Source: Longispora sp. K20-0274 | Lineage (GTDB): Bacteria; Actinomycetota; Actinomycetes; Mycobacteriales; Micromonosporaceae | NCBI RefSeq assembly: GCF_047121295.1 | Contig: NZ_CP139447.1 | Coordinates: 3,298,665 to 3,362,664, forward strand | DNA: 64,000 nucleotides | Direction of reading: 5' to 3' | In this document: one piece after another, positions 1 to 64,000 of the stretch | Layout: the number at the start of each line of letters is the position of its first letter | How positions within the stretch are numbered: position 1 is the stretch's first letter | The notes under the pieces: generated by a model | What the model was told of the DNA's origin: nothing | What the model saw: only the letters and a program-made list of their open reading frames with translations | Databases searched by the model: none | Translations under genes and position numbers: made by a program

Positions 1-272
1 TGGAGGCCGTCGCCTACTTCGTGGTGTCCGAGGCGCTCACCAATGTCGCCAAGCACGCCCAGGCGACCAGGATCGACGTCAGCGCCGAGACGATCGGAGA
101 CCGGTTGTGGCTTGTGATCGCAGACGACGGCGTGGGCGGGGCCCGGCAGGAGAAAGGCAGCGGGCTGCGTGGCCTGGCCCAACGGGTCGGATCGGTGGAT
201 GGCAGGCTGAAGATCGACAGCCCGCTCGGCGGGCCCACCCTGATCGTCGTGGAGCTGCCATGCGCATCGTGA
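1..272 (+). CDS. Sensor histidine kinase, C-terminal HATPase_c fragment (NarL/LiaS-type); 5' end lies outside the window
   Basis: Translation ...VVSEALTNVAKHAQATRIDVS...DDGVGG...GSGLRGLAQRV matches the H-box-distal ATPase region of NarL-family kinases. The stop overlaps the start of the downstream response regulator. Confidence 0.75.
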   Translation, partial: EAVAYFVVSEALTNVAKHAQATRIDVSAETIGDRLWLVIADDGVGGARQEKGSGLRGLAQRVGSVDGRLKIDSPLGGPTLIVVELPCAS

Positions 273-901
273 TCGCCGAGGATTCCGTCCTGCTCCGCGA
301 GGGGCTGGTCCGGCTGCTGTCCAGCATGGGCATCGAGGTGGTGCGGGCCGTCGGGGACGCCGAGGCCCTGCTCGACGCCGTCGGCGAGCACGCGCCGGAC
401 CTGGCCCTGGTGGATGTCCGGATGCCGCCCTCGCACACCGACGAGGGGCTGCGCGCCGCGCTGGTGATCCGCCGGCAGTGGCCGAAGGTCGCGGTGCTGG
501 TCCTGTCGCAGTACGTGGAGGAGCGCTACGCCACCGAGCTGCTGTCGGGGGAGACCAGCGGGGTCGGGTACCTGCTCAAGGACCGGATCGCCGACGTGCT
601 GGAGTTCGCCGAGACGGTACGCCGGGTCGCCGGCGGCGGCACCGCCCTGGACCCCGAGGTGGTGTCCCAGCTCCTCGTCCGGCACCGCCGCGACCCGCTG
701 GAACGCCTCAGCCCCCGGGAACGCGACGTCCTGTCCCTGATGGCCGAGGGCCGCTCCAACTCCGCGATCGCCGCGGCGCTGGTGGTCAGCGACAGCGCGG
801 TCGCCAAGCACGTGAACAGCATCTTCACCAAGCTCGACCTGGCCACCGCCGACACGGACCACCGTCGGGTGCTGGCCGTCCTGAAGTATCTCCGAGCCTG
901 A
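260..901 (+). CDS. Two-component response regulator, NarL/LuxR family (REC + HTH_LuxR)
   Basis: MRIVIAEDSVLLREGL...DLALVDVRMPP (receiver domain with phospho-Asp context) and a C-terminal LuxR HTH (LSPRERDVLSLMAEGRSNSAIAA...). The ATG at 260 overlaps the kinase stop. Confidence 0.9.
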   Translation: MRIVIAEDSVLLREGLVRLLSSMGIEVVRAVGDAEALLDAVGEHAPDLALVDVRMPPSHTDEGLRAALVIRRQWPKVAVLVLSQYVEERYATELLSGETSGVGYLLKDRIADVLEFAETVRRVAGGGTALDPEVVSQLLVRHRRDPLERLSPRERDVLSLMAEGRSNSAIAAALVVSDSAVAKHVNSIFTKLDLATADTDHRRVLAVLKYLRA

Positions 902-913
902 GAAAGAGGAACC

Positions 914-1711
914 ATGTCCACCACCAGTCGCAGCGGTTGGCTGATCGGCGGCGCGGTGTTCACCGTCGCGGCCCTCGTGATCGGCGGCGTGACCCTGTGG
1001 TCCACCCTGCTCGGCGCGTCCGAGCCCGGCGAGGCCACCGAGAAGCAGACGTACCAGCAGGCGGTGACCCGGATCGAGCTGGACGTGGACCGGGGCGCCG
1101 TGACCCTGGTGGCCGGCGAGGCGGGCCAGGTGGCCGTGGAGCGGCACTTCCGCTGGTCGTCGGAGAAGCCGAAGGTCACCGAGCGCTGGGACGGCGGCAT
1201 CCTGCGGATCAGTACCGAGTGCACCGCCGACGAGATCAACATCGTCGGGCACGCGACGTGTGACGTGGACTACACCCTGACCGTGCCCGAGGGCGTCGAG
1301 ATCGAGGCGCACACCAACTCCGGGGCCGTGGTCAGCCGCAACCTGCTCGGCGCGCTGAAGCTGGGCAGCACGTCCGGCGACATCACGGTGACGAAGTCCG
1401 GCGGCGCGCTGCGGCTGGAGGCCACCTCCGGCAAGGTGCGGGCGTCGGAGCTGGGGTCGGCCGAAGTGGACGCGCAGGCCAGCTCCGGCGGGGTGGAACT
1501 CGCGTTCACCACGGCGCCGCGCAAGGTGCGCGCGGAGGCCAACTCGGGCGACGTGCGGGTCACGGTGCCCAAGCCCGACGCCTACCGGGTGGAGGCGCAG
1601 ACCAACTCCGGGCAGGAGTCGGTGACCGTCGCCCAGGACGGCGGCGCGACCCGGACGATCTCCGCGCAGACCAACACCGGCGACGTCGACGTGCGTTACC
1701 TGGCCGGCTGA
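914..1711 (+). CDS. DUF4097 (LiaG-like putative adhesin) membrane-anchored protein
   Basis: N-terminal TM segment followed by a repetitive beta-rich region (repeated 'TNSG/SGDV' segments) typical of DUF4097. It sits directly downstream of the two-component system, as in lia-type loci. RBS-like AAAGAGGA lies upstream of the ATG. Confidence 0.7.
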   Translation: MSTTSRSGWLIGGAVFTVAALVIGGVTLWSTLLGASEPGEATEKQTYQQAVTRIELDVDRGAVTLVAGEAGQVAVERHFRWSSEKPKVTERWDGGILRISTECTADEINIVGHATCDVDYTLTVPEGVEIEAHTNSGAVVSRNLLGALKLGSTSGDITVTKSGGALRLEATSGKVRASELGSAEVDAQASSGGVELAFTTAPRKVRAEANSGDVRVTVPKPDAYRVEAQTNSGQESVTVAQDGGATRTISAQTNTGDVDVRYLAG

Positions 1712-2454
1712 GTCGCCCGCAACGCGGTGGACAGATCGGCGAGCAGAGCCTTCTCCCCGGGTACCAGATAGAAGTGGTCGCCCGGCAGCACCCTCAACCG
1801 GAAGCCGCCCGTCGTCGCCGCCTCCCACGCGGCGGCGTCGGGCACGGCACAGCCCGGGTCGGCGTCCCCGGTGTAGGCCACGACCGGGGCGGACACCGTC
1901 CCGGTCGACGGCACGTGCGTCTCGATCAGCCGGTAGTCGGCCCGCAGCGCCGGCATGATCAGCTCCATGAGCTCGGGCATCTCGAACACGGCCGGCTCGA
2001 TCTCGCCCTGGCCGCGCACGTGCGCGATCAGCTCGGCGTCGGTCCGGGTGTGCAGCTCGGTGCGCGGCGCGTGGCCCGGGGCCTCCCGACCCGACACGGC
2101 CAGCAGCGCGGGGGTGACGCCGTGGTCGCGTTCGAGCCGGATGGTCACCTCGTGCGCGACCGACGCGCCCATGCTGTGCCCGAACAGCGCGACCGGCACC
2201 CCGCCGGCCACCAGTGGCAGCAGCGCCTCGGTGACCCGGTCGGCCATCTCGGTCATGTCCTCGATCAGCGGCTCGGTGAACCGGTCCTGCCGGCCCGGGT
2301 AGCGCACCGCCAGGGTCTCCACGTCGGCGGGCAGCCCGGCGGGCCAGGAGTGGAAGAACGTCGCGGTCCCGCCGGCGTGCGGCAGGCACACGAGGCGCAG
2401 CCCGAGGGGGGCCGTCGCGGGGTACCGCCTGAACCAGAGCTCCGTACCAGCCAT
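1696..2454 (-). CDS. Type II thioesterase (alpha/beta hydrolase, GrsT/TEII-like)
   Basis: LVCLPHAGGTATFFHSWP...GHSMGASVAHEV (GxSxG nucleophile elbow) and a C-terminal GDHFYL motif typical of editing thioesterases. The ATG at 2454-2452 was chosen because upstream in-frame sequence is low-complexity. Confidence 0.8.
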   Translation of the reverse strand: MAGTELWFRRYPATAPLGLRLVCLPHAGGTATFFHSWPAGLPADVETLAVRYPGRQDRFTEPLIEDMTEMADRVTEALLPLVAGGVPVALFGHSMGASVAHEVTIRLERDHGVTPALLAVSGREAPGHAPRTELHTRTDAELIAHVRGQGEIEPAVFEMPELMELIMPALRADYRLIETHVPSTGTVSAPVVAYTGDADPGCAVPDAAAWEAATTGGFRLRVLPGDHFYLVPGEKALLADLSTALRATQPAR

Positions 2455-2500
2455 GCCCCACACCCTAGACGGCGGAAACGGGGCTGCGGTGCGCCGGGGC

Positions 2501-3457
2501 ATGGTGCATGATCCGGTGCGCATACCGCCAAAAAGGGGAGTCACGTTGATCCGTACCGTCCGACCCGGCGAGCTCGACTCGTGCACCGACCTGGCCGGGG
2601 CCACCGGCGACCGCAACGTCGCGGCCCGGGCCACCCTGCGCGGCTACCTCGCCCAGGGCACGACGCGTCCCGAGTGGTGCTTCGTCGCCGAGGAGGACGG
2701 CCGGACCGTCGGGCACGTCGTGCTGTGGAGCACGCCCGGCAACGATGTGCCCCTCGACCTGATCCTCGTGGAGGCCGGCCCCGACGACACCGGCCGGGCG
2801 CTGCTGGACCACGCGGCGGAGTACGCGCGGGCGCACGGCGGCACCCGCCTGGGCCACGCCCTCGACCACCCCGTCGCCTCGGCGCACGCGTCCGTCGAGG
2901 AGCGGCGCGCGCTGCTGGAGTCCGCCGGGTTCAGCCTGGCCCGCGACGGGATGCGCTGGCGCTGGACGGCCGGATCCCCCGTGCCGGCGGACACCAGCGG
3001 GCTGCGCTGGGCGTCGATGCCCGAGGTCGGCCGGGAGGCGTTCGTCGACGCGCTCGAACACGTCGTCGTGGACACCGCCGACTCGTGGATCCGGCTGGAG
3101 ATCGCCGAGCACGGGGTGCGGCGCGCGGGGGAGATCCTGCTGGAGGGCTGCGAGGGGATGCGGCACGAGCCCGGGTGGTTCGAGATCGGCTACGCCGGCG
3201 ACTCCCCGGCGGCGGTCAGCCTGCCGGCCGCGAACCCGAACGTGTCCGTCCTCGGCTTCGTCGGCGTGACCGTCGGGCACCGGGGGCGCGGGTACGCCAC
3301 GGCCGTCGTCGCGCGCGGCACCGGCATCCTCGCCGCCGCCGGGGTCGCGGAGATCCGGGCCGACTGCGACCGGTTCAACCCGGCGATGGTGCGGGCGTTC
3401 CGGCGGGCGGGATACGAGAACTTCGTCAGCCGGTTGGACTACGCCAAGGCGCTGTGA
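2501..3457 (+). CDS. GNAT family N-acetyltransferase (two tandem GNAT-like halves)
   Basis: Acetyl-CoA binding-like segments (VGHVVLW..., GHRGRGYATAVV). The start is uncertain: a TTG at 2546 lies 7 nt after a GGGGAG RBS and may be the true start. Confidence 0.65.
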   Translation: MVHDPVRIPPKRGVTLIRTVRPGELDSCTDLAGATGDRNVAARATLRGYLAQGTTRPEWCFVAEEDGRTVGHVVLWSTPGNDVPLDLILVEAGPDDTGRALLDHAAEYARAHGGTRLGHALDHPVASAHASVEERRALLESAGFSLARDGMRWRWTAGSPVPADTSGLRWASMPEVGREAFVDALEHVVVDTADSWIRLEIAEHGVRRAGEILLEGCEGMRHEPGWFEIGYAGDSPAAVSLPAANPNVSVLGFVGVTVGHRGRGYATAVVARGTGILAAAGVAEIRADCDRFNPAMVRAFRRAGYENFVSRLDYAKAL

Positions 3458-3513
3458 GCGCACCCGGGTCGGCCCCGACCCCGGGGCGGGCGCGCCCACG
3501 CCCGCTCCGGGGC

Positions 3514-4128
3514 TCACCCCAACAGGGCGAGCATCTGTTGGATCTGGGCCGTGCGGGACTGGTCGATCCGGGCCGCCAGTTCCCGGGCCCGCCGGTCCGC
3601 GCCGGCGTTGGTCTCCATCCGGGCCACCTGGATCGCGTCGTCCTGGTGCGCGATGAGCATGTTCAGCAGCCCGCGCTCGAACTCCACCCCGGACTTGCGG
3701 GCCAGGGCCGCGATCTCGCCCTCGGTGGTGCCGGGCATGCCGCCGTGCGCCGCGTGCCCGTTCGGGTCGCCGGTCAGCGGCTGGCCCCACCCGGTCAGCC
3801 AGCCGGTCATGGTCTCGCGTTCGGCGGCCTGGGTGACCACGATCGCCGCCGCCAGGTCCTTCAGCTCCTGGCGCACCGGCCGGTCCCGGGCCAGGCCGGC
3901 GATCTCGATGCCCTGGTGGTGGTGCGGAAGCATCATCTGCAGGAACATCACGTCGGTCTCGTTGTACGGCCCGTCGGTCACCCGGTGCGTGCCGGCGGCG
4001 GTCGGGGTCGGCGCGGCGGCCGGCGCGCCCTGGCAGCCGGCGAGGAGCGCGAGGCCCACGGCGAGCGCGAGAAGTGCCCGGGGGGTGCGGGGCCGCCCCG
4101 CACCCCCCGGAATCAGACGGCCAGCCAC
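3514..4128 (-). CDS. DUF305 domain lipoprotein (CopM-like, two DUF305 repeats)
   Basis: Two repeats of the DUF305 signature (MMLPHHHQGIEIAG...; MLIAHQDDAIQVARM...). A GTG start at 4128 gives a lipoprotein signal ...RALLALAVGLALLAGC (lipobox LAGC). The start overlaps the stop of the LPMO gene by 16 nt. Confidence 0.6.
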   Translation of the reverse strand: MAGRLIPGGAGRPRTPRALLALAVGLALLAGCQGAPAAAPTPTAAGTHRVTDGPYNETDVMFLQMMLPHHHQGIEIAGLARDRPVRQELKDLAAAIVVTQAAERETMTGWLTGWGQPLTGDPNGHAAHGGMPGTTEGEIAALARKSGVEFERGLLNMLIAHQDDAIQVARMETNAGADRRARELAARIDQSRTAQIQQMLALLG

Positions 4129-4997
4129 AGGGCCGGCACGTTCGGCGGTTCCCAGCCGACGATCGCGGTGTGCGGCTGCCGGCAGGTGTAGCTCACGCCG
4201 TTGTAGGTGACCCGGTCGCCGGTCTTGTACGCCGTCCCGGCCTTCCACGTCCCGCCCGGCTGGCCGGTCGGCGAGACGGTGGGCGAGGGGCTCGGTGACG
4301 CCGTGGGTGACGGCGACGGCGACGGTGACGGTTTCGGGGACACCGTGGGGGAGGGCGACGGGCTGGGCCCGCCCCCGCCGAAGTCCACGTCGGAGCAGGT
4401 GTAGAAAGCCTCGTTGCTGTACTGGACGCGCTGCCAGATCGAGTAGATCAGGGCCCGCCCGGTGCGGGGCGGGATCGGCAGGGTCCAGCTCGTGAAGGTC
4501 GTCGGGTTGACGTTGGTGAAGCTCTTGAGCAGCACCAGGTCCGACCACTTCAGCGGCATGGTCGGGTTCCAGCCGTCCCGGGTGATGTAGAACTCGAAGT
4601 TGCTGCCGGCGTGCGGCGCGGTCGCGTGGTAGGTGACCGTCAGGTTGCCGGCGGAGATCTGCTTGGCGGGCCAGTCGTCGCGGGCCAGGTCCAGGCCCCG
4701 GTACTTCTCCCGCCCGGCGCTGCACAGCTTGCCGTCCGGGATCAGCTCGCGGTGCCGGCCGCCGGCGTCGATCAGCGACACCTCGTTCCAGTCGTAGAAG
4801 GCCTGGGTGCCGCCGGCGGCGACGGCGGCCTTGCACGCGGCGGAGGTCGGGTTCTCCGGGCCCTCGTTCTTGCAGGTGTACACCCGGCTGGCCGGGTCGG
4901 ACATCGAGCCGTGCGCCTCGGCGACGCCGCCGGGCAGCAGGGTGGCCGCCACCAGCGCGGCGGCGAGGGACAGGGTGATCGCGTGTCGTCGTCTCAT
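4113..4997 (-). CDS. AA10 lytic polysaccharide monooxygenase (LPMO) with Pro/Ser-rich linker and C-terminal CBM5/12-like chitin-binding module
   Basis: Signal peptide ...GGVAEA|HGSMSDPASRVYTC places His1 at the mature N-terminus (copper histidine brace). Conserved AA10 core, a (SP)n linker, and C-terminal ...YKTGDRVTYNGVSYTCRQPHTAIVGWEPPNVPALW. AGGAGA RBS sits 6 nt upstream. Confidence 0.8.
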   Translation of the reverse strand: MRRRHAITLSLAAALVAATLLPGGVAEAHGSMSDPASRVYTCKNEGPENPTSAACKAAVAAGGTQAFYDWNEVSLIDAGGRHRELIPDGKLCSAGREKYRGLDLARDDWPAKQISAGNLTVTYHATAPHAGSNFEFYITRDGWNPTMPLKWSDLVLLKSFTNVNPTTFTSWTLPIPPRTGRALIYSIWQRVQYSNEAFYTCSDVDFGGGGPSPSPSPTVSPKPSPSPSPSPTASPSPSPTVSPTGQPGGTWKAGTAYKTGDRVTYNGVSYTCRQPHTAIVGWEPPNVPALWLAV

Positions 4998-5237
4998 GGA
5001 GGTGTCTCCTCGGGTGAGGGGATGAGCCGGGTGGTTCCGGCTCCCCGAGCGCTATTAGGAAGGAGTCCTAATAGTTAGTTCGTGGGGTGACGATAACTCC
5101 TCGACCCGGGGTTCGGGAATAGTTGACACATCCGTGCGGCTCGATCGGCCGGATGTGGCCCGCGTCACGGGGAACCTTCCGGGGGCCGGCCCCCTCCTGG
5201 GGTGGTGAGAGCACTCATCACCCCAGGGAGCCCACCC

Positions 5238-6572
5238 ATGCACCACAGACGACTCGGCACGGCGGTCGGCGCCGTGCTGGCGACCGACGCCCTCTTCCAC
5301 GGGTACTGGACCACCGGCGCCACCTGGCCCGCCCCCGACGCCCGCACCCTGTCCTACGCCGTCCTCGGCGCCGTCGACGTGCCGTTCACGCCCCGGGTGC
5401 TGCTCCCGCTGATCGGGGCCCTGCTGCTCGCGGCCGGCTGCGTCGTCGCCCGGTCCCGCGACCGGGGCGGGTGGGTCACCCGGTGGGGCACCCTGCTCGT
5501 CGCCACGGGACTGCTGGTCCGGGGCGCGCTGGGCGTCGCCTGGTGCTTCGGGCTCGGCGTCGAGCCGCCGTTCTTCTGGATCAACCTGGTCCTCTACACC
5601 CCACTGTGCCTGGTGGCCGGGTGCGCCACGTTCGCCGTCGCCCGGGTGCCCCGCTGGGCGGCGGTCGTGCCCGCCGTCCCGCTGCTGCTGGTCGCGGCCC
5701 TGCTCAGCGGCGCGTACGGCTGGGCCCCGCCCGAGCACCGCGAGTACACCGCCCCGGACGGCGCCAGCTACGTCGACACCCCGCTCGCCCGGTTCCACTA
5801 CGAGCGGGAGGGCTCCGGCCCGCCCGTCGTCCTGCTGTCACCGGGCGCGGCGTGGACGTACGCGTGGCGGCCCCAGGTCGCGGCGTTGCGTGCCGCGCAC
5901 ACCGTCTACGTCGTGGACCTGCCCGGGCAGGGCTTCACCACCGCGCACGACCGGGGCCTGACCTGGGACCTGGACGGCATGACCCGGGCGGTCGGCTCCT
6001 TTCTCGACGCGATGGCGCTGGACCGGGTCGCCCTGGCCGGCAACTCGTGGAGCGGCGGCTGGGCGCTGCGGTACGCGCAGCTGCACCCCGACAGGGTCGG
6101 CTCCCTCGTCCTGCTCGCCCCGTCCGGCCTCGCGGAGAAGGACCCGCGCTCCTGGGAGCTGATGAAGTACCCGGTGCTCGGCGAGCTGCTGGCCGACGCG
6201 GGTGCCGCCTCCCGCGACAGCACCGCCCGGGGGGTGCGCGCGCTGTTCGCCCACCCGGAGCTGGCCACGGACGAGGTGGTCGACGCGATGTGGGCGCCCA
6301 ACACGTTCGCCGACAACCGCGCCGCGATGTACCGGCTGGAGCGTGGCCTCGACTGGCGGGTCACCGAGGCCGCGCTGCCCGGCACGGCCACCCCGACGCT
6401 GGTCGTGTGGGGGGACAGGGACACCGTGCTGCCCGTCGCGCGCGCGGCCAGGTTCGGCGCGCTGCTCCCGCACGCCGAGGTCCGGGTCCTGGACACCTGC
6501 GGGCACGCGCTCACCCTCGACTGCGCGGACCGGGTGTCGGCGCTGATGGCAGACTTCCTCCGTGATCACTGA
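5238..6572 (+). CDS. Membrane-anchored alpha/beta-fold hydrolase
   Basis: N-terminal ~190 aa with several hydrophobic TM segments, then an alpha/beta hydrolase domain (VVLLSPGAAWTY..., GNSWSGGWAL nucleophile elbow, catalytic His near the C-terminus ...CGHAL). GGGAG RBS lies 8 nt upstream of the ATG at 5238. Confidence 0.7.
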   Translation: MHHRRLGTAVGAVLATDALFHGYWTTGATWPAPDARTLSYAVLGAVDVPFTPRVLLPLIGALLLAAGCVVARSRDRGGWVTRWGTLLVATGLLVRGALGVAWCFGLGVEPPFFWINLVLYTPLCLVAGCATFAVARVPRWAAVVPAVPLLLVAALLSGAYGWAPPEHREYTAPDGASYVDTPLARFHYEREGSGPPVVLLSPGAAWTYAWRPQVAALRAAHTVYVVDLPGQGFTTAHDRGLTWDLDGMTRAVGSFLDAMALDRVALAGNSWSGGWALRYAQLHPDRVGSLVLLAPSGLAEKDPRSWELMKYPVLGELLADAGAASRDSTARGVRALFAHPELATDEVVDAMWAPNTFADNRAAMYRLERGLDWRVTEAALPGTATPTLVVWGDRDTVLPVARAARFGALLPHAEVRVLDTCGHALTLDCADRVSALMADFLRDH

Positions 6573-7053
6573 CCGGGGCCCCGCGCTGGTCCGGGCCGCG
6601 CAGGGCGGCGACACCCTGGCCATGGCGGACCTGCTCGACGAGCTGACCCCGTACGTCGCGCGGATCTGCGGGGGCATCGCGCTCGGCGGCGGGGCGGACG
6701 CGGCGCAGGAGACCCTGATCGTGGTGTTCCGTACCCTGAAGAGTCTCCGGGATCCGCAGGCCCTGCGCGGCTGGGTGCGGGTGATCGCCGTCCGCGAGGC
6801 GGTCCGGGTCGCCCGGCAGAACGCGCGCGCCGTGCCCGCCGAGCTGCCCGACCGGGGCACCGCGCACCTCGCCGCCGACATCCGGGCCGTCCTCGCCGGA
6901 CTCAGCCCCGAGCACCGCGCGATCCTGGTCCTCCGCGACCTGGAGGGCCTGGACGAACAGGCCACGGCGGACCTGCTCGCCGTGTCCAAGGGCACCGTCA
7001 AGTCCCGGCTGCACCGCGCCCGGGCCAGCTTCCGGAAGGCGTGGACGTCATGA
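6562..7053 (+). CDS. ECF (sigma-70 family) RNA polymerase sigma factor
   Basis: Region 2 (LLDELTPYVARIC...) and region 4 HTH (ILVLRDLEGLDEQATADLLAVSKGTVKSRLHRAR). The GTG start overlaps the stop of the upstream hydrolase. Confidence 0.8.
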   Translation: MITDRGPALVRAAQGGDTLAMADLLDELTPYVARICGGIALGGGADAAQETLIVVFRTLKSLRDPQALRGWVRVIAVREAVRVARQNARAVPAELPDRGTAHLAADIRAVLAGLSPEHRAILVLRDLEGLDEQATADLLAVSKGTVKSRLHRARASFRKAWTS

Positions 7054-7505
7054 CAGCGCAGTGGCCGACGGCCGACCTCGACCCGGTCCAGCGGCTCCGG
7101 GCCCTCACCGCCGGGGTGCGCGGCGCGGTCGTGATCGAGCAGTTCTTCGACGCGTCCTTCGAGGACGTGTGGACCGTGATGTCCGACCTGGAGGGCGGGT
7201 TCGGGCACTTCCAGCCGGACATGTCCCGGGTCACGGTCACCGCCCGCGACGGCGACCGGGTGACGGCGCTGGCCCGGAGCAGGTACGGCTTCCGCGCCCG
7301 GCTCGACGGCGTGCTGCGGCCCGGCTGGTGCTGGCTGCAGAGCCGCTTCGTGATCATCGGCATGGCGGCGACCCCGACCGCCTCCGGGGGCACGCACGTC
7401 GCGCTGACCGGCGGCCTGCGGATCCCCGGCCGGGCCAGGGTCGTTCCCTGGGGTGCCCGTCGCGAGCTGCGCCGGGCCGCCGACCGGCTCGCCGACCTGG
7501 TGTGA
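7050..7505 (+). CDS. SRPBCC (Bet v1/polyketide-cyclase-like) family protein
   Basis: ~150-aa protein with an SRPBCC-like pattern (VIEQFFDASFEDVWTVMSDLEG...). Its ATG overlaps the sigma factor stop as ATGA, indicating translational coupling. Confidence 0.5.
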   Translation: MTAQWPTADLDPVQRLRALTAGVRGAVVIEQFFDASFEDVWTVMSDLEGGFGHFQPDMSRVTVTARDGDRVTALARSRYGFRARLDGVLRPGWCWLQSRFVIIGMAATPTASGGTHVALTGGLRIPGRARVVPWGARRELRRAADRLADLV

Positions 7506-7547
7506 GGCCCGGCTCCCCCTGGGCGGGGAGCCGGACCGGTCGGCCGG

Positions 7548-8456
7548 TCAGCCGCAGAACACCGGGGTCGCGTGCGCCGGGTCCAGGGCGTTGGTCACGT
7601 GGTGCAGGGCGGTCGGGCTGAACGCCATCGCCACGTGCTCCGGGAACGCCACGAGGCAGGAGTCCTGCACGACCAGGTTGGTCACGTTCGCCCCCGACAG
7701 CTGCTGGGTGCGCCACGGCGTGACGACCTGGTCGTACCAGGTGGAGATGACCGTGTACCGCACCCCGGCCACGGTGTCCCCGCCCGCGTTGAGCTGCGTC
7801 ATCGTCGCCGACCCGACCACCTGGTCCTGGCAGGCCGGGCAGGCGGTGTAGACGAGCTGGGCGACGCCGGGGAAGTAGTCGGCGAGGTTGGCGATGCCCG
7901 ACAGCGTGGTGCCGTGGTTGCTGGGCGCCAGCCCGACGAGCTTGTCGACCTTGGCCGCGCCGCCGAGGAACTTCAGGTAGTACCGGGGCATCATGCCGCC
8001 CTGGGAGTGCCCGACGATGTCCACCTTGGCCGCGCCGGTGCTCGCGCGCACCCGGTCCACGAAGGTCGCGAGCTGCGCGGCCGACGCGGCCACCGGCTGC
8101 AGTCCGCCGATCGGGAGCACGATGCCGCTCCCGGTCGAGGTCCAGCTGTCACCGGTCAGGCCGTAGGTGAGGGCGTAGACGCAGTAGCCCCTGCTCTTGA
8201 GCAGCGGGGACAGCACGAGCCAGTTCTCGTACTGGTTGGCGAACGTGCCGTGCACGAGCACCACCGGGTTGGGGTGCGCGGCACTCGGCCGGCAGGACCA
8301 GTCGTTCGCGCCGGGCGGGTCGGCCACCTGGCTGTCGGTGCCGTCGGCGGCCGCCGCGGAGGCGGGCGCGGCCGAGGCGGGCGCGGCCGTGCCGAACAGC
8401 AGGCCGGTGGCGAGGACGGCGGCGGCGAGGAGGGGACGAAGGCGGGTGAGGGGCAC
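7548..8456 (-). CDS. Secreted lipase/esterase (alpha/beta hydrolase, Streptomyces-type lipase)
   Basis: Sec signal MPLTRLRPLLAAAVLATGLLFGTAAPASA, GHSQGG nucleophile motif, and paired cysteines. GTG start with GGAGG 5 nt upstream. Confidence 0.8.
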   Translation of the reverse strand: MPLTRLRPLLAAAVLATGLLFGTAAPASAAPASAAAADGTDSQVADPPGANDWSCRPSAAHPNPVVLVHGTFANQYENWLVLSPLLKSRGYCVYALTYGLTGDSWTSTGSGIVLPIGGLQPVAASAAQLATFVDRVRASTGAAKVDIVGHSQGGMMPRYYLKFLGGAAKVDKLVGLAPSNHGTTLSGIANLADYFPGVAQLVYTACPACQDQVVGSATMTQLNAGGDTVAGVRYTVISTWYDQVVTPWRTQQLSGANVTNLVVQDSCLVAFPEHVAMAFSPTALHHVTNALDPAHATPVFCG

Positions 8457-8569
8457 TGTTACCTCCGGGAATTCAGATGTTTACTGGTGGGTAACGTTGT
8501 GCCTCCCAGGATGGGTTCTCGCCCGCGACCGGAGGCTGGGACTCTCACCAGACCTGAGCGGGGGTTGTT

Positions 8570-9919
8570 GTGACCGAGAACAACGCGGCGCCGCTCGTGA
8601 TCGCCGGCCGGCCGCTCGTCGAACGGTTCCTGGCGGCCGTGCCGGCGATGACCCGGGCGGTCGTCACCGAGCTCGTGGGCGCCGTCCCCGTCTACGGGCT
8701 GCTGCCCCGCGAGGAGCTGGCCGGCGACATCCCCCGGATCGTGGAGCGCACCCTGCGCACCTTCGGCGAGGTGCTGCGCAGCCGGGGCGTGCCGAGCGCG
8801 GAGACCCTGGCCGGGATCCGCGAGTCGGCGACCCGGCGCGCGGAGGAGGGGGTGCCGATCGACGCGGTGCTCACGGCCTACCACCTGGGGGCCCGGGTCT
8901 GCCTCGACCACGTGGCCGGCGACGCGGGGCCGGCCGACGTCATCGACCTGCTCGCCACCCAGCGGCTGATCCTGGAGTTCCTGCAACGGGTCACCTCGGC
9001 CGTCGCCGCCGGGTACGTGGAGGAGCGCCCCGCCGACGACCACTCCGCCCGGCGGGCGCTGCTCGCCGCGCTCCTCGACGGGCTGCTGGTCGAGCCGGCC
9101 GCCGCCCGGGCCGGGGTCCGGCTGCCGCCGTGCTACCTGGTCCTCAGCCTGCACCTGGCCCCGCACCCGGACGAGGAACCGCCCGGGGCCGACCCGCCGC
9201 CCCCGCCCACCGACCGCGTCCCGGCGCGCCCCACCAACCGCGCGCCTGCCCCGCCCACCGACCGCGCGCCGGCGGGGCGCGCCGACGACCTGCCGGCGGC
9301 GGGGCCGGGCCCGGCCGTCGCCGCCCGGCGCAAGGTACGCCGGGTCCGCGTCGAGCTCGACCACCAGTCCGCCGACCCCGTCCTGACCATGCTCACCGCC
9401 GAGGGTGGCGTCGCCCTGATCCCGTGCCCGACCCCGCCGGAGACGCTGACCGGGGCCGACTGGCGGCGGTTCGCGGAGATCGCCGCCCGGCTGGCCCGGG
9501 TGGCCGGGACGGACGTGCTCGCCGGGGCCGCCGTCGCCGCCCCGCGCGACGTGGCCGACGCGGCCGTGCTGGCCCGGGAGATCCTCGGGGTCGCGCGCGT
9601 GTTCGGCCGGCGGTCGGGGCTGTTCCGGCTGGACGACCTGCTGGTCGAGTACCAGCTCACCCGGCCGTCCGCCGCCCGCGACCAGCTCGCCGGCCTGCTC
9701 GCCCCGCTCGACACGGAGCTGCTGGCCACGCTGCGCGCCTACGTGGAGAGCGGCCTGAGCCGGCAGCGCGCCGCCCGGCACCTGCACGTGCACCCCAACA
9801 CCGTGGACTACCGGCTGCGCAAGGTCGCGGCGCTCACCGGGCTCGACGCCAGCCGGGCGGGGGAACTGCCGAGGATCGCCGCCGCGCTGGCGGCCCGCGA
9901 CGCGGCGGACCGCCGTTAG
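8570..9919 (+). CDS. PucR/CdaR family transcriptional regulator
   Basis: C-terminal PucR HTH (LRAYVESGLSRQRAARHLHVHPNTVDYRLRKV) and an internal Pro-rich PTDRxPA repeat linker. Confidence 0.8.
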   Translation: MTENNAAPLVIAGRPLVERFLAAVPAMTRAVVTELVGAVPVYGLLPREELAGDIPRIVERTLRTFGEVLRSRGVPSAETLAGIRESATRRAEEGVPIDAVLTAYHLGARVCLDHVAGDAGPADVIDLLATQRLILEFLQRVTSAVAAGYVEERPADDHSARRALLAALLDGLLVEPAAARAGVRLPPCYLVLSLHLAPHPDEEPPGADPPPPPTDRVPARPTNRAPAPPTDRAPAGRADDLPAAGPGPAVAARRKVRRVRVELDHQSADPVLTMLTAEGGVALIPCPTPPETLTGADWRRFAEIAARLARVAGTDVLAGAAVAAPRDVADAAVLAREILGVARVFGRRSGLFRLDDLLVEYQLTRPSAARDQLAGLLAPLDTELLATLRAYVESGLSRQRAARHLHVHPNTVDYRLRKVAALTGLDASRAGELPRIAAALAARDAADRR

Positions 9920-10050
9920 GACGACCGGGAGCCCGCCCCACGCGGGAGACTGCCGGCCAGGTCGACCAGGAGCCGTCCTACGAGGGGACCGCCGTCAGGA
10001 CGACCGGGATCCGCCCGCGACGCGGCGGACCGGCGCCAGGACGGGGCGGC
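9893..10050. repeat. Imperfect intergenic direct repeats (CGCGACGCGGCGGACCG.CG..AGGACG and AGGACGACCGGGA motifs, two copies each)
   Basis: CGCGACGCGGCGGACCG[C/G]CG..AGGACG occurs at ~9898 and ~10017. AGGACGACCGGGA occurs at ~9919 and ~9996. The repeats span the 3' end of the PucR gene and the downstream spacer. Confidence 0.3.
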
Positions 10051-10135
10051 GCGGCAGGGGAGGCGGGGAGGCGCCGGGACGGCCGGGAGACGCGGCCGGC
10101 GCGCGGCGCTAGCCTGGTACCAAAAAGGAGTGTCG

Positions 10136-11125
10136 ATGGACAACCCCTCACGTACCCCTCTCCTCGACTGGACCGGCGCGGCCCTCGCGGCGTGGCTGGT
10201 CGGCGGCGCCTGCATCGACGCGTGGGCGCACTGGCACATCCCGGAGCTGGAGTCGTTCTTCACGCCCTGGCACGCGATCCTCTACTCCGGCATGTTCGTC
10301 AACATCGTGTTCGTCGGCGTGCTGTTCCTGCGCGGCCGGGTGGCCGGCGGCCCGCTGCGCGCGGCGTTCCCGCCCGGCTACGGCCTGACCGCCGTCGGTT
10401 GCCTGGTGTTCCTGCTCGCCGGCCAGGGCGACATGGCCTGGCACATCTACTTCGGCATCGAGCAGAACACCGCGGCGCTGCTCAGCCCCACCCACCTCGG
10501 GCTGATGACCGGCGCGACCCTGGTCGCGGCCGGCCCGTGGCGGGCCGCCCGGGCGCGGGGCGGGCGCGGCGACCACCCGGCGGCCGTGTCGGCGGGCCTG
10601 GTGCTGACCATGCTGTGGTTCTTCCTCCAGTTCGACCTGCCCTACACGGCGCACTGGGCGGCCGTCGCGGTGCGCGGCGTCGACCGGGGCGTGCAGCTCG
10701 GGGTCCTCGGCGTGCTGGTCGCGACGGTCACCATGGTCGGGGTGGTGCTGCTGTTCCTCCGCGACCTGACCCCGCCGCCGGGCCTGGTCACGATCGCGAC
10801 CGGGGTGCCGACACTGTTCGTGGTGGGCTTCTCCGGCCAGCACGAACCGCTGATCGCCGACCTCGGCGCGCTCACCGCCGCCGTCCTCGCCGACCTGCTG
10901 CTGAACCTCGCCCCGCGCCCGGTGTTCGTCGTGGCGTTCCCGGCGCTGGTGTGGGCGGCGTACTTCGGCGGCCTCGCGGTCACCGAGGGGGTCGCGTGGA
11001 GCGTGCACGTCTGGGCCGGCTGCGTCGTGGTCGCCGGGCTGATCGGCTGGGCGATGAGCCAGCTGGTCCCGGCCGCCTCGGGCGTGGTCCACCCCGCCGT
11101 TCGGGAACCGGCCGCCATGGACTGA
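10136..11125 (+). CDS. Integral membrane protein of unknown function (about 8-9 TM helices)
   Basis: Hydrophobic helices throughout. AAAGGAG RBS lies 6 nt upstream of the ATG at 10136. Confidence 0.6.
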   Translation: MDNPSRTPLLDWTGAALAAWLVGGACIDAWAHWHIPELESFFTPWHAILYSGMFVNIVFVGVLFLRGRVAGGPLRAAFPPGYGLTAVGCLVFLLAGQGDMAWHIYFGIEQNTAALLSPTHLGLMTGATLVAAGPWRAARARGGRGDHPAAVSAGLVLTMLWFFLQFDLPYTAHWAAVAVRGVDRGVQLGVLGVLVATVTMVGVVLLFLRDLTPPPGLVTIATGVPTLFVVGFSGQHEPLIADLGALTAAVLADLLLNLAPRPVFVVAFPALVWAAYFGGLAVTEGVAWSVHVWAGCVVVAGLIGWAMSQLVPAASGVVHPAVREPAAMD

Positions 11126-11240
11126 CGCGCGAATGTGTGGCTGGAACCCATGGACAGCCCTCTGATTGTGTGCGGTGGACATATGGCCCGGGGTGTCGCG
11201 GGATCGATAGTGTTCGCCGTCACAGGAGGTGCGAACACAT

Positions 11241-11999
11241 ATGCCGCCAGTCATCGCGACCAGGGGACTGTCCAAGGAGTTCCGCGGTTTCCGGGCCGTC
11301 AACAACGTCACCCTCGACGTCGCCGAGGGATCCGTGCACGCCCTCGTCGGCCCGAACGGCGCCGGGAAGACGACGCTGTTCAACCTGCTCACCGGGTACT
11401 TCCGGCCCACCGGCGGCCGGATCGAGCTCGCCGGCCGCGACGTCACCGGCTACGCCCCCGAGCGGGTCGCCCGGCTCGGGATGGCCCGGTCGTTCCAGAT
11501 CTCCAGCCTGTTCGAGCGGCTGACCGTGGTCGGGCACGTGGAGCTCGCGTTGCAGGCCACCACCTCGCTCGGCTGGCGGTTCTGGCGCTCCGACCGGCTG
11601 CTGGACACGTTCCGGCCCCGGGCGCTGGAGCTCCTCGACCAGGTGGGCCTCGCCGACGAGGCGGACACCGTCGCCGGCGAGCTGTCCTACGGCCGCAAGC
11701 GCGCCCTCGAACTGGCCGTCGCGCTCGCCTCCGACCCGAAGGTGCTGCTCCTCGACGAGCCGACCGCCGGGATGGGCGTCGAGGACGTGGACCGCACCGT
11801 CGAGCTGATCGGCCGGGTCCGGGCCGGGCGCACCGTCGTGCTGGTCGAGCACAACATGTCCGTCGTCGCGAGCCTCGCCGACCGGGTCACCGTGCTGCAG
11901 CACGGCGAGGTGCTGGTCGAGGGCGGGTACGCCGAGGTCCGCACCGACCCGCGCGTCATCACCGCGTACCTGGGGGAGCCCGATGCTGACCGTTCGTGA
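11241..11999 (+). CDS. livG: Branched-chain amino acid ABC transporter ATP-binding protein (LivG-type)
   Basis: Walker A GPNGAGKTT, ABC signature LSYGRKRAL, Walker B LLLDEP. AGGAGG lies upstream. Confidence 0.85.
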   Translation: MPPVIATRGLSKEFRGFRAVNNVTLDVAEGSVHALVGPNGAGKTTLFNLLTGYFRPTGGRIELAGRDVTGYAPERVARLGMARSFQISSLFERLTVVGHVELALQATTSLGWRFWRSDRLLDTFRPRALELLDQVGLADEADTVAGELSYGRKRALELAVALASDPKVLLLDEPTAGMGVEDVDRTVELIGRVRAGRTVVLVEHNMSVVASLADRVTVLQHGEVLVEGGYAEVRTDPRVITAYLGEPDADRS

Positions 12000-12675
12000 C
12001 CTCACCGCCTCCTACGGCCAGGCGCTGGTGCTGCGCGGGGTGTCCCTCGACGTCGCCGCCGGCGAGATCGTGACCCTGGTCGGCCGCAACGGCGCCGGCA
12101 AGACCACCCTGCTGCGCTGTGTGATGGGCCTGCACCGCGAACAGACCGGCGAGATCGCGCTGGAGAAGCCGCTCACCGGTCTCGCCCCGCACCAGCGGGC
12201 CCGCGCGGGCCTCGGCTACGTGCCCGACGACCGGGGCGTCTACGCGGGCCTGACCGTCGAGGAGAACCTGCTCCTCCCGCCCACCGTCAGGGGCGGTGAT
12301 CCGTGGTCGATGGCCCGGATCTACGAGGCGTTCCCCGTGCTGTGGCAGCGCCGACGGTTCCCGGGGACGAAGCTGTCGGGCGGCGAGCAGCAGATGCTGG
12401 CGCTGGCCCGGGTCCTGCGGACGGGCGCCCGCCTGCTGCTGTGCGACGAGCCGACCGAGGGCCTGTCGCCGCTGCTGGTCCGGCAGATCGGCGACATCCT
12501 GCGCGAGGTCAAGGCACACGGCGTGACCGTGCTGCTGATCGAACAGAACCTGCACTTCGCGACCACGGTCGCCGACCGGCACTACCTGCTGGCCGAGGGC
12601 CGGGTCGTGGAGAACCTCGACAACTCCGAGGTGCTGGCCCGTGAACACGAACTTCTCACCTACCTAGGGATCTGA
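11983..12675 (+). CDS. livF: Branched-chain amino acid ABC transporter ATP-binding protein (LivF-type)
   Basis: Walker A GRNGAGKTT, signature LSGGEQQML, Walker B LLLCDEP. Overlaps the livG end. Confidence 0.85.
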   Translation: MLTVRDLTASYGQALVLRGVSLDVAAGEIVTLVGRNGAGKTTLLRCVMGLHREQTGEIALEKPLTGLAPHQRARAGLGYVPDDRGVYAGLTVEENLLLPPTVRGGDPWSMARIYEAFPVLWQRRRFPGTKLSGGEQQMLALARVLRTGARLLLCDEPTEGLSPLLVRQIGDILREVKAHGVTVLLIEQNLHFATTVADRHYLLAEGRVVENLDNSEVLAREHELLTYLGI

Positions 12676-12676
12676 C

Positions 12677-13908
<1,232 letters not shown>

Positions 13909-13912
<4 letters not shown>

Positions 13913-14781
13913 CGAACTTCCTGCAACAGTGCTTCAACGGGCTGGTCAGCGGCTCCTTCTACGGGCTGCTGGCCCTCGGCCTGGCCGTCATCTTCGGCAT
14001 GCTCGGCGTGGTGAACTTCGCGCACGGCGCGTTCTACATGCTGGGCGCGTTCGGGGCGTACGTGCTGCTCACCGAGGCGGGGATCGACTTCTGGCTCGCG
14101 CTGGCACTCGTACCCGTCATGTTGGCGGTCTTCGGTGGTCTGGTCGAACGTTTCCTCGTCCGGTGGCTGACCGGGCTCGACCCGCTCTACAACTTCCTGC
14201 TCACCTTCGGCATCACGCTGGTGCTCCAGGACCTCGTGAAGCGCGAGTACGGGGTCGCCTCGCAGCCCTACCCCAGGCCCGCCGCGCTGTCGGGCACCGT
14301 GAACCTGGGGCTGTTCGAGTACCCCGCCTACCAGGTGTTCGCGTTCGTCGTGTCCGTCGCGCTCTGCGTCGCGGTGTGGCTGCTGCTCACGAGGACGAGG
14401 ATCGGGCTGATCGTCCGGGCGGCCACCGAGCGGCCCGAACTGACCGGCGCGCTCGGCATCAACGTCCGGCGCTGGGTGACTCCGGTGTTCGCGTTCGGGG
14501 TGGGCCTCGCCGGCCTCGCCGGAGTGCTCGCGGCCCCGATGCGGGCGGTCAACCCGCTGATGGGCGCCGACATGGTGATCGCCGTGTTCGCCGTCGTCGT
14601 CATCGGCGGACTGGGCTCGATCTTCGGATCGGTGCTCGCCGGGTACGCCGTCGGCCTCCTCCAGGCCCTCGGCCAGCTCTACGTCCCCGGCCTCGCCCAG
14701 ATCCTCACCTTCGTGCTGATGGCCGTCGTCCTGCTCTGGCGGCCGTCCGGGCTGTTCGGCCGAGAGGAGGCCCGGGCATGA
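13909..14781 (+). CDS. livH: Branched-chain amino acid ABC transporter permease (LivH-type)
   Basis: MTNFLQQCFNGLVSGSFYGLLALGLAVIFG... is the classic LivH N-terminus. The ATG overlaps the SBP stop as ATGA. The supplied ORF track fuses this gene into a wrong-frame ORF. Confidence 0.85.
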
Positions 14782-15716
14782 TCCTGCGACACCTCGCCGG
14801 CCGGCCGGTGCTGCTCGCGATCGGCCTCGTCGTCGCGCTCGCGCTGCCCTGGTTCGTCTACCCGCCGATCGCGATGGACATCGCCACCTGGGCGCTGCTC
14901 GCCGTCGCCGTGGACCTGCTCCTCGGCTACACCGGGCTGCTGTCCTTCGGGCACGCGGCCTTCTGGGGCTCGGCGGCCTACGCGACCGGGCTGCTCGGCC
15001 TGCACACCGGCCTGCCGTTCCCGGTCGCGGTTCTCGGCGGGGCCGTGTTCGCGGCGGCCCTGGCCGTCCCGATCGGCTACCTGTCGGTGAAGCGCACCGG
15101 GATCTACTTCGCCATGGTCACCCTCGCGTTCGCCCAGATGGTGTACTTCGTCGCCAACCAGTGGCGGGCCGTCACCGAGGGCGAGAACGGGTTGCAGGGC
15201 ATCCCGCGCCCGCTGTTCGGCGTGGACCTGTCCGAGCCGTTCTACTTCTACTACGCGGGGCTGCCGTTCGTCCTCCTCGGACTCCTCGCGGCTTGGCGGG
15301 TGGTCCGGTCCCCGTTCGGCCGGGTACTCGTCGCCATCCGCGACAACCCGGCCCGGGCGAGGGCGCTGGGCTACCCGGTGGACCGGTACAAACTCGTGGT
15401 CTTCATGATCTCCGCCGCCCTCGCCGGGCTGGCCGGCGGGCTGTCGGCGGTCAGCCACGGGTCGGCCTCGTTGCAGGGCGTGCACTGGACCACCTCCGGG
15501 CAGGCCGTGATGATGGTCGTCCTCGGCGGGATCGGCACCCTGTGGGGTGGGGTGTTGGGCGCGGGGCTCGTCGTGCAGCTGGAGGACTACCTGTCCACCG
15601 CGCAGTTCGACGGGCCGGGCATCGTGACCGGGTCGGTGTTCGTGCTGGTCGTGCTCCTGTTCCGCAAGGGGCTGTGGGGCACGGTCGCCGGCTGGAGGAG
15701 GGCCCGTGTCGAGTGA
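14778..15716 (+). CDS. livM: Branched-chain amino acid ABC transporter permease (LivM-type)
   Basis: Polytopic permease with an ATGA overlap onto the livH stop. Confidence 0.85.
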   Translation: MILRHLAGRPVLLAIGLVVALALPWFVYPPIAMDIATWALLAVAVDLLLGYTGLLSFGHAAFWGSAAYATGLLGLHTGLPFPVAVLGGAVFAAALAVPIGYLSVKRTGIYFAMVTLAFAQMVYFVANQWRAVTEGENGLQGIPRPLFGVDLSEPFYFYYAGLPFVLLGLLAAWRVVRSPFGRVLVAIRDNPARARALGYPVDRYKLVVFMISAALAGLAGGLSAVSHGSASLQGVHWTTSGQAVMMVVLGGIGTLWGGVLGAGLVVQLEDYLSTAQFDGPGIVTGSVFVLVVLLFRKGLWGTVAGWRRARVE

Positions 15717-16521
15717 CCCGTCGGGCCCCGGCCGGGGCCCCGCCCGGCCCGGGCCCGGGGCTCCTGTCCCCGGCGGGGTGGACCTGACCGGGCGGACCGC
15801 GCTCGTCACCGGCGGGGCCAGCGGCATCGGCCGGGCCGTCGCGGAACGGCTCGCCGCCGCCGGGGCCACCGTCGTGATCGCCGACCGCGACGGCCCGGCC
15901 GCCGAGGAGGCCGCCGAGGCGGTCGGCGGCCGGGCCTGGGTGGTCGACCTGACCGACCTCGACGCCGTCGACGAGGGGCTCGGCCGGGTCGACGTGATCG
16001 TCAACAACGCCGGCCTGCAACATGTGGCACCCCTGGAGGACTTCCCTCCGGAGCGGTTCTCGATGATCATGCGTCTCATGGTGGAGTCCCCGTTCAGGCT
16101 CGTACGGCGCGCGCTGCCGCACATGTACGCCCAGGGCTGGGGCCGGGTCGTGAACATCTCCTCCGTGCACGGGCTGCGCGCCTCGCCGTTCAAGTCCGGA
16201 TACGTGGCGGCGAAGCACGCCCTCGAAGGGCTGTCGAAGGTGATCGCGCTCGAGGGCGCCCCGCACGGGGTCACGTCGAACTGCGTCAACCCGGCGTACG
16301 TGCGCACCCCGCTCGTGACCAGCCAGATCGCCGGCCAGGCCCTCGCGCACGGGCTGCCGGAGTCCGAGGTGGTCGAACGGATCATGCTCGCGCCGTCGGC
16401 CATCAAGCGGCTCATCGAACCGGACGAGGTGGCCGAGCTCGTCGCGTACCTGTGCGGGCCGCCCGCCTCGTTCATCACCGGGGCCTCGATCACCATGGAC
16501 GGCGGATGGACAGCCCACTGA
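15706..16521 (+). CDS. SDR family oxidoreductase (3-hydroxybutyrate-dehydrogenase-like)
   Basis: TGGASGIGRA NAD-binding motif, NNAG, and catalytic Y-x3-K (YVAAK). Confidence 0.8.
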   Translation: MSSDPSGPGRGPARPGPGAPVPGGVDLTGRTALVTGGASGIGRAVAERLAAAGATVVIADRDGPAAEEAAEAVGGRAWVVDLTDLDAVDEGLGRVDVIVNNAGLQHVAPLEDFPPERFSMIMRLMVESPFRLVRRALPHMYAQGWGRVVNISSVHGLRASPFKSGYVAAKHALEGLSKVIALEGAPHGVTSNCVNPAYVRTPLVTSQIAGQALAHGLPESEVVERIMLAPSAIKRLIEPDEVAELVAYLCGPPASFITGASITMDGGWTAH

Positions 16522-18581
16522 CGCACTTCCTCGACCTGCTGGCCCGCGAGGCGCCGGCCGTCGAGTTCGAACGCCCCGGACTCGACGCCCGGCTCGCCGG
16601 CGCCCCGGTCGAGGCCCTCGCCGCCCTCGACCGGGACAAGGCGGTGGCGCTGCGGGTCCGGGCGCTGCTGGAGCGCCGCCGGGCCCGGGAGGCGGAGCTG
16701 TCCGCCCTGTTCGACACCGTCGCCGACCTCGCCACGCTCCGGGACACCGACGCCGTCCTGGAGGCCATCGTCCGCCGGGCCCGCAAGCTGCTCGGCACGG
16801 ACGTGGCGTACCTGACGCTGACGGATCCGGAGCGCGGGGACACGTACATGCGGGTCACCGACGGGTCGGTGTCGGCCCGGTTCCAGCGGCTCCGGCTGTC
16901 CATGGGCGCCGGGCTCGGCGGGCTCGTGGCCCAGCTCGCCGCCCCGTACGAGACGGCGAACTACCCGGAGGACCAGCGGTTCCGGCACACCGGGGAGATC
17001 GACGCCAGCGTCGGCGAGGAGGGCATCGTGGCCATCCTCGGCGTGCCCCTGAAGCTGGGCCCCCAGGTGATCGGCGTGCTGTACGCCGCGAACCGCTCCG
17101 CCCGGCCGTTCGCCCGCGAGGAGGTGACGCTGCTCAGTTCGCTGGCGGCGCACGCCGCCGTCGCGATCGACAACGCCCGGCTGCTCGCCGAGACCCGGGC
17201 CGCGCTGAGGGAACTGAGCGCGGCCAACACGGCCGTCCGCGAGCACAGCGACGCCGTCGAACGCGCCGCCGAGGCGCACGACCGGCTCGCGGACCTGATC
17301 CTGCGCGGCGGGGACGTGGAGGAGCTGGCCCGCACCGTGGCCGGCATCCTGCGCGGCCCGCTCGCGGTGCTCGACGCCGACGGCCGCCCCCTGGTCGCGA
17401 TCGGCGACTTCCACCCCGACGACGCCGTGGCGAGCCGCGAGGGGGCGAGGGGCGGGGCGGCCGACGGCGCCTATGCACCGCACACCGGGCACGTCGCCGC
17501 CACGCACAGGGCGCACCCCGCCGACGCCGCACACACCGGCCCCTCCGCGCGGTCCGGTGCCGGCCCGGGCCCGGGGCCGCGCGGTGACCGGGGCACCGCC
17601 CCCGACGCCCGGCCCGGCCCGCTCGACGAGCTCGGCGACGTCGTCGCCCGGTCGAGGTCGCTGGGCCGGGCCGTGCGCGACGGCGGCCTGTGGGTGTCGG
17701 CCGTCGGCACCGGTACGGAGGGGCTGTGCGCCCTCGTCCTGCGCTCCGCCGCCGACCTCACGGAGGCCGACCAGCGGATCTTCGAGCGGGCCGCCGTGGT
17801 GACCGCCCTGCTCCTGTTGTCCCGGCGCAACGCGGCCGACGCCGAGAGCCGGGTGCGCGGCGAACTCCTCGACGAGCTGATCAGCCGGCCCGACCCGGGA
17901 TCGGCCCGGGACCGGGCTCGCCGCCTCGGGCTCGACCTCGACCGGCCGCATGTCGTGCTGGTCCTCGCCGGTACGGCCGACGCCCGGCAGCGGGCCGCGT
18001 CCTGGGCCGCCGCCGAGGCCGCCGCGCACGGCGGACTGTCAGGTCACCGCGACGGCAGGGAGGTGCTCCTGCTGCCCGGAGACGATCCGGGAAACCTTGC
18101 CCGCCGGGCCGCCCACGACCTCGGTGCCGTGCTGCGCACCCCGGTCACGGCGGGCGCCGCCGGACCGGTGACGGGGCCGGCGGCGGTGCGGGGCGGGTAC
18201 GCCGAGGCGCACCGGTGCGCCTCCGCCCTGCTGGCGCTGGGCCGGGCCGGGGAGGGCGCGGGGCCGGCGGACCTCGGGTTCGTGGGGCTGCTGCTCGGCT
18301 CGGGGCGCGACGTCGGGTCGTTCGTGGCGGACACCCTCGGGCCGGTGCTCGACTACGACGCGCGCCGGGCGACGCTGCTGGTGGCGACGTTGTCGGCGTA
18401 CTTCGCGTCCGGGGGCAGCCCGGCGCGCTCGGCCGGGGTGCTGCACGTGCACGTGAACACCGTCAACCAGCGGCTCGACCGGATCGGCCAGCTGCTCGGC
18501 GCGGACTGGCAGCAGCCGGAGCGGGTGCTCCAGATCCAGCTCGCGCTCCAACTGCACGAACTGCGCGGCAGCCTGGAATAG
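16506..18581 (+). CDS. GAF-domain / PucR C-terminal HTH transcriptional regulator (CdaR-like) with a long low-complexity insert
   Basis: Central GAF-like region (ILGVPLKLGPQVIGVLYAAN) and C-terminal PucR HTH (...SPARSAGVLHVHVNTVNQRLDRIG). An Ala/Gly/Pro-rich insert spans ~aa 300-420. Confidence 0.7.
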   Translation: MDSPLTHFLDLLAREAPAVEFERPGLDARLAGAPVEALAALDRDKAVALRVRALLERRRAREAELSALFDTVADLATLRDTDAVLEAIVRRARKLLGTDVAYLTLTDPERGDTYMRVTDGSVSARFQRLRLSMGAGLGGLVAQLAAPYETANYPEDQRFRHTGEIDASVGEEGIVAILGVPLKLGPQVIGVLYAANRSARPFAREEVTLLSSLAAHAAVAIDNARLLAETRAALRELSAANTAVREHSDAVERAAEAHDRLADLILRGGDVEELARTVAGILRGPLAVLDADGRPLVAIGDFHPDDAVASREGARGGAADGAYAPHTGHVAATHRAHPADAAHTGPSARSGAGPGPGPRGDRGTAPDARPGPLDELGDVVARSRSLGRAVRDGGLWVSAVGTGTEGLCALVLRSAADLTEADQRIFERAAVVTALLLLSRRNAADAESRVRGELLDELISRPDPGSARDRARRLGLDLDRPHVVLVLAGTADARQRAASWAAAEAAAHGGLSGHRDGREVLLLPGDDPGNLARRAAHDLGAVLRTPVTAGAAGPVTGPAAVRGGYAEAHRCASALLALGRAGEGAGPADLGFVGLLLGSGRDVGSFVADTLGPVLDYDARRATLLVATLSAYFASGGSPARSAGVLHVHVNTVNQRLDRIGQLLGADWQQPERVLQIQLALQLHELRGSLE

Positions 18582-18643
18582 CGGGGACGCCCCACTCGTA
18601 AAATGTGATGGTTTTTGGATCTTGGTTCTGTAGCGTTTCGCGG

Positions 18644-19612
18644 GTGAGGGATCTGCGCGCGTTACCGAAGGCCCACCTGCACGTCCACCTGGAGAGCACC
18701 GTCCGGTGGGCCACGCTCGCCGAGATCGGCGCCGGCAACGGGATCACGGTGCCCGACCGGCCCGCCTCCTTCGCCGGCTTCGCGGACTTCTTCGACCAGA
18801 ACGACCTGGTCCGCGCCTGCCTGCGCCGGCCGGCGGACTTCCACCGGATCGCGCTGGAGTTCTGCGAGGACTCCGCCGCCGACGGCGTGCGCTACGCGGA
18901 GGTGTCGTTCACCGCCGCCGGGCACGGCGACCGGCTCGGCGACCCGACCATGCCCCTCGAGGCCGTCCTCGACGGGCTGGCCGAGGGTCGGGAACGCTTC
19001 GGCATCGAGTGCCGGGTCCTGATCGACCACTCCCGCCGCCGGTCCGTGGACCGGGCCTGGCGCAGCCTTGACCTGGCTGAACGCTACGCCGGCGTGGTCG
19101 CGGTCGGCCTCGCCGGCGACGAGGCGTTCCCCGGCGACCCGTTCGTCGAGGTGTTCGCCGCCGCCCGGGACCGGGGCGTGCACGTGGTGCACCACGCGGG
19201 GGAGGCATGCGGGCCGGCCAGCATCCGGCAGGCGGTCGGCGCGGGCCGCACCGAGCGGATCGGGCACGGCATCACGATCCTCGACGATCCCGACCTGGTC
19301 GCGGAGGTGCGCGAACGCGGCCTGGCGCTGGAGGTGTGCCCGTCGTCCAATGTGGCGCTCGGCTTCGCCCGCACGCTCGCCGACCACCCGCTGCCCCGGC
19401 TGCGCGACGCGGGCCTGCTCGTCACGATCAACACCGACATACCCTCCCTGATCGGTACGCCGCTGGCGTCGGAGTACTCCCGGGTCCGCGACGCCTTCGG
19501 GTACGACGACCGGGTCGTGGCCGAGCTGGCCCGCAACGGGGTGCGCGCGTCGTTCGCGCCCGACGCGGTCCGCGACCGGATCCTGGCGGACATCGACGCC
19601 TGGCTCGCCTAG
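18644..19612 (+). CDS. add: Adenosine deaminase
   Basis: Metal-binding LPKAHLHVHLEST motif near the N-terminus, and further conserved residues (HHAGE, TINTD). A GTG start at 18644 was chosen; alternative in-frame starts exist at 18605-18608. Confidence 0.8.
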   Translation: MRDLRALPKAHLHVHLESTVRWATLAEIGAGNGITVPDRPASFAGFADFFDQNDLVRACLRRPADFHRIALEFCEDSAADGVRYAEVSFTAAGHGDRLGDPTMPLEAVLDGLAEGRERFGIECRVLIDHSRRRSVDRAWRSLDLAERYAGVVAVGLAGDEAFPGDPFVEVFAAARDRGVHVVHHAGEACGPASIRQAVGAGRTERIGHGITILDDPDLVAEVRERGLALEVCPSSNVALGFARTLADHPLPRLRDAGLLVTINTDIPSLIGTPLASEYSRVRDAFGYDDRVVAELARNGVRASFAPDAVRDRILADIDAWLA

Positions 19613-19719
19613 GTGGCTGGCGTACACCGCGACCGGCGGCTCCTCCGGGCCGTAGCGGAAAGTCGTCACGGCGCGACGCTAGCGACACCTCGGGCCCCGG
19701 CGCACGGGTCTTTCCGGTC

Positions 19720-20967
19720 TCACGGCCGGGGCTCCGGGCCGACGTACGTGCCCTGGTAGCGGAACCGCAGGCCCGGCTCCTCGTACTCCTCCAGGGCGTG
19801 CGCGATCCACCCCGCCGTCCGGGCCAGCGCGAACACCGCCTCCCCGGCGTCCGGGACCATCCCACACACGTGCGCGAGGACGGCCAGGGCGAACTCGATG
19901 TTCGGCAACCGGGGCGAGCGGCCACCGGCGGCGGCGAGCAGCCCGTCCACGGCCGCCCGGACCCCCGGCGGGGTGGGCACGCGAGCGAGGAGCCGCAGCA
20001 GTGCCCGGGCCCGGACGTCGCCCTCGGGGTACAGCGGGTGCGCGCCCGGGAAGAAGCCCTCGACGCGGCCCTCGACGCGCAGCCGCTCGGCGTACACGCC
20101 GAAGGGGTCCTTCGTGGTGATCGCGTCGGCGAGGAGCCGGTGGGCCTGGGTCGCGGCGGCGCCGTGCAGGGGGCCGTCGAACGCGCTCAGGCCGGCGGCG
20201 ACCACGGCGTAGGGGTGCGCGCGGGCGGAGGCGGCGACCCGGGCGGCGAACGTGGAGGCGGCCAGGTCGTGGTCGGCGAGCAGGACGAGGGCGGCGTTCA
20301 GCGCGCGGACCGCGCCGGCGGACGGCGGCTGGGACGTGAGGCGGGGCCACAGCCGGGCGGCGAGGGAGTCGCCCCCGTCGGGGGCCGGCCCGGTGCCGGC
20401 GGACGTCGGGCCGGTCGGCGTCGGGCCGAGTCGGGGGAGCGCGTCGACCATCGTGGCCAGCAGTGCCGCCCCGGTCCCGGCGACCGCGTCCGGCTGGATG
20501 TTGAACCGCTCCGGATCCGCCGAGGACGCCACGGCCACGATTACCCGCAGCCGGTCGGTGAGCCGGGTCCCCGCCGGCAGCGGCGCGGTCGCGGCCCGCG
20601 CGAGGTCGACCAGCCGGGCCGGCGCCGCGAACCGGGCGTCCGGATCGGGTGTTTCCGACCACAGCAGCGTCGCCACGGACTCGAAGCTGTGCCCCTCGGC
20701 GAGCTCCGCCGCGTCCAGCCCCCGGTAGCGCAGCCGGCCGTCGCGGATCAGCGTCAGGGCCGTCCGGACCACCGGCCCGGTCTCCCGCACCGGCCGGTTG
20801 CGCGAGCCCCGCGCGGCGAGTTGTTCCACCTCAGCGGGGTCGAACAGGCTGCCCCGGCCGTCCTTCGCCCGGGTGCTGTGCAGGAGTCCCCGGCTGACGT
20901 ACGCGTACACCGTCTCGGGTTTGACGCCGAGTCGCGCGGCGGCCTGGTCGGTCGTGAGCTGATCCAC
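19720..20967 (-). CDS. Citrate-synthase-like protein with N-terminal MerR/excisionase-type HTH
   Basis: N-terminal HTH (LTTDQAAARLGVKPETVYAYVSRGLL) fused to a citrate-synthase fold segment (...PNIEFALAVL...GWIAHALEEYEEP). Confidence 0.75.
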   Translation of the reverse strand: MDQLTTDQAAARLGVKPETVYAYVSRGLLHSTRAKDGRGSLFDPAEVEQLAARGSRNRPVRETGPVVRTALTLIRDGRLRYRGLDAAELAEGHSFESVATLLWSETPDPDARFAAPARLVDLARAATAPLPAGTRLTDRLRVIVAVASSADPERFNIQPDAVAGTGAALLATMVDALPRLGPTPTGPTSAGTGPAPDGGDSLAARLWPRLTSQPPSAGAVRALNAALVLLADHDLAASTFAARVAASARAHPYAVVAAGLSAFDGPLHGAAATQAHRLLADAITTKDPFGVYAERLRVEGRVEGFFPGAHPLYPEGDVRARALLRLLARVPTPPGVRAAVDGLLAAAGGRSPRLPNIEFALAVLAHVCGMVPDAGEAVFALARTAGWIAHALEEYEEPGLRFRYQGTYVGPEPRP

Positions 20968-21034
20968 GTCGTCATCCTCTCACATTGACTAGTCAACATT
21001 GACAACTCATGGCGAGTGGGGCGACAGTCGGGGC

Positions 21035-22171
21035 ATGGCACACACAATTGACGTCCCCCGGGGACTGGCCGGCGTGATCGTGACCGACACGACGATCGGT
21101 GACGTCCGGGGCCTGGAGGGCTTCTACCACTACCGGGAGTACTCGGCGATCGAGCTCGCCCGCACCCGGAGCATCGAGGACGTGTGGCAGCTCCTCCTCG
21201 ACGGCTCGCTGCCCGACCAGGCGCGCCGGGTGGCCTTCGCCGCCGAGATCGCGCCGCTGCGCCGGATCCCCGACCAGCTCCGCCCGCTGCTCGGGCCGAT
21301 CGCCCGGGTGTCCACCCCGCTGGAGGGCCTGCGCACCGCCCTGTCGCTCGCCGGCTCGCTGCACGGCGTCCGCCCGCTGCTGGACACCGGCCCCGAGGCC
21401 CGCCGCGCCGACGCGCTGTTCGCCTGCGCGCTGACCCCGACCCTGCTCACGGCCCTGCACCGGGTCCGCAACGGCCAGCTGCCGATCGAGCCCCGCGAGG
21501 ACCTGTCCTACGCCGCCAACTACCTGTACATGCTCACCGGCGCCGAGCCCGAGGAGGCGCACGCCCGGGCCGTGGAGTCCTACCTGATCTCCACGATCGA
21601 CCACGGCTTCAACGCGTCCACGTTCACCGCCCGGGTGATCGCCTCCACCGGCGCCGACCTGGTCGCCTGCCTGGTCGGCGCCCTCGGCTCGCTGTCCGGC
21701 CCGCTGCACGGCGGCGCGCCCAGCCGGGCCCTGGACACCCTCGACGCGATCGGCACCCCGGACCGGATCGACCCGTGGATCCGTGACCGGGTACTCGCCG
21801 GGGAGCGCATCATGGGCTTCGGCCACCCGGTGTACCGCACCGACGACCCGCGCTCCGTCATGCTCCGCGAGATCGCCCAGGGCATCGGCGGTCCGCTCGT
21901 GGACTTCGCGGTCCAGGTCGAGGCGCGGGTGCTCGACATCCTCGCCGAGCTGAAGCCCGGCCGGGAGCTGTTCACCAACGTGGAGTTCTACGCCGGGGTG
22001 GTGATGGAGCTGTGCGGGCTGCCCCGGGAGATGTTCACGCCGACGTTCGCGTCGAGCCGGGTGATCGGGTGGTGCGCGAACATCCTGGAGCAGGCGGCGG
22101 ACACGAAGATCATCCGGCCGGCCGCGCGGTACGTGGGGCCCGTGCCGCCGGTGCCGGTGCCCACCCGCTGA
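21035..22171 (+). CDS. Citrate synthase / 2-methylcitrate synthase family protein
   Basis: Conserved citrate synthase catalytic region (GFGHPVYRTDDPR, NVEFYAGVVM, RVIGWCANILEQ). Divergent from the HTH-citrate-synthase-like gene. Confidence 0.8.
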   Translation: MAHTIDVPRGLAGVIVTDTTIGDVRGLEGFYHYREYSAIELARTRSIEDVWQLLLDGSLPDQARRVAFAAEIAPLRRIPDQLRPLLGPIARVSTPLEGLRTALSLAGSLHGVRPLLDTGPEARRADALFACALTPTLLTALHRVRNGQLPIEPREDLSYAANYLYMLTGAEPEEAHARAVESYLISTIDHGFNASTFTARVIASTGADLVACLVGALGSLSGPLHGGAPSRALDTLDAIGTPDRIDPWIRDRVLAGERIMGFGHPVYRTDDPRSVMLREIAQGIGGPLVDFAVQVEARVLDILAELKPGRELFTNVEFYAGVVMELCGLPREMFTPTFASSRVIGWCANILEQAADTKIIRPAARYVGPVPPVPVPTR

Positions 22172-22190
22172 GCCCGGACCCCGGGGCGGG

Positions 22191-23030
22191 TCAGGCGGGC
22201 CCGACCGGTTCCTCCAGGCTGCCGAACCGGGCCAGCGCCAGGCACCCGCCCAGCGCGAGCGCGAACCCGGCCACCGCCACCGGCCCGAACCCGGCCCGGG
22301 TGCCGTCCCCGAACACCAGCACCCCGAGCACCGACGGCAGCACGGTCTCCCCGATCACGAGCCCGGCCGTGACCGTGGTGACCGCGCCCCGTTGCAGCCC
22401 GGTCGTCAGGTACACGAAGGCGACCGCCCCGGCGAGCACCAGCGCGTATACGGCGGGGTCGCGGACCAGGCGTCCCGGGTCGAACGCGGTCACCGACCGG
22501 GCGGCCAGCGCCACGACCCCGAACGCGAGCCCCGCGACCAGCCCGAGGGCCGCCGAGCGGGCCCGGACGGGCAGCCGCAGGGCCGCCAGGCCGGCCACGC
22601 CCAGGGCCACGGCGGTCGGCAGGAGCGCGATCCGGAACGCCGTCGACGCGTGCCGGGCGCTCTCGGCCCCGGCGGACAGGCCCAGCAGGGCCAGCCCGCC
22701 GCACACGGCCCCGACGGCCGCCCACTGCGGGCCGGTCAGCTTCAGCCGGAGCACCATGGTCGCCACGACGGCGGTCACCGCGAGGCTGGCCGCGAGCGCC
22801 GCCTGTACCACGAACACGGGTTGTGACCGCAGGGCCCAGAACTGGAATCCGAACCCGGCGCCGTCCAGCGCGAGGCCGAGCAGGAACGGGGTCTGCCGCA
22901 TCACCCGCACGACGAGCCTGGGGTCGACGCCCTCGCCGGCGGGGGTGGCCCGGGCGGCGACTGCCTGCAGCACGGAGGCCACGCCGTAGCAGATCGCGGC
23001 GAGGATCGCGGCGACCAGTCCCCAGCTCAT
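22191..23030 (-). CDS. Integral membrane protein of unknown function (about 9 TM, DMT/EamA-like)
   Basis: Hydrophobic helices throughout. Confidence 0.5.
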   Translation of the reverse strand: MSWGLVAAILAAICYGVASVLQAVAARATPAGEGVDPRLVVRVMRQTPFLLGLALDGAGFGFQFWALRSQPVFVVQAALAASLAVTAVVATMVLRLKLTGPQWAAVGAVCGGLALLGLSAGAESARHASTAFRIALLPTAVALGVAGLAALRLPVRARSAALGLVAGLAFGVVALAARSVTAFDPGRLVRDPAVYALVLAGAVAFVYLTTGLQRGAVTTVTAGLVIGETVLPSVLGVLVFGDGTRAGFGPVAVAGFALALGGCLALARFGSLEEPVGPA

Positions 23031-23230
23031 GGCCCGATCCTACGGCGTGGTCGCCGACCGGGAAGCCGTTCCGGCGCGGCGCCCGCCGGGGCCCGGAAGG
23101 CGGTCCGCGGCAGGGTGCGCCGCGACCCCGACGGGGAGCCGCCAGCCCCACCTCTCATTCCTTTGTGGATTTCCGTCCACGACCTCTCCTGGTCCATAGT
23201 GGCGGTGGTCTATCGAGAGGAATTCCCGTC

Positions 23231-24262
23231 GTGACGACGAGTGCGGACATCGGTACCCCCATGGCGCTCATGGGTCTCATGCAGGGCGTGTGGGCAGCCA
23301 AAACAGTCGCAGTGGCCCACGAGATCGGCGTCTTCGAGCATCTGTCCGACGGCCGGCCCATGGCGCTGGCCGAACTGGCCCGGCTGTGCGACATCGAGCA
23401 CCGGCCGGCCGAGGCGGTGGTGACGACCTGCACCGCCCTGGGGCTCCTGGAATTCGACGGCGCGGAGTGCCGGCTCACCCCGGTCTCCGCCGAGTACCTG
23501 GTGGAGGGCAAACCATACTATTTCGGGCCGGCCGTGGCGCTGTTCGACCACCACTACGCCGGCTGGATGCGCCTCGGCGGCGCGATCCGGACCAACCGTC
23601 CTTCCACCTGGGACGACGAGGCGACCGACACGATCTTCGACCAGGACGACGCGACGTTCAAGCAACGGTTCTGGCAGGGGATGTACGCGATGTCGGCGTA
23701 CACGACCCGGGAGATGGCCCGCGCGCACGACTTCTCGGGGGTGCGCCGCATCCTCGATGTCGGCGGCGGGGTGGGCGCCCACGACATCGAGCTGTGCCGG
23801 CACTACCCGGAGCTGCGCGCCACGGTGTACGACCTGGCGCTCGTCTGCGAGATGACCCAGAAGCGCATCGCCCAGGAGGGGCTGTCGCACCGGGTGTCGG
23901 TGCACCCGGGCGACTTCTTCAAGGACGAGGAGCTGCCCGGCGGGCACGACGCCGTGCTGTTCTCGATGATCCTGCACGACTGGTCGGAGCGGGAGAACCG
24001 GATGCTGCTCGGCAAGGCGTTCGCCGCGCTGCCCTCCGGCGGCACGGTGATGGTCGCCGAGCTGCTCGTCGACGACGACCGGACCGGCCCGCTGCCGGCC
24101 GCCCTGATGGACGTGGCGATGGTCGCCAACACCCGGGAGGGGCGCAACTACACGGCGGGGGAGTACCAGGCCTGGATGCGCGACACCGGCTTCGTCGACG
24201 TGCGCACCGTGCGGTTCGAGGCCCCGGCGGCCAACGGGCTGGTCCTCGGCACGAAGCCCTGA
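23231..24262 (+). CDS. Class I SAM-dependent O-methyltransferase (with N-terminal dimerisation domain)
   Basis: SAM-binding motif LDVGGGVGAH and C-terminal OMT motifs. A GTG start at 23231 was chosen. The track ORF is fused in-frame with upstream low-complexity sequence. Confidence 0.75.
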   Translation: MTTSADIGTPMALMGLMQGVWAAKTVAVAHEIGVFEHLSDGRPMALAELARLCDIEHRPAEAVVTTCTALGLLEFDGAECRLTPVSAEYLVEGKPYYFGPAVALFDHHYAGWMRLGGAIRTNRPSTWDDEATDTIFDQDDATFKQRFWQGMYAMSAYTTREMARAHDFSGVRRILDVGGGVGAHDIELCRHYPELRATVYDLALVCEMTQKRIAQEGLSHRVSVHPGDFFKDEELPGGHDAVLFSMILHDWSERENRMLLGKAFAALPSGGTVMVAELLVDDDRTGPLPAALMDVAMVANTREGRNYTAGEYQAWMRDTGFVDVRTVRFEAPAANGLVLGTKP

Positions 24263-24319
24263 GACGGGGGTGGGTGCCCACCGTTACGTCCTGTTTCACG
24301 CGATGAAGCACGATGAAGG

Positions 24320-25486
24320 ATGGCAGGGGCACCCACCCACCGCGACCCTGGAACAGTGACACGACTCGAAGCGATCCGGCTCGCCGCGCAGGAGCGGGCC
24401 ACAGTGATGGTCGAACAACTCCGCACCCTGGTGGCGCACGAGTCCCCGCCGGAGAGTCCTGAGGAACTCACCGCCTGCGCCGACCTCCTCGACCGGTGGG
24501 GCACGGCGGTCCTCGGCCGCCCCGCGCGCCGGGTCATGCTCGACGGTCTCCCGCACCTGCTCTGGGCGGCCGATGACCAGGCGGTCCTCCTCCTCGGGCA
24601 CTACGACACGGTCTGGCCCGCCGGTACCCACGCCGAGTGGCCCTTCGCCCTCACCGGCGACCGCGCCACCGGGCCGGGCGTGTGCGACATGAAGGCCGGC
24701 ATCGTCCAGATGCTCACCGCCCTCGAACTCGTCGGGGACACCTCCCGGGTCGGCCTGCTGCTGACCTGTGACGAGGAGACCGGCTCCCCGGCGTCCCGGC
24801 CGCTGATCGAGGACCAGGCGGCCCGGTCCGGCGCGGTACTGGTCGGCGAGCCCAGCACCGAGAACGGCGAGCTGAAGGTCGCCCGCAAGGGTGGCTCCGT
24901 CTACCGGATCACGGTGCACGGGCGGGCCGCGCACGCCGGGGTCGAGCCGCACCGGGGGGTCAACGCCTCGGTGGAGGCCGCCCTGCACGTCCTCGCGGTG
25001 CGCGACTTCGCCGCCGACGGTACGAGCGTCACGCCGACCCTGTTCACGTCCGGCACGATGACGAACGTGGTGCCGGAGCGGGCCGAGTTCTGCGTGGACG
25101 TGCGGGCGTGGACCCGGCAGGAACTCGACCGGGTCGACGGCCTGATCCGGGGCCTGACCCCCCGGCTGCCGGGGGCGAGCCTGTCGTTCGGGGGCGGCAT
25201 CAACCGGTACCCGTTGCAGACCGCCGTGTCGGGGCAGCTGCTGGAGCTGGCGCAGCTCGCCGGCAAGGAGATGGGCCTGGCCCCGGTCGACGGGGTGTCG
25301 GCGCCCGGCGCGTCGGACGCGAACTTCACCGGCTCGCTCGGCGTGCCCACGCTGTGCGGCCTGGGCGGGGTCGGCGGCGGCTCGCACGCCCGCGACGAGT
25401 GGGTCGACGTCGCGCGGATGCCCGAGCGCGCGGCGCTGCTCGCCGGGCTCGTGGAGCTGATCCTTAACCCTCCACAGAGGAACTAG
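24320..25486 (+). CDS. M20 family metallopeptidase (ArgE/DapE/CPG2-like)
   Basis: Metal-binding motifs (LLGHYDTV, CDMKAG, DEETGS, HARDEW). Start uncertain: a GTG at 24356 is an alternative. Confidence 0.75.
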   Translation: MAGAPTHRDPGTVTRLEAIRLAAQERATVMVEQLRTLVAHESPPESPEELTACADLLDRWGTAVLGRPARRVMLDGLPHLLWAADDQAVLLLGHYDTVWPAGTHAEWPFALTGDRATGPGVCDMKAGIVQMLTALELVGDTSRVGLLLTCDEETGSPASRPLIEDQAARSGAVLVGEPSTENGELKVARKGGSVYRITVHGRAAHAGVEPHRGVNASVEAALHVLAVRDFAADGTSVTPTLFTSGTMTNVVPERAEFCVDVRAWTRQELDRVDGLIRGLTPRLPGASLSFGGGINRYPLQTAVSGQLLELAQLAGKEMGLAPVDGVSAPGASDANFTGSLGVPTLCGLGGVGGGSHARDEWVDVARMPERAALLAGLVELILNPPQRN

Positions 25487-25580
25487 GGCGTGTCGCGCGC
25501 CCCGTGCGGGCCCGGGACAGTAGCCTGTCGCCGGGCCGGGCCTTCGCCGGCTGTTCGCCGACGAGAAGGTAGCTGCCTGC

Positions 25581-26711
25581 ATGGGTGCCGCGGACGAGTC
25601 GCACCGGACCGGGTCCGGTCCCCGGTTCGGCGTCGAGGAGGAGTTCCTGGTGGTCGACCCGGTGTCCCGGGTCGTCGTGCCACAGGCCGAGGTGGTGATC
25701 CGCCGGGCCCGGGAGCGCCTGGGCGCGCGGGTCTCCGGTGAGCTGACGAAGATGCAACTGGAGACCAGGACCGACCCGTGCGGCTCCGTGAAGGAGCTGC
25801 ACGCGCAGCTCACGGAGGCCCGGGGAGTGCTCGGCGCCTGTGCGGCGGCCGAGGGCGTGCGGGTGGTCGCGACCGGAACCTCGGTCCTTGCGGGTACGGT
25901 GCCGCCGCCGATCACCGAGGGCGCGCGCCAGGACCGGGGCATCGAGAAGTACCGGGGGCTGCACGACGAGCAGGCCATCTGCGCCGTGCACGTGCACGTG
26001 GAGCTGCCCGACCGCGAGCGCGCGCTGAAGGTGAGCAACCACCTGCGGCCGTTCCTGCCGGTGCTGATCACGCTGACGGCGAACTCGCCGTTCTGGGAGG
26101 GCCGCGACAGCGGGTTCGCGAGCTGGCGCACCACCGTCTGGCCCCGCTGGCCGGTCGCCGGCCCGCCGCCGTTCTTCACGTCGGTCGAGCACTTCGACAA
26201 CCTGGTCGACACGTTCCTGACCGCCGGCACCCTGGTCGACATCGGCACCCTGTTCTGGGACATCCGGCCGTCGGCGAACCATCCGACGATCGAGATCCGG
26301 GTCGCCGACGTGCCGATCACGGCCGAGGAGTCGGCGCTGTACGCGGCGCTGGTCCGCGCGCTCGTCGTGCACGTCGGCGCGGCCGTCGACCGGGGCGAGG
26401 ACGGCCCGCAGATCCAGCCGGAGCTGCTGCGCGTGGCGTACTGGCAGGCGGCCCGCGACGGGCTCGGCGGCCAGGGCCTCGACGTGCGCACCGGGCTGCT
26501 GGTGCCGGCCGCCGAGCAGGTCACGGCACTGTTCGACCTGGTCCGGCCCGTGCTGGAGGACAACGGCGACCTGGACCTGGTGTCCGGCTGGCTGCGCCGG
26601 CTGCTCGACGGCGGCACGGGCGCGGCCCGGCAGCGGGCGGCGGCCGGGCGGGCGGGCGACCCGATCGGCGCGGTCGACCACCTCGTGGCGCACACCGCCC
26701 CGCACGACTGA
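25581..26711 (+). CDS. Carboxylate-amine ligase, YbdK/GCS2 family (glutamate-cysteine-ligase family 2)
   Basis: FGVEEEFLVVDP N-terminal motif, HVHVELPD motif, and family-wide conservation. Confidence 0.8.
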   Translation: MGAADESHRTGSGPRFGVEEEFLVVDPVSRVVVPQAEVVIRRARERLGARVSGELTKMQLETRTDPCGSVKELHAQLTEARGVLGACAAAEGVRVVATGTSVLAGTVPPPITEGARQDRGIEKYRGLHDEQAICAVHVHVELPDRERALKVSNHLRPFLPVLITLTANSPFWEGRDSGFASWRTTVWPRWPVAGPPPFFTSVEHFDNLVDTFLTAGTLVDIGTLFWDIRPSANHPTIEIRVADVPITAEESALYAALVRALVVHVGAAVDRGEDGPQIQPELLRVAYWQAARDGLGGQGLDVRTGLLVPAAEQVTALFDLVRPVLEDNGDLDLVSGWLRRLLDGGTGAARQRAAAGRAGDPIGAVDHLVAHTAPHD

Positions 26712-26784
26712 GCAACCTGGAGGAACCGGACGGGCGCGCGGTGCGCGACGCTGGAGGGGATCCCACCTCGACGGGAGGCGTCCC

Positions 26785-27438
<654 letters not shown>

Positions 27439-27532
27439 GGAGATCAAGACCTTTTTCCGGTTACGGTGGTCCCTGCCCCGGCGCGCGTCGGCCCCCGCCG
27501 CACCCGGCCGGCCCGGCCACGCCGCGCGGGGC

Positions 27533-29083
27533 TCAGCCCAGCTGCTCCGTGAAGAACTCCCGCAGCGGGTCGACGTGCCGGTCCTGCCGCCGCCACTCGG
27601 CGAGCAGGTCCTCCAGCAGGTGCTTCTCGGCCACGAGCTCGCCGTGCGAGTACCGCCGGATCACCGGGTGGATGAACGCGCTCTCCCGTGCCCGGTCGGG
27701 CTCGGGGTGCCGTTCGATGGCGAACACGTCCCCGTAGTCGTCGCGGCCCCAGCGCAGCGAGAACGCGTACACGTGCGGCTCGTCGGCGAACCGGGACACG
27801 ACGTAGTCCTCGGGCAGGTCCTCGTAGTGCCGGACCTGCCCGGTCTCCTCGTCGACGACGAGCGCGTCGCACAGGAACTCGAACTGGGTCCACAGCGCCG
27901 AGCTCCAGTTCACCCGGTCCAGCACGAGCGTGGTCAGCGCGTCCGGCTCGGCGGCCACCGCGCCGGGCGAGAGCGGCACATCCTCGTAGCGCTCCCGGAG
28001 CAGCGCGGTGAGGGTGCGCAGGTTGTACCGGAACCCGTCGATGAACGCCGACGACGCCTTCTTGAAGTCCCGGGCCTGGGCGAGGGTGCCGGCGAAGTAC
28101 AGGCCGTCGACGTTGGGGGACTGCCAGTCCGGCCCGGTGGTGGGCATCCGGCCGCTGGCGACGAGCTCCGGCTCGCACCCGGCGTCGAACACGTCGGTGT
28201 CCATGGCGAACCCGGTGCAGCGCAGCACCGACTCGTACTCCAGGGTCGCCGTCTCGCCGTCCGCGTGCGTGTAGGTGATGTCCACCTCGAAGTGGTCCCC
28301 GACGGGGCGGATCTCGTCGATGACGCAGTCGAGCACCGAGTGCAGGGTCTTGAACTGGTAGCTGTCCAGCACCGCCCCGAACTGGCCCCGCACGTCGCCG
28401 GGGTGCTTGGTGTTCCAGGCCAGCCGCAGCGGCCGGGGGCTGGCCAGGTGCACCATGGCCGCGTGCCCGAGGATCGCCGACGCGGTCTCGAACGCCGAGT
28501 TGCCCTTGCCGATGACGAGGACCCGCTGGTTGGCGTAGCGGGCCGGGTCGGTGTCCATCACCTCGTACCCGACGGCGTGTTCGATGCCCCTGATCTTCGG
28601 CACGTTGGGCTTCTGCCAGCCGGTGGCCATGATCAGGCACTCGCAGCGCAGCACTCGGTCGGCGGTGTGCACGAGGAACCCGCCCTCGATCTTCTCGACC
28701 CGGGTGACGTCCACCCCGAACCGCACCGCGAGCTGGTGGTACCGCTGGAAGTCGGCCAGGTAGCGCACGATGTCGTCGGCGTGCGGAAAATAGTCGGTGC
28801 TGTACTTGGCGAACGGCAGATCGGCCGGCTCGTGCAGCAGGGAGTTCCAGTCCCACCGCAGCCGGATCTCCGGGTCCGTACTCCGGGTGTGCACCTTGTT
28901 CAGGGAGATCAGTTTGCGGTGTCGGGGGAACACCCGGAAGAACTCGGCCGGGGCCCCCGTGCGCTCCAGGGTCAGGTAGTCGCTGCCGGCCTGGTGAAGG
29001 TAGTAGCTCAGCTGCACGCCCGCAGGGCCCGCGCCGACAATGATGTACTTGTGGAATTCCTCTGCTCCGCCATCGCGTGACAT
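27533..29083 (-). CDS. FAD/NAD(P)-binding oxidoreductase (flavin-containing / N-hydroxylating monooxygenase-like)
   Basis: Two dinucleotide-binding motifs (IIVGAGPAG; VLVIGKGNSAFETA). An ATG at 29083 was chosen. The track ORF runs further upstream across the tRNA, which is implausible. Confidence 0.75.
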   Translation of the reverse strand: MSRDGGAEEFHKYIIVGAGPAGVQLSYYLHQAGSDYLTLERTGAPAEFFRVFPRHRKLISLNKVHTRSTDPEIRLRWDWNSLLHEPADLPFAKYSTDYFPHADDIVRYLADFQRYHQLAVRFGVDVTRVEKIEGGFLVHTADRVLRCECLIMATGWQKPNVPKIRGIEHAVGYEVMDTDPARYANQRVLVIGKGNSAFETASAILGHAAMVHLASPRPLRLAWNTKHPGDVRGQFGAVLDSYQFKTLHSVLDCVIDEIRPVGDHFEVDITYTHADGETATLEYESVLRCTGFAMDTDVFDAGCEPELVASGRMPTTGPDWQSPNVDGLYFAGTLAQARDFKKASSAFIDGFRYNLRTLTALLRERYEDVPLSPGAVAAEPDALTTLVLDRVNWSSALWTQFEFLCDALVVDEETGQVRHYEDLPEDYVVSRFADEPHVYAFSLRWGRDDYGDVFAIERHPEPDRARESAFIHPVIRRYSHGELVAEKHLLEDLLAEWRRQDRHVDPLREFFTEQLG

Positions 29084-29201
29084 GTTGCGACGATCGCGGA
29101 TGGACAGCCGGGTGTCAACGCGCCGCACGACACGGGTGATCCGAGAGTGACGACCACCCGGCCGGTCGGCCCCCTCAAGCGCCGGCCGGGATGGTCGTTC
29201 G

Positions 29202-29276
29202 AGACAGGGACGGGACTCGAACCCGCGATCTCCAGTTTTGCAGACTGGTGCCTTAGCCGCTCGGCCACCCTGTCGG
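29202..29276 (-). tRNA. tRNA-Cys (anticodon GCA)
   Basis: Hand-folded from the sequence. The acceptor stem GACAGGG/CCCTGTC and a 5-bp anticodon stem CCAGT/ACTGG are perfect, and the 7-nt loop CTGCAAA carries U33-GCA-A37. The T arm is GCGGG-TTCGAGT-CCCGT (one G-U pair) with a 5-nt variable loop, and the discriminator is U73, a Cys identity element. No CCA is encoded. Confidence 0.8.
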
Positions 29277-29670
29277 GGAATTGTTTTCCGGCATGCGAAA
29301 CAGCGGCGTGCCGAATGGTGAAAAGGGAAAAGAAAAACCGCCTCGGAAGACTTCTCCGGGCGGCCGTGGGCACAGGTTTCCCTATGTCGTGACAGGCTCC
29401 CGGAGGGGCGGACAACACCGACAACCGTGCAGCTCAACGCCCAGCGGGAGCGCACGGGGCGCCTCGCTGACCATGTGGGCTTCGCGGTTCATCGTCGTCA
29501 CCTATTCTCTGTCGTCGTGCGGTTAGTCAGAACAGTACCGGCACTATTCGAGGTCCGCAATGGTGTTCGACGACGAATTGTCGAATGACACGTGTTCGCG
29601 GGATGGCGGGCCGGCTGAGGGGCAATTAGGCTCGGCGCGGATGCACAGTGGACAACGGGGACGGGTGGTC

Positions 29671-30777
29671 ATGCGGCACATCGGCGCCGACGCGGAACTC
29701 GGGGAGCTGCTGCCCGTCGACGAGGCGGTACGGCTGCTGCGCGGCGCCCTCCTGGCCCGCGCGCACACCGCGCTGGACCCCGCCGGCGACGACCCCGCAC
29801 GGCAGGCGTGCGACGCCCCGGCCTGGCCGCGCCCCGTAGCCCCGCACCGGCAGACCGCCAGCCCGCACGGCCCCGCGCACGCCCCCGCCGGCCCGCACCC
29901 CGGCAGCACTCCGGCCGCCCGGCATCTCGGCAGCGCCCTTGCCGCGCCGCACCACGGCAGCACCCCGGCCGGCCGGTTCCTCGCCGCCGGCCTGCGCGGC
30001 GACGGCCCCCAGGCCACGATCGTGTTCGACGACCTCACCGGCGCGGTCGAGGGCCTGGTCCTCGGCACGGGCCCCGGCGACCTGCGCGCGGCGGCGACCT
30101 CCGTCCTCGCCGCCGAACACCTCGCGCCCCGGCACCCCTACCGGCTGACGATCCTCGGCGGGGGCGGTCGGGCGTACGCCCAGCTGCGGTTTCTCGCGGC
30201 CCGCCAGAACCCGGCCGAGATCCTGGCGCACGGCCCCGACGCCGACACCCTCGCTGCCCGGGCGCGCGCGGAACTGGGCCTGACCGTCACCGCCGTCCGC
30301 GACCCGGCCGCCGCCGTCCGGGGCGCGCAGCTCGTCGTCGCCGACGGATTCCCCCTCGACCCGGACTGGCTCTCCCCGGGCACCCACGTCACGGCGCTCG
30401 ACTGGCACCGCGCCCGGCCCGCCGCCCTGCTGGCCCGCGCGGACCGCGTGGTCACCGACGCACCGGCCCTCGCCCACGCCCGCCTCGCGACCCTGGCCGG
30501 CCTCCCTACTCCGACCAGCCTCCCGACCCCCGCCGGCCGTCCGACCCCGGCCCCGGCGCGCGTTCCGGTCCCGGCCCGGCTGGACGACCTCGCGGACCTG
30601 GTTGCCGGGCGCGCGTCCGGCCGGCGGAGCGCCGACGAGGTCACCCTGCTGCTGTCGTGCGGCCTGCCGGGCGCCGACCTGCTCCTCGCGGCGGCCGCCC
30701 TGCGCCGCGCCCCCGCGCCGGTGGCCCCCGCCTCCCCGCGCCGCCGGTCCAACTACCGCACCCACAGAAAACCCTGA
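29671..30777 (+). CDS. Ornithine cyclodeaminase / mu-crystallin family protein with His/Pro/Ala-rich N-terminal insertion
   Basis: Rossmann-like region (LTILGGGGRAYAQLRFL...VVADGFPLDPDWLSPGTHVTALD) typical of the OCD family. Start uncertain; an ATG at 29671 was chosen (MRHIGAD...). A ~45-bp tandem repeat around 29890-29990 encodes HxGSTPA(A/G)R.L twice. Confidence 0.55.
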   Translation: MRHIGADAELGELLPVDEAVRLLRGALLARAHTALDPAGDDPARQACDAPAWPRPVAPHRQTASPHGPAHAPAGPHPGSTPAARHLGSALAAPHHGSTPAGRFLAAGLRGDGPQATIVFDDLTGAVEGLVLGTGPGDLRAAATSVLAAEHLAPRHPYRLTILGGGGRAYAQLRFLAARQNPAEILAHGPDADTLAARARAELGLTVTAVRDPAAAVRGAQLVVADGFPLDPDWLSPGTHVTALDWHRARPAALLARADRVVTDAPALAHARLATLAGLPTPTSLPTPAGRPTPAPARVPVPARLDDLADLVAGRASGRRSADEVTLLLSCGLPGADLLLAAAALRRAPAPVAPASPRRRSNYRTHRKP

Positions 30778-31010
30778 AGATCCACCCCATCCAGGGTTAC
30801 GGAGGTCCCCGACCCGGCTCCCAACGGTCCTCCGGCCCCTGCCCGCGTAAGCCCGCTCGCCGTCGGGCCGAGCTGCGGCGCGGGGCACGGCGGGGTGGCC
30901 TGGGCGCGTCGGCCGAGCGGAGCGGGCGTGCTGGTCGGGCGGGCCGTGCCGCTCGGTGATGGCGCCGGCCCGCGCGGGCACCCGGGGTCGGGTACCCGCG
31001 CGGGGGAGGG

Positions 31011-32990
31011 TCACTCCTCCTCGGGCTGTTCCTCCCCGCCCCCCGGCAGGGTCAGCGTCCCGTTGTTCAGCGCCTTCATCAGCGTCCCGGCGAGGCCGTC
31101 GAGGGTGGAGCCGCCGGTGACCAGTACCTCCGGAACGATCTTGATCTGGCCCTCCGCGACCGCGCCGGCCACCGCGACCAGGGCCGTGGACAGCTCACCG
31201 ATCGCCTCGCGCTGTGCGGCGAACCCGGCCGCCCGGGCCAGCCCCAGCGCCTCGGCCGCCTTCGCCTCGGCGAGGCCGAGGGCCTGCACCTTGTCGGCCT
31301 GGGCCTGACCGGTCAGCCGGACGTACGCCGCCTCGCCGCCGGCCTCCGCCTCGCGGGCCTCGGCCCGGTTCCGGTTGATCTCCACCGACACCTGGGCGGC
31401 GGCGAGGTCGGCCTGCATGTTGGCCGTGCCCCGCGCCTTCTCCATCTGGATGCGGACGGTCTCCGCGCGCTGCTGCTCCTCGTAGGTGGCCCGCTGCTGG
31501 TTGGCGATCTCGCGGTGGGTCAGGACCTCCACGAGCTCGGGCGGGAACACCACGTCCTGGATGTACACGCCCCGGGTCTCCACCTCGTACCCGGTCAGGT
31601 ACCGGGTGATCGCCGTGAACGCCGCCTCCTGCACCTCCTGGCGGGTCTCGATGAACCGGATGGCCTCCAGATCCTGCAGCGTGTTGCGGAAGTGGTTGCC
31701 CACGGCCGACTGCAGCACCTCGTTGACCAGGTTGAGGATCGTGCCCACCGAGGAGATCACCTTGGGCGCGCGGGTGTCGGAGATGTGGATCTGGACCTGC
31801 AGGTCGATGGTGAACACGAAACCCTCGCGGCTCTTGCCGACGATGGACTCCAGCCGGGCGTCGAGGTTGTGCGCCTGGGAGGAGGCGCTCGCCCAGTTGA
31901 GGGTCAGGATCGAGGTGGGCACGATCTCGGCGGCGTAGATCCGCGGGTTGATCGCGTACTTGCCGGTCCGCAGCGGCTCCTGCCAGATGCCCCGGTGCCC
32001 GGGCCGCACGATGCTGCCGAACTTGAAGTCCACGCCGGACGTGTCCAGGGTGGGCAGCCCGACGAAGCCCTTGATGACGGCGACCTGACCCTGGTTGACG
32101 ACGAGCATCGGCACCATCTCGACGCGGACCAGGAACGGGTTGAGCAGGTACGCGCCGTACAGCAGCGGGTCGTGTTGCAGGCCGATCCGCCCGCCGTTGT
32201 CGAGGAACTTCTGGAAGTCCTGGTAGTTGTTGTGCAGGCTGTTCTTCGAGCCGAGGAGCACGTCGATGATCCCGGCGTCGGAGGTCTCCTCCTCCATACC
32301 GGCGATGTCGTCGAACCCGCCGAGCCGGCTGGCGATGTCCCCGGACGGCAGCGGTTCACCCTCCAGCACCGTGACCAGGCCGATCATGTCCCGGTTCTCG
32401 TTCGGCGCGATCACCACGACGTTGAGCTGCTCGTGCCGCAGCCCGAAGGACTCCGGGGTGAGCTGGTGCTGGTGCTCGGCGAACGCGAGCTCCGGGGCCA
32501 CGGGCAGCCCGAACACCTCCCGGGTCGTGATGACCAGGAACGCGACCGGGTGGATCGGGGCGAGGGTGCCCGGCGGCAGCACAGGGCGCTGGACGCCCTT
32601 CTCGCCGCCGTTGTCGAGGAACGCGCGCAGGTCGCCGTAGTTGCCGAACTCCGGCCGGTAGTGCGCGCTCTTCGCGCCGATCGGCAACGGCTGGCCCACC
32701 TGGGCGATCACCACGCCGATCTCGCCGGCCGGGACCTGCACCCAGGGGAACTTCACGACCGAGTACACCGGCCACAGCTTGAACCGCGCGCCGGGCATCA
32801 GCAGCTCGGCCTGGTAGCCGGCCTCGCCCCGGAACGCGATCGGGTTGTCGTCGGGGAGCCGGCGGAACCCGTACCGCTTGGTGACGAGGCCGACCTGGGT
32901 GGGGCCGATCCGGTGCACCGACCGGAAGAACAGGAGAAGGAGTAGTAACGCGACGACGGCTCCGAGGATGCCGAACAGACCAACCCCCAT
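31011..32990 (-). CDS. Flotillin / SPFH (band-7) domain protein with long C-terminal coiled-coil (FloT-like)
   Basis: N-terminal TM segment, SPFH domain, and an extended Ala/Glu/Gln-rich coiled coil (...EEQQRAETVRIQMEKARG...). GGGAGG RBS lies 5 nt upstream. Confidence 0.85.
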   Translation of the reverse strand: MGVGLFGILGAVVALLLLLLFFRSVHRIGPTQVGLVTKRYGFRRLPDDNPIAFRGEAGYQAELLMPGARFKLWPVYSVVKFPWVQVPAGEIGVVIAQVGQPLPIGAKSAHYRPEFGNYGDLRAFLDNGGEKGVQRPVLPPGTLAPIHPVAFLVITTREVFGLPVAPELAFAEHQHQLTPESFGLRHEQLNVVVIAPNENRDMIGLVTVLEGEPLPSGDIASRLGGFDDIAGMEEETSDAGIIDVLLGSKNSLHNNYQDFQKFLDNGGRIGLQHDPLLYGAYLLNPFLVRVEMVPMLVVNQGQVAVIKGFVGLPTLDTSGVDFKFGSIVRPGHRGIWQEPLRTGKYAINPRIYAAEIVPTSILTLNWASASSQAHNLDARLESIVGKSREGFVFTIDLQVQIHISDTRAPKVISSVGTILNLVNEVLQSAVGNHFRNTLQDLEAIRFIETRQEVQEAAFTAITRYLTGYEVETRGVYIQDVVFPPELVEVLTHREIANQQRATYEEQQRAETVRIQMEKARGTANMQADLAAAQVSVEINRNRAEAREAEAGGEAAYVRLTGQAQADKVQALGLAEAKAAEALGLARAAGFAAQREAIGELSTALVAVAGAVAEGQIKIVPEVLVTGGSTLDGLAGTLMKALNNGTLTLPGGGEEQPEEE

Positions 32991-33062
32991 GGGGGCCTCC
33001 CGCTTCGAAGGGCTCTGGAGATTCGCAGAGTACGCCGGGCGGAGGTGGGCGCGCTGTCCCGT

Positions 33063-33473
33063 TCAGGCGCAGTGCAGCCGGGCCCTCACCGCGGCGGGCA
33101 TCTGGGGGAGTTCGGGCAGGTCACACATCGACCCGGTGCCCAGGGTGAGGCCCTGCCACACGCCGCCGACCCGGTGCGTGACGAACGTCGCACCGCCCAC
33201 TTCGGAGTCCAGGGAGCCGACCGCCCACCCGGCCTCGCACACCAGGCTGCCGGCCCGCACGGACGCGCTGGCCGGGAGTCCGCCGTTGACGACCCTCGCG
33301 GCGGCCAGGACCTCGGCGTCGGTCGGGCACGCCGCCGGGCTCGGGCTCGCGGCGGCCGTCGTCGGAGCGTTCGTCGGGGCGGTGACCGGGGTGTTCGGCC
33401 CGCAGCCGGTGCCGCCGGCGAGGATCAGGAGGACCGGCACGAGGGAAATCAGGGGCCTACGCATGATCAACAT
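33063..33473 (-). CDS. Small lipoprotein of unknown function
   Basis: MLIMRRPLISLVPVLLILAGGTGC gives a lipobox LAGG-TGC. Upstream in-frame sequence is low-complexity, so the start was trimmed to the ATG at 33473. Confidence 0.45.
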   Translation of the reverse strand: MLIMRRPLISLVPVLLILAGGTGCGPNTPVTAPTNAPTTAAASPSPAACPTDAEVLAAARVVNGGLPASASVRAGSLVCEAGWAVGSLDSEVGGATFVTHRVGGVWQGLTLGTGSMCDLPELPQMPAAVRARLHCA

Positions 33474-33821
33474 CTTACGGATCCCCGGTCGGGCGCAACC
33501 CGGGCCGGCCCTGCTTCGTTGCACCCGGTGGGCTCCCCGAGGGCCCGGCGAGCGCGGGTCCACAGTGTCGAGGCTGTGGGCCCGTTCGTCGTGTCCGCCC
33601 GGATCCTGTGTGGCCGGCCGGTAGACCGACGTCCCGACGCGCAGTCCCCTGAGCAGCCGGGACGCCGTCCCCCGTGAAGGCACTGCGCAATAGGTACTGC
33701 AGTACCTTCCGTGGGCACTCTAGGTGCTTTGGCGGGAGTCTGGCAAGCGTGATCAGGGGTACCGTCGCCGCCTATCGGGTGATAGGAACAAGTAGCATCG
33801 GAGCGCTGGAGGGAGGACGCG

Positions 33822-34274
33822 ATGGCCGTGGATCGCCGGATGATCGGACTGCGCATCAAGGAACGCCGCGTCCGTCTCGGCATGCTCCAGCAGGACGTCG
33901 CCGACGCCGCGGGCGTGCACCTGCGGGCCTTCGGGAAGATCGAGCGCGGTGAGGTGACGCCCCACCTGCACACCTGTTCGCTGTTGGACGGAGCGCTGCA
34001 GCTGACGCCCGGCTCCCTGGCCGGCGCGTACCAGACGGGGGCCGAACTCGTACCGCTCTCACTGCCGGACCAGCTGCCGGCGGACTGGAGGGACGGCGCC
34101 CCCGACCTGACGTCCGTCGTCCACGATCCGGCCGCCGCCGCCGAACTGCGGGACTGGTTCGAGGACGCGATGCGGCAGATGTACGAACGGGGCCGCCAGG
34201 CCCAGCGCGCGGACCAGGAGGCGCGGGAGGCCCGGGCCGCGACGATCGGCAGGACGAGAGGCCGGGGCGCGTGA
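33822..34274 (+). CDS. XRE-family helix-turn-helix transcriptional regulator
   Basis: IGLRIKERRVRLGMLQQDVADAAGVHLRAFGKIERGE matches the HTH_XRE pattern. Confidence 0.65.
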   Translation: MAVDRRMIGLRIKERRVRLGMLQQDVADAAGVHLRAFGKIERGEVTPHLHTCSLLDGALQLTPGSLAGAYQTGAELVPLSLPDQLPADWRDGAPDLTSVVHDPAAAAELRDWFEDAMRQMYERGRQAQRADQEAREARAATIGRTRGRGA

Positions 34275-35194
34275 GGCCTGGCCGTGGAGACGCGGGCGGC
34301 ACGAGTTGGCACGTTGTCCGGTTCGTCACAGGACTTTCGTCCTGCGTGGGGTTCGCCGTGCTCGGCTGGCAGGCCCGCAGCCGACCGGACCTGTTGCCCT
34401 GGTACATCCGCCAGCACGCCATGTCGGTGGTGGCCGCCCTCACCATCACCGCGCTGGTGTGCCACCTCCAGCTCCGGTTGGCCCGGTTCACCTCGGGCGG
34501 GGTGGAACAGGCCGCGAACCGGGTGATCCGTCTGGCGGCCCAGTGCGCGTCGGCCGGCGTCGTTCTGCAGGCTGTCCTCACCGTGTACATGGCCAGCTCG
34601 GGCGGGGCGCTGCGGATCGAGTACCACGAGCTCCTGCTCGGCGCGTCGAACTGTCTCACCCTGGCGGGCGTCGTCGTGGTCTACGGCCTGTCGAGGGCCG
34701 TGCGCGTGTTGCGGACGCCGGTCGGACAGGTCCCCGACCAGGCCGTGGTCACGGCGGCGCACCTTCGACTCCGTCGCCTCAGCCGGGTCGCGGCGGCCGC
34801 CGCGGTCGCGGGATTCGGCGGGGTCGTGTATCTCGACGTGTACCAGCCCGACGCCGTGTCGCAGTTCTGGCACCAGAGCCTGTGCAGCCTGGCGGCCATG
34901 CCCCTGATCATCGCCGTGATCAGCCACGAGGAGGCCCGCGGCCCGGACCTCGTCCGCGCGCGGCGCTGCGTCACCGTCGGTGGCACGCTCTGGGGGACGC
35001 TCCTCGCGGCGCAGGTGGTCAGCGGCGGGGCCGTCGGGTTCCGCTGGCAGGAGTACCTGCTGTGCGCGGGCAGCGCCGTGACCATCGCCGGACTGCTGCT
35101 GAGATTTGGTATCTACCATATGTCCAGAATGGTCGCTGCACTGCGGGAGATGCAGCGGCGTATCGCCGAGCACACGACGAGATCGGAACGGTGA
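34271..35194 (+). CDS. Integral membrane protein of unknown function
   Basis: Multiple hydrophobic helices. The GTG start overlaps the XRE gene stop, and the stop lies 2 nt before the P450 start. Confidence 0.5.
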   Translation: MRPGRGDAGGTSWHVVRFVTGLSSCVGFAVLGWQARSRPDLLPWYIRQHAMSVVAALTITALVCHLQLRLARFTSGGVEQAANRVIRLAAQCASAGVVLQAVLTVYMASSGGALRIEYHELLLGASNCLTLAGVVVVYGLSRAVRVLRTPVGQVPDQAVVTAAHLRLRRLSRVAAAAAVAGFGGVVYLDVYQPDAVSQFWHQSLCSLAAMPLIIAVISHEEARGPDLVRARRCVTVGGTLWGTLLAAQVVSGGAVGFRWQEYLLCAGSAVTIAGLLLRFGIYHMSRMVAALREMQRRIAEHTTRSER

Positions 35195-35196
35195 CC

Positions 35197-36564
35197 ATGA
35201 CGCTCGACGAACGCGGCACCATCGCCACGCAACAACCCCGCAGGATCAGGATCGTGCGCAACCTGGGGCAACTCAGGAAGCGGCCGGCGGACTTCCTCGA
35301 CGACGTGGGCCGCCAGCTGCCCAACGGCGAGATCGGCGAGATCCGGCTGGGCCCGAAACGGGCGGTCCTGGTGACGGATCCCGACCACCTCCAGCAGGTG
35401 TTCGTGACCGAGCGCGACAGGTACAGCCGGGAGGGCATGATCTGGCGCCCGATGAGCAGGCTCACGGGAACGGGGCTGGCGGGCGACGGCGCGCCGTGGA
35501 AGCGGAGCCGCAGTCTGATGGCGCCGCTGTTCCAGCGCAGCAGGATCGAGTCCCTCATGGTCGTGATGTCCCGGGCGATCGACGAGGCGGTCAACGACCT
35601 GGATGTCCGGATGGCCGGGGAGGAGTCCGTCGACGGGCTCAAGGAGATGACCCGGATCGTCCACACGGCGCTGATCAGAGCCTTCTTCGGCGACCGGATC
35701 TCCCTGTCGGACGCCGCCCGTCTGGGGGCCGCGACCGTGACGGCCTTCGGGGCGCTCGGTGCCCGCCTCCTCATGCCGTTCGTGCCGAACGCGGTGCCCA
35801 TGCCCGGCGACCGGCGGTTCATGAGGGCCGTGCGGGTCGTCGACGAGATCATGCTGCCGCTGGTCCGCGAGTCCATGGTCCCGGGCGCCGACGGCGAGGA
35901 CATCGTGACCTGGCTGGCACAGGACAACCACAAGATCGACGTCCCGCTGACCGAGCAGGAGATCCGCGACAACGTCGTCGCGTTGTTCGTCGGGGGTACG
36001 GAGACCACGTCCCTGGCGCTCACCTGGCTGTGGACCCGCCTCGCCGACGAACCCGCCGTCGCCGGGCGGTTGGCCGAGGAGGTCGGCCGGGTGGTCGGCT
36101 CGGATGTTCCGGGTCCCCGACATCTCGCGGGCCTGGACTACGTCCGCAGGACCCTCCAGGAGACGCTGCGACTACACCCCGGCAGCTTCGTCCTTCCCCG
36201 GTCCGTGGTCGCGCACGACACGATCGGCGGGGTCGCCGTCCGCCCGGGAGACATGGTCATCGTCAGTCCCTACCTGACCCACCGGCTGGCCCACCTGTGG
36301 CCCGACGCCCGGACCTTCGACCCGGACCGGTTCCTTCCCGAGCGCTCGGAGGGCCGACACAAGCTCGCGTACTTCCCGTTCGGGGCCGGTGGGCACAAGT
36401 GCATCGGCGAGCACCTCTACGTCGTGGAGGCCCAGATGCTCGCCGCCAGGATCCTGCGCGACTACACGCCGGAGGTGCTCAACGCCCGCGACGTGTGGCC
36501 ACGCCCCGACATCACGCTGCCACCGAACGTGCCGGTGCGACTGCGACTGACCCGGCGGACGTAG
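35197..36564 (+). CDS. Cytochrome P450 monooxygenase
   Basis: Heme-binding loop FPFGAGGHKCIG, K-helix ETLR motif (ETLRLHP), and I-helix AGTETT-like segment (VGGTETTS). Confidence 0.9.
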   Translation: MTLDERGTIATQQPRRIRIVRNLGQLRKRPADFLDDVGRQLPNGEIGEIRLGPKRAVLVTDPDHLQQVFVTERDRYSREGMIWRPMSRLTGTGLAGDGAPWKRSRSLMAPLFQRSRIESLMVVMSRAIDEAVNDLDVRMAGEESVDGLKEMTRIVHTALIRAFFGDRISLSDAARLGAATVTAFGALGARLLMPFVPNAVPMPGDRRFMRAVRVVDEIMLPLVRESMVPGADGEDIVTWLAQDNHKIDVPLTEQEIRDNVVALFVGGTETTSLALTWLWTRLADEPAVAGRLAEEVGRVVGSDVPGPRHLAGLDYVRRTLQETLRLHPGSFVLPRSVVAHDTIGGVAVRPGDMVIVSPYLTHRLAHLWPDARTFDPDRFLPERSEGRHKLAYFPFGAGGHKCIGEHLYVVEAQMLAARILRDYTPEVLNARDVWPRPDITLPPNVPVRLRLTRRT

Positions 36565-36620
36565 ACGCGTCCGGTGAAGCGGGTGCGACGCCCTTGGTGG
36601 AGCATCCGTCGTGGTCACAG

Positions 36621-36656
36621 CCTCGGTCGGTCAGGACGCGTCCTGACCGACCGAGG
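36621..36656. terminator. Perfect 18-bp inverted repeat (CCTCGGTCGGTCAGGACG|CGTCCTGACCGACCGAGG) between the convergent P450 and terpene cyclase genes; candidate bidirectional terminator
   Basis: The palindrome is visible directly in the sequence, 55 nt after the P450 stop and 85 nt after the cyclase stop. Confidence 0.45.
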
Positions 36657-36740
36657 ACCCGCCCGGACCTGCCACGCGGGGCTGGACGGCGTCGATCATG
36701 CTGACGGCCCACGACGGCTGGGCAGAGGCCGCCGTGGGAG

Positions 36741-38165
36741 CTACGCCATCCTCAACGCGGCCAGCCGGGCGGCCCGGATCACGGTGATCGGCGCGTACAG
36801 GTCCTTGGCGTGCCACAGCGCCGGGTAGGCCGCCGGGTCGTCGTTGCCGACCAGGAACGCACGGCCGCGCGCGATCAGGGCTGCGTGCGCGGGATCGCCG
36901 GCCCGCAGCAGCACCTGCACCGCGTACGCGGTCTCCTCCACGGTGCCCGTCCACCGGCCCCACGAGCCGTCGGGGCGCTGGGTGGCGGCGACCCAGCGCG
37001 CGGCGGCGGCCACGGCCGGCCCGGCGCCGGGGCCGCCGTACGCGGCGAGGGCCAGCGCGCAGCACGCCGTCGCGTAGTACGGGGACGCGTGCCACTTGTC
37101 CAGCCAGCTGCCGTCGGCGTCCTGGGTGGCCAGCAGCCAGTCCACGACCATCGACCGGGGCCCGCCGAACCGGGGGTCCTCGTCGGGCCGGGCGGCCAGG
37201 TAGACGCCCAGCGCCTCCAGCACGTGCGCGTTGGTGCTGATCGAGGGGTTGCGCTCGTCGGGGAAGCAGGTGAAGTAGCCGTCGGTGCGGTAGTCCAGCA
37301 GGCTGTCGGGCCGGCGGACCCTGCCGTGCGAGGTGAGCGCGTGCAGCACGGCGGCGGTGTCGTCGGCGTCGCAGGGCAGGCCGGGGGCCGCCGGCGCGCC
37401 GTACTCGCCGAGCGCGGCGTCGAGGCTGTCGAGCATGCCCTCCGGTACCAGATAGGGATCCGAGGTCAGGGCCAGGCTGTTGAGGACCCAGGCCCGCTCG
37501 AAGAACGTGATGGGGGTGACGCCCGGCACCGGGCCGCCGGCCGACGCCTGGATCGCGCGCAGGTAGCCGGCCGAGGGCTCGTCGGGGTCGCCGTCGTCGC
37601 CGAGCCAGGCGGCCGTGGCGGCGGGGGAGCAGGCCACCGCGCCGTCGGCGGGTTCGGCGCCACCCTCGCGGGCGGCGGCGCCGAGGACCTCCAGGGAGGC
37701 CCACAGCTTCACGGGTACCCGGCTGCCCCGGTCGACCCGGTCACGCAGCTTCAGCAGCGGCTTCTCGTCGAAGCCGCGCGGCAGGCCGAGGTGGTCGGGC
37801 CGGGGGAGGCGCGCGTTGATCTGGCCGGTCAGCGCCGGCACGACGAGCTCGACCGCGATGGTGTCCGGCAGCGCGCGGCCGCCGGCCAGCCAGGACCGCA
37901 GCCAGGCCAGGCCGCGCCCGGCGGCGGCGGGGTGACCGGCGGCGAAGAGGCTCTCGGTGGCGCTGAGGGTGGGCACGTACCCGTAGCCGTCGGCCTCGCC
38001 CCAGGAGCCGTCCGGGGCCTGCGTCCGGAGCAGGAAGTCCACTCTGGCCTGGTGGCCGGTGAGCCGGGGGAGCAGCGAGACGAGCCGGGACGTGTCGTAG
38101 ACCGAGGTGGACACCTGACTACCGTCGGTCATCACGGTGGCCAGCAGGGTGTCGATTTCCTTCAT
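36741..38165 (-). CDS. Class II (type B) terpene cyclase, copalyl/terpentedienyl-diphosphate-synthase-like
   Basis: DxDD protonation motif (LPCDADDTAAV) plus three QW repeats (LLRTQAPDGSWG, LLATQDADGSWL, VAATQRPDGSWG). The ~475-aa size fits bacterial class II diterpene cyclases. Confidence 0.8.
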   Translation of the reverse strand: MKEIDTLLATVMTDGSQVSTSVYDTSRLVSLLPRLTGHQARVDFLLRTQAPDGSWGEADGYGYVPTLSATESLFAAGHPAAAGRGLAWLRSWLAGGRALPDTIAVELVVPALTGQINARLPRPDHLGLPRGFDEKPLLKLRDRVDRGSRVPVKLWASLEVLGAAAREGGAEPADGAVACSPAATAAWLGDDGDPDEPSAGYLRAIQASAGGPVPGVTPITFFERAWVLNSLALTSDPYLVPEGMLDSLDAALGEYGAPAAPGLPCDADDTAAVLHALTSHGRVRRPDSLLDYRTDGYFTCFPDERNPSISTNAHVLEALGVYLAARPDEDPRFGGPRSMVVDWLLATQDADGSWLDKWHASPYYATACCALALAAYGGPGAGPAVAAAARWVAATQRPDGSWGRWTGTVEETAYAVQVLLRAGDPAHAALIARGRAFLVGNDDPAAYPALWHAKDLYAPITVIRAARLAALRMA

Positions 38166-38523
38166 GGAGGACGCCTCTCGGGGGGACCAGAAGCTGTCAA
38201 CATCACGGTCTGTAGTGATCCGTTGTGGACCGGGTGAGTTTGCCACACTCAGCTTGTACCGAACAAGGCGCAAGTATGTTTACTGTCGGCATGGGTAGGG
38301 ATGCGCATCGTGCGACAGAGTGACCTAAGTCTCATTCTGTTCTTTGTCTGTCGCGGACCTGCCAGTTTACTCACGTCGATCATGTCCATGACCTTGTGCT
38401 GATACCGGATTACGCGTGGTCCATAATGGATCGCTGGGTGCGCGCCTTGGCTGATACTTGTCCCGCTGATATCGTCACCCCGGCTGATTAGCGCAATAAT
38501 GTCGACTTCGTCGGGATGGTGGG

Positions 38524-40845
38524 ATGAAGTTCCGCAGTACTCGGGTGCGGACCAAGGTCGTGGCTCTGCTGCTCTCCCTCTTCGCACTGTGGGCGTTCGC
38601 CGCAGGTGTGACGTTGCGCGAGGGCCTCGGCCTCCTCGACCTCAGTACGCTCAGCACACAGCTGGGCACGCCCGCTGACGCGTTGGTCTCAGAGCTCCAA
38701 CAGGAGCGCAGGCTGTCCAGCGTGTACCTCGGCAACGCCGCTCCGGACAGCAGGTCAGCCCTGACCGCGCAGCGGACGCGGACCGATCAGGCCCGCAACA
38801 CGTTCACGCGGCTGGCCGGTGGCAGCGACGTGCGGAGCGTCGCCAACGACGCGCTGCGGCAGCGGCTCGACGAGGCGTTCCGCAGCCTCGACAGCCTGAA
38901 GTCCACCCGGGACGCGATCGACGCGGGGAGCATCGAGCGGGGCAAGGCGACCGCGGCCTTCGGTGACATCATCGCCGCCGGCTTCCGGATCTACGGCTCG
39001 ATGGCCAGCCTGGACGACCAGGAGATCGCCAAGGAGTCCCGGACCCTCATCGCCCTCAGCCACGCCCGTGAGGTGCTGAGCCAGGAGGACGCCCTGCTCG
39101 CCGGCGTGATCGCCGCGGGCAAGTTCGGCGCGGGCGAGCACGAGCAGTTCGTGGCTTTCAACGGCACCCAGCGCTTCCTGTACTCCGAGGCCGTCGCCGA
39201 GCTGCCCGCCGCGGACCGCGCCAAGTACGAGCACCTGACCGGCCTGAGCGCCCTTCGCATCCTGGAGGACCGGGTCATCGAGAAGGGGCGGGTGGGTGCC
39301 GCGCCCCCCGTGGACACCGCCGGCTGGAAGACCGCCACGGAGCAGGCCCTGTCCGACCTGCGGGCCCTGGAGCTGGAAGCCACGAAGGGCACCGTCGAGC
39401 GCTCCAAGCCGGCCGCCATGTGGGTCCTCATCCGGCTGGCCCTCGCCGGCGGCCTCGGCCTGATCGCCGTCATCGCCTCCATCGTCATCTCCATCACCAC
39501 CGCCCGGACCCTGGCGGCCCAGCTCACCCGGCTCCGCGAGGCCGCCTGGGAGCTGTCCACCACCCGGCTGCCGGGCGTGGTCGAGCGGCTCCGGCGCGGC
39601 GAGGAGGTGGACGTCTCCGTCGAGGCCCCGCCGCTGCCGTCCGGCGAGGACGAGATCGGCGCGCTCAGCCGGGCGTTCAACGCCGTGCAGCAGACCGCCA
39701 TCGAGACGGCCGTCGAGCAGGCGGCGCTGCGTCAGGGTGTCCGCGACGTGTTCCTCAGCCTCGCCCGCCGCACCCAGGCCCTCGTGCACCGCCAGCTCAA
39801 GCTCCTCGACGTGATGGAGCGGCGCGAGAAGAACAGCCCCGAGGAGCTGGCCGACCTGTTCCGGGTCGACCACCTGGCCACCCGGATGCGGCGCAACGCC
39901 GAGAACCTGATCGTCCTGTCGGGCGCCACCGCCGGCCGTGGCTGGCGCAACCCGGTCCCGCTGATGGACGTCGTGCGGGGCGCCCTCGCCGAGGTCGAGG
40001 ACTACGAGCGGGTCCGGGTGCTGCCCATCGGCCCGGTCGCCCTCACCGGCCGCGCGGTCGGCGACGTGATCCACCTGCTCGCCGAGCTGATCGAGAACGC
40101 CACCGCCTACTCCCCGCCGGACACCCCGGTGCAGGTCACCGGCCAGCGGGTCGCCAACGGTTTCGTCATCGAGGTCGAGGACCGTGGCCTGGGGGTCAGC
40201 CCCGAGGACATGGAAGCGGCCAACGAGCGGATGAAGAACCCGCCGGAGTTCAAGTTGTCCGGCAGCGCCCACCTCGGGCTGTACGTGGTCGGCAAGCTGG
40301 CCGGCCGGCACGACATCCAGGTCCGGCTCCGCGACTCGCCGTACGGCGGGACGACGGCGATCGTGCTGGTCCCCACGTCCCTCGTGGTGGACGGGCCCGA
40401 CGAGCCGGTCGCAGCGCCGCCGTCCGTGACCGACCCCGTGCGGATCCTGCCCGGGCCGCGCCCGGTGCGGACCCCGCACCGGACCCTGGAGGTCGTCCCC
40501 GCCCCGCGCGGGCCGATCCTGCCCGACCGGGGTCCCGAGCCGGACATCGATGTCCACCAGCAGCCCGACACCCCCGAATCCCAGGGAGGCGAGCCGGAGG
40601 TGCCAGAGTCCACACCGTCCGGGCTGCCCCGCCGGGTCCGCCAGGCCAGCCTGGCCGCCCCGCTGCGCGAGCAACCCGCGCCCGTCGCGACTCCGCCAGC
40701 GGAGCCGCCGGGCCGAGCGCCCGAAGAGATCCGCTCGATGATCGGCTCCTACCAACGGGCCACCCGCAGGGGTCGGCGCGAGGCGGACCAGGCGACATCG
40801 GAGTCCCCGGTCCCGCCCGCCGAGGTTGACCAGCCCACCAGTTAG
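38524..40845 (+). CDS. cvnA: Conservon sensor-kinase-like membrane protein (CvnA; nitrate/nitrite-sensing-like domain + HAMP + HATPase)
   Basis: TM-anchored N-terminal sensing region, a HAMP-like linker, a C-terminal HATPase (IENATAYSPP...VEDRGLGVS), and a Pro-rich tail. It is followed by cvnB, cvnC and cvnD in the canonical order. Confidence 0.8.
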   Translation: MKFRSTRVRTKVVALLLSLFALWAFAAGVTLREGLGLLDLSTLSTQLGTPADALVSELQQERRLSSVYLGNAAPDSRSALTAQRTRTDQARNTFTRLAGGSDVRSVANDALRQRLDEAFRSLDSLKSTRDAIDAGSIERGKATAAFGDIIAAGFRIYGSMASLDDQEIAKESRTLIALSHAREVLSQEDALLAGVIAAGKFGAGEHEQFVAFNGTQRFLYSEAVAELPAADRAKYEHLTGLSALRILEDRVIEKGRVGAAPPVDTAGWKTATEQALSDLRALELEATKGTVERSKPAAMWVLIRLALAGGLGLIAVIASIVISITTARTLAAQLTRLREAAWELSTTRLPGVVERLRRGEEVDVSVEAPPLPSGEDEIGALSRAFNAVQQTAIETAVEQAALRQGVRDVFLSLARRTQALVHRQLKLLDVMERREKNSPEELADLFRVDHLATRMRRNAENLIVLSGATAGRGWRNPVPLMDVVRGALAEVEDYERVRVLPIGPVALTGRAVGDVIHLLAELIENATAYSPPDTPVQVTGQRVANGFVIEVEDRGLGVSPEDMEAANERMKNPPEFKLSGSAHLGLYVVGKLAGRHDIQVRLRDSPYGGTTAIVLVPTSLVVDGPDEPVAAPPSVTDPVRILPGPRPVRTPHRTLEVVPAPRGPILPDRGPEPDIDVHQQPDTPESQGGEPEVPESTPSGLPRRVRQASLAAPLREQPAPVATPPAEPPGRAPEEIRSMIGSYQRATRRGRREADQATSESPVPPAEVDQPTS

Positions 40846-40885
40846 AACCACGCCCCGGGACCACCGGGGCCTCCTGGGGAGAGAC

Positions 40886-41305
40886 ATGGCACAGAAGACG
40901 AGTACGGTGCGGGATCTCGCCTGGCTGCTCGATGACCTGGTGGACCGGGTCGCGCATGCCCGGCAGGCGGCGGTGCTGTCGGCCGACGGCCTGCTGATCG
41001 CGGCGTCCAGTGGGCTCGACCGCGAGGACGCCGACCACCTCTCGGCCGTCGCGGCCGGGTTCCAGAGCCTGGCCCGGGGCGCCGGCCGGCACTTCGGTGG
41101 CGGCTCGGTGCGCCAGACCATCATCGAGATGGACTCGGCCTTCCTGTTCGTGATCGCCGCCGGGCACGGGGCGTGCCTGGCGGTCCTCGGGTCGGAGGAC
41201 GCCGACATCGGCCTCATCGCGTACGAGATGGCGATGCTCGTCGCCCGGGTCGGGCAGTACCTGGCCACCCCGTCGCGTACCTCCGTCATGGCTGCCGAGG
41301 TCTGA
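40886..41305 (+). CDS. cvnB: Roadblock/LC7 domain protein (CvnB)
   Basis: ~140 aa with the typical Roadblock pattern (...AAVLSADGLLIAAS...FLFVIAAGHGACLAVLG...). GGGGAGAG RBS lies upstream. Confidence 0.8.
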   Translation: MAQKTSTVRDLAWLLDDLVDRVAHARQAAVLSADGLLIAASSGLDREDADHLSAVAAGFQSLARGAGRHFGGGSVRQTIIEMDSAFLFVIAAGHGACLAVLGSEDADIGLIAYEMAMLVARVGQYLATPSRTSVMAAEV

Positions 41306-41307
41306 CC

Positions 41308-41661
41308 ATGAACGAATGGCTGGACGAGGATGCCGGGCCGGTCGTCCGCCCGTACGCCATGACCCGTGGCCGGACCCGCCCCTCCACGGGCGAGTTCGAC
41401 CTGATCGCCCTCGTCGTCTCCACCGGTGCGACGGCCGCCGGCCTCGAGCCGGAGCACACGGCGATCCTGGGCCTGTGCGACGCGCCCCTGTCGGTGGCCG
41501 AGATCTCGGCGCACCTGGACCTGCCGGTCGGCATCATCCGGGTGTTCCTGGGCGACCTGCTCACCGCCGGGCTGATCCAGGCCCGTGCGCCGCAGCCGGC
41601 GGCCGAGCTGCCGAGCAGGCGGACCCTCCTGGCGGTGATCGATGGTCTCCGTGCCCTCTGA
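41308..41661 (+). CDS. cvnC: DUF742 protein (CvnC)
   Basis: VRPYAMTRGRTRP...FDLIALV...LSVAEISAHLDLPVGIIRVFLGDLL is the characteristic DUF742 pattern. It starts 3 nt after the cvnB stop. Confidence 0.75.
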   Translation: MNEWLDEDAGPVVRPYAMTRGRTRPSTGEFDLIALVVSTGATAAGLEPEHTAILGLCDAPLSVAEISAHLDLPVGIIRVFLGDLLTAGLIQARAPQPAAELPSRRTLLAVIDGLRAL

Positions 41662-42223
41662 CGCCACCACGCTGCCCACCGCGATCAAGATCCTGGTCGC
41701 GGGCGGGTTCGGCGCGGGCAAGACGACCCTCGTCGGCGCGGTCAGCGAGATCAAGCCGCTGCGCACCGAGGAGACCATCACCGAGGAGAGCGTCGGCATC
41801 GACGACCTGTCCGGGGTGGAACGCAAGGAGACCACGACGGTCGCCATGGACTTCGGCCGGATCACGATCAACCCGGAGCTGGTGCTGTACCTGTTCGGCA
41901 CCCCCGGCCAGGACCGGTTCTGGTTCGTCTGGGACGAGCTCGCGCTCGGCGCCGTCGGTGCCGTCGTGCTGGCCGACACCCGCCGGCTGCCCGGCTGCTT
42001 CCCGTCGATCGACTACTTCGAACGCCGGGGCACCCCGTTCATCGTCGCCGTGAACTGCTTCGACGGCGCCGACCGGCACGACCCGGCCGAGGTGCGCGCG
42101 GCGCTGGACCTGGACCCGGAGGTGCCGGTCGTGCTGTGCGACGCCCGGGTCCGCGCGTCCAGCAAGGAGGTCCTGATCACGCTGGTCGAGCACGTGGTGA
42201 ACTCCACCCCGGCCTACGCGTAG
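41642..42223 (+). CDS. cvnD: ATP/GTP-binding protein, small Ras-like GTPase (CvnD)
   Basis: P-loop GGFGAGKTT, DTPGQ, and NCFD (NKxD-like) motifs. Overlaps the cvnC end. Confidence 0.8.
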   Translation: MVSVPSDATTLPTAIKILVAGGFGAGKTTLVGAVSEIKPLRTEETITEESVGIDDLSGVERKETTTVAMDFGRITINPELVLYLFGTPGQDRFWFVWDELALGAVGAVVLADTRRLPGCFPSIDYFERRGTPFIVAVNCFDGADRHDPAEVRAALDLDPEVPVVLCDARVRASSKEVLITLVEHVVNSTPAYA

Positions 42224-42237
42224 AGCGCCGCCGGCTC

Positions 42238-43134
42238 CTAGCGGTCGGCCAGGAAGTCCAGCACCGCCCCGGCGACGGTTCCGGGCGCCTCCACGTGCGC
42301 GAGGTGCCCGACCGTGTCGAGGATCAGCAGTCGGCTGTCCGGGATCGCCGCGGCGACCCGGGGCGCGACCCGGATGTCGATCAGCCGGTCCCGCCGGCCG
42401 GCGATGACCATCGTCGGAGCGGTCACGCCGGCGGCGGTCCGCCACAGTGAGCCCCCGCCCGGCAGCGGCGCGCGGAGGAACGCGCCCACCAGGTCGCGGA
42501 AGGTCCGGACGGTGGCGGCCGGGTACCAGGGCAGCGACTGGCGTCGGCGCACCTCGTCCGCGACCCGGGCGACCCGCTCCTCGGTGATCAGCGTCGGGTC
42601 GCCGTAGCACCGGCGCAGGTTGTCCCGGGCCACCTCGGTCGGGTCCAGCCCGGACAGGTACCGCGCGGACAGGACGTCCACCCACGGCACCAGCAACAGC
42701 GGCAGCAGCCGGGAGTGCTCCGACCAGCGCGGATCGGTGAACGGCATCGCCGGCGAGATCAGCGTGAGACTGCGGACCAGGTCGGGCCGGCGCGCGGCGA
42801 CCACGATCGACACCGTCCCGCCGTGCGAGTTGCCGAACAGGTGCACGGGCCCCCGCCCGGACTCCTCCAACCAGCGGATCGTCCGGTCGGCGCAGGCGGT
42901 GACCCCGTACCGTCGGCCGGGTTCGCTGCGCCCGAAGCCGGGCAGGTCGATGGCCTGGGCGGACAGCCGGGACGTCAGGAGCGGCGCGAGGTCCGCCCAG
43001 TCCAGGCCCGAACCGCCGAGGCCGTGCACGTACAGGGCCGGCTCGGCGTCCGGGTCGTCGCCGGGGATGTCCCGGACGTGGGTGATCAGGCCGTCGAGGG
43101 CGACCGCCCGGCCGGGTGGGAGGCGTGTGGTCAT
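42238..43134 (-). CDS. Alpha/beta-fold hydrolase
   Basis: HGLGGSG oxyanion region, GNSHGG nucleophile elbow, and a C-terminal His (VGHLAHVE). Confidence 0.7.
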   Translation of the reverse strand: MTTRLPPGRAVALDGLITHVRDIPGDDPDAEPALYVHGLGGSGLDWADLAPLLTSRLSAQAIDLPGFGRSEPGRRYGVTACADRTIRWLEESGRGPVHLFGNSHGGTVSIVVAARRPDLVRSLTLISPAMPFTDPRWSEHSRLLPLLLVPWVDVLSARYLSGLDPTEVARDNLRRCYGDPTLITEERVARVADEVRRRQSLPWYPAATVRTFRDLVGAFLRAPLPGGGSLWRTAAGVTAPTMVIAGRRDRLIDIRVAPRVAAAIPDSRLLILDTVGHLAHVEAPGTVAGAVLDFLADR

Positions 43135-43437
43135 CGCCCCAGCGTGCCACGTGCGAGCGGAGGCCACACCCGCCAGATCAACCCCTTCCTTTCCGGTTAC
43201 GGCGACACCTGCCCCGGTCTCCGTCAGCCGCCGGGGCACACGGCCCGGCGGCGCACCCGGACCGGCGCCGTCGGCCGGATCCGGGTTCGACCCCACGGTC
43301 CGCTTCGCCAGCTTCGACGCGGACGGCCTCACCCGGCTCTACCGCGTCGTCACCGTCCTGGGTGCCGTGCCGACCAGCCCGACGGAGGCCCCGGACGTGT
43401 CGGCGTGGACGGACAACCCGGTCCGCCAGCGTCCCGC

Positions 43438-44577
43438 CTAGTGGTGGAAGAGGCGCAGGCCGGTGCGGGACAGGGTGATGCCGTGTTCCCGGCAGGCGGC
43501 CTCGACCTCGGCCGACCGCGCCGACCCGCCAGGCTCGGCGATGTACCGCACGCCGTGTCGGTGGGCGTGGTCCACGTTGTCCCGGAAGGGCAGCGCCCCG
43601 TCGGAGACGAACGCGACGCCGCGCCGCAGGGCGAGCCAGGCCCCGCGGTCGGCGGCCGGGAACCCGGGCGCGGGGGTGGCCAGCGCCGCCGCGAGCCGGG
43701 CGGACTCGTCCGGGGTGAGGTCGTCCTCCAGGTACCGGACCTGCCAGTTCAGCCGGTCCTGTCGGCGCACGCCCGGCCGGAAGTCCAGCGCCCGGACGGC
43801 CGGGTGCCGGCGCAGCCACCAGGTGTCGGCCTTCGCGCCGGCCAGCCGGGTGCAGTCCACCCGGGACTGCTGGCCGGCCCCGATCCCGAGGGTCGCCCCG
43901 TCGCGCAGGTAGCAGACGGAGTTGGACTGGGTGTGCCGGAGCACGACCAGTCCCAGCAGCAGGTCCTCGGCGGCGCCCGGTGGCAGGTCGGCGTCGCCGA
44001 GCAGCGCGGCCGTCAGCGGCGCGGCGTCGCGGTCCTCGGTGAGTCGCAGCCCGAAGATCTCCCGGCTCTCCCGGGCCGGGGGCGTGAACGCCGGGTCGGC
44101 CTCCAGCACCAGGAAGCGGCCGTTCTTCTTCGCGGCGAGCGTCGCGACGGTACCGGGCGCGTAGCCGGGGGCGATGATCCCGTCGCAGACGACGCGGCCG
44201 AGCAGGTCGGCGAGTTCGGCGTCCACCGGGTGCGAGACGGCGGCGAGGTCGCCGTAGGAGGACTTGGGGTCGGCGTCGCGGGCTCGCGCGTACGCGCTGG
44301 TGAGCGGGCCGCACCCCGCGATGCCGTACAACTCGGCCGCCACCTCGTCGACGGGGCCGGCGACGGCCGCACCGGCGGGGGAGACGTGTTTGTAGGACGC
44401 GGCGGCCGGCCGGCCGAGGGCCGTCGCCGCCTCCCGGACGAGCTGCCAGCCGTGCAGCGCGTCGAGCAGGTTGATGGTCGACGGGTGCCCGTGCAGCACC
44501 CGGACCGGCCACCGGCCGGGTGCGGTGGGGGTGATCGTGGCCGCCTGGTGCGGGTTGGTGCCGTAGCGCAGATCCAT
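43438..44577 (-). CDS. AICAR transformylase (PurH C-terminal AICARFT domain only; no MGS/IMP-cyclohydrolase domain)
   Basis: Conserved AICARFT segments (...SNSVCYL..., ...GSARSAEVEAACREHGI...). At ~379 aa it is much shorter than bifunctional PurH. Confidence 0.65.
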   Translation of the reverse strand: MDLRYGTNPHQAATITPTAPGRWPVRVLHGHPSTINLLDALHGWQLVREAATALGRPAAASYKHVSPAGAAVAGPVDEVAAELYGIAGCGPLTSAYARARDADPKSSYGDLAAVSHPVDAELADLLGRVVCDGIIAPGYAPGTVATLAAKKNGRFLVLEADPAFTPPARESREIFGLRLTEDRDAAPLTAALLGDADLPPGAAEDLLLGLVVLRHTQSNSVCYLRDGATLGIGAGQQSRVDCTRLAGAKADTWWLRRHPAVRALDFRPGVRRQDRLNWQVRYLEDDLTPDESARLAAALATPAPGFPAADRGAWLALRRGVAFVSDGALPFRDNVDHAHRHGVRYIAEPGGSARSAEVEAACREHGITLSRTGLRLFHH

Positions 44578-44692
44578 CCTGGCCTCCTCAGCGTGGTCAC
44601 TGACGGGAGGCGCCCAGGCGGTCGACGCTCACGCGGTGCGACGGCCGCTCCCCGGTGGTCGTCCACCTTCGCCAGTCGCGGCCGACCTCATG

Positions 44693-46207
44693 TTAACGCC
44701 CCCGGGTGCGGGCCTTCATCTGGTACATCGCCCTGTCCGCCCGGTCGATCGCGCACGTCAGCCCGGTCTCGGTGAGGTGCGCCCACCCGATGGCGAGGTT
44801 CAACGCGCTGTCCGGGACGAGGGAGTTCCAGTCCTCGGCGGCGACCGCCTCGTGGATCCGGCCGCCGGTCGCCCGCGCGCCGGACAGGTCGACGCCCGGC
44901 AGGACGAGGACGAACTCGTCGCCGCCGTACCGGGCGGCGAAGCCGTGGCCGACCTCCCGGGTGAGCACCCCGGCGAGGCGTTGCAGGACGAGGTCGCCGG
45001 CGAGGTGGCCGTACCGGTCGTTGACGGCCTTGAAGCCGTTGAGGTCGGCGACGCCGACGACGGCCGGGGTGTCGACGGCGAGCAGCCCGGTGACGTACTC
45101 GTGCAGCCCGCGCCGGTTCGGCAGCCCGGTCAGCGGGTCGGTGAGCGCGGCGTCGGCGTACCGGTCGGCGACCCGGCGCAGGTTCTCGTGGTCGATCCGG
45201 GCGGCGACCCCGTCGACGAACAGCGCCGACAGCGGGTCGAGGGCGAGGTGCACCGCCCGGCTGGCCGCGCGTTCGGCGGCGATCGCCAGGGGCAGCCGGC
45301 CGGCGAGGGAGTGCGCGAGGGCGCCCAGCCGGTGCACCTCGGCCACGCCGAAGGTCGCGTGGTGCACGGGGGCGGTGTCGAGCAGGGCGAGGGCGGCGTC
45401 GCCGTTCCCGGCGGCCAGGGCGGCGCAGACCGGGGTGAGGGCGCGGATGGTGCGCTCGTCCACGTCGTGGCCGACGCCGTCGAGCAGCCCGCCGAGGTCC
45501 GGCACGCCGGGGCAGCCGAGCGCGGCCAGCCGGGCGGCGGCGTACGCGATGTGCGCCCGGTCCACCGACCAGGCCGGGGCCGGGCCGCGACCGAAGTCGT
45601 CGACGACCTGGCGGAGCAGGCGGACGGCGGTGGCGGTGTCGCCCCGGTGGTCGACGGCGACGGCGTGCCGGACCCTGATCTGCGCCCCGGTCTCCTCGTC
45701 GCTGAGCCCGAGCAGGGAGTACAGCGCGTTGGCCCGTTCGACGGCGTCGAGCGCCTGGTCGTGCAGGCCGGCCTGGGAGCAGCCGAGCGCGAGGTCGTAC
45801 CAGGCGTCGGCCGCGCCCACCCAGTCCGGCGCGGTGACGAGATGCCGGCGGCTGTACTCGAAGTGCCGCACGCAGCGTTCCAGCGCGCCGTGCAGGCAGG
45901 CGACGGAGCCGGCGATGGCGTGCAGCTCCCCGGCGACGGTGGCGTCGTCCACCTCGTCGAGCAGGGCGAACGCGCGGTCGAGCACCGGCGCGTACCCGGT
46001 GAGGTCCGCGACGTTGAGCATCGCGCCGAGTTCGAACGCCAGCGCCTGGGCGACGATGACAGGGGCGGAGGCCCGGGCGGCGATCCGCCGGGCCTCGGCG
46101 AGGGCCGCGTCGGAGCGGCCCTGTTGCATCAGCGCGCGCAGCCGGCCGTAGACCGCATGGTGGTCATGCGGTCCTTCGGCGGATTCGTCCTCGTGCACCG
46201 CATCCAT
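44693..46207 (-). CDS. GGDEF-domain diguanylate cyclase with N-terminal helical (TPR-like) region
   Basis: RYGGDEF active-site motif, and LTGLPNRR at the start of the GGDEF domain. Confidence 0.75.
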   Translation of the reverse strand: MDAVHEDESAEGPHDHHAVYGRLRALMQQGRSDAALAEARRIAARASAPVIVAQALAFELGAMLNVADLTGYAPVLDRAFALLDEVDDATVAGELHAIAGSVACLHGALERCVRHFEYSRRHLVTAPDWVGAADAWYDLALGCSQAGLHDQALDAVERANALYSLLGLSDEETGAQIRVRHAVAVDHRGDTATAVRLLRQVVDDFGRGPAPAWSVDRAHIAYAAARLAALGCPGVPDLGGLLDGVGHDVDERTIRALTPVCAALAAGNGDAALALLDTAPVHHATFGVAEVHRLGALAHSLAGRLPLAIAAERAASRAVHLALDPLSALFVDGVAARIDHENLRRVADRYADAALTDPLTGLPNRRGLHEYVTGLLAVDTPAVVGVADLNGFKAVNDRYGHLAGDLVLQRLAGVLTREVGHGFAARYGGDEFVLVLPGVDLSGARATGGRIHEAVAAEDWNSLVPDSALNLAIGWAHLTETGLTCAIDRADRAMYQMKARTRGR

Positions 46208-46564
46208 ATACCACAGCGGATGCGGTCCGGCGTCCTCATCGGACGGGGTGCGCGGCCCGACCCACGTGGGCGGCGGCGACGGCGCGGTCGCCGACCCGGT
46301 CCTCGGAGGCGGGGTCGAGGGCCGCGAGGTCGGCGTCGATCCGCTCGGCGTCGCGGTCGGTGACGGCGGGCCCACTGCCGGCGAGCCGGGGGAGCGGGCG
46401 GGTGACGCGGTTGTGCTGGGCCTGGAGGGCGTAGCCGACGAGGGCCAGAAGGGCGAGGCTGACGAGTACGGTGCTCATGGCTCTAAGTATTCGCCCATCA
46501 ATTTCCCGCCAACAGTGGCAGGATTGCCGTTGTGCATCAAAATCCTGCCAGCTAGGCTGGGGGC

Positions 46565-47518
46565 ATGTTGAGGACCATCGCAGTCGTGATCATGGACGGG
46601 GTCGCGCCGTTCGAGCTCGGCCTGTTGTGCGAGGTCTTCGGCGTCGACCGCTCCGACGACGGCGTGCCGAGGTTCGACTTCCGGGTGTGCGGCGAGCGGG
46701 CCGGCGAGCCGCTGCGCTCCGGGGTGGGCATGCTCGTCACCCCCGAGCACGGGCTCGACGCGCTCGCCGGCGCGGACCTGGTCGCGGTCCCCGCACACGG
46801 CATCATCGACGACTACCCGCCCGCCGTGCTGGCCGCGCTGCGCGCCGCCGCCGACCGGGGCACCACCCTGGTGTCGGTGTGCAGCGGGGTGTTCGTCCTG
46901 GGCGCCGCCGGCCTGCTCGACGACCGGCCGTGCACCACGCACTGGCGGCACGCGGAGGAGTTGGCCCGCCGGTTCCCGGCCGCCAAGGTCGACGCCGACG
47001 TGCTGTTCGTCGACGACGGCACCCTGGTCACCAGCGCCGGCACGGCGTCGGGCATCGACGCCTGCCTGCACGTCGTCCGCCGCGAGCTCGGCTCCGGGGT
47101 GGCCAACGCCATCGCCCGGCGGATGGTCGTCGCGCCGCAGCGCGAGGGCGGCCAGCGCCAGTTCGTGGAGCTGGCCATCCCCGAGTGCACCGGCGACAGC
47201 CTCCAGCCCCTGCTGGCCTGGATGCTGGAGCACCTGGACACCGAGCACTCCGTGGCCGACCTCGCGCACCGGGCGATGATGTCCGAGCGCACCTTCGCCC
47301 GCCGGTTCGCGGCCGAGACGGGCACCACCCCGGGGCGGTGGATGGCGTTGCAGCGGGTGCTGCACGCCCGCCGGCTGCTGGAGGAGACCCAGCTGTCCGT
47401 CGAGGAGGTCGCGCACGTCTGCGGCTTCGGCACCGCCGCGCTGCTCCGGCACCACTTCCACAAGATCGTCGGGGTGGCGCCGAAGGACTACCGGCGCTCG
47501 TTCGCCAGCACGCCGTAG
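46565..47518 (+). CDS. GlxA-family transcriptional regulator (DJ-1/PfpI domain + AraC-type HTH)
   Basis: N-terminal class I glutamine-amidotransferase-like domain (...VSVCSGVF...) and two C-terminal AraC HTH helices. Confidence 0.8.
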   Translation: MLRTIAVVIMDGVAPFELGLLCEVFGVDRSDDGVPRFDFRVCGERAGEPLRSGVGMLVTPEHGLDALAGADLVAVPAHGIIDDYPPAVLAALRAAADRGTTLVSVCSGVFVLGAAGLLDDRPCTTHWRHAEELARRFPAAKVDADVLFVDDGTLVTSAGTASGIDACLHVVRRELGSGVANAIARRMVVAPQREGGQRQFVELAIPECTGDSLQPLLAWMLEHLDTEHSVADLAHRAMMSERTFARRFAAETGTTPGRWMALQRVLHARRLLEETQLSVEEVAHVCGFGTAALLRHHFHKIVGVAPKDYRRSFASTP

Positions 47519-48534
47519 GCCACCAGGCAGTGCCAGAGCTGCTTGACGTACTGCAGGGTCTCCGCCCGGGTGCCCCACTCCGCCCACAGGTCCGGGTCCG
47601 TGACCACGGACCGGGCCGCGTGGCCGAGCACGGCGGCGTCGAGCACGCCGGACGGTGCGTGGTCGCCGAGGATCCGCGCGGCCAGGGGCCGCATCACCGG
47701 ACCCCGGAATTCGACGGGTACCTCGTCCGCCGTCAACGTGAAGCCGCCGTGCCACTCGACCCCGATCCCGCACCGGTCGGCCAGCACGACCAGGAGCTTC
47801 CCGGTCTCCGTGCCGTCGAACGACGGGTCGAGCACCAGTGCCTCGGCGTCGGCGGCCAGGTCGACGGGCCCGTGCACCTGGGCCTCCACGTAGTCGTCCA
47901 GCGCCCTGCCGGGCGCCTGCGCGGGGTCGACGCCGGACCGCGCGGGCAGGGCCAGCAGGTGGGCCACCGGGTCCACGCCCGGCACGCCCAGCATGGCCTC
48001 CGTCGCGCCCCCGACCAGCCCGGCCAGGACGTCCTCGAACGCGTCGATCGTGCCCAGGTCCGTCGGCCCCGTATGGCTGTCTCCGTGGCAGAACGTGGCC
48101 CGCTCCGACACCGCCGCCCGCAGCCGGACGTGGCACGAGCCGAACCGGGGCGCGGCCCCGTCCGGGTGCCCCATCAGGTCCAGCGCGCCGTAGGTCGGCC
48201 GGTCCGCCACGCGGACGCCCGGGGCCTGGTACGCCCCGCCGAACAGCCGCTCCTCCCAGCGGTCGCGGTCGCCCCCGGGATACGCCGTCAGGCCGCCGTT
48301 GGACACCCCGGTCTCGAACTGGCTGCGGTACCGGCCGTCAGACGCCAGCCCCTCGGCCACGGTCCGCCCGTCGGCGAGCAGCCGGTCGGGGTGGAAGTTG
48401 AGCGTGATCCGGCCGTGGGCGCGGACGGCTGCGAGCAGCGCGGCGGAGTCGGGGAGCGCGCGGTCGCGGCGGACGGTGGAGCGGACGTGGTCGAGGGCCG
48501 CGCGCTGGGCGGCGGTCAGTGGGGTGGGCTGCAC
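47488..48534 (-). CDS. DUF3626 domain protein (unknown function); last gene of the minus-strand lanthipeptide operon
   Basis: Conserved DUF3626-like core (...RITLNFHPDR..., GGAYQAPG...). A GTG at 48534 was chosen; an upstream ATG at 48699 would add a Pro-rich low-complexity extension. Confidence 0.5.
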   Translation of the reverse strand: MQPTPLTAAQRAALDHVRSTVRRDRALPDSAALLAAVRAHGRITLNFHPDRLLADGRTVAEGLASDGRYRSQFETGVSNGGLTAYPGGDRDRWEERLFGGAYQAPGVRVADRPTYGALDLMGHPDGAAPRFGSCHVRLRAAVSERATFCHGDSHTGPTDLGTIDAFEDVLAGLVGGATEAMLGVPGVDPVAHLLALPARSGVDPAQAPGRALDDYVEAQVHGPVDLAADAEALVLDPSFDGTETGKLLVVLADRCGIGVEWHGGFTLTADEVPVEFRGPVMRPLAARILGDHAPSGVLDAAVLGHAARSVVTDPDLWAEWGTRAETLQYVKQLWHCLVAYGVLANERR

Positions 48535-48631
48535 CCGGGAAGTATCGGCGCGGTCCGGTACCCCCGGCAATCGGTTTGTCCGCCGCCCCCCCGGAGCGGG
48601 CAGGGGCGGCCGCCCGCGGCCGGTGGACGGT

Positions 48632-49852
48632 TCAGGTGCCGGCGGTCGCGGGCCGGGCGACGCCGATGCGGACCAGGTCCGTGACCAGCTCGGTCGCATC
48701 GGCGGCGTCGAGTCCGGGCACGAGGTCGGCGGCACACCACGGTTCCGGGTCGTCGGCGGTCAGCAGTGCCGCAACGACGGCGGCGGCCGGCTCCTCGAAC
48801 TCGACGGTGAACGCGCCGAGGTGCAGCCGGAGCCCGCCGCCGTCGAGTGCGGTGACCCCGCAGACCGCTTCGGCGACCGTGCGCACCGGGGTGTCCTCGG
48901 CCAGGCCGGGCAGGATCGCCGCGGTGGCGGCCGGGGTGCGCGGTTCGAGGAAGAACCTCCGGTAGGCGTCGGCCATGACCTCGGCGTCGGCGGCCGGATC
49001 GAGGCTGTTCAGGGCCGCGCGGAGCTGCGCGACCGTCGTGGCGACGGCCCTGGCTCGGAGGCGGGGGTCGGCGCAGAATCCCCACGGGACCTCCGCGCGC
49101 AGCTCTTCGACGGCGTCGAGCCGGGCGAGGAGCTGTGTCGCGATCCAGTGGCCGGTCAGCGCGGGGAAGGCCAGACTCAGGTGCAGTGAGTGCTCGTCGG
49201 TGGCGAACCCGTTGTGCACCCAGCCGCGGGGGATCCACAGCGCGTCCCCGACACGGAGCACGGTCTCCAGTTGGGGGGTGCCGTGGCGCAGTCGGGCCCA
49301 ATCCGCGTCGGAGACCCGCTCGGCGCGGAACGGCTGGTGTTCCAGCGGATCGGTGAGCACCGGGGCGTGCACCTGCCACGTCTTACTGCCGGAGGTCTGC
49401 ACGATCAGGACGGCATGCGTGTCGTGGTGGTGGGCGAAGCCCTGGCTGCCGGCCGGGGTGAGGTAGGCGTTCGCGCCGACCGGCAGGCCGGTCTCCCAGC
49501 TCAGGCGGCGGCACAGGTCGCCCACCGGTGGCCAGGTTCGGTGGAGCGACTCCAGCACCACGGTCGAGCCGTCGCGCAACAGGGTGGTGAGCCGGGCCGG
49601 GCGGACCACGTCGGCGAATCCGGGCTGGACAGGTCTGCCCGACCAGGTGTAGGTGCCGCCGGGCACCCGTCGGCCGTCGGTGACCACGCTGACCATCTGC
49701 CGGTGCAGCGACCCGTGGTCGAGCAGCGCGTCGACGTCCGCGAGACAGAACGGCGGCGGGGCCGGCAGCGACCAGATGGCCGGACGCCGGGGCGGAGCGG
49801 CGAGAAAGCCGGCGGGATCGGGTACGAGCCCCGACAGGGCGGTCAGGCGCAT
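48632..49852 (-). CDS. JmjC/cupin-4 family 2-oxoglutarate/Fe(II)-type oxygenase (putative peptide hydroxylase)
   Basis: HxD...H iron facial triad candidates (FAHHHDTHAV ... WVHNGF) in a cupin fold. GAGGAG RBS lies 6 nt upstream. The start overlaps the MFS stop by 10 nt. Confidence 0.7.
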   Translation of the reverse strand: MRLTALSGLVPDPAGFLAAPPRRPAIWSLPAPPPFCLADVDALLDHGSLHRQMVSVVTDGRRVPGGTYTWSGRPVQPGFADVVRPARLTTLLRDGSTVVLESLHRTWPPVGDLCRRLSWETGLPVGANAYLTPAGSQGFAHHHDTHAVLIVQTSGSKTWQVHAPVLTDPLEHQPFRAERVSDADWARLRHGTPQLETVLRVGDALWIPRGWVHNGFATDEHSLHLSLAFPALTGHWIATQLLARLDAVEELRAEVPWGFCADPRLRARAVATTVAQLRAALNSLDPAADAEVMADAYRRFFLEPRTPAATAAILPGLAEDTPVRTVAEAVCGVTALDGGGLRLHLGAFTVEFEEPAAAVVAALLTADDPEPWCAADLVPGLDAADATELVTDLVRIGVARPATAGT

Positions 49853-51087
49853 CGTCTGCTCCTCAGGGGTTGTCCGGCGTGCGCCGGTGCGGGTGCGGTC
49901 AACTGGGCGCGCACGGGACCCACGGTGCAGAGCGCGGCGCACAGGCCCAGACAGGCCGCCATCGTGCCGTAGCCGGCCTGCGGGCCGAACCGTTGCAGCA
50001 GCCAGCCCATGGTGACGAAGGCGAACGGGTAGAGGACGGAGCCGATCAGGGTCATCGAACTCTGGGCGCGGCCCATCAGGTCGTCGGGCACCAGTCGGTA
50101 GGTGTGCGCGGTGAGCGCGATGACGAGGACCGGGCCCATCGCGGACAACAGGGCCAGCCCGACGGCCGTCGGGACCGGGTACGGCGCCACCGCCACGAAT
50201 GTCGTCACGGCGACGGCGCCGACGCCGCTGGTCAGCACGGCGGTGTACGGCCGGTCGGTGACCAGCCGGGGGGCCAGGGCCGCGCCGACCAGTGCTCCGA
50301 CGGAGACCGTGCCGGCCAGTACCCCGATGAGGGTCGGTGTGGTGCCGTGTGCCCGCAGCATCGGCACCAGGCCGAAGAACGCACCGGCGGTGGCGAAGTT
50401 CAGCACCGACGACCAGACGGTGACGACGCGCAGGAACGGCTGACCGGCGACGAACCGCAGGCCGGTGCCGATGTCGGCGAGCATGCCACCGGCCGAACGC
50501 GGCGCCCCGCCGCCGAGGTCGCCGCCGATCCCGGCCACCAGCACCGCGCACGCGACGAACGTCGCCACGTCGAGGACGAAGGGAGCCCACGGCCACAGCG
50601 CGAACAGCGCCCCGCCGATCGCCGGTCCGAGGAGTCCGGCGGCGTAGGTCCGGGTCTCGTTGAGCGACACCGCCCGGGTGAGCTGGTCCGACCCGACCAG
50701 CGCGCGGAGCGCCCCGCCCAGCGACGGGTTGTACACGGAACTGACGAGGCCGTCGAGACCCGCGATCAGGAGCAATGGCCACACCGCGCGCGCCCCGGTG
50801 GCCAGCATGACCGCCGGGCCGGCCCACAGCACCGCCTTGACGAGGTCGACCCGGATCATGACGGTGCGCCGGCGCCACCGGTCGGCGAGGACGCCGGCCG
50901 GCAGCCGGGCCACGTTCAGCACGACGAGCCTGACGGTGGCCAGACCACCGGCCGCGACCGCCGAGCCGGTCAGGTGCAGGAGCAACAGCGGCAGGCAGAT
51001 GTCGCTGATCCGGGAGCCGAGCGCCGACAGCGCCTGGCCCCACCAGAACCGACCGAAGTCGCGGTTGCCCCGCAGCAGGCCGGTCAT
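49843..51087 (-). CDS. MFS transporter (putative exporter)
   Basis: 12-TM major facilitator pattern. The ATG overlaps the stop of the upstream flavoprotein gene as ATGA. Confidence 0.75.
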   Translation of the reverse strand: MTGLLRGNRDFGRFWWGQALSALGSRISDICLPLLLLHLTGSAVAAGGLATVRLVVLNVARLPAGVLADRWRRRTVMIRVDLVKAVLWAGPAVMLATGARAVWPLLLIAGLDGLVSSVYNPSLGGALRALVGSDQLTRAVSLNETRTYAAGLLGPAIGGALFALWPWAPFVLDVATFVACAVLVAGIGGDLGGGAPRSAGGMLADIGTGLRFVAGQPFLRVVTVWSSVLNFATAGAFFGLVPMLRAHGTTPTLIGVLAGTVSVGALVGAALAPRLVTDRPYTAVLTSGVGAVAVTTFVAVAPYPVPTAVGLALLSAMGPVLVIALTAHTYRLVPDDLMGRAQSSMTLIGSVLYPFAFVTMGWLLQRFGPQAGYGTMAACLGLCAALCTVGPVRAQLTAPAPAHAGQPLRSRRCA

Positions 51088-51629
51088 CCGGCTGCCCGCC
51101 ACTGCGCCTCGACGATCTTCGCGGTGCCCGAGGGGCCGGGCATGGCATGGCTGTCGCCGAACTCGCCGTTCCACAGGGTCAGGACGGTGGTCGGTTCCGG
51201 GGAGACCACCACGACCCCGCGCTCCCTCAGGCCGCGCACGGCGGCCTGCGTGGTCCGGGCCCGCCACATCGTCGGGTGCATGTGGGGGAAGAGAACGACC
51301 GGGGCGGGCGTGGCCAGCACGGCCGTGAGCGCGGGCGAGTTGGCCAGCCCCAACGCGGCGGACACCACGAAATTGGCCGTGGCGGGGGCGACGACCAGCA
51401 GCCGGGCGGTGTGCGCGAACGCGACCGGGTTGAATCCGGTCGCGTTCGGCTCGACCACCTCGTCGGCCAGCAATCGGATAGCGGTCGGCTGCACGAACGT
51501 CAGGGCGGCCGAGGTGAGCAGGACGGTGGTGGGCACCGGGAGCCGCCGCCGCCAGGCGGTCAGGTGCGCGGGCAGTTCGAGGGCCGCGCTGGCGCCGGTG
51601 CACACCACCGCCAACCGGTCAGCGGGCAT
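51084..51629 (-). CDS. lanD: HFCD-family flavoprotein, peptidyl-cysteine decarboxylase (LanD/EpiD/MicD-like)
   Basis: Flavoprotein fold (LAVVCTGASAALELP..., VVAPATANFVVSAALGLANS, PAPVVLFPHMHPTMW) typical of homo-oligomeric flavin-containing Cys decarboxylases. The start overlaps the lanKC stop by 11 nt. Confidence 0.75.
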   Translation of the reverse strand: MPADRLAVVCTGASAALELPAHLTAWRRRLPVPTTVLLTSAALTFVQPTAIRLLADEVVEPNATGFNPVAFAHTARLLVVAPATANFVVSAALGLANSPALTAVLATPAPVVLFPHMHPTMWRARTTQAAVRGLRERGVVVVSPEPTTVLTLWNGEFGDSHAMPGPSGTAKIVEAQWRAAG

Positions 51630-54204
51630 GGCCGACCCCGACGCCCGACCAGCCGTACCGCAGGTCCAGGGTCCGACCGCCGGTGGCCAGGCGGCGCAGC
51701 GCCAGGGCGATGCCCGCCGAGCCGGTCGCGAGGTCGCAGCTCAGCCGCAGCAGCCCGTCGCCGGGGAACGCCACGCCGTCGGGTCCGGGTCGGCGCAGCG
51801 CCACGATCTGCCCGACGAGGCCGGCCAGAGCCTCGTCGACGGCCGGGTCGCCGGGCAGCACGTCCCGGCAGTCCAGCAGGAACTCCACCAGGCCGGTCAT
51901 CCCGGAGAACAGCCCCGGATTGACGGTGAACGGCATGGCCACCCCGCGCACGATCGAGCCGAGGGTCGTCGTGAGCCGTTCGTCGCCGGTGACCGCGAGC
52001 CGCCGGGCCACGGCCATGCCGACGCCCGCTCCGCCGCGCAGGAGGTACGGCTCGTACGCCGTGGCCCGCGCGTACGCGCCAAAGCCCAGGCCGCCGTTGC
52101 GCCGGAGCCGGCCGCGTTCGAGGTCGAAGGCCAGCGCCCGGCCGCCGAGTCGCAGCAGGCGGTCGTCGCCGGTCCGCGCGCCCAGTTCGGTGAGGAAGCC
52201 CGACACCCCGGACGATCCGTGCAGGTAGCCGAGCGGGTGCCGCGCGGTGTCCGTGGGCCACCACAGTCCCGTGCCGTCATCCTCGGCCTCGCCGGTCAGC
52301 CGGGCGGCGACCTCCGTGGCCAGGTCCGTCCAGGAGCCGTCGCCGGTCGCGTCGGCCGCCGCGAGCAGGCCGAGCCCGACGCCGGCGCGTCCCGTGGCCA
52401 CCCCGGCCGGTAGCTTGCCGTCGACCGCCCGGCGCGCCGCGTCGCGCAACAGTGCCGTGCCCCGGTCGGTCTCGCCGGCCTCGAGGATGGTGACGGCGAT
52501 GCCCGTGGCGCCGACGTACAGTCCGGCGGGAAGCGCGGGGTGCTCGTCGAGCCGGGCCAGCAGCCAGTCGAGTGCCACCGGATCGGCCACGCCATCGAGG
52601 AGCAGCAGGGCGCGCAGGACGCCGGCGGCTCCGTAGGCCACCGACAGCGGATTCGTGCGGAACAGCTCCGGGTGGGCGGGGAAGAGCCGGTCGGCGCGGT
52701 GGGGGGTCGCCGCCGATCGCAGGTGCCGGACGACCCCGTCGACCAGCTCGGGTGGCGTGGGCGCCGGGCCGTCGTCGGCGGCGACGCCGGGGGCACCGCG
52801 CTCCAGGACGGCCAGCAGGTCCCCGAGCGGGCGGTCCAGCGCGGCGGCGGTGTGCCGCAGGGTGCGCCCGAACACGCCCGGGTCCAGGCCCAGCAGCGCG
52901 TTGCGGGGAACGACGCAGGCCGCCTCGACGGCGGCGACGGAGAACCGCAGGTAGTCGTGGTCCACGCCCCATGCCGGTGAACCGACCTCCGGCGCGAACC
53001 CCAAGGTCCGGGGGTACCCGGCGGGGTCGTCTCCGGCGGGACGGCAAGCCTCGAAGTCGACCAGCCGCACCGTGTCGTCCTCGTCGACGAGGATGTTGGT
53101 GAGGGACAGGTCGCCGTGCACGACGCCATGGTCCGCGCAGGTCCGCACGGCGGCGGCGAGCTGCGTGAGCAGACCGTCGACCCTCCGGTTGTACGCGGCG
53201 ACCGTGTCGCGATCGGTGAATCCGCGCGCGAAGGGGTGGTGCCGCGCCAGCCACACCTGCAGAGTGATCCCGGGGACCAGGCTCTGCACGAGGAACGTGT
53301 GCTCCCACAGCCGGGTGAGCTCCACGGCCGCCGGCGCGACCCCGGTGCCGGCCAGGTCCAGCAGGAAGGCGTGCTCCCGGTGCAGCCGTTCGACCGCGTC
53401 GGACCCGTCGGGGGCGAACGCCGTGTGCGGCCGGGCCTCCTTGAGTACGACGTCGCGACCGTCGGGCCCGGTGGCCAGGTACACCCCGCCGGCTGTGGAG
53501 TGGCGCAGGACGGACCGGACCCGGTACCTGGTCAGCAGGTCACCACCGGTCGGTTCCGTCCCCGGCGGGAAGGGGTCCTCGGTGACCCACGGCGGCAGCG
53601 TGAACCGGGGGGTGCGCGCATCCGTCCACGCGGTCCCGTCCGGGCCGGTCACCGTGGCCGTGACGTGCCCGTCGGCATCGACGCCGGCCGGCCGGCGCAC
53701 CGTGCCGTACCGGTACTGCACCGTGCCGCTGCCCGGGTAGCGCCGGTCGGTCAGGATGTGCGGCCCCGCGAACCCGTCGAGGCGGTGGGCCAGCCGGTCG
53801 GCGAGCTCGCGGGCGTGCCCGACCGAGGTGGGGTACACCGTCACGGCCTTTCCCGCCCCGCCCCTCGACCACCAGCGGCTGAGCTGGGCGACGGCGAGCT
53901 CCGTGGACCGCACGCACTTGAAGCTGAACGGGCCCTCGAGGTACTCGTCGACGACCGCGTCCACCACGGCCAGCACGTCGGCGGGCCGGCAGGACACGTG
54001 CAGTTTCCAGCCGTGCGCCGGCAACTGTGACATGGGCTGGGCCAGGCACCGGACCCAGATCCCCATGGCCGAGACCGCGCCGGTGTCACCGAGGCGGTCG
54101 CGCACCAGGTCACGCAGGTCGGCGGTGTCGGGCCCGTGGTCGATCCGCTCGTAGTACAGCGGATCGGCGATCGCGTAGGCCCGCAACGATTCGATGATGG
54201 ACAC
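51619..54204 (-). CDS. lanKC: Class III lanthipeptide synthetase LanKC (N-terminal lyase, central Ser/Thr kinase, C-terminal zinc-ligand-free LanC-like cyclase)
   Basis: Lyase-domain N-terminus (...GWKLHVSCRP...) and a kinase core (VVHGDLSLTNILV ... VDFE). The C-terminal cyclase domain has GYLHGSSG and NPGLFSGMTG where LanC/LanM enzymes carry WCHG and CHG, so the Cys-Cys-His zinc site is absent. A GTG at 54204 is preceded by GGAGGA. The track shows a 1294-aa ORF whose first ~430 aa are antisense low-complexity artefact. Confidence 0.85.
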   Translation of the reverse strand: MSIIESLRAYAIADPLYYERIDHGPDTADLRDLVRDRLGDTGAVSAMGIWVRCLAQPMSQLPAHGWKLHVSCRPADVLAVVDAVVDEYLEGPFSFKCVRSTELAVAQLSRWWSRGGAGKAVTVYPTSVGHARELADRLAHRLDGFAGPHILTDRRYPGSGTVQYRYGTVRRPAGVDADGHVTATVTGPDGTAWTDARTPRFTLPPWVTEDPFPPGTEPTGGDLLTRYRVRSVLRHSTAGGVYLATGPDGRDVVLKEARPHTAFAPDGSDAVERLHREHAFLLDLAGTGVAPAAVELTRLWEHTFLVQSLVPGITLQVWLARHHPFARGFTDRDTVAAYNRRVDGLLTQLAAAVRTCADHGVVHGDLSLTNILVDEDDTVRLVDFEACRPAGDDPAGYPRTLGFAPEVGSPAWGVDHDYLRFSVAAVEAACVVPRNALLGLDPGVFGRTLRHTAAALDRPLGDLLAVLERGAPGVAADDGPAPTPPELVDGVVRHLRSAATPHRADRLFPAHPELFRTNPLSVAYGAAGVLRALLLLDGVADPVALDWLLARLDEHPALPAGLYVGATGIAVTILEAGETDRGTALLRDAARRAVDGKLPAGVATGRAGVGLGLLAAADATGDGSWTDLATEVAARLTGEAEDDGTGLWWPTDTARHPLGYLHGSSGVSGFLTELGARTGDDRLLRLGGRALAFDLERGRLRRNGGLGFGAYARATAYEPYLLRGGAGVGMAVARRLAVTGDERLTTTLGSIVRGVAMPFTVNPGLFSGMTGLVEFLLDCRDVLPGDPAVDEALAGLVGQIVALRRPGPDGVAFPGDGLLRLSCDLATGSAGIALALRRLATGGRTLDLRYGWSGVGVGHAR

Positions 54205-54221
54205 GCTTCCTCCCCTGGGGT

Positions 54222-54246
54222 GGGGCCCGGAGCGGATCCGGGCCCC
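54222..54246 (-). promoter_or_regulatory. Stem-loop (10-bp GC stem GGGGCCCGGA/TCCGGGCCCC, 5-nt loop) between precursor gene and lanKC; candidate attenuator/processing site
   Basis: Perfect inverted repeat seen in the 55-nt spacer between the precursor stop and the lanKC start. No U-tract follows it. Confidence 0.4.
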
Positions 54247-54259
54247 GTGAGCGGTCGGA

Positions 54260-54358
54260 CTAGCAGCCGTAGCTGACGCCGCTGCCGTCGGTGTCGGGCG
54301 AGACGTACTCGGCCGTCTCGTCGTTCTCGATGACCTGCAGGTCCAGAACCTCTGCCAT
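54260..54358 (-). CDS. lanA: Class III lanthipeptide precursor peptide, 32 aa: MAEVLDLQVIENDETAEYVSPDTDGSGVSYGC
   Basis: This ORF is absent from the supplied track because it is shorter than 60 aa. AAGGAG RBS lies 6 nt upstream of the ATG. The leader carries the class III (I/L)(L/F)(D/E)LQ recognition motif as VLDLQ. The core ends in S-x-x-S-x-x-C with a C-terminal Cys, a labionin/avionin-type motif. It lies immediately upstream of lanKC on the same strand. Confidence 0.75.
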   Translation of the reverse strand: MAEVLDLQVIENDETAEYVSPDTDGSGVSYGC

Positions 54359-54436
54359 GACGATCTCCTTCGGTGATGTCGGGAGCCGAGGTGTTCGGCC
54401 CCGGCGGACTCGGGCTCGCCGAGCCACGGACAACAG

Positions 54437-54467
54437 CTCACCAGCGGATATCGACCCGCCGCTATGG
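54437..54467 (-). promoter_or_regulatory. Candidate sigma70-like promoter for the precursor operon (TTGCCG - 18 nt - CGATAT on minus strand)
   Basis: Hexamer-like elements seen ~90 nt upstream of the precursor ATG in the divergent intergenic region. Weak, unverified. Confidence 0.2.
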
Positions 54468-54550
54468 GTATCGGCAATGCGGGGGTCCGGCCCTCGGCGC
54501 CGGGTGGCGGCGGTGACCCGCCGACCCGGGAATCTGGGTGCTGAGCACGC

Positions 54551-57500
54551 ATGCGCGCCGGCCGGACAGCGGGCATGCTGTCGTGCATGGACGGTGACGG
54601 GCGCGCGGGGACGGAGCGGTGCTGGTGGGCGCGCGGGCTGACCCTGACCGAACGGCCGACGCCGGCCCCCGGGCGGGTCGTCGCCGGGGACGCCGACCGG
54701 GCGGCCCGCAGGCTGGCCCGGTGGCGCACGGTGTTCCCGACCGGCGAGGCGTTCGGTGCCCGGCTCGCCGCGGCCGGCATCGACGAGAATGTCCTGGCGC
54801 TGCTGCTGGCCGAGGACGCCACCTCGCTCGCCGGCCGGGTCGACCGGCCCGACTGGGCCGGCTTCGCCGAACGGGCCGCCCAGCTGGCCCGGCCACCGAC
54901 CGGGCGGGAATTCACCTGGGAGGACGGGTTCGGCGCCATCGTCGGCCCGTTCGCGGAGCTGGCGGCCCGTGAACTGCTGGCCGCCGAGCCGGGACTGCGC
55001 GACCTGCGGGCCGGCTTCACCGCCCAGACCAGGGGGCTGCTGACGCGCCTGGCCCGCCGGACACTGGTCCTGGAGCTCAACGTGTACCGGGTGTCCGGCC
55101 GCCTCGACGGGGCCATGCCCCGTGACCGGTTCGCCAGCTTCGTGCGCCAGCTGTGCACCAGGGAGGGACTCACCGCGCTGATCGAGGAGTACGCGGTGCT
55201 GGCCCGGCTGCTGGCCCAGGCGTGCCTGCAGAACGTGACCGCCTGGGTGGAGCTGTACGGAAGGTTCACCCGGGACCGCCCCGCCATCGTCGCCGACCTG
55301 CTGGGCGCCGTCGAACCAGGTCCGTTGGTGGAGATCGCCTCCGGCGCCGGTGACCGGCACCGGGGCGGCCGGTCCGTGGCGGTGCTGAGGTTCGCCGACG
55401 GCGCGCGGGTCGTGTACAAACCCCGACCGGTGACCGCGCACGCCCTGTTCAACTGTGCCGTGCGCTGGCTCAACGCGCGGATGCCGGGGCCGGCCCTCCC
55501 CACGCTGGCTCTGCTGTCGCGACCGTCCCACGGCTGGGTGGAGTTCGCGGCCCACGCGCCGTGCCGGGACCGCGACGGGGTCGACCGGTTCTACCGCAGG
55601 CAGGGCGCGACCCTGGCCCTGCTGCACGCTCTGGACGCCACCGACATCCACCACGAGAACCTCGTGGCCCGTGGCGACGAGCCGGTGCTGGTGGACCTCG
55701 AGACCCTGCTGCATCCGACCCTGCCGGTCCCCGGACCGCGCGCCACGGACCCGGCGGCCCGGGCGATGGACTCCTCGGTGTACCGAACGGCCCTGCTGTC
55801 CCTGCCGGTGGTCGGCGACCACGGCATGATCGACCTGTCCGGCCTCGGCGCGGACAAGGGGGCTTTGAGCCCGCTGGACGGGGTCGGCTGGGGCGCGCCC
55901 GGTACCGACGAGATGCGGCTGGTCCGCCGGCAGGAGACCTTCGAGGGCTCGGACAACCGTCCCCGGCTCGACGGACGCGACGCCGATCCGGCGGCGTACA
56001 CCGCCAGCCTGCTCTCCGGTTTCCGCGACGCGTACCAGGCCATCGCCTCGGGTCGGGCCGAACTCGTCGGTCCCGACGGGCCGTTGGCCGCATCCGGGGG
56101 TGCCGACCTGCGGGTGGTGGTCCGACCCACCCGGGTGTACGCGACGCTGCTCGACGAGTCGACCCACCCCGACGTGCTGCGCGACGCCCTCGACCGGGAC
56201 CGGCTGCTGGACACACTGTGGGCGGACTCGACCGGCGCCGCGCTGTGGTGGCAGGTGGCCGGCGCGGAGATCGCCGGCCTGTGGGCGGGCGACATTCCGC
56301 TGTTCGACACCAGGTCGGACTCCCTCGCCCTGGCTTCGGGCGGGTTCACCCTCGACGGGGCACTCGACGCCACCGGCGTGCGCCGGGTCTCCGCCAAGCT
56401 CGCCGCGCTGGGCGGGCCGGACCAGTACGACCAGGAATGGATCATCCAGGCCGCGCTCGCCACCCGCGCACCGCTGCCCGAGCACCGGCCGGGGCGGTCC
56501 GGCGCCCATCCGCACGCGACGACGGTGCCCGACCGCGACCGGCTTCTCGCCTCGGCCTGCGGCATCGCCGACCAGTTGGTCGCGATGGCCTTCGAGGACG
56601 ACCACCACGCGAACTGGCTGGGCCTGGAGCCCGTCGACGACCGGCACTGGATGGTGCTGCCTCAGGGCGCGGGCCTGGCCCACGGGTACTGTGGCACCGC
56701 GCTCCTGCTCGCCCAGCTGGCGGGGATCACCGGGACCGCCCGGTACGCGCGGCTCGCCCGCAGGGCGGTGTGCCCGATTCCGAACCTGCTCGACCACCTC
56801 GCCCGGCACCCCGAACAGGCCGCGGCGGTCGGCTGCGGCGGATTCGCCGGCTTCGGCGGCATCGCCTACGCCCTCAGCCACCTGGCGGCGCTCCTGGACG
56901 ACGGGGAGGTCGCCGGCTGGGTGCCGGGCGCGGTCCGGCTGGTCGCCGGGGCCGCCCACGGCAGCGGGCCGGGCGTGCTGACCGGGGCCGCCGGCGGGGT
57001 GGCCGCCATGCTCGCCGTGCACGCGACAACGGGTTCGGACCTGGCCTGGGACGCGGCGCGGACCTGTGCCGACGCGGTACTGGCAGCCGATCCGGCCGGG
57101 TTGCCCGCCGGATTCGGCACCGGACTCGCGGGGATGGGCTGGGCCCTCGCCCGGTTCGGGGCCTCCGGCGGTGGCACCCGCTACGCCGACGCCGGCCGCG
57201 CGCTGCTGGCCGCGAGCCGTCCGGCGGCGGACGATCCCAGCTGGTGCCACGGCCTGCCAGGCCTGGCGCTCGCCCTGGCCGACCTGGGGGACACACCGGC
57301 GGGCGGGACCGTGGACCGGGCGGTCGGCGCCGTGGCGGCCCGGCCGCCGCTGGACGACCACAGCCTGTGCCACGGCGAGCTCGGCGGCCTGGAGCTGCTG
57401 GTGGAGGCCGCCGCCGGCGGGCACCACGCCGCCAGGGCCGGGCGGATCCCCCGGGCGGGCCTGCTGCTGGCGGCCCTGGACCGCGTCGGCCCTCAGTGCG

Positions 57501-57673
57501 CCACCCCGGGCCTGGTGCCCAGCCCGGGTCTGCTCACCGGGCTGGCCGGGATCGGCTACGGACTGCTGCGGCTGGGCTTCCCCGACCGGACGCCCAGCGT
57601 CCTCCTGCTCAGACCACCCCACGCGCCCGCGACTCGGCCGGGCGCGGTGTCCCTACGACAAGGAGCGACATGA
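54551..57673 (+). CDS. lanM: Class II lanthipeptide synthetase LanM (N-terminal DUF4135 dehydratase domain + C-terminal LanC-like cyclase with intact zinc ligands)
   Basis: Dehydratase/kinase-like motifs DIHHENLVARGDEPVLVDLETLL, and cyclase motifs LAHGYCG, SWCHGLPG, SLCHGELGG (Cys-Cys-His zinc site). Start uncertain; ATG 54551, 54575 and 54587 are all possible. Confidence 0.8.
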   Translation: MRAGRTAGMLSCMDGDGRAGTERCWWARGLTLTERPTPAPGRVVAGDADRAARRLARWRTVFPTGEAFGARLAAAGIDENVLALLLAEDATSLAGRVDRPDWAGFAERAAQLARPPTGREFTWEDGFGAIVGPFAELAARELLAAEPGLRDLRAGFTAQTRGLLTRLARRTLVLELNVYRVSGRLDGAMPRDRFASFVRQLCTREGLTALIEEYAVLARLLAQACLQNVTAWVELYGRFTRDRPAIVADLLGAVEPGPLVEIASGAGDRHRGGRSVAVLRFADGARVVYKPRPVTAHALFNCAVRWLNARMPGPALPTLALLSRPSHGWVEFAAHAPCRDRDGVDRFYRRQGATLALLHALDATDIHHENLVARGDEPVLVDLETLLHPTLPVPGPRATDPAARAMDSSVYRTALLSLPVVGDHGMIDLSGLGADKGALSPLDGVGWGAPGTDEMRLVRRQETFEGSDNRPRLDGRDADPAAYTASLLSGFRDAYQAIASGRAELVGPDGPLAASGGADLRVVVRPTRVYATLLDESTHPDVLRDALDRDRLLDTLWADSTGAALWWQVAGAEIAGLWAGDIPLFDTRSDSLALASGGFTLDGALDATGVRRVSAKLAALGGPDQYDQEWIIQAALATRAPLPEHRPGRSGAHPHATTVPDRDRLLASACGIADQLVAMAFEDDHHANWLGLEPVDDRHWMVLPQGAGLAHGYCGTALLLAQLAGITGTARYARLARRAVCPIPNLLDHLARHPEQAAAVGCGGFAGFGGIAYALSHLAALLDDGEVAGWVPGAVRLVAGAAHGSGPGVLTGAAGGVAAMLAVHATTGSDLAWDAARTCADAVLAADPAGLPAGFGTGLAGMGWALARFGASGGGTRYADAGRALLAASRPAADDPSWCHGLPGLALALADLGDTPAGGTVDRAVGAVAARPPLDDHSLCHGELGGLELLVEAAAGGHHAARAGRIPRAGLLLAALDRVGPQCATPGLVPSPGLLTGLAGIGYGLLRLGFPDRTPSVLLLRPPHAPATRPGAVSLRQGAT

Positions 57674-57867
57674 CCGACACAGATCTGATCAGGTCCTGGA
57701 AGGACCCGGAGTCCCGCGACGAGCCGGCCGCCGACCATCCGGTGGGGGAGATCCGACCCAGGATCGACCTGCGCGCGGGCTCCCGAGTCCTGGCGCTGGT
57801 CGGCATGGCCGGCGTCCTGTTCGCGTCGCTGCCGGGCACCGAGACGACGACCTCGCTGACCGGGTGA
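57670..57867 (+). CDS. 65-aa peptide with class II (LanM-type) leader motif but no cysteine: MTDTDLIRSWKDPESRDEPAADHPVGEIRPRIDLRAGSRVLALVGMAGVLFASLPGTETTTSLTG
   Basis: The ATG overlaps the lanM stop (ATGA) and has AAGGAG 5 nt upstream. The N-terminus carries the (I/L)xxWK(D/N)PxxR leader motif seen in mersacidin/lichenicidin-alpha-type LanA peptides. The C-terminal half is hydrophobic with a TETTTS tail and contains no Cys. Confidence 0.5.
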   Translation: MTDTDLIRSWKDPESRDEPAADHPVGEIRPRIDLRAGSRVLALVGMAGVLFASLPGTETTTSLTG

Positions 57868-57942
57868 GCCGCCGCCGGCCTCCGGGGCCCGCCCGGGCGG
57901 CGGCCCATAGATACTGATCATCATGGACGGTAATCTCGGACC

Positions 57943-60870
57943 ATGCAGCTGACGTCTCCGGTGCTCATCGGCCGCAGTTCCGAGATCGCCGCGCTGGAGG
58001 CCGGGATCGAGGCCGCCCGCACCGGTTCCGGGCGGGCGGCCTTCCTGGTCGGGGAGGCGGGGGTCGGCAAGTCCCGGCTGGCCGCCGAGTGCGCCTACCG
58101 GGCGTTCGCCGCCGGCATGCCCGTGCTGCGCGGCCGGTGCAGTTCCACCGGGGTGCGGATGCCGCTGCGTCCCATCACGGAGGCGCTACTCTCCCTGTTC
58201 CGCACCGGAGGTCCGCCGAGGAACCCGGAACTGGAACCGTACCGGCCCGCCCTCGCCCGGCTCGTGCCCGACTGGCGGGACAAGGGGGCGCCGGACGAGC
58301 CCGGGGCTTTGATCGAGACCGCCGAGGCGGTGCTGCGCCTGCTCGCGGTGGTCGGCGCGGACGGCGGCTGCGTTCTCGTGCTGGAGGACCTGCACGACGC
58401 CGACGCCGAGACACTGGCGGTGCTGGAGTATCTGGTCGACAACGTCGCCGGCCTGCGCGTGTTCCTGCTCGGCGCCCTGCGCTCGGCACCCGGCCCGGCC
58501 CTCGACCTGGCCAGGGCCACCGGGCGACGGCGGACGGCGGTCCTCGCCGAACTCGCCGGGCTGACCGATGAGCAGGTGCGACAGATGGCGGCGGCGTGCC
58601 TGTCCGTCCCCGTCGACGAGCTGTCCGGTCCGGTCGCCGACCGGCTCGTCCGGTACGGCGACGGGAACCCGTTCGTCGTCGAGGAACTCCTCGGCGGCAT
58701 GGTCGCGGCGAACCTGCTGCGCCCCTCGACCGACGGGTGGCGGGTGTTCGGCGACCTGACCCTGGACGTTCCGACCACCGTGGTGCGCAGCGTGACCCTG
58801 CGCGTCGACGGCCTCGGCCCGCAGGGCGCCGAGCTGTTGCACGTCGCCGCCGTGCTCGGCCGGCGGTTCACGCTGTCGGAACTGCGGACCGTGACCGGCC
58901 TCGACGACCGCGGCCTGCTGGGGCACCTGCGCGCCGGGGTCAACGCCCAACTGGTATCGCCGAGCGGACCCGCTCCCGACTGCTACGAGTTCCGCCATGC
59001 GCTCACCGTCGAGGCGCTGCTCAGCTCGATCGGGCCCGCGGAGAGGGCGGCCATCGCCCGGCGGGCCGCCGACGCGCTCGAGGCCGCGCACCCCGGGCAG
59101 CCCGGCGACTGGTGTCAACGACTCGCCGTGCTGCGCCAGTCCGCCGGCGATCCGGTGGCGGCCGGCCTGCTGCTCGTCCGTTCCGGCCGGGCGGCGCTCG
59201 CCTCCGGCGCGGTCGCGTCGGCGGTGGACCTGCTCGAACGGGCCCAGGGCCTCGCCCCGGAGATGGCCCCCGAGCAGCGGGCCGACGTCCTCGAGGCGTT
59301 GTTGTACGCGCTCGCCGAGGCCGGCCAGCTCGACCGGGCCCAGACGGTGCTGGCCACGGCACCCGTCGCCGGGCCTGGAGCCCTCGACCGGGTCAGGGGC
59401 GCCGCGCTGCGGGCCCGGCTGGCCTGGGTGGCGGTGACCGCGGGGCGGATGGCCGACGCCGCGATCCACCTCGCGGTGGCCCGGCAGCTGGCCGGACCCG
59501 GACCCGGGCCGCAGGTCGCCGCCGCCATCGACATCGTCGCGGCCCGGCTGACGTTCTCGGGCAGGGACGGCACCCGGGGGCTCGACCGGGTCGCGGAGGC
59601 CGAGGAACTGGCCCGCCGGGCCGCCGATGCCGCGGAGTCGGCCGGGCTGCCCGTGGTGGCCTGCCAGTCCTGGCAGTTCCTCGCCCTGCTCGCCCGGCGG
59701 CGTGGCATCGACGCCTCCGACAGCTGTGTCCATCGGCTGCTCGCGGTGGCGGAGGAGCACTCGCTACCGGTCTGGTACGCCAACGGCCTGCTCTGGCTGG
59801 GGATCAACGAGTTCCTCCGCACGGCGGAATCCAGCCACCTCGAGCGGGCCCGTCAGGCCACGCTCGGTCTCGGACGGATCGCGCTGACCCACACGGCCGA
59901 GGCGACGCTCGCGATGCACGCCGTGTTCCGGGCCGACTTCGCGACGGCCCGCCAACTCGCCGACTCCTGTGCCGACGCCAGCGCCCGGCTGCGCGACGTG
60001 GACAACCACCAGTACGCGGTGCTGGCCCGGGCCGCGCTCGCCGCGCACCAGGGCCGGCGCCGGGAGATGGACACCGAACTGGCCGAGTTCCGCGACTGGC
60101 AGGGCGAACAGTCGATGCTCATGCCGTTGGTCTTCGGCCGGTGCAGGGCCGTCTGCGCGCTCCTGGAGGAGAAACGGGGCGAGGCGATGGCCGAGCTCGA
60201 CCGCGGGGCTGCCTGGGAGGACCAGCACCCGAACGTGTTCCACCTCGACGGCAGGTACGGGCTCCGCCCGCTGCTCGGTGTCCTCGCCGGCCGGGTGACG
60301 GCGTCCGAGCACGCGAGCCTGGCCGCCGAGCCCGCCGCCCAGCTGCGGTGGAACCGGCAGTTCGTCCTGCTCGCGAGGGCGGTGCTGCTCGGCACGGCCG
60401 GCGACGCGTCGGCGGCGGCGGAGGCGGTCGTCGAGGCGCGCGCGGAGGCGGCGCCGTTTCCGACGACCCATCACCTCGGACTGCGGTTGGTCGCGGAGGC
60501 CGCGCTCGCCGACGGTTGGGGCGAACCGGTCGCCTGGCTCCGCACGGCCGAGGGGTACTTCCACGGTGCGGGAATCCCCGCGGTGGCCGGGGCGTGCCGC
60601 GCGTTGCTCCGGCGGGCCGGCGCGAACGTGGGCCAGCGCCGGGCCGGGATCGAGGAGGTTCCCGTCGCGGTCCGCAGACAGGGGATCACCCTCAGGGAGT
60701 ACCAGGTCCTGCAACTTCTCGTGGCCCGGCCCAGCAACCAGGACATCGCCCAGCGGTTGTTCATCTCTCCCCGGACGGTGGAGAAGCACATCGCCAGCCT
60801 GATCGCGAAGACCCACCGCCCCGACCGCGCGGCACTGAGCGAGTACGCGGCGGACCTGTCGGCGACCTGA
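57943..60870 (+). CDS. LAL-family transcriptional regulator (N-terminal AAA ATPase, TPR-like middle, C-terminal LuxR HTH)
   Basis: Walker A GEAGVGKS, Walker B VLVLEDLHDAD, and a C-terminal LuxR HTH (LREYQVLQLLVARPSNQDIAQRLFISPRTVEKHIASL). Confidence 0.85.
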   Translation: MQLTSPVLIGRSSEIAALEAGIEAARTGSGRAAFLVGEAGVGKSRLAAECAYRAFAAGMPVLRGRCSSTGVRMPLRPITEALLSLFRTGGPPRNPELEPYRPALARLVPDWRDKGAPDEPGALIETAEAVLRLLAVVGADGGCVLVLEDLHDADAETLAVLEYLVDNVAGLRVFLLGALRSAPGPALDLARATGRRRTAVLAELAGLTDEQVRQMAAACLSVPVDELSGPVADRLVRYGDGNPFVVEELLGGMVAANLLRPSTDGWRVFGDLTLDVPTTVVRSVTLRVDGLGPQGAELLHVAAVLGRRFTLSELRTVTGLDDRGLLGHLRAGVNAQLVSPSGPAPDCYEFRHALTVEALLSSIGPAERAAIARRAADALEAAHPGQPGDWCQRLAVLRQSAGDPVAAGLLLVRSGRAALASGAVASAVDLLERAQGLAPEMAPEQRADVLEALLYALAEAGQLDRAQTVLATAPVAGPGALDRVRGAALRARLAWVAVTAGRMADAAIHLAVARQLAGPGPGPQVAAAIDIVAARLTFSGRDGTRGLDRVAEAEELARRAADAAESAGLPVVACQSWQFLALLARRRGIDASDSCVHRLLAVAEEHSLPVWYANGLLWLGINEFLRTAESSHLERARQATLGLGRIALTHTAEATLAMHAVFRADFATARQLADSCADASARLRDVDNHQYAVLARAALAAHQGRRREMDTELAEFRDWQGEQSMLMPLVFGRCRAVCALLEEKRGEAMAELDRGAAWEDQHPNVFHLDGRYGLRPLLGVLAGRVTASEHASLAAEPAAQLRWNRQFVLLARAVLLGTAGDASAAAEAVVEARAEAAPFPTTHHLGLRLVAEAALADGWGEPVAWLRTAEGYFHGAGIPAVAGACRALLRRAGANVGQRRAGIEEVPVAVRRQGITLREYQVLQLLVARPSNQDIAQRLFISPRTVEKHIASLIAKTHRPDRAALSEYAADLSAT

Positions 60871-60872
60871 CC

Positions 60873-61328
60873 TCAGTGCGTGTCCGGGCGTCCCCGGCGC
60901 GCGTGCCGGTCGGCCCGCTCCCGGGCGAGCCGGTGGGCGGAGATGAGCAGGTCCCCGACGGCCTCCGATGTCCGGGGGCCCGGGTTGACGACGGACAGCC
61001 AGTGCAGGGCGCCGTAGACCGGGTGCGGAAAGAGCACGTCGGCGGCGTCGGTCGGCGCGGTGCCCGCCCACTCGCGGAACCGTTCCGCGCCGGCGGCGAT
61101 GTTCAGCCGGAACGCTCCCGGGCGGTCGAGGCGCGAGACGTCGTCGTCGGGATAGTCCTTCGTCACGATGGTGGCGAACGGCTGGGTGTGCGGGACCGTG
61201 CCGTCGGGGGCGTAGTAGAAGAAGACGTCGCCCCAGGCGATCTCGGGTGACCCGTCCCCGGGTCCGGGGGTGAGCACCAGGACCCCGTCCAGGGCGCCGA
61301 TCCGGTCGATGATGTCGTGAATCTCCAT
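60873..61328 (-). CDS. Conserved hypothetical protein (no recognisable catalytic motif)
   Basis: ORF with a plausible ATG at 61328 (MEIHDIIDRIGAL...). Function unknown. Confidence 0.45.
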   Translation of the reverse strand: MEIHDIIDRIGALDGVLVLTPGPGDGSPEIAWGDVFFYYAPDGTVPHTQPFATIVTKDYPDDDVSRLDRPGAFRLNIAAGAERFREWAGTAPTDAADVLFPHPVYGALHWLSVVNPGPRTSEAVGDLLISAHRLARERADRHARRGRPDTH

Positions 61329-61477
61329 ACCTTCCAGCATCACATTGTTGTGCCCTTGGAGACTTCTGCCGGGGCTGCCGGCGAAGTGCGGAGGAAAAGT
61401 CTCAAGCGCGGCGTGCGGTTGGCGGGAGCGTGGCGCGGCGGTCTAGATTTCTGGGTACCGGATACGTGGAGGTCGTC

Positions 61478-62419
61478 GTGCGTGCTGTCGCCGTGTCGGA
61501 GTTCGGAGCGACCCCCGGGGTGGTGGAGCTGCCCTCCCCGGAGCCCGGCCCCGGGCAGGTCCTGGTCCGGATGCGCGCCGCCGGGCTCAACCCGTTCGAC
61601 TGGAAGGTCGGCGAGGGTGCGCTGGACGGCCGGGTGCGGCACCGGTTCCCGCTGGTCCTCGGCTCGGACGGCGCGGGCGAGGTGGCGGGGCTCGGCGCGG
61701 GCGTCACCGGGTTCGCCGAGGGCGACCGGGTGTTCGGCTCCTTCATGCGCCTCGGCGACGGCGGCGGCTCCTACGGCGAGTACGCGGTCGCCGACGCCGC
61801 CGGGCTCGCCCGGATGCCCGACGGGGTGGCGTTCACGGACGCCGCCGCGTTGCCGATGGCCGCGACGACGGCCCTCAACCTCGTGGACGGCGCGCACGTC
61901 TCGCGGAGCCAGACGGTGCTGGTGGTCGGGGCGACCGGCGGGGTCGGCACGTTCGTCGTGCAGCTGGCCGCCGGGCGCGGCGCGCACGTGATCGCCACGG
62001 CCCGCCCCGACGCCGCCGACGCGGTGCTCGCGCTCGGGGCGCAGGAGACCGTGGACCACACGGCGGGTCCGGTGGCGAGGCAGGTGCTGGCCCGGTACCC
62101 GCATGGTGTGGATGTCCTGATCGACGTCGCCAGCGACCATGCCGGCCTGGCGGCGGTGTCGGCGGCGGTCCGCTGGGGCGGGGTGGTCGGGGCCAGCACC
62201 TGGGCCGTGGACCCCGAGGCCCTGGCCGCGCGCGACATCCGGGGCTTCAACCTCGACAACCGGGCCACGGCCGAGCACCTGCGCACCGTGGTCGAGGAGG
62301 TGGCCGCCGGCCGGCTGCGGGTCGCGATCGACAGCGTCGTGCCCCTCGCCGAGGCGCCCGCCGCGCTGGCCCGCAGCCGGGCTGGCTCGGCGCGCGGCAA
62401 GACGGTCATCACGATCTGA
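61478..62419 (+). CDS. MDR-superfamily NAD(P)H:quinone oxidoreductase / zinc-binding alcohol dehydrogenase-like
   Basis: GroES-like N-terminus and a Rossmann motif VVGATGGVGTFVVQLA. A GTG at 61478 was chosen, with GGAGG 6 nt upstream. Confidence 0.75.
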   Translation: MRAVAVSEFGATPGVVELPSPEPGPGQVLVRMRAAGLNPFDWKVGEGALDGRVRHRFPLVLGSDGAGEVAGLGAGVTGFAEGDRVFGSFMRLGDGGGSYGEYAVADAAGLARMPDGVAFTDAAALPMAATTALNLVDGAHVSRSQTVLVVGATGGVGTFVVQLAAGRGAHVIATARPDAADAVLALGAQETVDHTAGPVARQVLARYPHGVDVLIDVASDHAGLAAVSAAVRWGGVVGASTWAVDPEALAARDIRGFNLDNRATAEHLRTVVEEVAAGRLRVAIDSVVPLAEAPAALARSRAGSARGKTVITI

Positions 62420-62456
62420 GGCCGACGGGCACGGAACGCCCGGTGCGGCCCCGGGA

Positions 62457-63677
62457 TCACCGGGGCGGCGGCGTCACGTACTTGCCGAGGAACCGTTCGA
62501 GGGCGTGCTTCGTGATCTGGGTGCCCCAGCCGCCCCACTGGAAGTCGTAGCCGTGGTCGGTCATCGGCAGGGTGATCAGCTCGTGCGGCACGCCGACCCC
62601 CTCCAGCTTGACCGCGAGCGGGATGGACTGGGTGTCGGGGTCCACGAGCGCGTCGTGTTCGCCGTGCACGAGCAGCGTCGGCGGCAGCTTGCCCCGGACG
62701 TAGGAGACGGGGGAGGCGATCCGGTAGGCGTCGGCGGCCGTCGTCGGGGTGCCGCCGGTGTACTTCTCGACCGCGTCGCGGGTGTACCCGCCGAGCGTGT
62801 CGTCGTGCCAGCCCGCCACGAGGTCGGTCGCCGGGTACAGGCCCACGACGGCCTTCACCGACGTGTCGGGCGCCGGGCAGCTCGGCGGCAGGGCGGCGTC
62901 GCCCGCGCTGTAGGCGGCCAGGAGCGCGAGGGTGCCGCCGGCCGACTCGCCCATCAGGACGATCCGGGTCGGGTCGACCGCGTACTGGGCGGCGTGTTCG
63001 CGGACCCAGCCGATCGCGCACTTCACGTCGCCGGCCGCCTGGTTCCACCTGGGCGGCGGGGCGAGCCGGTACTGGATGTCGAACACCGCGTAGCCGTGCT
63101 CGTTGAGCCAGGCGTTCCACTTCGGGTACTGGCCCTGTTGGCCGCCGATGAACGCACCGCCGTGCACGGCGACCACGGCGGGCGCGGGTCGGGCGGCCGA
63201 CCGGGGCGGCAGCCACACGTCGAGGGGCAGGTCGCGGCCCTCGACCGTGGCGTACGTGACGGTGCGGGCCGGGTCCGGCTTGCCGAGGTTGATCCCGCCG
63301 GTGAAGTACTCCCCGACGGACAGGTGGGTGCCGGTCAGGTGCGCCGTGATCCACAGGTTCGCGGTCGGCAGCAGGCCGGCGATGATGGCGAGCATGGCGA
63401 CGACGGTGACGGTCCACGCCAGCCGGTAGCGCTGCCAGGCCCGCAGCGCGAGGGTGAGCAGCAGGCACAGCACGCCGAGGAGCACGACGTACAGCGCGTA
63501 CTCGCTCGTGACCAGGTAGGTCTTCCACGCCCAGCCCGCCGGGGGCAGCGGGGCCCACAGGGCGACGAGGGCAATGATGAGGACCAGGGTCAGCAGGACA
63601 CTCAGGACGATGACGGTCCGGCCGCCGAGGGACAGGCGCCGGGCCCTCGGGAGCGGCGGGGCTTCGAGCTGCTGCAT
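62457..63677 (-). CDS. Membrane-anchored alpha/beta hydrolase (esterase/lipase, HSL-like)
   Basis: N-terminal TM helices, HGGAF oxyanion motif, GESAGG nucleophile elbow, and a C-terminal DHGYD region. Confidence 0.75.
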   Translation of the reverse strand: MQQLEAPPLPRARRLSLGGRTVIVLSVLLTLVLIIALVALWAPLPPAGWAWKTYLVTSEYALYVVLLGVLCLLLTLALRAWQRYRLAWTVTVVAMLAIIAGLLPTANLWITAHLTGTHLSVGEYFTGGINLGKPDPARTVTYATVEGRDLPLDVWLPPRSAARPAPAVVAVHGGAFIGGQQGQYPKWNAWLNEHGYAVFDIQYRLAPPPRWNQAAGDVKCAIGWVREHAAQYAVDPTRIVLMGESAGGTLALLAAYSAGDAALPPSCPAPDTSVKAVVGLYPATDLVAGWHDDTLGGYTRDAVEKYTGGTPTTAADAYRIASPVSYVRGKLPPTLLVHGEHDALVDPDTQSIPLAVKLEGVGVPHELITLPMTDHGYDFQWGGWGTQITKHALERFLGKYVTPPPR

Positions 63678-63749
63678 GTCTTCCTCCCCGGGGCGCGCCA
63701 GGTTGGCCTCCCCAGCATGCCACCGGCGCCGGACAACGGGGAGCCTTTT

Positions 63750-64000
63750 CTACAGCGGTAGTCCGCCCCGGTCCTTGAGGCGTTTCATCGTGATCTGCGA
63801 GTTGATCTTCGTGACGCCGGGCAGGGAGGTCAGCCGCTCGATGCACAGCACCTCGTACGCGCTGATGTCGGCGACCGCGACCCGCAGCAGGTAGTCGGGC
63901 ACCCCGAACAGCCGGTACGCCTCCACCACGTCCGGGATGCCGTCGAGCCCCTCCTCGAACGCCGTGATCGTGTCGCGGTCCTTGGCCTGCAGCTCGATGG
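63750..64000 (-). CDS. Lrp/AsnC-family transcriptional regulator, C-terminal (RAM domain) fragment; 5' end outside window
   Basis: Translation of the minus strand gives ...IELQAKDRDTITAFEEGLDGIPDVVEAYRLFGVPDYLLRVAVADISAYEVLCIERLTSLPGVTKINSQITMKRLKDRGGLPL*, a typical AsnC RAM domain. Confidence 0.7.
   Translation of the reverse strand, partial: IELQAKDRDTITAFEEGLDGIPDVVEAYRLFGVPDYLLRVAVADISAYEVLCIERLTSLPGVTKINSQITMKRLKDRGGLPL

Follow-up and report, generated by a model that had tools for sequence, protein, structure and literature searches.

In the anti-MRSA lipolanthines, avionin serves as the pharmacophore-bearing scaffold, and the question raised by the lanthipeptide locus of Longispora sp. 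K20-0274 is whether such a scaffold could be made as a free peptide, without a lipid. The window that we analysed, a stretch of DNA of 64 kb, carries on its minus strand the three genes listed in a preliminary description, namely a precursor gene (lanA, 54260..54358), a gene for a lanthionine synthetase (lanKC, 51619..54204) and a gene for a LanD-like HFCD flavoprotein (lanD, 51084..51629). The three-gene unit proposed there turned out to be part of a larger one, as an MFS transporter gene (MFS_3/EntS-like, 414 aa, 49843..51087) and a gene for a JmjC (ROX-type) Fe(II)/2-oxoglutarate oxygenase (406 aa, 48632..49852) follow on the same strand and are both co-operonic and co-conserved, giving the order lanA-lanKC-lanD-MFS-JmjC. 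Direct reading of the sequence bore out the 11-nt overlap between lanKC and lanD (ATGCCCGCTGA); the lanD stop codon overlaps the MFS gene as ATGA, and the MFS and JmjC genes overlap by 10 nt. Genes were called by frame-by-frame inspection of GC1, GC2 and GC3, a simple GC3 caller having returned long false shadow ORFs, while consensus scans of the locus, with DNA of 74% GC, yielded neither promoters nor terminators. We estimate at roughly 55% the probability that this locus directs the synthesis of a non-lipidated, probably hydroxylated, avionin-containing class III lanthipeptide, a type of compound of which no description was found in the searchable literature.

The lanA product is a class III precursor of 32 aa (MAEVLDLQVIENDETAEYVSPDTDGSGVSYGC), its start being preceded by GAAGGAG. 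It combines a leader helix motif formed by M1, V4, L7 and I10 (VLDLQ) with a conserved core, TDGSGVSYGC, and terminates, as previously proposed, in a cysteine, here the last residue of an SxxSxxC end (S26-x-x-S29-x-x-C32). The match to the NCBIfam model lanthi_III_b was weak. The ORF can nonetheless be taken as genuine and not as a chance one, because in six orthologous loci an equivalent ORF precedes lanKC and keeps the leader MAEVLDLQ and the core TDGSG[VI]S[YF]xC. SxxSxxC closes all the precursors read in this operon family and in its sister family (11/11). The spacer between lanA and lanKC (54205..54259, minus strand) contains, behind the lanA stop, a hairpin with a 10-bp GC stem (GGGGCCCGGA/TCCGGGCCCC; MFE -34.6 kcal/mol, z = -2.0), which the terminator scan missed because a T-run is absent, and then the GGAGG ribosome-binding site of lanKC, whose start codon is GTG. 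GC-rich hairpins of different sequence stand at the same site in six related loci, and the element is probably an attenuator or a processing stem.

LanKC (861 aa) consists of lyase, kinase and cyclase domains (Pfam RamC_N at 6e-45, Pkinase and LANC_like), and its best PDB matches were LanKC structures. Its earlier assignment to class III is supported by the NCBIfam class III equivalog lanthi_synth_III, passed with 688.7 bits against a cut-off of 575 over model positions 3-832 of 833, whereas the class IV model was failed with 434 against 650. The cyclase domain was likewise correctly described as free of zinc ligands: it reads YLHG and LFSG at the sites of WCHG and LCHG in the adjacent LanM, and the Cys-Cys-His ligands, a difference from class IV LanL, are missing. 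LanKC orthologues share 57-66% identity. Kribbella, Micromonospora and Actinocatenispora have the whole five-gene operon, with identities of 55-78% (syntenic cassettes in four Kribbella species, two Micromonospora species and an Actinocatenispora MAG), between unrelated flanks; in Kribbella sandramycini the cassette has an aminotransferase/aldehyde dehydrogenase pair on one side and DUF1844-infC-pheS on the other. A sister family with 41-46% LanKC identity, spread more widely in Streptomyces, Kitasatospora and Actinocrispum, retains lanA-lanKC-lanD-MFS and has no PKS genes. Since the lanKC operon family occurs in at least four genera and in soil metagenomes, next to this wider sister family, it is a natural-product family and no one-off.

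[quoted passage not shown] They differ in that the Longispora operon has no genes for PKS, FAS, NRPS, fatty-acyl-AMP ligase or GNAT, whereas lipolanthine subtypes I-IV are set by PKS/NRPS content and by the presence or absence of lanD; the operon moreover adds the JmjC oxygenase, and its conserved core counts 10 residues, not 8. The absence of PKS, FAS and acyl-ligase genes from the 64 kb, on which the preliminary description had relied, agrees with our Pfam scans: among essentially all gene-like ORFs of the window, which extends over -51/+10 kb around the operon (9.6 kb on the lanA side), none carried a KS, AT, ACP/PCP, AMP-binding or condensation domain. The same was seen beside the orthologous cassettes examined, with none of these domains in the flanks scanned with Pfam (K. 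sandramycini and M. rosaria), and no acyltransferase, KS, ACP or ligase in the 10-kb Kribbella flanks (assessed through Pfam in K. sandramycini and through ORF size and synteny in the other Kribbella). Only two related hits emerged, a GNAT and a type II thioesterase (1.7-3.4 kb), and both were rejected as lipid genes because they lie about 48 kb from the operon, behind housekeeping genes. The KASIII, ACP and AvrD genes of A. wychmicini, which lie 3-10 kb away from the cluster there, were also set aside: they are on the opposite strand, form a separate butenolide-like set and are missing elsewhere.

In two Micromonospora orthologues, a PlsC-type acyltransferase gene (PF01553) directly follows the JmjC gene and ends the operon; therefore the term "non-lipidated", which is in line with the lack of lipid genes in the Longispora window, may not hold across the family. 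An avionin peptide N-acylated after leader removal, with the acyltransferase and the fatty-acid supply encoded elsewhere (possibly primary FAS together with a GNAT or PlsC-type enzyme from an unlinked gene), would be consistent with these Micromonospora genes, with an octapeptide frame xSxxSxxC that fits lipolanthine cores and with the lipidated nature of all avionin peptides described. We consider such a hidden lipidation improbable for the Longispora locus, since no lipid genes were found in the operon, the rest of the 64 kb or the 10-kb Kribbella flanks examined, the conservation of the precursor extends beyond the octapeptide by two residues on its upstream side (TDG), and what the family gains is a hydroxylase, not lipid genes. 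The Longispora product is most likely a short, ring-locked peptide of the avionin type devoid of the fatty tail, and would then be a promising variant of a known antibiotic family.

The flavoprotein (181 aa, PF02441 at 1.4e-13) had been named an HFCD decarboxylase; the HFCD fold and the coupling to lanKC stand, but its active site is not canonical. Alignments of both kinds, pairwise and profile-based, among them those with the wild-type and the H67N chains of EpiD, place Pro68, located 14 residues before PATAN, at the position of EpiD His67, and the catalytic His (His67 in EpiD, His75 in MrsD, His85 in TvaF) is absent; PHMHPTMW stands in place of PxMNxxMW, with a His at the EpiD Asn117 position. 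None of the curated decarboxylase family models was passed (CypD, 20.7 bits with the cut-off at 215; CoaBC, 66.7 with the cut-off at 219.7), so that the protein is referred to here as a putative decarboxylase. The class I/II LanD enzymes EpiD and MrsD and the linaridin enzyme CypD have in common with the family of this flavoprotein the HFCD fold, the PA(S/T)AN and PxMNxxMW motifs and partner peptides terminated by Cys, although Asn66-His67 of EpiD corresponds to Asn-Pro in the Longispora flavoprotein, and in CypD the His position is occupied by Asn. Searches with the LanKC and the HFCD protein returned none of the named lipolanthine strains among their matches, and plasmid searches for lipolanthine LanD led to nothing but generic LanKCs and flavoproteins in unrelated contexts; an Actinosynnema LanKC lay at a contig end.

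The His-less flavoprotein may conceivably not decarboxylate at all and instead be required by LanKC as an allosteric partner, or catalyze another flavin reaction such as sulfoxidation, in which case an ordinary small class III lanthipeptide with labionin or lanthionine only and a free C-terminal carboxylate would result. Such an outcome would suit the Pro in place of His67 and the failure to pass any curated model, as the EpiD H67N (PMC8549060) and TvaF H85A mutants are both inactive, and LanDs can activate their LanKC partner, FlaKC being inactive without FlaD (PMC7540663). It appears rather unlikely, nevertheless, in view of the strong constraint on Asn-Pro, PATAN and PxMNxxMW among the relatives of the flavoprotein and of CypD, a proven peptide-Cys decarboxylase although it has no such His (bioRxiv 10.1101/2020.02.13.947028). 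Asn-Pro is present in 116 of the 131 relatives; the Asn of PxMNxxMW is kept in 99 of them and replaced by His in nine, PATANF is invariant across the subfamily, and the profile of the Asn-Pro family matches MrsD at 3.5e-29 and EpiD at 4e-21. This invariance or near-invariance of Asn-Pro, PATAN and PxM(N)xxMW argues for a constrained, not a decayed, active site. [quoted passage not shown] Beside the LanKC operons, Asn-Pro flavoproteins may serve a second architecture linked to TPR proteins and flavin reductases, with precursors of the type MKKITVRK...C.

The claim that precursor, LanKC and LanD are sufficient for avionin in lipolanthines is in accordance with published in vitro work on three systems, MicKC/MicD, FlaKC/FlaD and BicKC/BicD; SxxSxxC is the avionin motif, and residues after the Cys are tolerated in LanD-less relatives (PMC7540663). 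From gene content, gene order, translational coupling, motifs, conservation and the lack of lipid genes, all of them observed, we infer every chemical step, the hydroxylation site and the N-terminus of the mature Longispora peptide. The amphipathic leader helix of the precursor would be bound by LanKC, which would phosphorylate Ser26 and Ser29 and then eliminate them to dehydroalanines, while the partner flavoprotein would oxidatively decarboxylate Cys32 to an enethiolate. Addition of the enethiolate to Dha29 would give an enolate, and that of the enolate to Dha26 would close the bicyclic avionin, i.e., a labionin fused to aminovinyl-cysteine (AviCys). The enolate could alternatively be protonated, leaving an AviCys ring beside an unreacted Dha26 or leading to a second outcome of lanthionine type, with no carbon-carbon bridge. 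It is known that one type of motif can lead to either lanthionine or labionin with class III enzymes, and the Longispora LanKC shares only about 31-38% identity with the generic class III LanKCs of the set compared; the SxxSxxC spacing is strict in every precursor read from the two families, however, and avionin was "always" the product of all three LanKC/LanD pairs that were tested on it (PMC7540663), which makes an unbridged product improbable. The JmjC oxygenase may hydroxylate one residue of the conserved core; the candidates are Asp24, Tyr30 and Thr23, because only the JmjC-containing family has these residues. The cluster has no gene for a leader peptidase, and the leader would be trimmed by unlinked peptidases; the product would be exported by the MFS pump and, in Longispora and Kribbella, would have no lipid attached.

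Labyrinthopeptins and other plain class III systems (LabKC, CurKC, ThurKC) share with the Longispora operon the family of three-domain, zinc-free synthetases, the Ser-Ser-Cys motif, an ILELQ-like leader and the lack of a dedicated protease. Their clusters are without a flavoprotein, however, and their products retain the C-terminal carboxylate, whereas the HFCD gene is translationally coupled to lanKC in 12/12 loci related to the Longispora operon. In each of these 12 loci the MFS gene comes after lanD, and its product is a probable exporter. The JmjC gene is present in all the orthologous operons and missing from the sister family; its product (PF08007 at 5e-23) aligns its HHD, K and H with the HYD, K and H of human NO66, that is the iron triad and the 2OG-binding Lys, and is predicted to be a peptide hydroxylase. 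A comparable function is found in the thioamitide enzymes TsaJ/ThoJ, Fe(II)/2OG oxygenases hydroxylating a residue of an AviCys-containing RiPP (PMC8153245). TsaJ is, however, of the PhyH type (PF05721), whereas the Longispora enzyme is of the JmjC/ROX type and closest to NO66 and MINA53; the two are analogous and, in the strict sense, not homologous.

Divergently from the lanKC operon, the plus strand encodes the LanM (54551..57673), a translationally coupled 65-aa peptide (57670..57867) that lacks Cys and has an acidic N-terminus, a hydrophobic segment and a tail rich in Ser and Thr, and a LAL-family regulator (57943..60870; AAA_16 and LuxR/GerE). The regulator, an orthologue of which adjoins the cassette in six loci (L004, L006, L081, L090, L091 and L092), is a probable activator of the operon, which is otherwise self-contained. 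The module of LanM and 65-aa peptide recurs beside related clusters in four loci (L004, L081, L089 and L092). Taking these data together with the flavoprotein survey, one may speculate that Asn-Pro flavoproteins form a large, mechanistically distinct actinomycete family that modifies peptide C-terminal Cys without the canonical His and serves at least two RiPP architectures, that its LanKC-linked branch leads to free hydroxylated avionin peptides, and that the recurrent module of LanM, Cys-less Ser/Thr-tailed peptide resembling a membrane anchor, and LAL regulator could be a sensing or regulatory device and not a second antibiotic pathway; as a whole, this combined proposal seems rather improbable.

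If the avionin reading of the Longispora locus is correct, the five-gene operon would offer a compact and easily expressed minimal system to study the role of the bicyclic scaffold without the lipid. It could also reveal how LanKC and LanD cooperate, and whether an HFCD enzyme without the textbook catalytic His still decarboxylates Cys, while the conserved JmjC gene predicts the hydroxylation of a lanthipeptide by a type of enzyme for which no lanthipeptide example was encountered in the literature consulted. Downstream of the JmjC gene, a DUF3626 gene (47488..48735) was considered as a sixth member of the cluster and discarded, being missing from all the orthologous loci; the DUF3626 family includes the Salmonella effector SopF.

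The lanthipeptide locus lies on the minus strand of a window with a GC content of ~74%, and opens with a 32-aa ORF (MAEVLDLQVIENDETAEYVSPDTDGSGVSYGC; 54358..54260), which has GAAGGAG just upstream and is separated by a 55-nt spacer from an 861-aa lanKC (54204..51619, GTG start after GGAGG). The ATG of a gene for a 181-aa HFCD flavoprotein (51629..51084) was read directly 11 nt inside the end of lanKC. In Pfam, LanKC carries RamC_N, Pkinase and LANC_like domains and the HFCD protein PF02441 (Flavoprotein), the latter being identical to a protein annotated as "flavoprotein" in Longispora sp. K20-0274. ORF reading and Pfam recovered the precursor, LanKC and overlapping HFCD genes exactly as the preliminary description had placed them. 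Its class III assignment, drawn from the cyclase motifs YLHG and LFSG in LanKC vs. WCHG and LCHG in the divergent LanM (54551..57673), was also correct: LanKC scored 688.7 against the NCBIfam class III LanKC equivalog, whose cut-off is 575, but only 434 against the class IV model, which requires 650, and LanKC structures are its nearest PDB relatives. By every tested criterion the locus is classified, from its sequence, as a class III lanthipeptide cluster.

The three genes proposed initially as the functional unit are indeed present, but the conserved unit comprises five, with the addition of an MFS_3/EntS-like transporter (414 aa; 51087..49843, minus strand), whose start overlaps the flavoprotein stop in ATGA, and of a JmjC-domain protein (406 aa; 49852..48632, minus strand), whose gene overlaps the MFS gene by 10 nt. 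Searching species-representative genomes with a profile of the flavoprotein subfamily yielded six orthologous loci, where tblastn revealed the order lanA-lanKC-HFCD-MFS-JmjC to be kept in four species of Kribbella, an Actinocatenispora MAG and Micromonospora rosaria (55-78% protein identity); the cassette is also found in Micromonospora sp. SH-82. The flanks differ, with an aminotransferase/aldehyde dehydrogenase pair on one side and DUF1844-infC-SpoU-pheS on the other in K. sandramycini, and a LAL regulator vs. sensor-kinase and septum-formation genes in M. rosaria. The same gene order amid differing surroundings argues that the five genes are a conserved, mobile unit. A DUF3626 gene just downstream of JmjC (47488-48735, minus strand), considered as a further member, is kept in none of the orthologous loci and is therefore probably unrelated to the cluster; its family includes the Salmonella effector SopF.

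The orthologous precursors (MAEVLDLQILSEENTTSPVLHTDGSGVSYNC, MAEVLDLQILSEDEVAGPVLHTDGSGVSYNC, MAELLDLQILTDEVAVDVEIIHTDGSGVSYNC and MHEVLELQVVETED(A/T)EF(L/M)PE(A/Q)PITDGSG(I/V)SFTC) are conserved in leader residues 1-10 and in the last ten residues, with a variable middle. According to genome mining of lipolanthines, the motif that encodes avionin is a C-terminal SxxSxxC and the leader helix is defined by (theta-xx)theta-xx-theta-xx-theta, with residues present after the Cys in relatives devoid of lanD (PMC7540663). All 11 precursors read from the five-gene cassettes and their sister family end in SxxSxxC, and the 32-aa ORF reads as a real precursor carrying the avionin motif. In every locus a strong GC hairpin, not conserved in sequence between loci, follows the lanA stop codon, and would fit a lanA/lanKC attenuator.

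The flavoprotein poses the one real biochemical puzzle of the system, that of a LanD without the catalytic-site His. Pairwise and profile alignments place Pro68 at the position of EpiD His67, MrsD His75 and TvaF His85, exactly 14 residues ahead of PA(S/T)AN, and the family profile "lnPvef" aligns with "LNHINI" of EpiD and "LNNINI" of the H67N crystal mutant. EpiD H67N and TvaF H85A are inactive (PMC8549060; bioRxiv 10.1101/2020.02.13.947028), and the window HFCD passed none of the curated NCBIfam decarboxylase models. An alignment-based search returned 852 flavoprotein relatives, 131 of which were inspected, and 116 of these have Asn-Pro with PATAN and PxMNxxMW intact. The active site is non-canonical, yet not decayed. 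The position of EpiD Asn117, kept as Asn by most of its own subfamily, is occupied by His in the window protein (PHMHPTMW, residues 116-122), as in nine of the 131 relatives, two of them actinomycete CoaC-like proteins (PAMHTEMW). In CypD, a characterised peptide-Cys decarboxylase, the His is also missing and Asn80 takes its place (bioRxiv 10.1101/2020.02.13.947028). Given the conserved Asn-Pro motifs, the partner precursors ending in Cys and the activity of CypD, the window HFCD is likely to act as a Cys decarboxylase.

Asn-Pro flavoproteins occur in three contexts: next to LanKC, next to a TPR-type gene set, and on a Rhodococcus plasmid together with a cupin and an MFS transporter. The TPR-type set includes a small precursor, a ~390-aa protein without any Pfam match, a ~710-aa TPR protein and a flavin reductase, and its precursors (MKKITVRKTGSIKLTSPASYILTVC and relatives) all have a C-terminal Cys. 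It is a second, apparently uncharacterised, RiPP-like cluster type using the same flavoprotein family. Such clusters lie at ~5700-10600 in four loci (L083, L084, L085 and L089) from Streptomyces, Micromonospora and Lentzea, with a divergent Asn-Pro flavoprotein and usually a LuxR/LAL regulator; their precursors follow the pattern MKKI(T/S)VRK..IKLT..., with 25 to 27 residues and always a final Cys. The plasmid trio resides on the 926-kb linear pRZP2 of Rhodococcus sp. ZPP (L087:14336-16762), with no LanKC annotated nearby in a gene table that is incomplete and may miss a pseudogene or small ORF.

The core pathway resembles that of lipolanthines, whereas the lipid machinery of the latter is missing. 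When practically all gene-like ORFs of the 64 kb, which end 9.6 kb past lanA, were scanned with Pfam, none contained a domain of the ketosynthase, AT, ACP/PCP, AMP-binding or condensation type, bearing out the earlier statement that PKS, FAS and acyl-ligase genes are absent; regulators, transporters, primary-metabolism enzymes, a P450, a terpene-cyclase-like protein and a conservon were found instead. The GNAT and the type II thioesterase (PF00975, 8.6e-48) present at the left edge (1696-3457), ~48 kb from the operon, may belong to an NRPS/PKS cluster beyond that end. A hidden PKS adjoining the cassette is unlikely, since the Kribbella cassettes sit in housekeeping flanks. In both Micromonospora loci a PF01553 (PlsC-type) acyltransferase directly follows JmjC (M. 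rosaria, L006:12967-13893; sp. SH-82, L090:15715-16470), and this branch may acylate its peptide with primary-metabolism acyl donors, without a dedicated PKS.

The layout and translational coupling of the operon, its motifs, its conservation and its lack of lipid genes were observed directly; the route to the product proposed here extends beyond these observations. Precursor, LanKC and LanD yield avionin in vitro in the Mic, Fla and Bic systems (PMC7540663). Following this precedent, LanKC would dehydrate Ser26 and Ser29, the flavoprotein would turn Cys32 into an enethiolate, and a tandem Michael addition would close the avionin; the JmjC enzyme would add one oxygen, generic peptidases would remove the leader, and the MFS transporter would export the product. 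The computed monoisotopic mass of TDGSGVSYGC-avionin is 862.328 Da, or 878.323 Da with OH. The JmjC protein falls in the ribosomal-oxygenase branch, matching the histidyl hydroxylases NO66 and MINA53 at 1e-16 to 1e-12, and retains the iron-binding HxD...H triad and the lysine that binds 2OG. Its gene co-occurs only with the cores of the five-gene cassettes, which alone carry an upstream Thr-Asp-Gly and, at position -2, an aromatic residue, and the hydroxylation target is therefore probably among these residues. The nearest functional precedent is TsaJ, which hydroxylates the AviCys macrocycle of thioamitides but belongs to another 2OG family (PF05721). Flavoproteins are present in some class III clusters according to a large survey (PMC7268733), and the searchable literature, subscription journals being outside its scope, treated avionin only within lipidated peptides; no non-lipidated avionin peptide was found there in work on LanKC with LanD or on class III systems with Cys decarboxylases. 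The operon is a solid genome-mining lead, not a new principle.

LanKC homologues fall into two tiers, of 57-66% identity (the five-gene cassettes) and 41-46%. All four second-tier loci (Actinocrispum wychmicini, Kitasatospora sp. NBC_00374, Streptomyces sp. CRN 30 and Streptomyces sp. A012304) have lanA-lanKC-Flavoprotein-MFS and neither JmjC nor PKS genes, with longer precursors containing an extra Cys and, except in Kitasatospora, an adjacent LAL regulator. In A. wychmicini, KASIII, ACP, HAD, FAD-monooxygenase and AvrD genes, reminiscent of a butenolide or syringolide-type pathway, occupy the opposite strand 3-10 kb past the lanKC-lanD-MFS operon (L081:15177-22565), and were seen beside no other family member.

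A module of LanM, a ~65-aa peptide and a LAL regulator (window 54551-60870, plus strand; L004:861-6935, L081:3386-9644, L089:10623-16749, L092:193-6828) is found repeatedly next to RiPP clusters of two types that have an Asn-Pro flavoprotein, its hosts being the window, K. deserti, A. wychmicini, Streptomyces sp. A012304 and the TPR-type locus L089. Its LanM has intact zinc ligands and, in the window, is translationally coupled to the peptide (ATGA overlap at 57670). Acidic at its N-terminus, the peptide also has a stretch rich in Arg, a TM-like hydrophobic segment and a short tail rich in Ser/Thr. No Cys occurs in three of the five peptides, that of the window among them, and a LanM paired with a peptide unable to form a thioether is odd; the module may be regulatory, or its peptide only dehydrated. 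Farther away lie a conservon-like operon (38500-42223, plus strand) of a NIT-domain sensor histidine kinase, a Roadblock/LC7 protein, a small ORF and an ATP_bind_1 GTPase, and, within 34111-38279, a cytochrome P450 (~35.2-36.56 kb, plus strand) adjoining a squalene-hopene-cyclase-like protein (36741-38279, minus strand), a pair that could constitute a small terpenoid cluster.

What the first reader, a model, noticed from the sequence alone, without database searches (positions are those of the whole stretch)
54260..54358. Unannotated 32-aa class III lanthipeptide precursor with C-terminal S-x-x-S-x-x-C motif
A 99-nt minus-strand ORF encodes MAEVLDLQVIENDETAEYVSPDTDGSGVSYGC. It is below the 60-aa cut-off of the ORF track, but it has a strong AAGGAG RBS with 6-nt spacing. 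The leader contains VLDLQ, matching the class III LanKC recognition motif (I/L)(L/F)(D/E)LQ. The core ends with Ser-Gly-Val-Ser-Tyr-Gly-Cys, two Ser plus one Cys in labionin-type spacing, and the Cys is the C-terminal residue. Those are the requirements for a labionin ring whose Cys can additionally be oxidatively decarboxylated. The gene lies 55 nt upstream of lanKC on the same strand.
Basis: partly seen in the sequence, partly recalled or inferred. Interest (0 to 1): 0.85.

Follow-up and report, generated by a model that had tools for sequence, protein, structure and literature searches.

The report
Precursor gene of avionin-type lanthipeptide
A real but unannotated 32-codon gene in Longispora encodes the starting peptide for a small ring-locked natural product, made by a compact gene set that resembles the antibiotic lipolanthine clusters but has no lipid-making genes and has an extra oxygenase.

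Summary
Window 54260-54358 (-) encodes MAEVLDLQVIENDETAEYVSPDTDGSGVSYGC, with AAGGAG 6 nt upstream. It lies 55 nt upstream of a class III lanthionine synthetase (LanKC).

It is a real gene. An equivalent 31-42 codon ORF sits upstream of every related LanKC I recovered, in 19 loci. All keep a leader motif, an S/T-x-x-S-x-x-C core, and a stop codon directly after the Cys.

The gene heads an overlapping operon: lanA, hairpin, lanKC, lanD (flavoprotein), MFS exporter, JmjC oxygenase. The source is Longispora sp. K20-0274, and the peptide is absent from that genome's protein set.

The best reading is an avionin-type peptide, meaning a labionin plus an aminovinyl thioether, as in the lipolanthines. 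It differs in three ways:
- No PKS, FAS or acyltransferase genes occur in the window or in nine orthologous loci.
- A RiPP-type JmjC oxygenase co-occurs with an invariant T-D-G-S motif in the core.
- The LanD carries Pro where EpiD has its essential His67.

I rate it a new variant of a known kind. All chemistry is inferred and none has been measured.

The parts
54260..54358 (-). lanA: 32-codon precursor gene, MAEVLDLQVIENDETAEYVSPDTDGSGVSYGC plus stop
   Evidence: Translation. Orthologous ORFs lie upstream of LanKC in 19 related loci. The motifs are unique within the window.
54365..54370 (-). Shine-Dalgarno AAGGAG, 6 nt before the ATG
   Evidence: The orthologues carry AAGGAGA or GAGGAGA at a 6-7 nt spacing ('up:' column).
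54329..54349 (-). Leader recognition motif V4-L5-D6-L7-Q8-V9-I10. [quoted passage not shown]
   Evidence: E-[VIL]-L-[DE]-L-Q is invariant in 12 aligned precursors. The motif is defined in PMC7540663 and PMC8341899.
54263..54292 (-). Conserved core T23-D24-G25-S26-G27-V28-S29-Y30-G31-C32. Ser26, Ser29 and Cys32 form the SxxSxxC avionin motif, and Cys32 is the last residue.
   Evidence: T-D-G-S-x-[VI]-S-x-x-C followed by a stop is present in all 12 precursors from JmjC-bearing clusters. The SxxSxxC motif for avionin is published.
54222..54246 (-). GC-rich stem-loop GGGGCCCGGA-tccgc-TCCGGGCCCC between lanA and lanKC. It is a likely attenuator or transcript-stabilising element.
   Evidence: Sequence. 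MFE -31.2 kcal/mol for the 58-nt spacer. A 10-17 bp hairpin of different sequence follows the lanA stop in all 13 loci examined. No T-tract terminator was detected.
51619..54204 (-). lanKC: class III lanthionine synthetase, 861 aa, GTG start
   Evidence: Pfam RamC_N, Pkinase, LANC_like. NCBIfam NF038151 688.7 bits, cut-off 575. Solved class III enzymes match at E 1e-39 to 1e-54. Lyase and kinase motifs GWKLH, FKCVRS, VLKEARP, HGDLSLTN and LVDFE are invariant.
51084..51629 (-). lanD: HFCD flavoprotein, 181 aa. It overlaps the end of lanKC by 11 nt.
   Evidence: Pfam Flavoprotein. The best solved matches are 7cfu, MrsD and EpiD. It is 100% identical to WP_412543848 of Longispora sp. K20-0274. 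PATANF is present. Pro68 occupies the EpiD His67 position and the other motif reads PHMHPTMW.
49843..51087 (-). MFS transporter, 414 aa, with an ATGA overlap on the lanD stop. Probable exporter.
   Evidence: It is syntenic in all LanD-type loci.
48632..49852 (-). JmjC_2 / cupin Fe(II)/2-oxoglutarate oxygenase, 406 aa, overlapping the MFS gene by 10 nt. Probable tailoring hydroxylase.
   Evidence: Pfam JmjC_2. It matches the NO66 and MINA53 histidyl hydroxylases and the putative asparaginyl hydroxylase YxbC. The HxD...H triad is visible as AHHHD...WVHNG. It is syntenic in 9 close loci plus L014. The nearest outside relatives sit in other RiPP clusters.
54359..54550 (.). 192-nt divergent intergenic region between lanA and lanM. 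The promoter region is presumed to lie here.
   Evidence: No sigma-70 consensus was found, which is expected for a genome of 73.6% GC. Only weak repeats are present.
57943..60870 (+). LAL-type regulator (AAA_16 plus LuxR/GerE), a possible pathway regulator
   Evidence: It is adjacent to the cluster in 8 of 20 LanD-type loci (the window, L002, L006, L008, L011, L013, L015, L079).

Best explanation
The ORF is the structural gene (lanA) of a compact, conserved five-gene class III lanthipeptide operon: lanA, lanKC, lanD, MFS, JmjC.

**Shown by sequence and comparison:**
- The gene exists and is under selection.
- It is co-linear with its partner genes, and those genes overlap one another.
- Its leader carries the class III recognition motif.
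- Its last eight residues, G-S-G-V-S-Y-G-C, have Ser2/Ser5/Cys8 spacing with Cys as the terminal residue.

**Inferred by analogy with MicA/MicKC/MicD:**
1. LanKC binds the amphipathic leader helix (V4, L7, I10).
2. LanKC phosphorylates Ser26 and Ser29, and possibly Thr23, then eliminates phosphate. This gives dehydroalanines.
3. The flavoprotein LanD oxidatively decarboxylates Cys32 to an enethiolate.
4. The enethiolate adds to Dha29, and the resulting enolate adds to Dha26. This gives avionin, a labionin-type carbacycle fused to an aminovinyl thioether. The net mass change is -82.03 Da.

**Further inference, weaker:**
- The JmjC oxygenase hydroxylates the core. My best guess for the site is the invariant Asp24.
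- Unlinked peptidases trim the leader.
- The MFS protein exports a small (about 8-12 residue) non-lipidated product.
For: **The gene is real.**
- ORF, RBS and spacing are as described.
- The motifs are unique in the window.
- Orthologous ORFs occur in 19 loci across at least 8 genera. Leader and core are conserved, the linker is hypervariable, and a stop always follows the Cys.
- In five Kribbella genomes lanA differs by 0-1 nt of 96, while lanKC is only 84-89% identical at the nucleotide level.
- A hairpin follows lanA in all 13 loci examined.

**The enzymes fit.**
- LanKC is a full-length class III enzyme.
- LanD, MFS and JmjC are syntenic and overlapping.

**The chemistry has a precedent.**
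- SxxSxxC plus LanKC plus LanD gives avionin.
- Core peptides with residues after the Cys occur only in clusters that lack lanD (PMC7540663, PMC8341899).
- Here every one of more than 20 precursors next to a LanD ends in Cys.

**No lipid module.**
- The window has no PKS, FAS, NRPS or GNAT domain.
- No ketosynthase motif occurs in any locus.
- In Kribbella sandramycini the cluster is flanked by housekeeping genes infC-rpmI-rplT.

**JmjC as a tailoring enzyme.**
- Its nearest non-orthologous relatives (41-45% identity) sit in other RiPP clusters.
- The T-D-G-S motif is found in 12 of 12 precursors from JmjC-bearing clusters and in none from the 8 LanD-type loci without JmjC that have a recovered precursor.
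Against: - No expression, mass-spectrometry or enzymology data exist. Every chemical step is inferred.
- LanD and all its orthologues have Asn-Pro where EpiD, MrsD and TvaF have the catalytic His. EpiD H67N and the TvaF H85A mutant are inactive.
- In the window the Asn117-equivalent is His, giving PHMHPTMW. Mitigating points are these. CypD is reported to be active with Asn at the His position. Mycobacterial CoaBC has PAMHTEMW. The Pro variant is a large conserved subfamily.
- The peptide scores below threshold on NCBIfam's class III precursor models.
- Lipidation by unlinked genes cannot be excluded.
- The JmjC target residue is a guess. It rests on a co-occurrence seen in two related lineages.
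- I could not obtain MicD or MicKC sequences, so this clade is not placed relative to the lipolanthine enzymes.
Confidence: 0.72

Rival explanations
1. It is a plain labionin or lanthionine class III lanthipeptide. LanKC dehydrates and cyclises Ser26, Ser29 and Cys32, but the divergent LanD does not decarboxylate the Cys. LanD would act only as an activating partner of LanKC, or would carry out other flavin chemistry.
For: The canonical catalytic His is replaced by Pro in the whole LanD family. In the window the Asn117-equivalent is replaced by His. His67 is reported to be essential in EpiD, as is the equivalent residue in TvaF. MicD is known to activate MicKC.
Against: Every precursor next to this LanD type ends exactly at Cys. 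That is the requirement for HFCD decarboxylation, and published LanD-less clusters do not show it. The flavin-binding and PATANF motifs are conserved. The gene is under clear selection across at least 8 genera. An active decarboxylase without this His, CypD, is reported.
Confidence: 0.15
2. It is a true lipolanthine. The avionin peptide is N-acylated by a fatty acid or polyketide made by genes elsewhere in the genome.
For: All characterised avionin peptides are lipidated. One Micromonospora orthologous cluster has a PlsC-type acyltransferase immediately after JmjC.
Against: No PKS, FAS, NRPS or GNAT was found within the 64-kb window or within about 10 kb on either side in 9 orthologous loci. 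The conserved unit is bounded by housekeeping genes in K. sandramycini. The acyltransferase is not conserved.
Confidence: 0.1
3. It is a chance ORF, or the peptide is a substrate of the divergently transcribed class II synthetase LanM rather than of LanKC.
For: The frame is open for 1120 codons for compositional reasons. LanM lies 192 nt away and its own candidate substrate, the 65-aa ORF, has no Cys.
Against: Conservation of the ORF, its RBS and its stop in 19 loci rules out chance. LanM is absent from 14 of 20 LanD-type loci, which nevertheless keep the peptide. The leader carries the class III motif, not a class II motif.
Confidence: 0.03

Closest known systems
Lipolanthine precursors and machinery: MicA/MicKC/MicD (microvionin), NocA (nocavionin), goadvionin (Wiebach 2018/2020; PMC7540663)
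   Same: The precursor is short, with a theta-xx-theta-xx-theta leader helix motif. The core ends in S-x-x-S-x-x-C with Cys as the last residue, in the Ser2/Ser5/Cys8 pattern. The modification module is a class III LanKC paired with an HFCD flavoprotein LanD.
   Different: There are no PKS, FAS or NRPS genes and no acyltransferase in or near the cluster. A JmjC oxygenase and an MFS exporter are fixed members of the operon. A conserved T-D-G extension lies N-terminal to the octapeptide. LanD has Pro at the EpiD-His67 position. Whether MicD shares this could not be checked.
Labionin-forming class III lanthipeptides (labyrinthopeptins, SapB/AmfS, curvopeptin)
   Same: A LanKC enzyme is present. 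The leader has the ILELQ/LLDLQ-type motif. Two Ser and one Cys are arranged for a carbacyclic ring. NCBIfam gives weak hits to lanthi_III_b and SapB_AmfS.
   Different: There is one motif rather than two. The spacing is Sx2Sx2C, whereas the repeated class III motifs are described as Sx2Sx2-5C, which includes Sx2Sx3C. The Cys is C-terminal and a LanD is present. The scores are below the family thresholds.
Thioamitide tailoring set (the LanD-like flavoprotein TvaF_S-87 and the LanKC_t homologues)
   Same: An HFCD flavoprotein acts on a C-terminal Cys together with a kinase/lyase-type dehydration system. From memory, not verified here, thioamitide clusters also carry a JmjC-type hydroxylase (TvaJ).
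   Different: There is no YcaO/TfuA thioamidation and no methyltransferase. A complete LanKC with a cyclase domain is encoded in the cluster. TvaF keeps the catalytic His.

Membership tests
Class III lanthipeptide precursor (LanA) | N-terminal leader with the hydrophobic (I/L)(L/F)(D/E)LQ or theta-xx-theta-xx-theta recognition motif | tested here: met
   The motif is V4-L5-D6-L7-Q8, with V4, L7 and I10 as the hydrophobic positions. It is invariant in 12 orthologues.
Class III lanthipeptide precursor (LanA) | Core with a Ser/Thr-x-x-Ser-x(2-5)-Cys motif | tested here: met
   The motif is S26-G-V-S29-Y-G-C32. It is conserved in all 19 loci.
Class III lanthipeptide precursor (LanA) | Encoded next to a LanKC (lyase, kinase and Zn-ligand-free cyclase) | tested here: met
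   It lies 55 nt upstream on the same strand. LanKC passes the NF038151 equivalog cut-off.
Class III lanthipeptide precursor (LanA) | Score above the curated threshold on the NCBIfam precursor models (lanthi_III_a, lanthi_III_b, SapB_AmfS) | tested here: not met
   The best hit is lanthi_III_b at 17.8 bits against a cut-off of 30, E = 0.0025. This is a divergent precursor family, which probably explains why annotation pipelines leave it unnamed.
Class III lanthipeptide precursor (LanA) | Dehydration and cyclisation by LanKC are demonstrated | not testable with these tools
   This needs co-expression or an in vitro assay with mass spectrometry.
Lipolanthines (avionin lipopeptides) | Core ends in SxxSxxC with Cys as the C-terminal residue | tested here: met
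Lipolanthines (avionin lipopeptides) | lanD (a cysteine decarboxylase) is paired with lanKC | tested here: met
   lanD overlaps the end of lanKC by 11 nt. The same arrangement is seen in the relatives.
Lipolanthines (avionin lipopeptides) | PKS, FAS or NRPS genes for an N-terminal (guanidino) fatty acyl group in the cluster | tested here: not met
   Pfam scans of 20 window genes found none. No ketosynthase motif occurs in the window or in any of the loci held at that point, L001-L085. Gene tables for three of the orthologous loci show none.
HFCD peptidyl-cysteine decarboxylases (LanD: EpiD, MrsD) | Flavoprotein fold and a PASANT-type flavin/substrate motif | tested here: met
   PF02441, E = 1.4e-13. 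PATANF is present. The protein matches 7cfu, MrsD and EpiD.
HFCD peptidyl-cysteine decarboxylases (LanD: EpiD, MrsD) | Catalytic His (EpiD His67, MrsD His75, TvaF His85) | tested here: not met
   Pro68, preceded by an invariant Asn67, aligns with the His. The spacing to PATAN is the same, 14 residues. This holds for the window protein and all 16 syntenic (LanKC-LanD-MFS) orthologues aligned. About a quarter of the best 150 HFCD representatives share the Pro.
HFCD peptidyl-cysteine decarboxylases (LanD: EpiD, MrsD) | PxMNxxMW motif (EpiD Asn117) | tested here: inconclusive
   The window has PHMHPTMW, Kribbella has PHMNPRMW and Micromonospora has PHTDPVMW. M. smegmatis CoaBC also has His here, as PAMHTEMW.

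The most novel reading that the evidence does not exclude
This cluster type defines an undescribed subfamily of class III lanthipeptides: small, non-lipidated, hydroxylated avionin peptides. It has three distinguishing features.
- The avionin cross-link would be installed with a LanD clade that lacks the canonical catalytic histidine. That implies a variant mechanism for peptidyl-cysteine oxidative decarboxylation.
- A RiPP-specific JmjC oxygenase would add a further modification at the invariant T-D-G-S segment.
- The near-identical lanA in divergent Kribbella species suggests a physiological or signalling role rather than an antibiotic one.
Probability: 0.4. Interest if true: 0.7.

Novelty: new variant of a known kind. 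Interest (0 to 1): 0.55.

Why it matters
- **Avionin without the lipid.** Avionin has so far been reported only in lipidated antibiotics (microvionin, nocavionin, goadvionins, nocavioguas). A compact five-gene cassette that makes it on a bare peptide would be the minimal system for studying this cross-link and engineering it. It would also test whether the lipid is needed for activity.
- **A His-less LanD.** The conserved loss of the catalytic His bears on how HFCD enzymes activate the cysteine. The point can be tested directly by mutagenesis.
- **JmjC oxygenases.** These enzymes are little explored as RiPP tailoring enzymes.
- **Annotation.** General pipelines miss or leave unnamed 31-34 codon precursor genes that score below the current class III precursor HMM thresholds.

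Tried and rejected
**Searches that could not run or found nothing**
- Exact look-ups of the peptide, LanKC and LanD found nothing. LanKC was submitted with Val as its first residue, so its negative result is uninformative.
- Full-text searches for the core and leader strings (GSGVSY, DGSGVS, EVLDLQ, GSGVSF, EVLELQ) gave only two unrelated papers.
- Two literature searches were wasted on ambiguous terms: 'vsync' matched Ovsynch and 'LanD' matched 'land'.
- No supplementary tables are held for PMC7540663. I therefore could not check the 128 published lipolanthine core peptides for this sequence.
- Nothing was found on strain K20-0274.

**MicD and MicKC**
- I could not obtain their sequences.
- None of the 80 loci it returned carries a ketosynthase motif.

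**Hypotheses rejected**
- LanM as the modifying enzyme: it is absent from most orthologous clusters.
- A longer N-terminally extended precursor: in-frame stops in L002, L004, L007 and L010 exclude it.
- DUF3626 (47488-48735) as part of the cluster: it is not syntenic elsewhere.

**Uninformative scans**
- Promoter and terminator consensus scans found nothing, as expected at this GC content.
- Repeats in the divergent intergenic region are weak.
- P0222, a Pro-type HFCD protein, sits on a 3-kb contig next to an O-methyltransferase, which says nothing either way.

Full report
**1. The observation**

On the minus strand, window 54358 to 54260 reads ATG GCA GAG ... GGC TGC TAG and translates to MAEVLDLQVIENDETAEYVSPDTDGSGVSYGC. 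AAGGAG lies at 54370-54365, six bases before the ATG. The stop codon is followed by 55 nt and then a GTG at 54204, which opens an 861-aa ORF.

The window has 73.6% GC, so long spurious ORFs are common. The peptide's frame stays open for 1120 codons, but that stretch is the antisense of a plus-strand gene. The six-frame translation of the whole window contains 1322 stop codons. It holds only one S..S..C-stop and only one [ILVM][LF][DE]LQ, and both are in this 32-codon ORF.

**2. The surroundings**

The downstream gene is a class III lanthionine synthetase:
- Pfam gives RamC_N, Pkinase and LANC_like.
- NCBIfam equivalog NF038151 scores 688.7 bits against a cut-off of 575.
- Solved class III LanKCs match at E 1e-39 to 1e-54.
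- The lyase and kinase signatures GWKLH, FKCVRS, VLKEARP, HGDLSLTN and LVDFE lie in columns that are invariant across 20 relatives.

Three further genes follow on the same strand, each overlapping its predecessor:
- An HFCD flavoprotein, LanD, at 51084-51629. It overlaps lanKC by 11 nt.
- An MFS transporter at 49843-51087, with an ATGA overlap.
- A JmjC_2/cupin oxygenase at 48632-49852, with a 10-nt overlap.

Divergently transcribed, 192 nt from lanA, are three more genes:
- A class II synthetase, LanM, at 54551-57673.
- A 65-codon ORF at 57670-57867.
- A LAL-type regulator at 57943-60870.

Twenty other window genes were scanned and none has a PKS, FAS, NRPS or GNAT domain.

**3. The source genome**

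LanD and the JmjC protein are 100% identical to proteins of Longispora sp. K20-0274. The 65-aa ORF is annotated there as a hypothetical protein, XNL31008, and LanD is XNL31005. The 32-aa peptide is absent from the protein collection. 'Unannotated' is therefore supported.

In relatives the orthologous peptide is handled inconsistently:
- It is not called in the gene tables read for K. deserti and Micromonospora sp. SH-82.
- It is called as a 31-aa 'hypothetical protein' in K. sandramycini, MBB6570989.1.
- The gene table read for K. sandramycini calls an extended 60-aa version.

**4. Comparative evidence**

The closest LanKC proteins are only 57-66% identical. They come from Kribbella, Micromonospora and Actinocatenispora. 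A second group at 41-46% comes from Kitasatospora, Streptomyces, Actinocrispum and Catenulispora. Everything else is at 37% or below.

A scan of species-representative genomes gave 80 loci. tblastn with the window proteins shows:
- LanKC-LanD-MFS-JmjC is syntenic in 9 complete loci of the first group.
- LanKC-LanD-MFS is syntenic in the second group. JmjC is present there only in the Catenulispora locus, L014.
- Apart from L059, where a His-retaining LanD homologue lies upstream of LanKC, the roughly 60 more distant LanKC loci have no LanD.

In all 19 LanD-type loci that include the region upstream of LanKC there is a small ORF ending [ST]xx[ST]xxC-stop.

The first group plus L014 align as M-x-E-[VIL]-L-[DE]-L-Q-[VIT]-[ILVM], then a hypervariable acidic linker, then T-D-G-S-[GH]-[VI]-S-[YFI]-x-C. 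This two-part conservation is the classic signature of a RiPP precursor. Other supporting points:
- The AAGGAGA or GAGGAGA ribosome-binding site and its spacing are conserved. In several loci an upstream in-frame stop leaves only the 31-34 codon reading.
- Five Kribbella genomes have lanKC genes that are 84-89% identical in nucleotide sequence. Their lanA genes differ at 0-1 of 96 positions.
- A strong GC-rich hairpin, 10-17 bp and different in sequence each time, follows the lanA stop in all 13 loci examined. In the window it lies at 54222-54246. This fits the attenuator or stabiliser commonly placed between lanA and the modification genes. That role is inferred.

**5. How it most likely works**

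Published work on lipolanthines shows the following (PMC8341899, PMC7540663):
- A core ending in SxxSxxC is converted by a class III LanKC together with the flavoprotein LanD into avionin, a labionin whose Cys has been oxidatively decarboxylated.
- Ser2, Ser5 and Cys8 of the octapeptide are the reacting residues.
- The leader's theta-xx-theta-xx-theta helix is required by LanKC but not by LanD.
- The C-terminal Cys is essential.
- Cores with residues after the Cys occur only in clusters without lanD.

The window peptide fits all of these points. V4, L7 and I10 form the leader motif. The last eight residues, G-S-G-V-S-Y-G-C, place Ser, Ser and Cys at positions 2, 5 and 8, with Cys terminal. All of the more than 20 precursors found next to this LanD type end in Cys.

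I therefore infer this sequence of steps:
1. LanKC binds the leader.
2. Ser26 and Ser29 are dehydrated through phosphorylation and elimination.
3. LanD converts Cys32 to an enethiolate.
4. A tandem Michael addition gives avionin, for a net change of -82.03 Da.

**6. Departures from the lipolanthine model**

(a) No lipid machinery. None is present in the window. No locus has a ketosynthase motif. The gene tables of the orthologous loci show none. In K. sandramycini the cassette abuts infC-rpmI-rplT.

(b) A JmjC oxygenase is a fixed, translationally coupled member of the operon.
- Its solved relatives are the protein hydroxylases NO66 and MINA53, plus a putative asparaginyl hydroxylase.
- The HxD...H iron triad is visible in the sequence.
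- Its closest non-orthologous relatives, at 41-45% identity, lie in other RiPP clusters. One of these has four JmjC_2 genes with YcaO, TfuA, LanB and C39-ABC transporter genes.
- The T-D-G-S segment is present in 12 of 12 precursors from JmjC-bearing clusters and in none from the 8 LanD-type loci without JmjC that have a recovered precursor.
- I therefore propose hydroxylation in this segment, most likely beta-hydroxylation of Asp24. This is a low-confidence inference, at about 0.3.

(c) LanD is atypical.
- Alignment with 7cfu, MrsD and 6jls places Asn67-Pro68 where those enzymes have x-His. The spacing to the PATAN motif is the same, 14 residues. This holds for the window protein and all 16 syntenic (LanKC-LanD-MFS) orthologues aligned.
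- That His is essential in EpiD, and the corresponding TvaF mutant is inactive.
- In the window the Asn117-equivalent is also His, giving PHMHPTMW.
- Three points mitigate this. CypD is reported to work with Asn at the His position. Mycobacterial CoaBC has PAMHTEMW. In an exhaustive profile search, about a quarter of the best 150 HFCD representatives have Pro at this position. The 8 complete hits with E < 1e-30 all have it.
- One such protein overlaps the end of another, unrelated LanKC.
- The Pro variant is therefore a conserved subfamily and not a decayed gene. How it activates the thiol is unexplained.

**7. Comparison with known families**

- As a class III precursor, it meets the leader, core and genomic-context criteria. 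It scores below NCBIfam's precursor thresholds: lanthi_III_b gives 17.8 bits against 30, and SapB_AmfS gives 14.8 against 25.
- As a lipolanthine, it meets the core-motif and LanD criteria but fails the defining lipid-machinery criterion. I do not file it as a lipolanthine. It probably works like the peptide half of one.
- I found no paper in the searchable library that contains these core or leader strings, or that describes a LanKC-LanD-JmjC cluster. The library is incomplete and supplements were not searchable, so prior description cannot be excluded.

**8. Verdict**

The gene is real (confidence above 0.9).

| Claim | Confidence |
|---|---|
| Product is an avionin-type ring | about 0.6 |
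| Product is not lipidated | about 0.6 |
| JmjC hydroxylates Asp24 | about 0.3 |

It is a new variant of a known kind. It is a good target for a short co-expression and mass-spectrometry experiment, but it is not a categorical surprise.

Noticed in passing
window 57670-57867 (+): A 65-codon ORF is ATGA-coupled to the LanM stop. It begins like a mersacidin-type class II leader (LIRSWKDPESR) and gives a weak TIGR03898 hit of 16.3 bits against a cut-off of 23.5. It then has HPVGEIR, a hydrophobic stretch and a Ser/Thr-rich tail, but no Cys. ORFs of similar design lie between LanM and the LAL gene in L002, L011, L013, L015, L079 and L074, and only some of those contain Cys. This is either an odd LanM substrate or not a substrate at all.
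   Followed up: partly
window 54551-60870; loci L002, L011, L013, L015, L079, L074, L063: A LanM plus LAL-regulator pair recurs next to class III LanKC clusters in several genera. It is found in 6 of 20 LanD-type loci and in 2 LanD-less ones, in both divergent and co-directional arrangements. The reason for this linkage between class II and class III machinery is unknown.
   Followed up: partly
window 51084-51629 (-), residues N67-P68 and H118: LanD and all its syntenic orthologues have Pro at the EpiD-His67 position. Roughly a quarter of the 150 best HFCD representatives in a 1.8-billion-protein search share this. One of them overlaps the end of another LanKC (L089).
   Followed up: partly
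L003, L004, L005, L007, L010 (Kribbella), lanA about 70 nt upstream of lanKC: lanA is identical or differs by 1 nt over 96 nt. The adjacent lanKC genes are only 84-89% identical at the nucleotide level. Conservation therefore extends to synonymous sites.
   Followed up: yes
L086 1529-10696; L087 7737-9230: The nearest non-orthologous relatives of the JmjC gene sit in other RiPP clusters. A Streptomyces locus has four JmjC_2 genes with YcaO, TfuA, ThcOx, LanB and C39-ABC transporter genes, plus a 44-aa precursor-like ORF. Another locus has a 51-aa ORF directly upstream of its JmjC gene.
   Followed up: partly
L012, L016, L020, L033 (Kitasatospora); L013, L015, L079 (Streptomyces); L011 (Actinocrispum): A second clade of LanKC-LanD-MFS clusters lacks JmjC. 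It has different precursors, often in two tandem copies, with an additional Cys (for example ...AAYVCSVSSGVSNAC and ...SCGQTSSISDHC). This suggests an extra ring besides the terminal SxxSxxC.
   Followed up: no
window 38500-42223 (+): Three genes together resemble an actinomycete conservon (cvn) operon: a NIT-domain histidine kinase, a Roadblock/LC7 protein and an ATP_bind_1 GTPase. They are unrelated to the finding.
   Followed up: no
L084 15715-16470: In Micromonospora sp. SH-82 a PlsC-type acyltransferase (PF01553) directly follows the JmjC gene on the same strand. It is not present in the window or in the Kribbella loci.
   Followed up: no
window 47488-48735 (-): A DUF3626 gene lies just downstream of the JmjC gene on the same strand. 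It is not syntenic in the related loci, so it is probably not part of the cluster.
   Followed up: partly

Follow-up and report, generated by a model that had tools for sequence, protein, structure and literature searches.

A cysteine-free peptide translationally coupled to a LanM with a degenerate cyclase domain in Longispora is a candidate dehydration-only substrate

The window analysed here, a 64,000-nucleotide stretch of Longispora sp. K20-0274 (NZ_CP139447.1, 3,298,665 to 3,362,664), encodes on its forward strand a LanM enzyme followed directly by a 65-aa peptide without cysteine and a large LAL-type regulator. On balance, we consider that the peptide is probably the cognate substrate of the upstream LanM and would undergo dehydration only, yielding a linear peptide containing dehydroalanine and dehydrobutyrine (Dha/Dhb) that is coupled to the LAL regulator. 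A dehydration-only product had been one of several options in the initial annotation, and it is now favoured by a conserved Cys-free peptide family, conserved dehydratase residues, loss of a cyclase His and a relative that has no cyclase at all. By gene content and order, the peptide can be assigned to a widespread and uncharacterised actinomycete three-gene unit consisting of LanM, a Ser/Thr-rich peptide and LAL.

The stop codon of lanM (TGA, 57671-57673) overlaps the start codon of the peptide gene (ATG, 57670-57672) in an ATGA junction, and the 65-aa ORF (57670..57867, forward strand; R8Z50_15570, a 'hypothetical protein' at NCBI) ends at 57867. Direct reading of the sequence places a Shine-Dalgarno AAGGAG at 57660..57665 on the same strand, separated from the ATG by 4 nt (CGAC), and the translational coupling described initially is upheld. 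The translation, MTDTDLIRSWKDPESRDEPAADHPVGEIRPRIDLRAGSRVLALVGMAGVLFASLPGTETTTSLTG, contains 0 Cys in 65 aa, also as first described, with no frameshift, and it lacks the combination of Ser/Thr and Cys in the core that characterises a lanthipeptide precursor. In-frame GC1/2/3 values of 0.66/0.55/0.92 are of coding type, with GC3 reaching 0.97-1.0 in the 3' half, and a pair of Kitasatospora orthologues of the peptide gene gave a dN/dS of 0.34. Using a family HMM made from 50 other members, with the window peptide left out so that the comparison was non-circular, the ORF scored 59.9 bits (E 7.5e-18) over profile positions 1-62 of 68, and in a six-frame search of the window it was the only match above noise. 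The 65-aa ORF is confirmed as a genuine gene. No other ORF with a LanM-type leader was found within the 64 kb, in agreement with the earlier statement that the window holds no Cys-containing class II-type precursor elsewhere.

The leader of the peptide (residues 1-28; 57670..57753, forward strand) reads LIRSWKDPESR ... DHPVGEI and follows the family consensus LVRxWKDPxARxxxxxDHPAGEI. Against the mersacidin/lichenicidin model TIGR03898 the peptide scored 16.3 bits (E 0.007), below the curated cut-off of 23.5, and aligned at residues 5-19 only with profile positions 1-15 of 44; 19/51 family members match this model through their leader. The similarity is real at the sequence level, and the mersacidin/lichenicidin-type leader proposed initially holds as a leader-only likeness but falls short of the family threshold. 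The window peptide and mersacidin/lichenicidin-type precursors have the motif (I/L)xxWKDPxxR in common, whereas the TxTxEC lipid II-binding core, Cys and the GG/GA cleavage context with LanT are missing here and the window family has an extra RRAxLLAG motif. In the window peptide this second motif is RAGSRVLALVG (residues 35-45; 57772..57804, forward strand), which aligns with the family GRRAxLLAG and is where a hydrophobic stretch begins. RRAxLLAG-type motifs are particular to the LAL-associated subfamily and missing from Cys-rich canonical relatives; Cys-rich peptides with the same leader lie in ordinary clusters with C39-ABC LanT or SARP regulators and no adjoining LAL.

The Ser/Thr-rich tail, SLPGTETTTSLTG (residues 53-65; 57826..57864, forward strand), offers seven candidate dehydration sites. 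Across 59 family peptides, Ser and Thr together account for 26% of tail residues vs 10% in the background, with more Thr (202) than Ser (110), and every family member has at least three Ser/Thr within its last 20 aa. Searching 1.84e9 representative proteins with the family profile yielded 79 matches, from which 50 members were chosen by a simple R..LL motif pattern that the window peptide itself escapes; 31 of these contain no Cys and 12 contain one. Cys makes up 0.59% of the 59 family peptides vs 0.98% of window proteins, and the family is Cys-indifferent, with Cys at background frequency. Given that 19 of the 50 carry 1-3 Cys, some relatives may still form rings, which counts against a ring-less reading.

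LanM (54551..57673, forward strand; 1040 aa from the first ATG) is class II lanthipeptide synthetase-like, with 671.7 bits against TIGR03897 (cut-off 304), 404.9 bits against Pfam DUF4135 and a LANC_like domain, and its description as a full-length LanM at 54551 is borne out. The NCBI start lies 12 codons downstream at 54587 and gives 1028 aa. Its nearest solved structure is LicM2 (6ST5, E 1e-83). The dehydratase domain has the LanM-type catalytic D/H, K, D-H-N, D and R..T residues, found by alignment at 55343..56140 (forward strand) in the motifs GDRH (aa 268-271), YKPR (289-292), DIHHEN (365-370), DLE (382-384) and RPT (525-527), whose catalytic roles are presumably those of CylM. Across 128/128 aligned relatives these positions show either no change or conservative substitution.

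The cyclase domain, in contrast to that of a canonical relative, is degenerate, with a LANC_like score of 75.4 bits (cut-off 23.2) vs 199.5. At the repeat-4 motif (GFGTGLAG, 57110..57133, forward strand; GFGTG at aa 854-858) the MAFFT column has Thr857 in place of the His of canonical GF[AS]HG, which we take, from what is known of NisC, CylM and LanCL1, to be the acid/base His equivalent to NisC His212. In 128 relatives this column holds His in 24, 15 other residues in 103 and a gap in one; the canonical L006 LanM carries GFSHG. Furthermore, the LanM of Longispora albida (L008) is 639 aa long and consists of the dehydratase domain only. However, the His is still present in the LanMs of L009 and L013, both of which serve Cys-free peptides, and this counts against the dehydration-only reading. 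The genome holds a second LanM, P0014, which, being also His-less (Ser at that site), is probably part of a second such unit with a Cys-free peptide and LAL.

In the dehydration-only reading, LanM would recognise the mersacidin-like leader (LIRSWKDP...DHPVGEI) and with ATP would phosphorylate Ser/Thr of the tail (S53, T57, T59-61, S62, T64), after which elimination of phosphate by the same enzyme would give Dha and Dhb. No lanthionine ring would form, with no Cys in the peptide and the cyclase acid/base His lost, so the product would be a linear dehydrated peptide and not a lanthipeptide. The downstream LAL, as part of the unit, would regulate its own operon and perhaps also the class III operon next to it, or would sense the peptide.

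A LanM substrate without any Cys has a precedent in bicereucin Bsj-alpha from Bacillus cereus SJ1 (Huo & van der Donk 2016; summarised in PMC10125368). The likeness to our proposal is dehydration without ring formation. For bicereucin, a LanJ reductase reportedly turns Dha/Dhb into D-amino acids, and the product is said to be a two-peptide lantibiotic with a lanthionine-containing partner and export functions. Here, by contrast, there is no conserved LanJ, partner LanA or LanT, the cyclase His is lost and LAL is the constant partner.

The LAL-type regulator (57943..60870, forward strand; 975 aa) comprises, by Pfam, an AAA_16 STAND ATPase, a TPR-like middle and a C-terminal LuxR/GerE HTH. We defined the unit as three successive genes, for LanM, for a peptide of 56-87 aa whose leader is of the form (WKDP)...HPAGEI, and for an AAA_16+GerE regulator; this order was found in 13 places, the window and 12 others, spanning at least five genera (Longispora, Micromonospora, Kitasatospora, Streptomyces and Kutzneria). 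An LAL orthologue lies 3' of the peptide in every place whose contig reaches far enough, and the overlap of LanM stop and peptide start recurs in L011, L012 and the P0129 contig. LAL identity to that of the window was 46-61% at eight distinct loci (tblastn), equal to or above LanM conservation in seven of the eight. The AAA_16, TPR-like and GerE HTH architecture and the position beside biosynthetic genes are those of LAL (MalT-like STAND LuxR) cluster-situated regulators, but the window LAL is unusually well conserved, its identity to the Kitasatospora protein reaching 61%, and its synteny with a small peptide gene is strict. The unit has no conserved LanT, protease, exporter, immunity gene or Dha/Dhb reductase, and the missing protease, exporter and reductase count against a reactive linear dehydropeptide. 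With regard to the LanJ-type Dha/Dhb reductases of D-amino-acid-containing LanM products (bicereucin/lactocin S type), an MDR/quinone-oxidoreductase-like gene (61430-62419), identified only by reading of the sequence, has two genes between it and the unit and is not syntenic in other loci.

On the minus strand, the window also contains a class III operon, from which lanM is divergent as originally described. It consists of a 32-aa precursor (54260..54358; weak NF038159 match) with a VLDLQ leader and the core ...SGVSYGC, a class III synthetase LanKC (51619..54204; NF038151, 688.7 bits) with a GTG start and a GGGGAGGA site upstream, and a LanD-like HFCD flavoprotein (51084..51629; Pfam Flavoprotein, with a weak CypD match). 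LanKC adjoins the unit in 6/13 places (window, L001, L003, L007, L010 and L012); in the window a class III precursor of its own accompanies it, which is not the case in L001, L003 and L007. The unit occurs without any LanKC in L005, L008, L009 and L013-L015.

The constant presence of LAL can also be read as a signalling circuit, in which the dehydrated peptide, or the leader plus the RRAxLLAG segment, would be the ligand of the STAND/LAL regulator; we consider this possible but doubtful. The triad would then act as a peptide-sensing switch, with a logic similar to that of autoinduction by lantibiotics or of RRNPP systems, and may serve to control the neighbouring class III operon instead of producing an antibiotic, which extends the dehydration-only reading and does not exclude it. 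The position and conservation of LAL, a unit without LanT, protease or immunity genes, the restriction of RRAxLLAG to the LAL-associated subfamily and the frequency of LanKC operons as neighbours all suit such a circuit. However, actinomycete gene clusters commonly carry LAL and SARP activators that do not sense the product, and a highly conserved receptor would need to read variable core tails. A regulatory peptide, another of the options first listed, gains some weight from the LAL that follows the peptide wherever the sequence reaches. Taken further, and again only as a tentative proposal that we would not expect to hold, the triad would be a peptide-based regulatory device and not a usual natural-product pathway: a LanM reduced to a dehydratase would mark the peptide, and a co-evolving LAL would read it, or its leader and RRAxLLAG segment, and switch neighbouring genes, for example the SapB-like or AviCys-type class III operon, or, in a variant, the Zn site would attach a thiol of the cell to the tail after dehydration.

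The zinc site itself is well preserved, with SWCHG (Cys899) and SLCHG (Cys940, His941) at 57239..57385 on the forward strand (WCHG at aa 898-901, LCHG at aa 939-942), giving the Cys/Cys/His ligand set. The intact zinc ligands described initially are therefore present, but that description was incomplete, having missed the replacement of the putative catalytic His by Thr857. The three ligands are also kept in 97/103 His-less relatives, which is unlike simple decay of a cyclase site, hints at a remaining function and counts against our preferred reading. LanCL enzymes add glutathione to Dha/Dhb, and by a comparable route LanM could dehydrate the tail and its retained Zn site could add an external thiol to Dha/Dhb. 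Candidate thiols are mycothiol, free Cys, CoA or a Cys in a second peptide, for example the class III product. We judge this improbable. Ligand retention despite background levels of Cys in the peptides speaks for it, as do the Cys-bearing class III precursors that adjoin the unit in the window and L010, whereas the replacement of the acid/base His by 15 different residues resembles relaxed constraint, the cyclase domain is missing from one relative (L008) and two Zn-ligand Cys are gone from another (L012), several genomes have the unit without LanKC, and the role of Zn may be purely structural.

A decoy or orphan arrangement is similarly improbable. In it, the true target of LanM would be the class III precursor or a canonical Cys-containing LanA encoded elsewhere in the genome, and the 65-aa peptide would compete by means of its leader or, anchored in the membrane, would provide immunity or tethering. 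The second LanM in the genome makes it probable that other precursors exist, but P0014 shares the His-less state and probably the same kind of unit. The initial suggestion that LanM modifies the class III precursor in trans is unlikely to hold: the leader of that precursor is of class III and not of LanM type, the 64 kb contain no further leader-bearing ORF, and the unit also occurs without LanKC. A degenerate cyclase speaks against a Cys-rich true substrate, and the Ser/Thr enrichment of the tail together with the conserved translational coupling to LanM suits a substrate. The 19-residue Kyte-Doolittle maximum of the window peptide is 1.71, and values of at least 1.6 (TM-like) occur in 24/59 members, or ~40% of the family, but in 23/59 the stretch is clearly not TM-like, it overlaps the RRAxLLAG-type motif and no lantibiotic needing immunity is evident, so the membrane immunity peptide proposed earlier is weakly supported at best. 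Finally, it is extremely improbable that a frameshift or sequencing error conceals a Cys-containing core, which the initial annotation named as grounds for refutation: a downstream +1 frame does encode ...STCARAPESWRWSAWPASCSRRCRAPRRRPR, with four Cys, but the GC3 of the annotated frame, non-coding patterns in the other frames, the family HMM match, the alignment of the window tail with Cys-free tails of homologues and the ~20 independently sequenced homologues (at DNA level or as called proteins) that are equally Cys-free exclude it.

The locus had been treated as unprecedented, which does not hold, as published genome surveys had noted the group before. With reference to Zhang et al. 2015, Walker et al. 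2020 (PMC7268733) note clusters of LanM and LanKC with Cys-less LanM-associated precursors and left these peptides out of their lanthipeptide counts for lack of Cys. The window, L001, L003, L007, L010 and L012 fit this description of an actinomycete LanM beside LanKC with a Cys-less precursor. Among the 13 places collected here, LanKC is optional and LAL is present wherever visible. The window locus is a further member of this already noted, uncharacterised group, for which no experimental characterisation was found in the literature searched.

Ring formation is the defining activity of lanthipeptide synthetases, and a large actinomycete LanM clade appears to have given it up, with the His lost in 103/128 closest relatives and the cyclase domain dropped once. 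The association of these LanMs with a Ser/Thr-rich peptide, and with a large regulator of the LuxR type that depends on ATP, stays strict. The group has remained invisible and unstudied because genome-mining pipelines discard Cys-less peptides (Walker et al. 2020). The three-gene triad is small, with an obvious substrate, and is a direct target for heterologous expression. It bears on what a 'lanthipeptide' enzyme does when lanthionine is impossible, and on whether dehydrated linear peptides serve actinomycetes as signals, as surfactants or as antibiotics.

Within the high-GC, actinomycete DNA of the window, lanM (54551–57673, + strand; start at 54587 according to NCBI) encodes a full-length LanM, a class II lanthipeptide synthetase, with matches to TIGR03897 (671.7 bits), Pfam DUF4135 (404.9 bits) and LANC_like (75.4 bits). 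Its TGA stop overlaps the ATG of a 65-aa peptide ORF (57670–57867, + strand), which is preceded by an AAGGAG read from the sequence (57660–57665, + strand), and the encoded peptide, MTDTDLIRSWKDPESRDEPAADHPVGEIRPRIDLRAGSRVLALVGMAGVLFASLPGTETTTSLTG, contains no Cys. Inspection of the sequence and profile checks showed that the initial annotation had described the LanM, the ATGA overlap and the Cys-free ORF accurately. Downstream of the peptide gene is a 975-aa LAL, a large LuxR-type regulator with AAA_16 and GerE domains (57943–60870, + strand). Scanning for terminators and promoters found none, and a hairpin just past the peptide stop (-30.6 kcal/mol) was rejected as an attenuator or terminator, being no better than shuffled sequences (z -0.53). 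Operator-like repeats in the lanM/class III intergenic region were also discarded, with weak, GC-driven ones alone being present. Two genes downstream of the LAL lies an MDR/quinone-oxidoreductase-like gene (61430–62419, + strand). Its superfamily is related to that of the LanJ-A reductases, but the gene shows no synteny with the unit elsewhere. Elsewhere in the window, three co-directional genes (38524–42223, + strand) resemble a conservon (cvn) operon when their translated sequences are read by eye. Their products are a sensor-kinase-like membrane protein (773 aa), a roadblock-like protein (159 aa) and a small GTPase (193 aa) that contains GGFGAGKTT.

We assessed whether the small gene is genuine using base composition and family membership. 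In-frame GC at codon positions 1/2/3 of the ORF is 0.66/0.55/0.92, rising at the third position to 0.97–1.0 in the 3' half, where any frameshift would have to fall, and although an alternative frame contains four Cys its composition is non-coding. A family HMM trained on 50 members other than the window peptide matched the ORF with 59.9 bits (E 7.5e-18) over positions 1–62 of 68, and dN/dS between two Kitasatospora orthologues of the peptide is 0.34. A frameshift or sequencing error hiding Cys residues, the objection raised in the initial annotation itself, is ruled out by the position-specific GC3 and the family alignment, and by these sequence criteria the 65-aa ORF is a real gene with its Cys-free tail in the correct frame. 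Six-frame translation of the 64 kb gave no other match to the family HMMs above noise, so a second LanM-type precursor in the window was rejected.

Besides the peptide itself, word-index searches matched just three relatives, all from Kitasatospora and all lacking Cys. When 1.84 billion representative proteins were searched exhaustively with a profile, 79 peptides of 56–127 aa were recovered, nearly all of 56–87 aa, with the common leader LVRxWKDPxxR...DHPAGEI. In the top-scoring matches a further motif, GRRAxLLAG, precedes a tail that is rich in Ser/Thr and varies between members, whereas the lowest-scoring are canonical LanA peptides with 4–7 Cys and a Gly-Gly region but without this further motif. 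Fifty peptides were chosen by a pattern for the GRRAxLLAG motif, which is crude and fails to pick the window peptide itself, and these contain no Cys (31 peptides), one (12), two (6) or three (1). Cys frequency is 0.59% in 59 subfamily peptides versus 0.98% in window proteins, while Ser and Thr together make up 26% of the last 20 residues of the 59 peptides (202 Thr versus 110 Ser, with a minimum of three such residues per peptide) compared with 10% for the leader and likewise for proteins of the window. By these frequencies the family neither needs nor shuns Cys, which seems to be of no consequence to it, whereas hydroxyl residues are selected. The hydrophobic segment of the window peptide overlaps the RRAxLLAG motif, and a transmembrane-like 19-residue stretch (Kyte-Doolittle at least 1.6) is present in 24 of the 59 peptides, including a value of 1.71 for the window peptide, but clearly absent (<1.0) in 23. 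The family as a whole is thus not membrane-anchored, although anchoring is still conceivable for the window peptide. The family is covered by no model in Pfam or NCBIfam; TIGR03898 (mersacidin/lichenicidin) matched the leader alone, and under cut-off, in 19 of 51 members, and database entries read 'hypothetical protein' throughout. The Pfam DUF6229 'actinopeptin' family (PMC13509491) was considered and is distinct, the window peptide having no Pfam match.

We collected 13 places in which LanM is followed by a Cys-free peptide and then by a LAL regulator: the window, six Kitasatospora loci (L001, L003, L007, L009, L010 and L013), Streptomyces eurythermus (L005), Longispora albida (L008), L012, Kutzneria (L014), Micromonospora (L015) and one metagenomic contig; a locus search with a narrow peptide alignment yielded seven loci. 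Using tblastn, LAL identity to the window LAL was 46–61% across eight distinct loci, exceeding that of LanM (45–55%) at seven of these loci and that of the peptide (about 42%) by a wide margin. The LanM stop/peptide start overlap also occurs in L011, L012 and another contig. In L013 (Kitasatospora sp. CM 4170) an IS605 OrfB/TnpB-type gene (L013:10738–12006) sits between the Cys-free peptide and the LAL, splitting an otherwise invariant unit. An adjacent class III synthetase, LanKC, is found in six of the 13 places (window, L001, L003, L007, L010 and L012), often with an MFS transporter and a SARP regulator alongside, and is absent from the available flanks (about 7–10 kb) of L005, L008, L009, L013, L014 and L015; the Kitasatospora LanKCs are just 27–37% identical to that of the window. 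Conservation across the triad loci does not extend to any C39-ABC LanT, protease or immunity gene. Cys-rich peptides with the same leader lie in ordinary clusters of two kinds, in which LanM is accompanied either by LanT, a luciferase-like enzyme and several LanA genes or by SARP-type regulators, and in neither kind is a LAL gene adjacent to the peptide. The L001 and L003 cassette, formed of a 171–177-aa unknown protein, LanKC, SARP, LanM, peptide and LAL, occupies a core chromosomal site between folC (Mur ligase family) and valS, near clpX/clpP, which is not a typical variable secondary-metabolite region.

We aligned 128 LanMs, comprising the best 120 database relatives and eight from the loci. 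The dehydratase columns GDxH, YKPR, DxHxxN, DLE and RPT are invariant or conservatively substituted, and the barrel of seven repeats can be recognised in the cyclase domain. Repeat 4 reads GF[AS]HG in the canonical L006 enzyme but GFGTG in the window LanM, in which Thr857 replaces a His that we take to be the cyclase acid/base residue by comparison with NisC His212, LanCL1 His219 and CylM His790; a phmmer search against PDB sequences did not align this segment. The His is missing in 103 of the 128 LanMs, where 15 different residues stand in its place, and judged from the alignment this is a pattern of relaxed constraint. Nonetheless, the Cys/Cys/His Zn ligands are retained in 97 of these 103 enzymes, with two ligand Cys lost in the L012 LanM. 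Pfam LANC_like scores 75 bits for the window LanM versus 199.5 bits for a canonical relative, and in Longispora albida DSM 44784 the LanM homologue (L008:8095–10011, 639 aa) consists of a DUF4135 dehydratase domain only, with no LanC-like domain, and is followed by the Cys-free peptide MSVDDLVREWKSPEYRAADHPAGEIVLDELSATDIYITTTSKTTVALGEFEADLVA and then a LAL regulator. Two LanMs with Cys-free peptides, L009 and L013, keep the repeat-4 His. A second LanM of Longispora sp. K20-0274 outside the window (P0014, 1016 aa, 52% identical) has Ser at this position (GFASG) and probably belongs to another such unit.

On the simplest reading, this LanM clade retains only the leader-guided dehydration of Ser/Thr residues; its substrate would be the peptide encoded immediately downstream and its product a linear peptide with Dhb/Dha and without lanthionine. 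Among the roles listed in the initial annotation, a dehydration-only product is favoured and a regulatory one stays open, while immunity and action in trans on the class III peptide are disfavoured. Signalling, in which the LAL would sense the peptide instead of merely activating the operon, strikes us as rather improbable, and is worth testing because export and processing genes are missing from the unit, the RRAxLLAG motif is specific to the subfamily and the LAL is highly conserved. Because the LanM Zn site is retained, a thiol might also be added to the dehydrated peptide in trans, a rival to which we give a low probability. Finally, LanM acting on the class III precursor is unlikely because that precursor has no LanM-type leader and the triad also occurs without LanKC.

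The class III operon itself (48632–54358, - strand) is divergent from lanM and encodes a 32-aa precursor with a VLDLQ leader and an ...SGVSYGC end (54260–54358, - strand), LanKC (51619–54204, - strand; NF038151, 688.7 bits), a LanD-like HFCD flavoprotein (matching Pfam Flavoprotein and, weakly, CypD), an MFS transporter and a JmjC-domain protein. The C-terminal Cys together with the decarboxylase suggests an AviCys/avionin-type product, possibly hydroxylated. Using a relaxed regular expression the class III precursor was recognisable in the window and L010 and not in L001, L003 or L007, an absence only as good as the pattern. In these three Kitasatospora loci the region upstream of lanKC is conserved (L001:2225–2484, L003:2626–3110 and L007:2964–3306) and includes an open frame in which the stretch 'SQW(F/L)PSGR(W)C' recurs; it may represent an atypical precursor, a leader ORF or a regulatory element kept by conservation.

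A passage in Walker et al. (PMC7268733) describes the LanM-associated precursors of LanM+LanKC clusters as lacking Cys, and so not counted as lanthipeptides. LanM-linked Cys-less precursors are a bioinformatic observation already on record. For the LanM+LanKC clusters, Walker et al. cite Zhang et al. from 2015. Full-text searches of the available literature for experimental characterisation of the Cys-less LanM group found nothing. Three features are possibly new, in that we cannot show an earlier description: the LAL as constant partner, the dehydratase-only variant, and the frequent absence of the cyclase His from enzymes that keep their Zn ligands. Bicereucin Bsj-alpha is presented in a section of PMC10125368 as a characterised Cys-free substrate of a LanM. 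A reductase and a partner peptide also act in the bicereucin system, and neither is conserved in the triad, where the constant companion is the LAL regulator. That Cys is missing would not in itself surprise a RiPP specialist. This compact triad makes the purpose of a ring-less LanM system directly testable.
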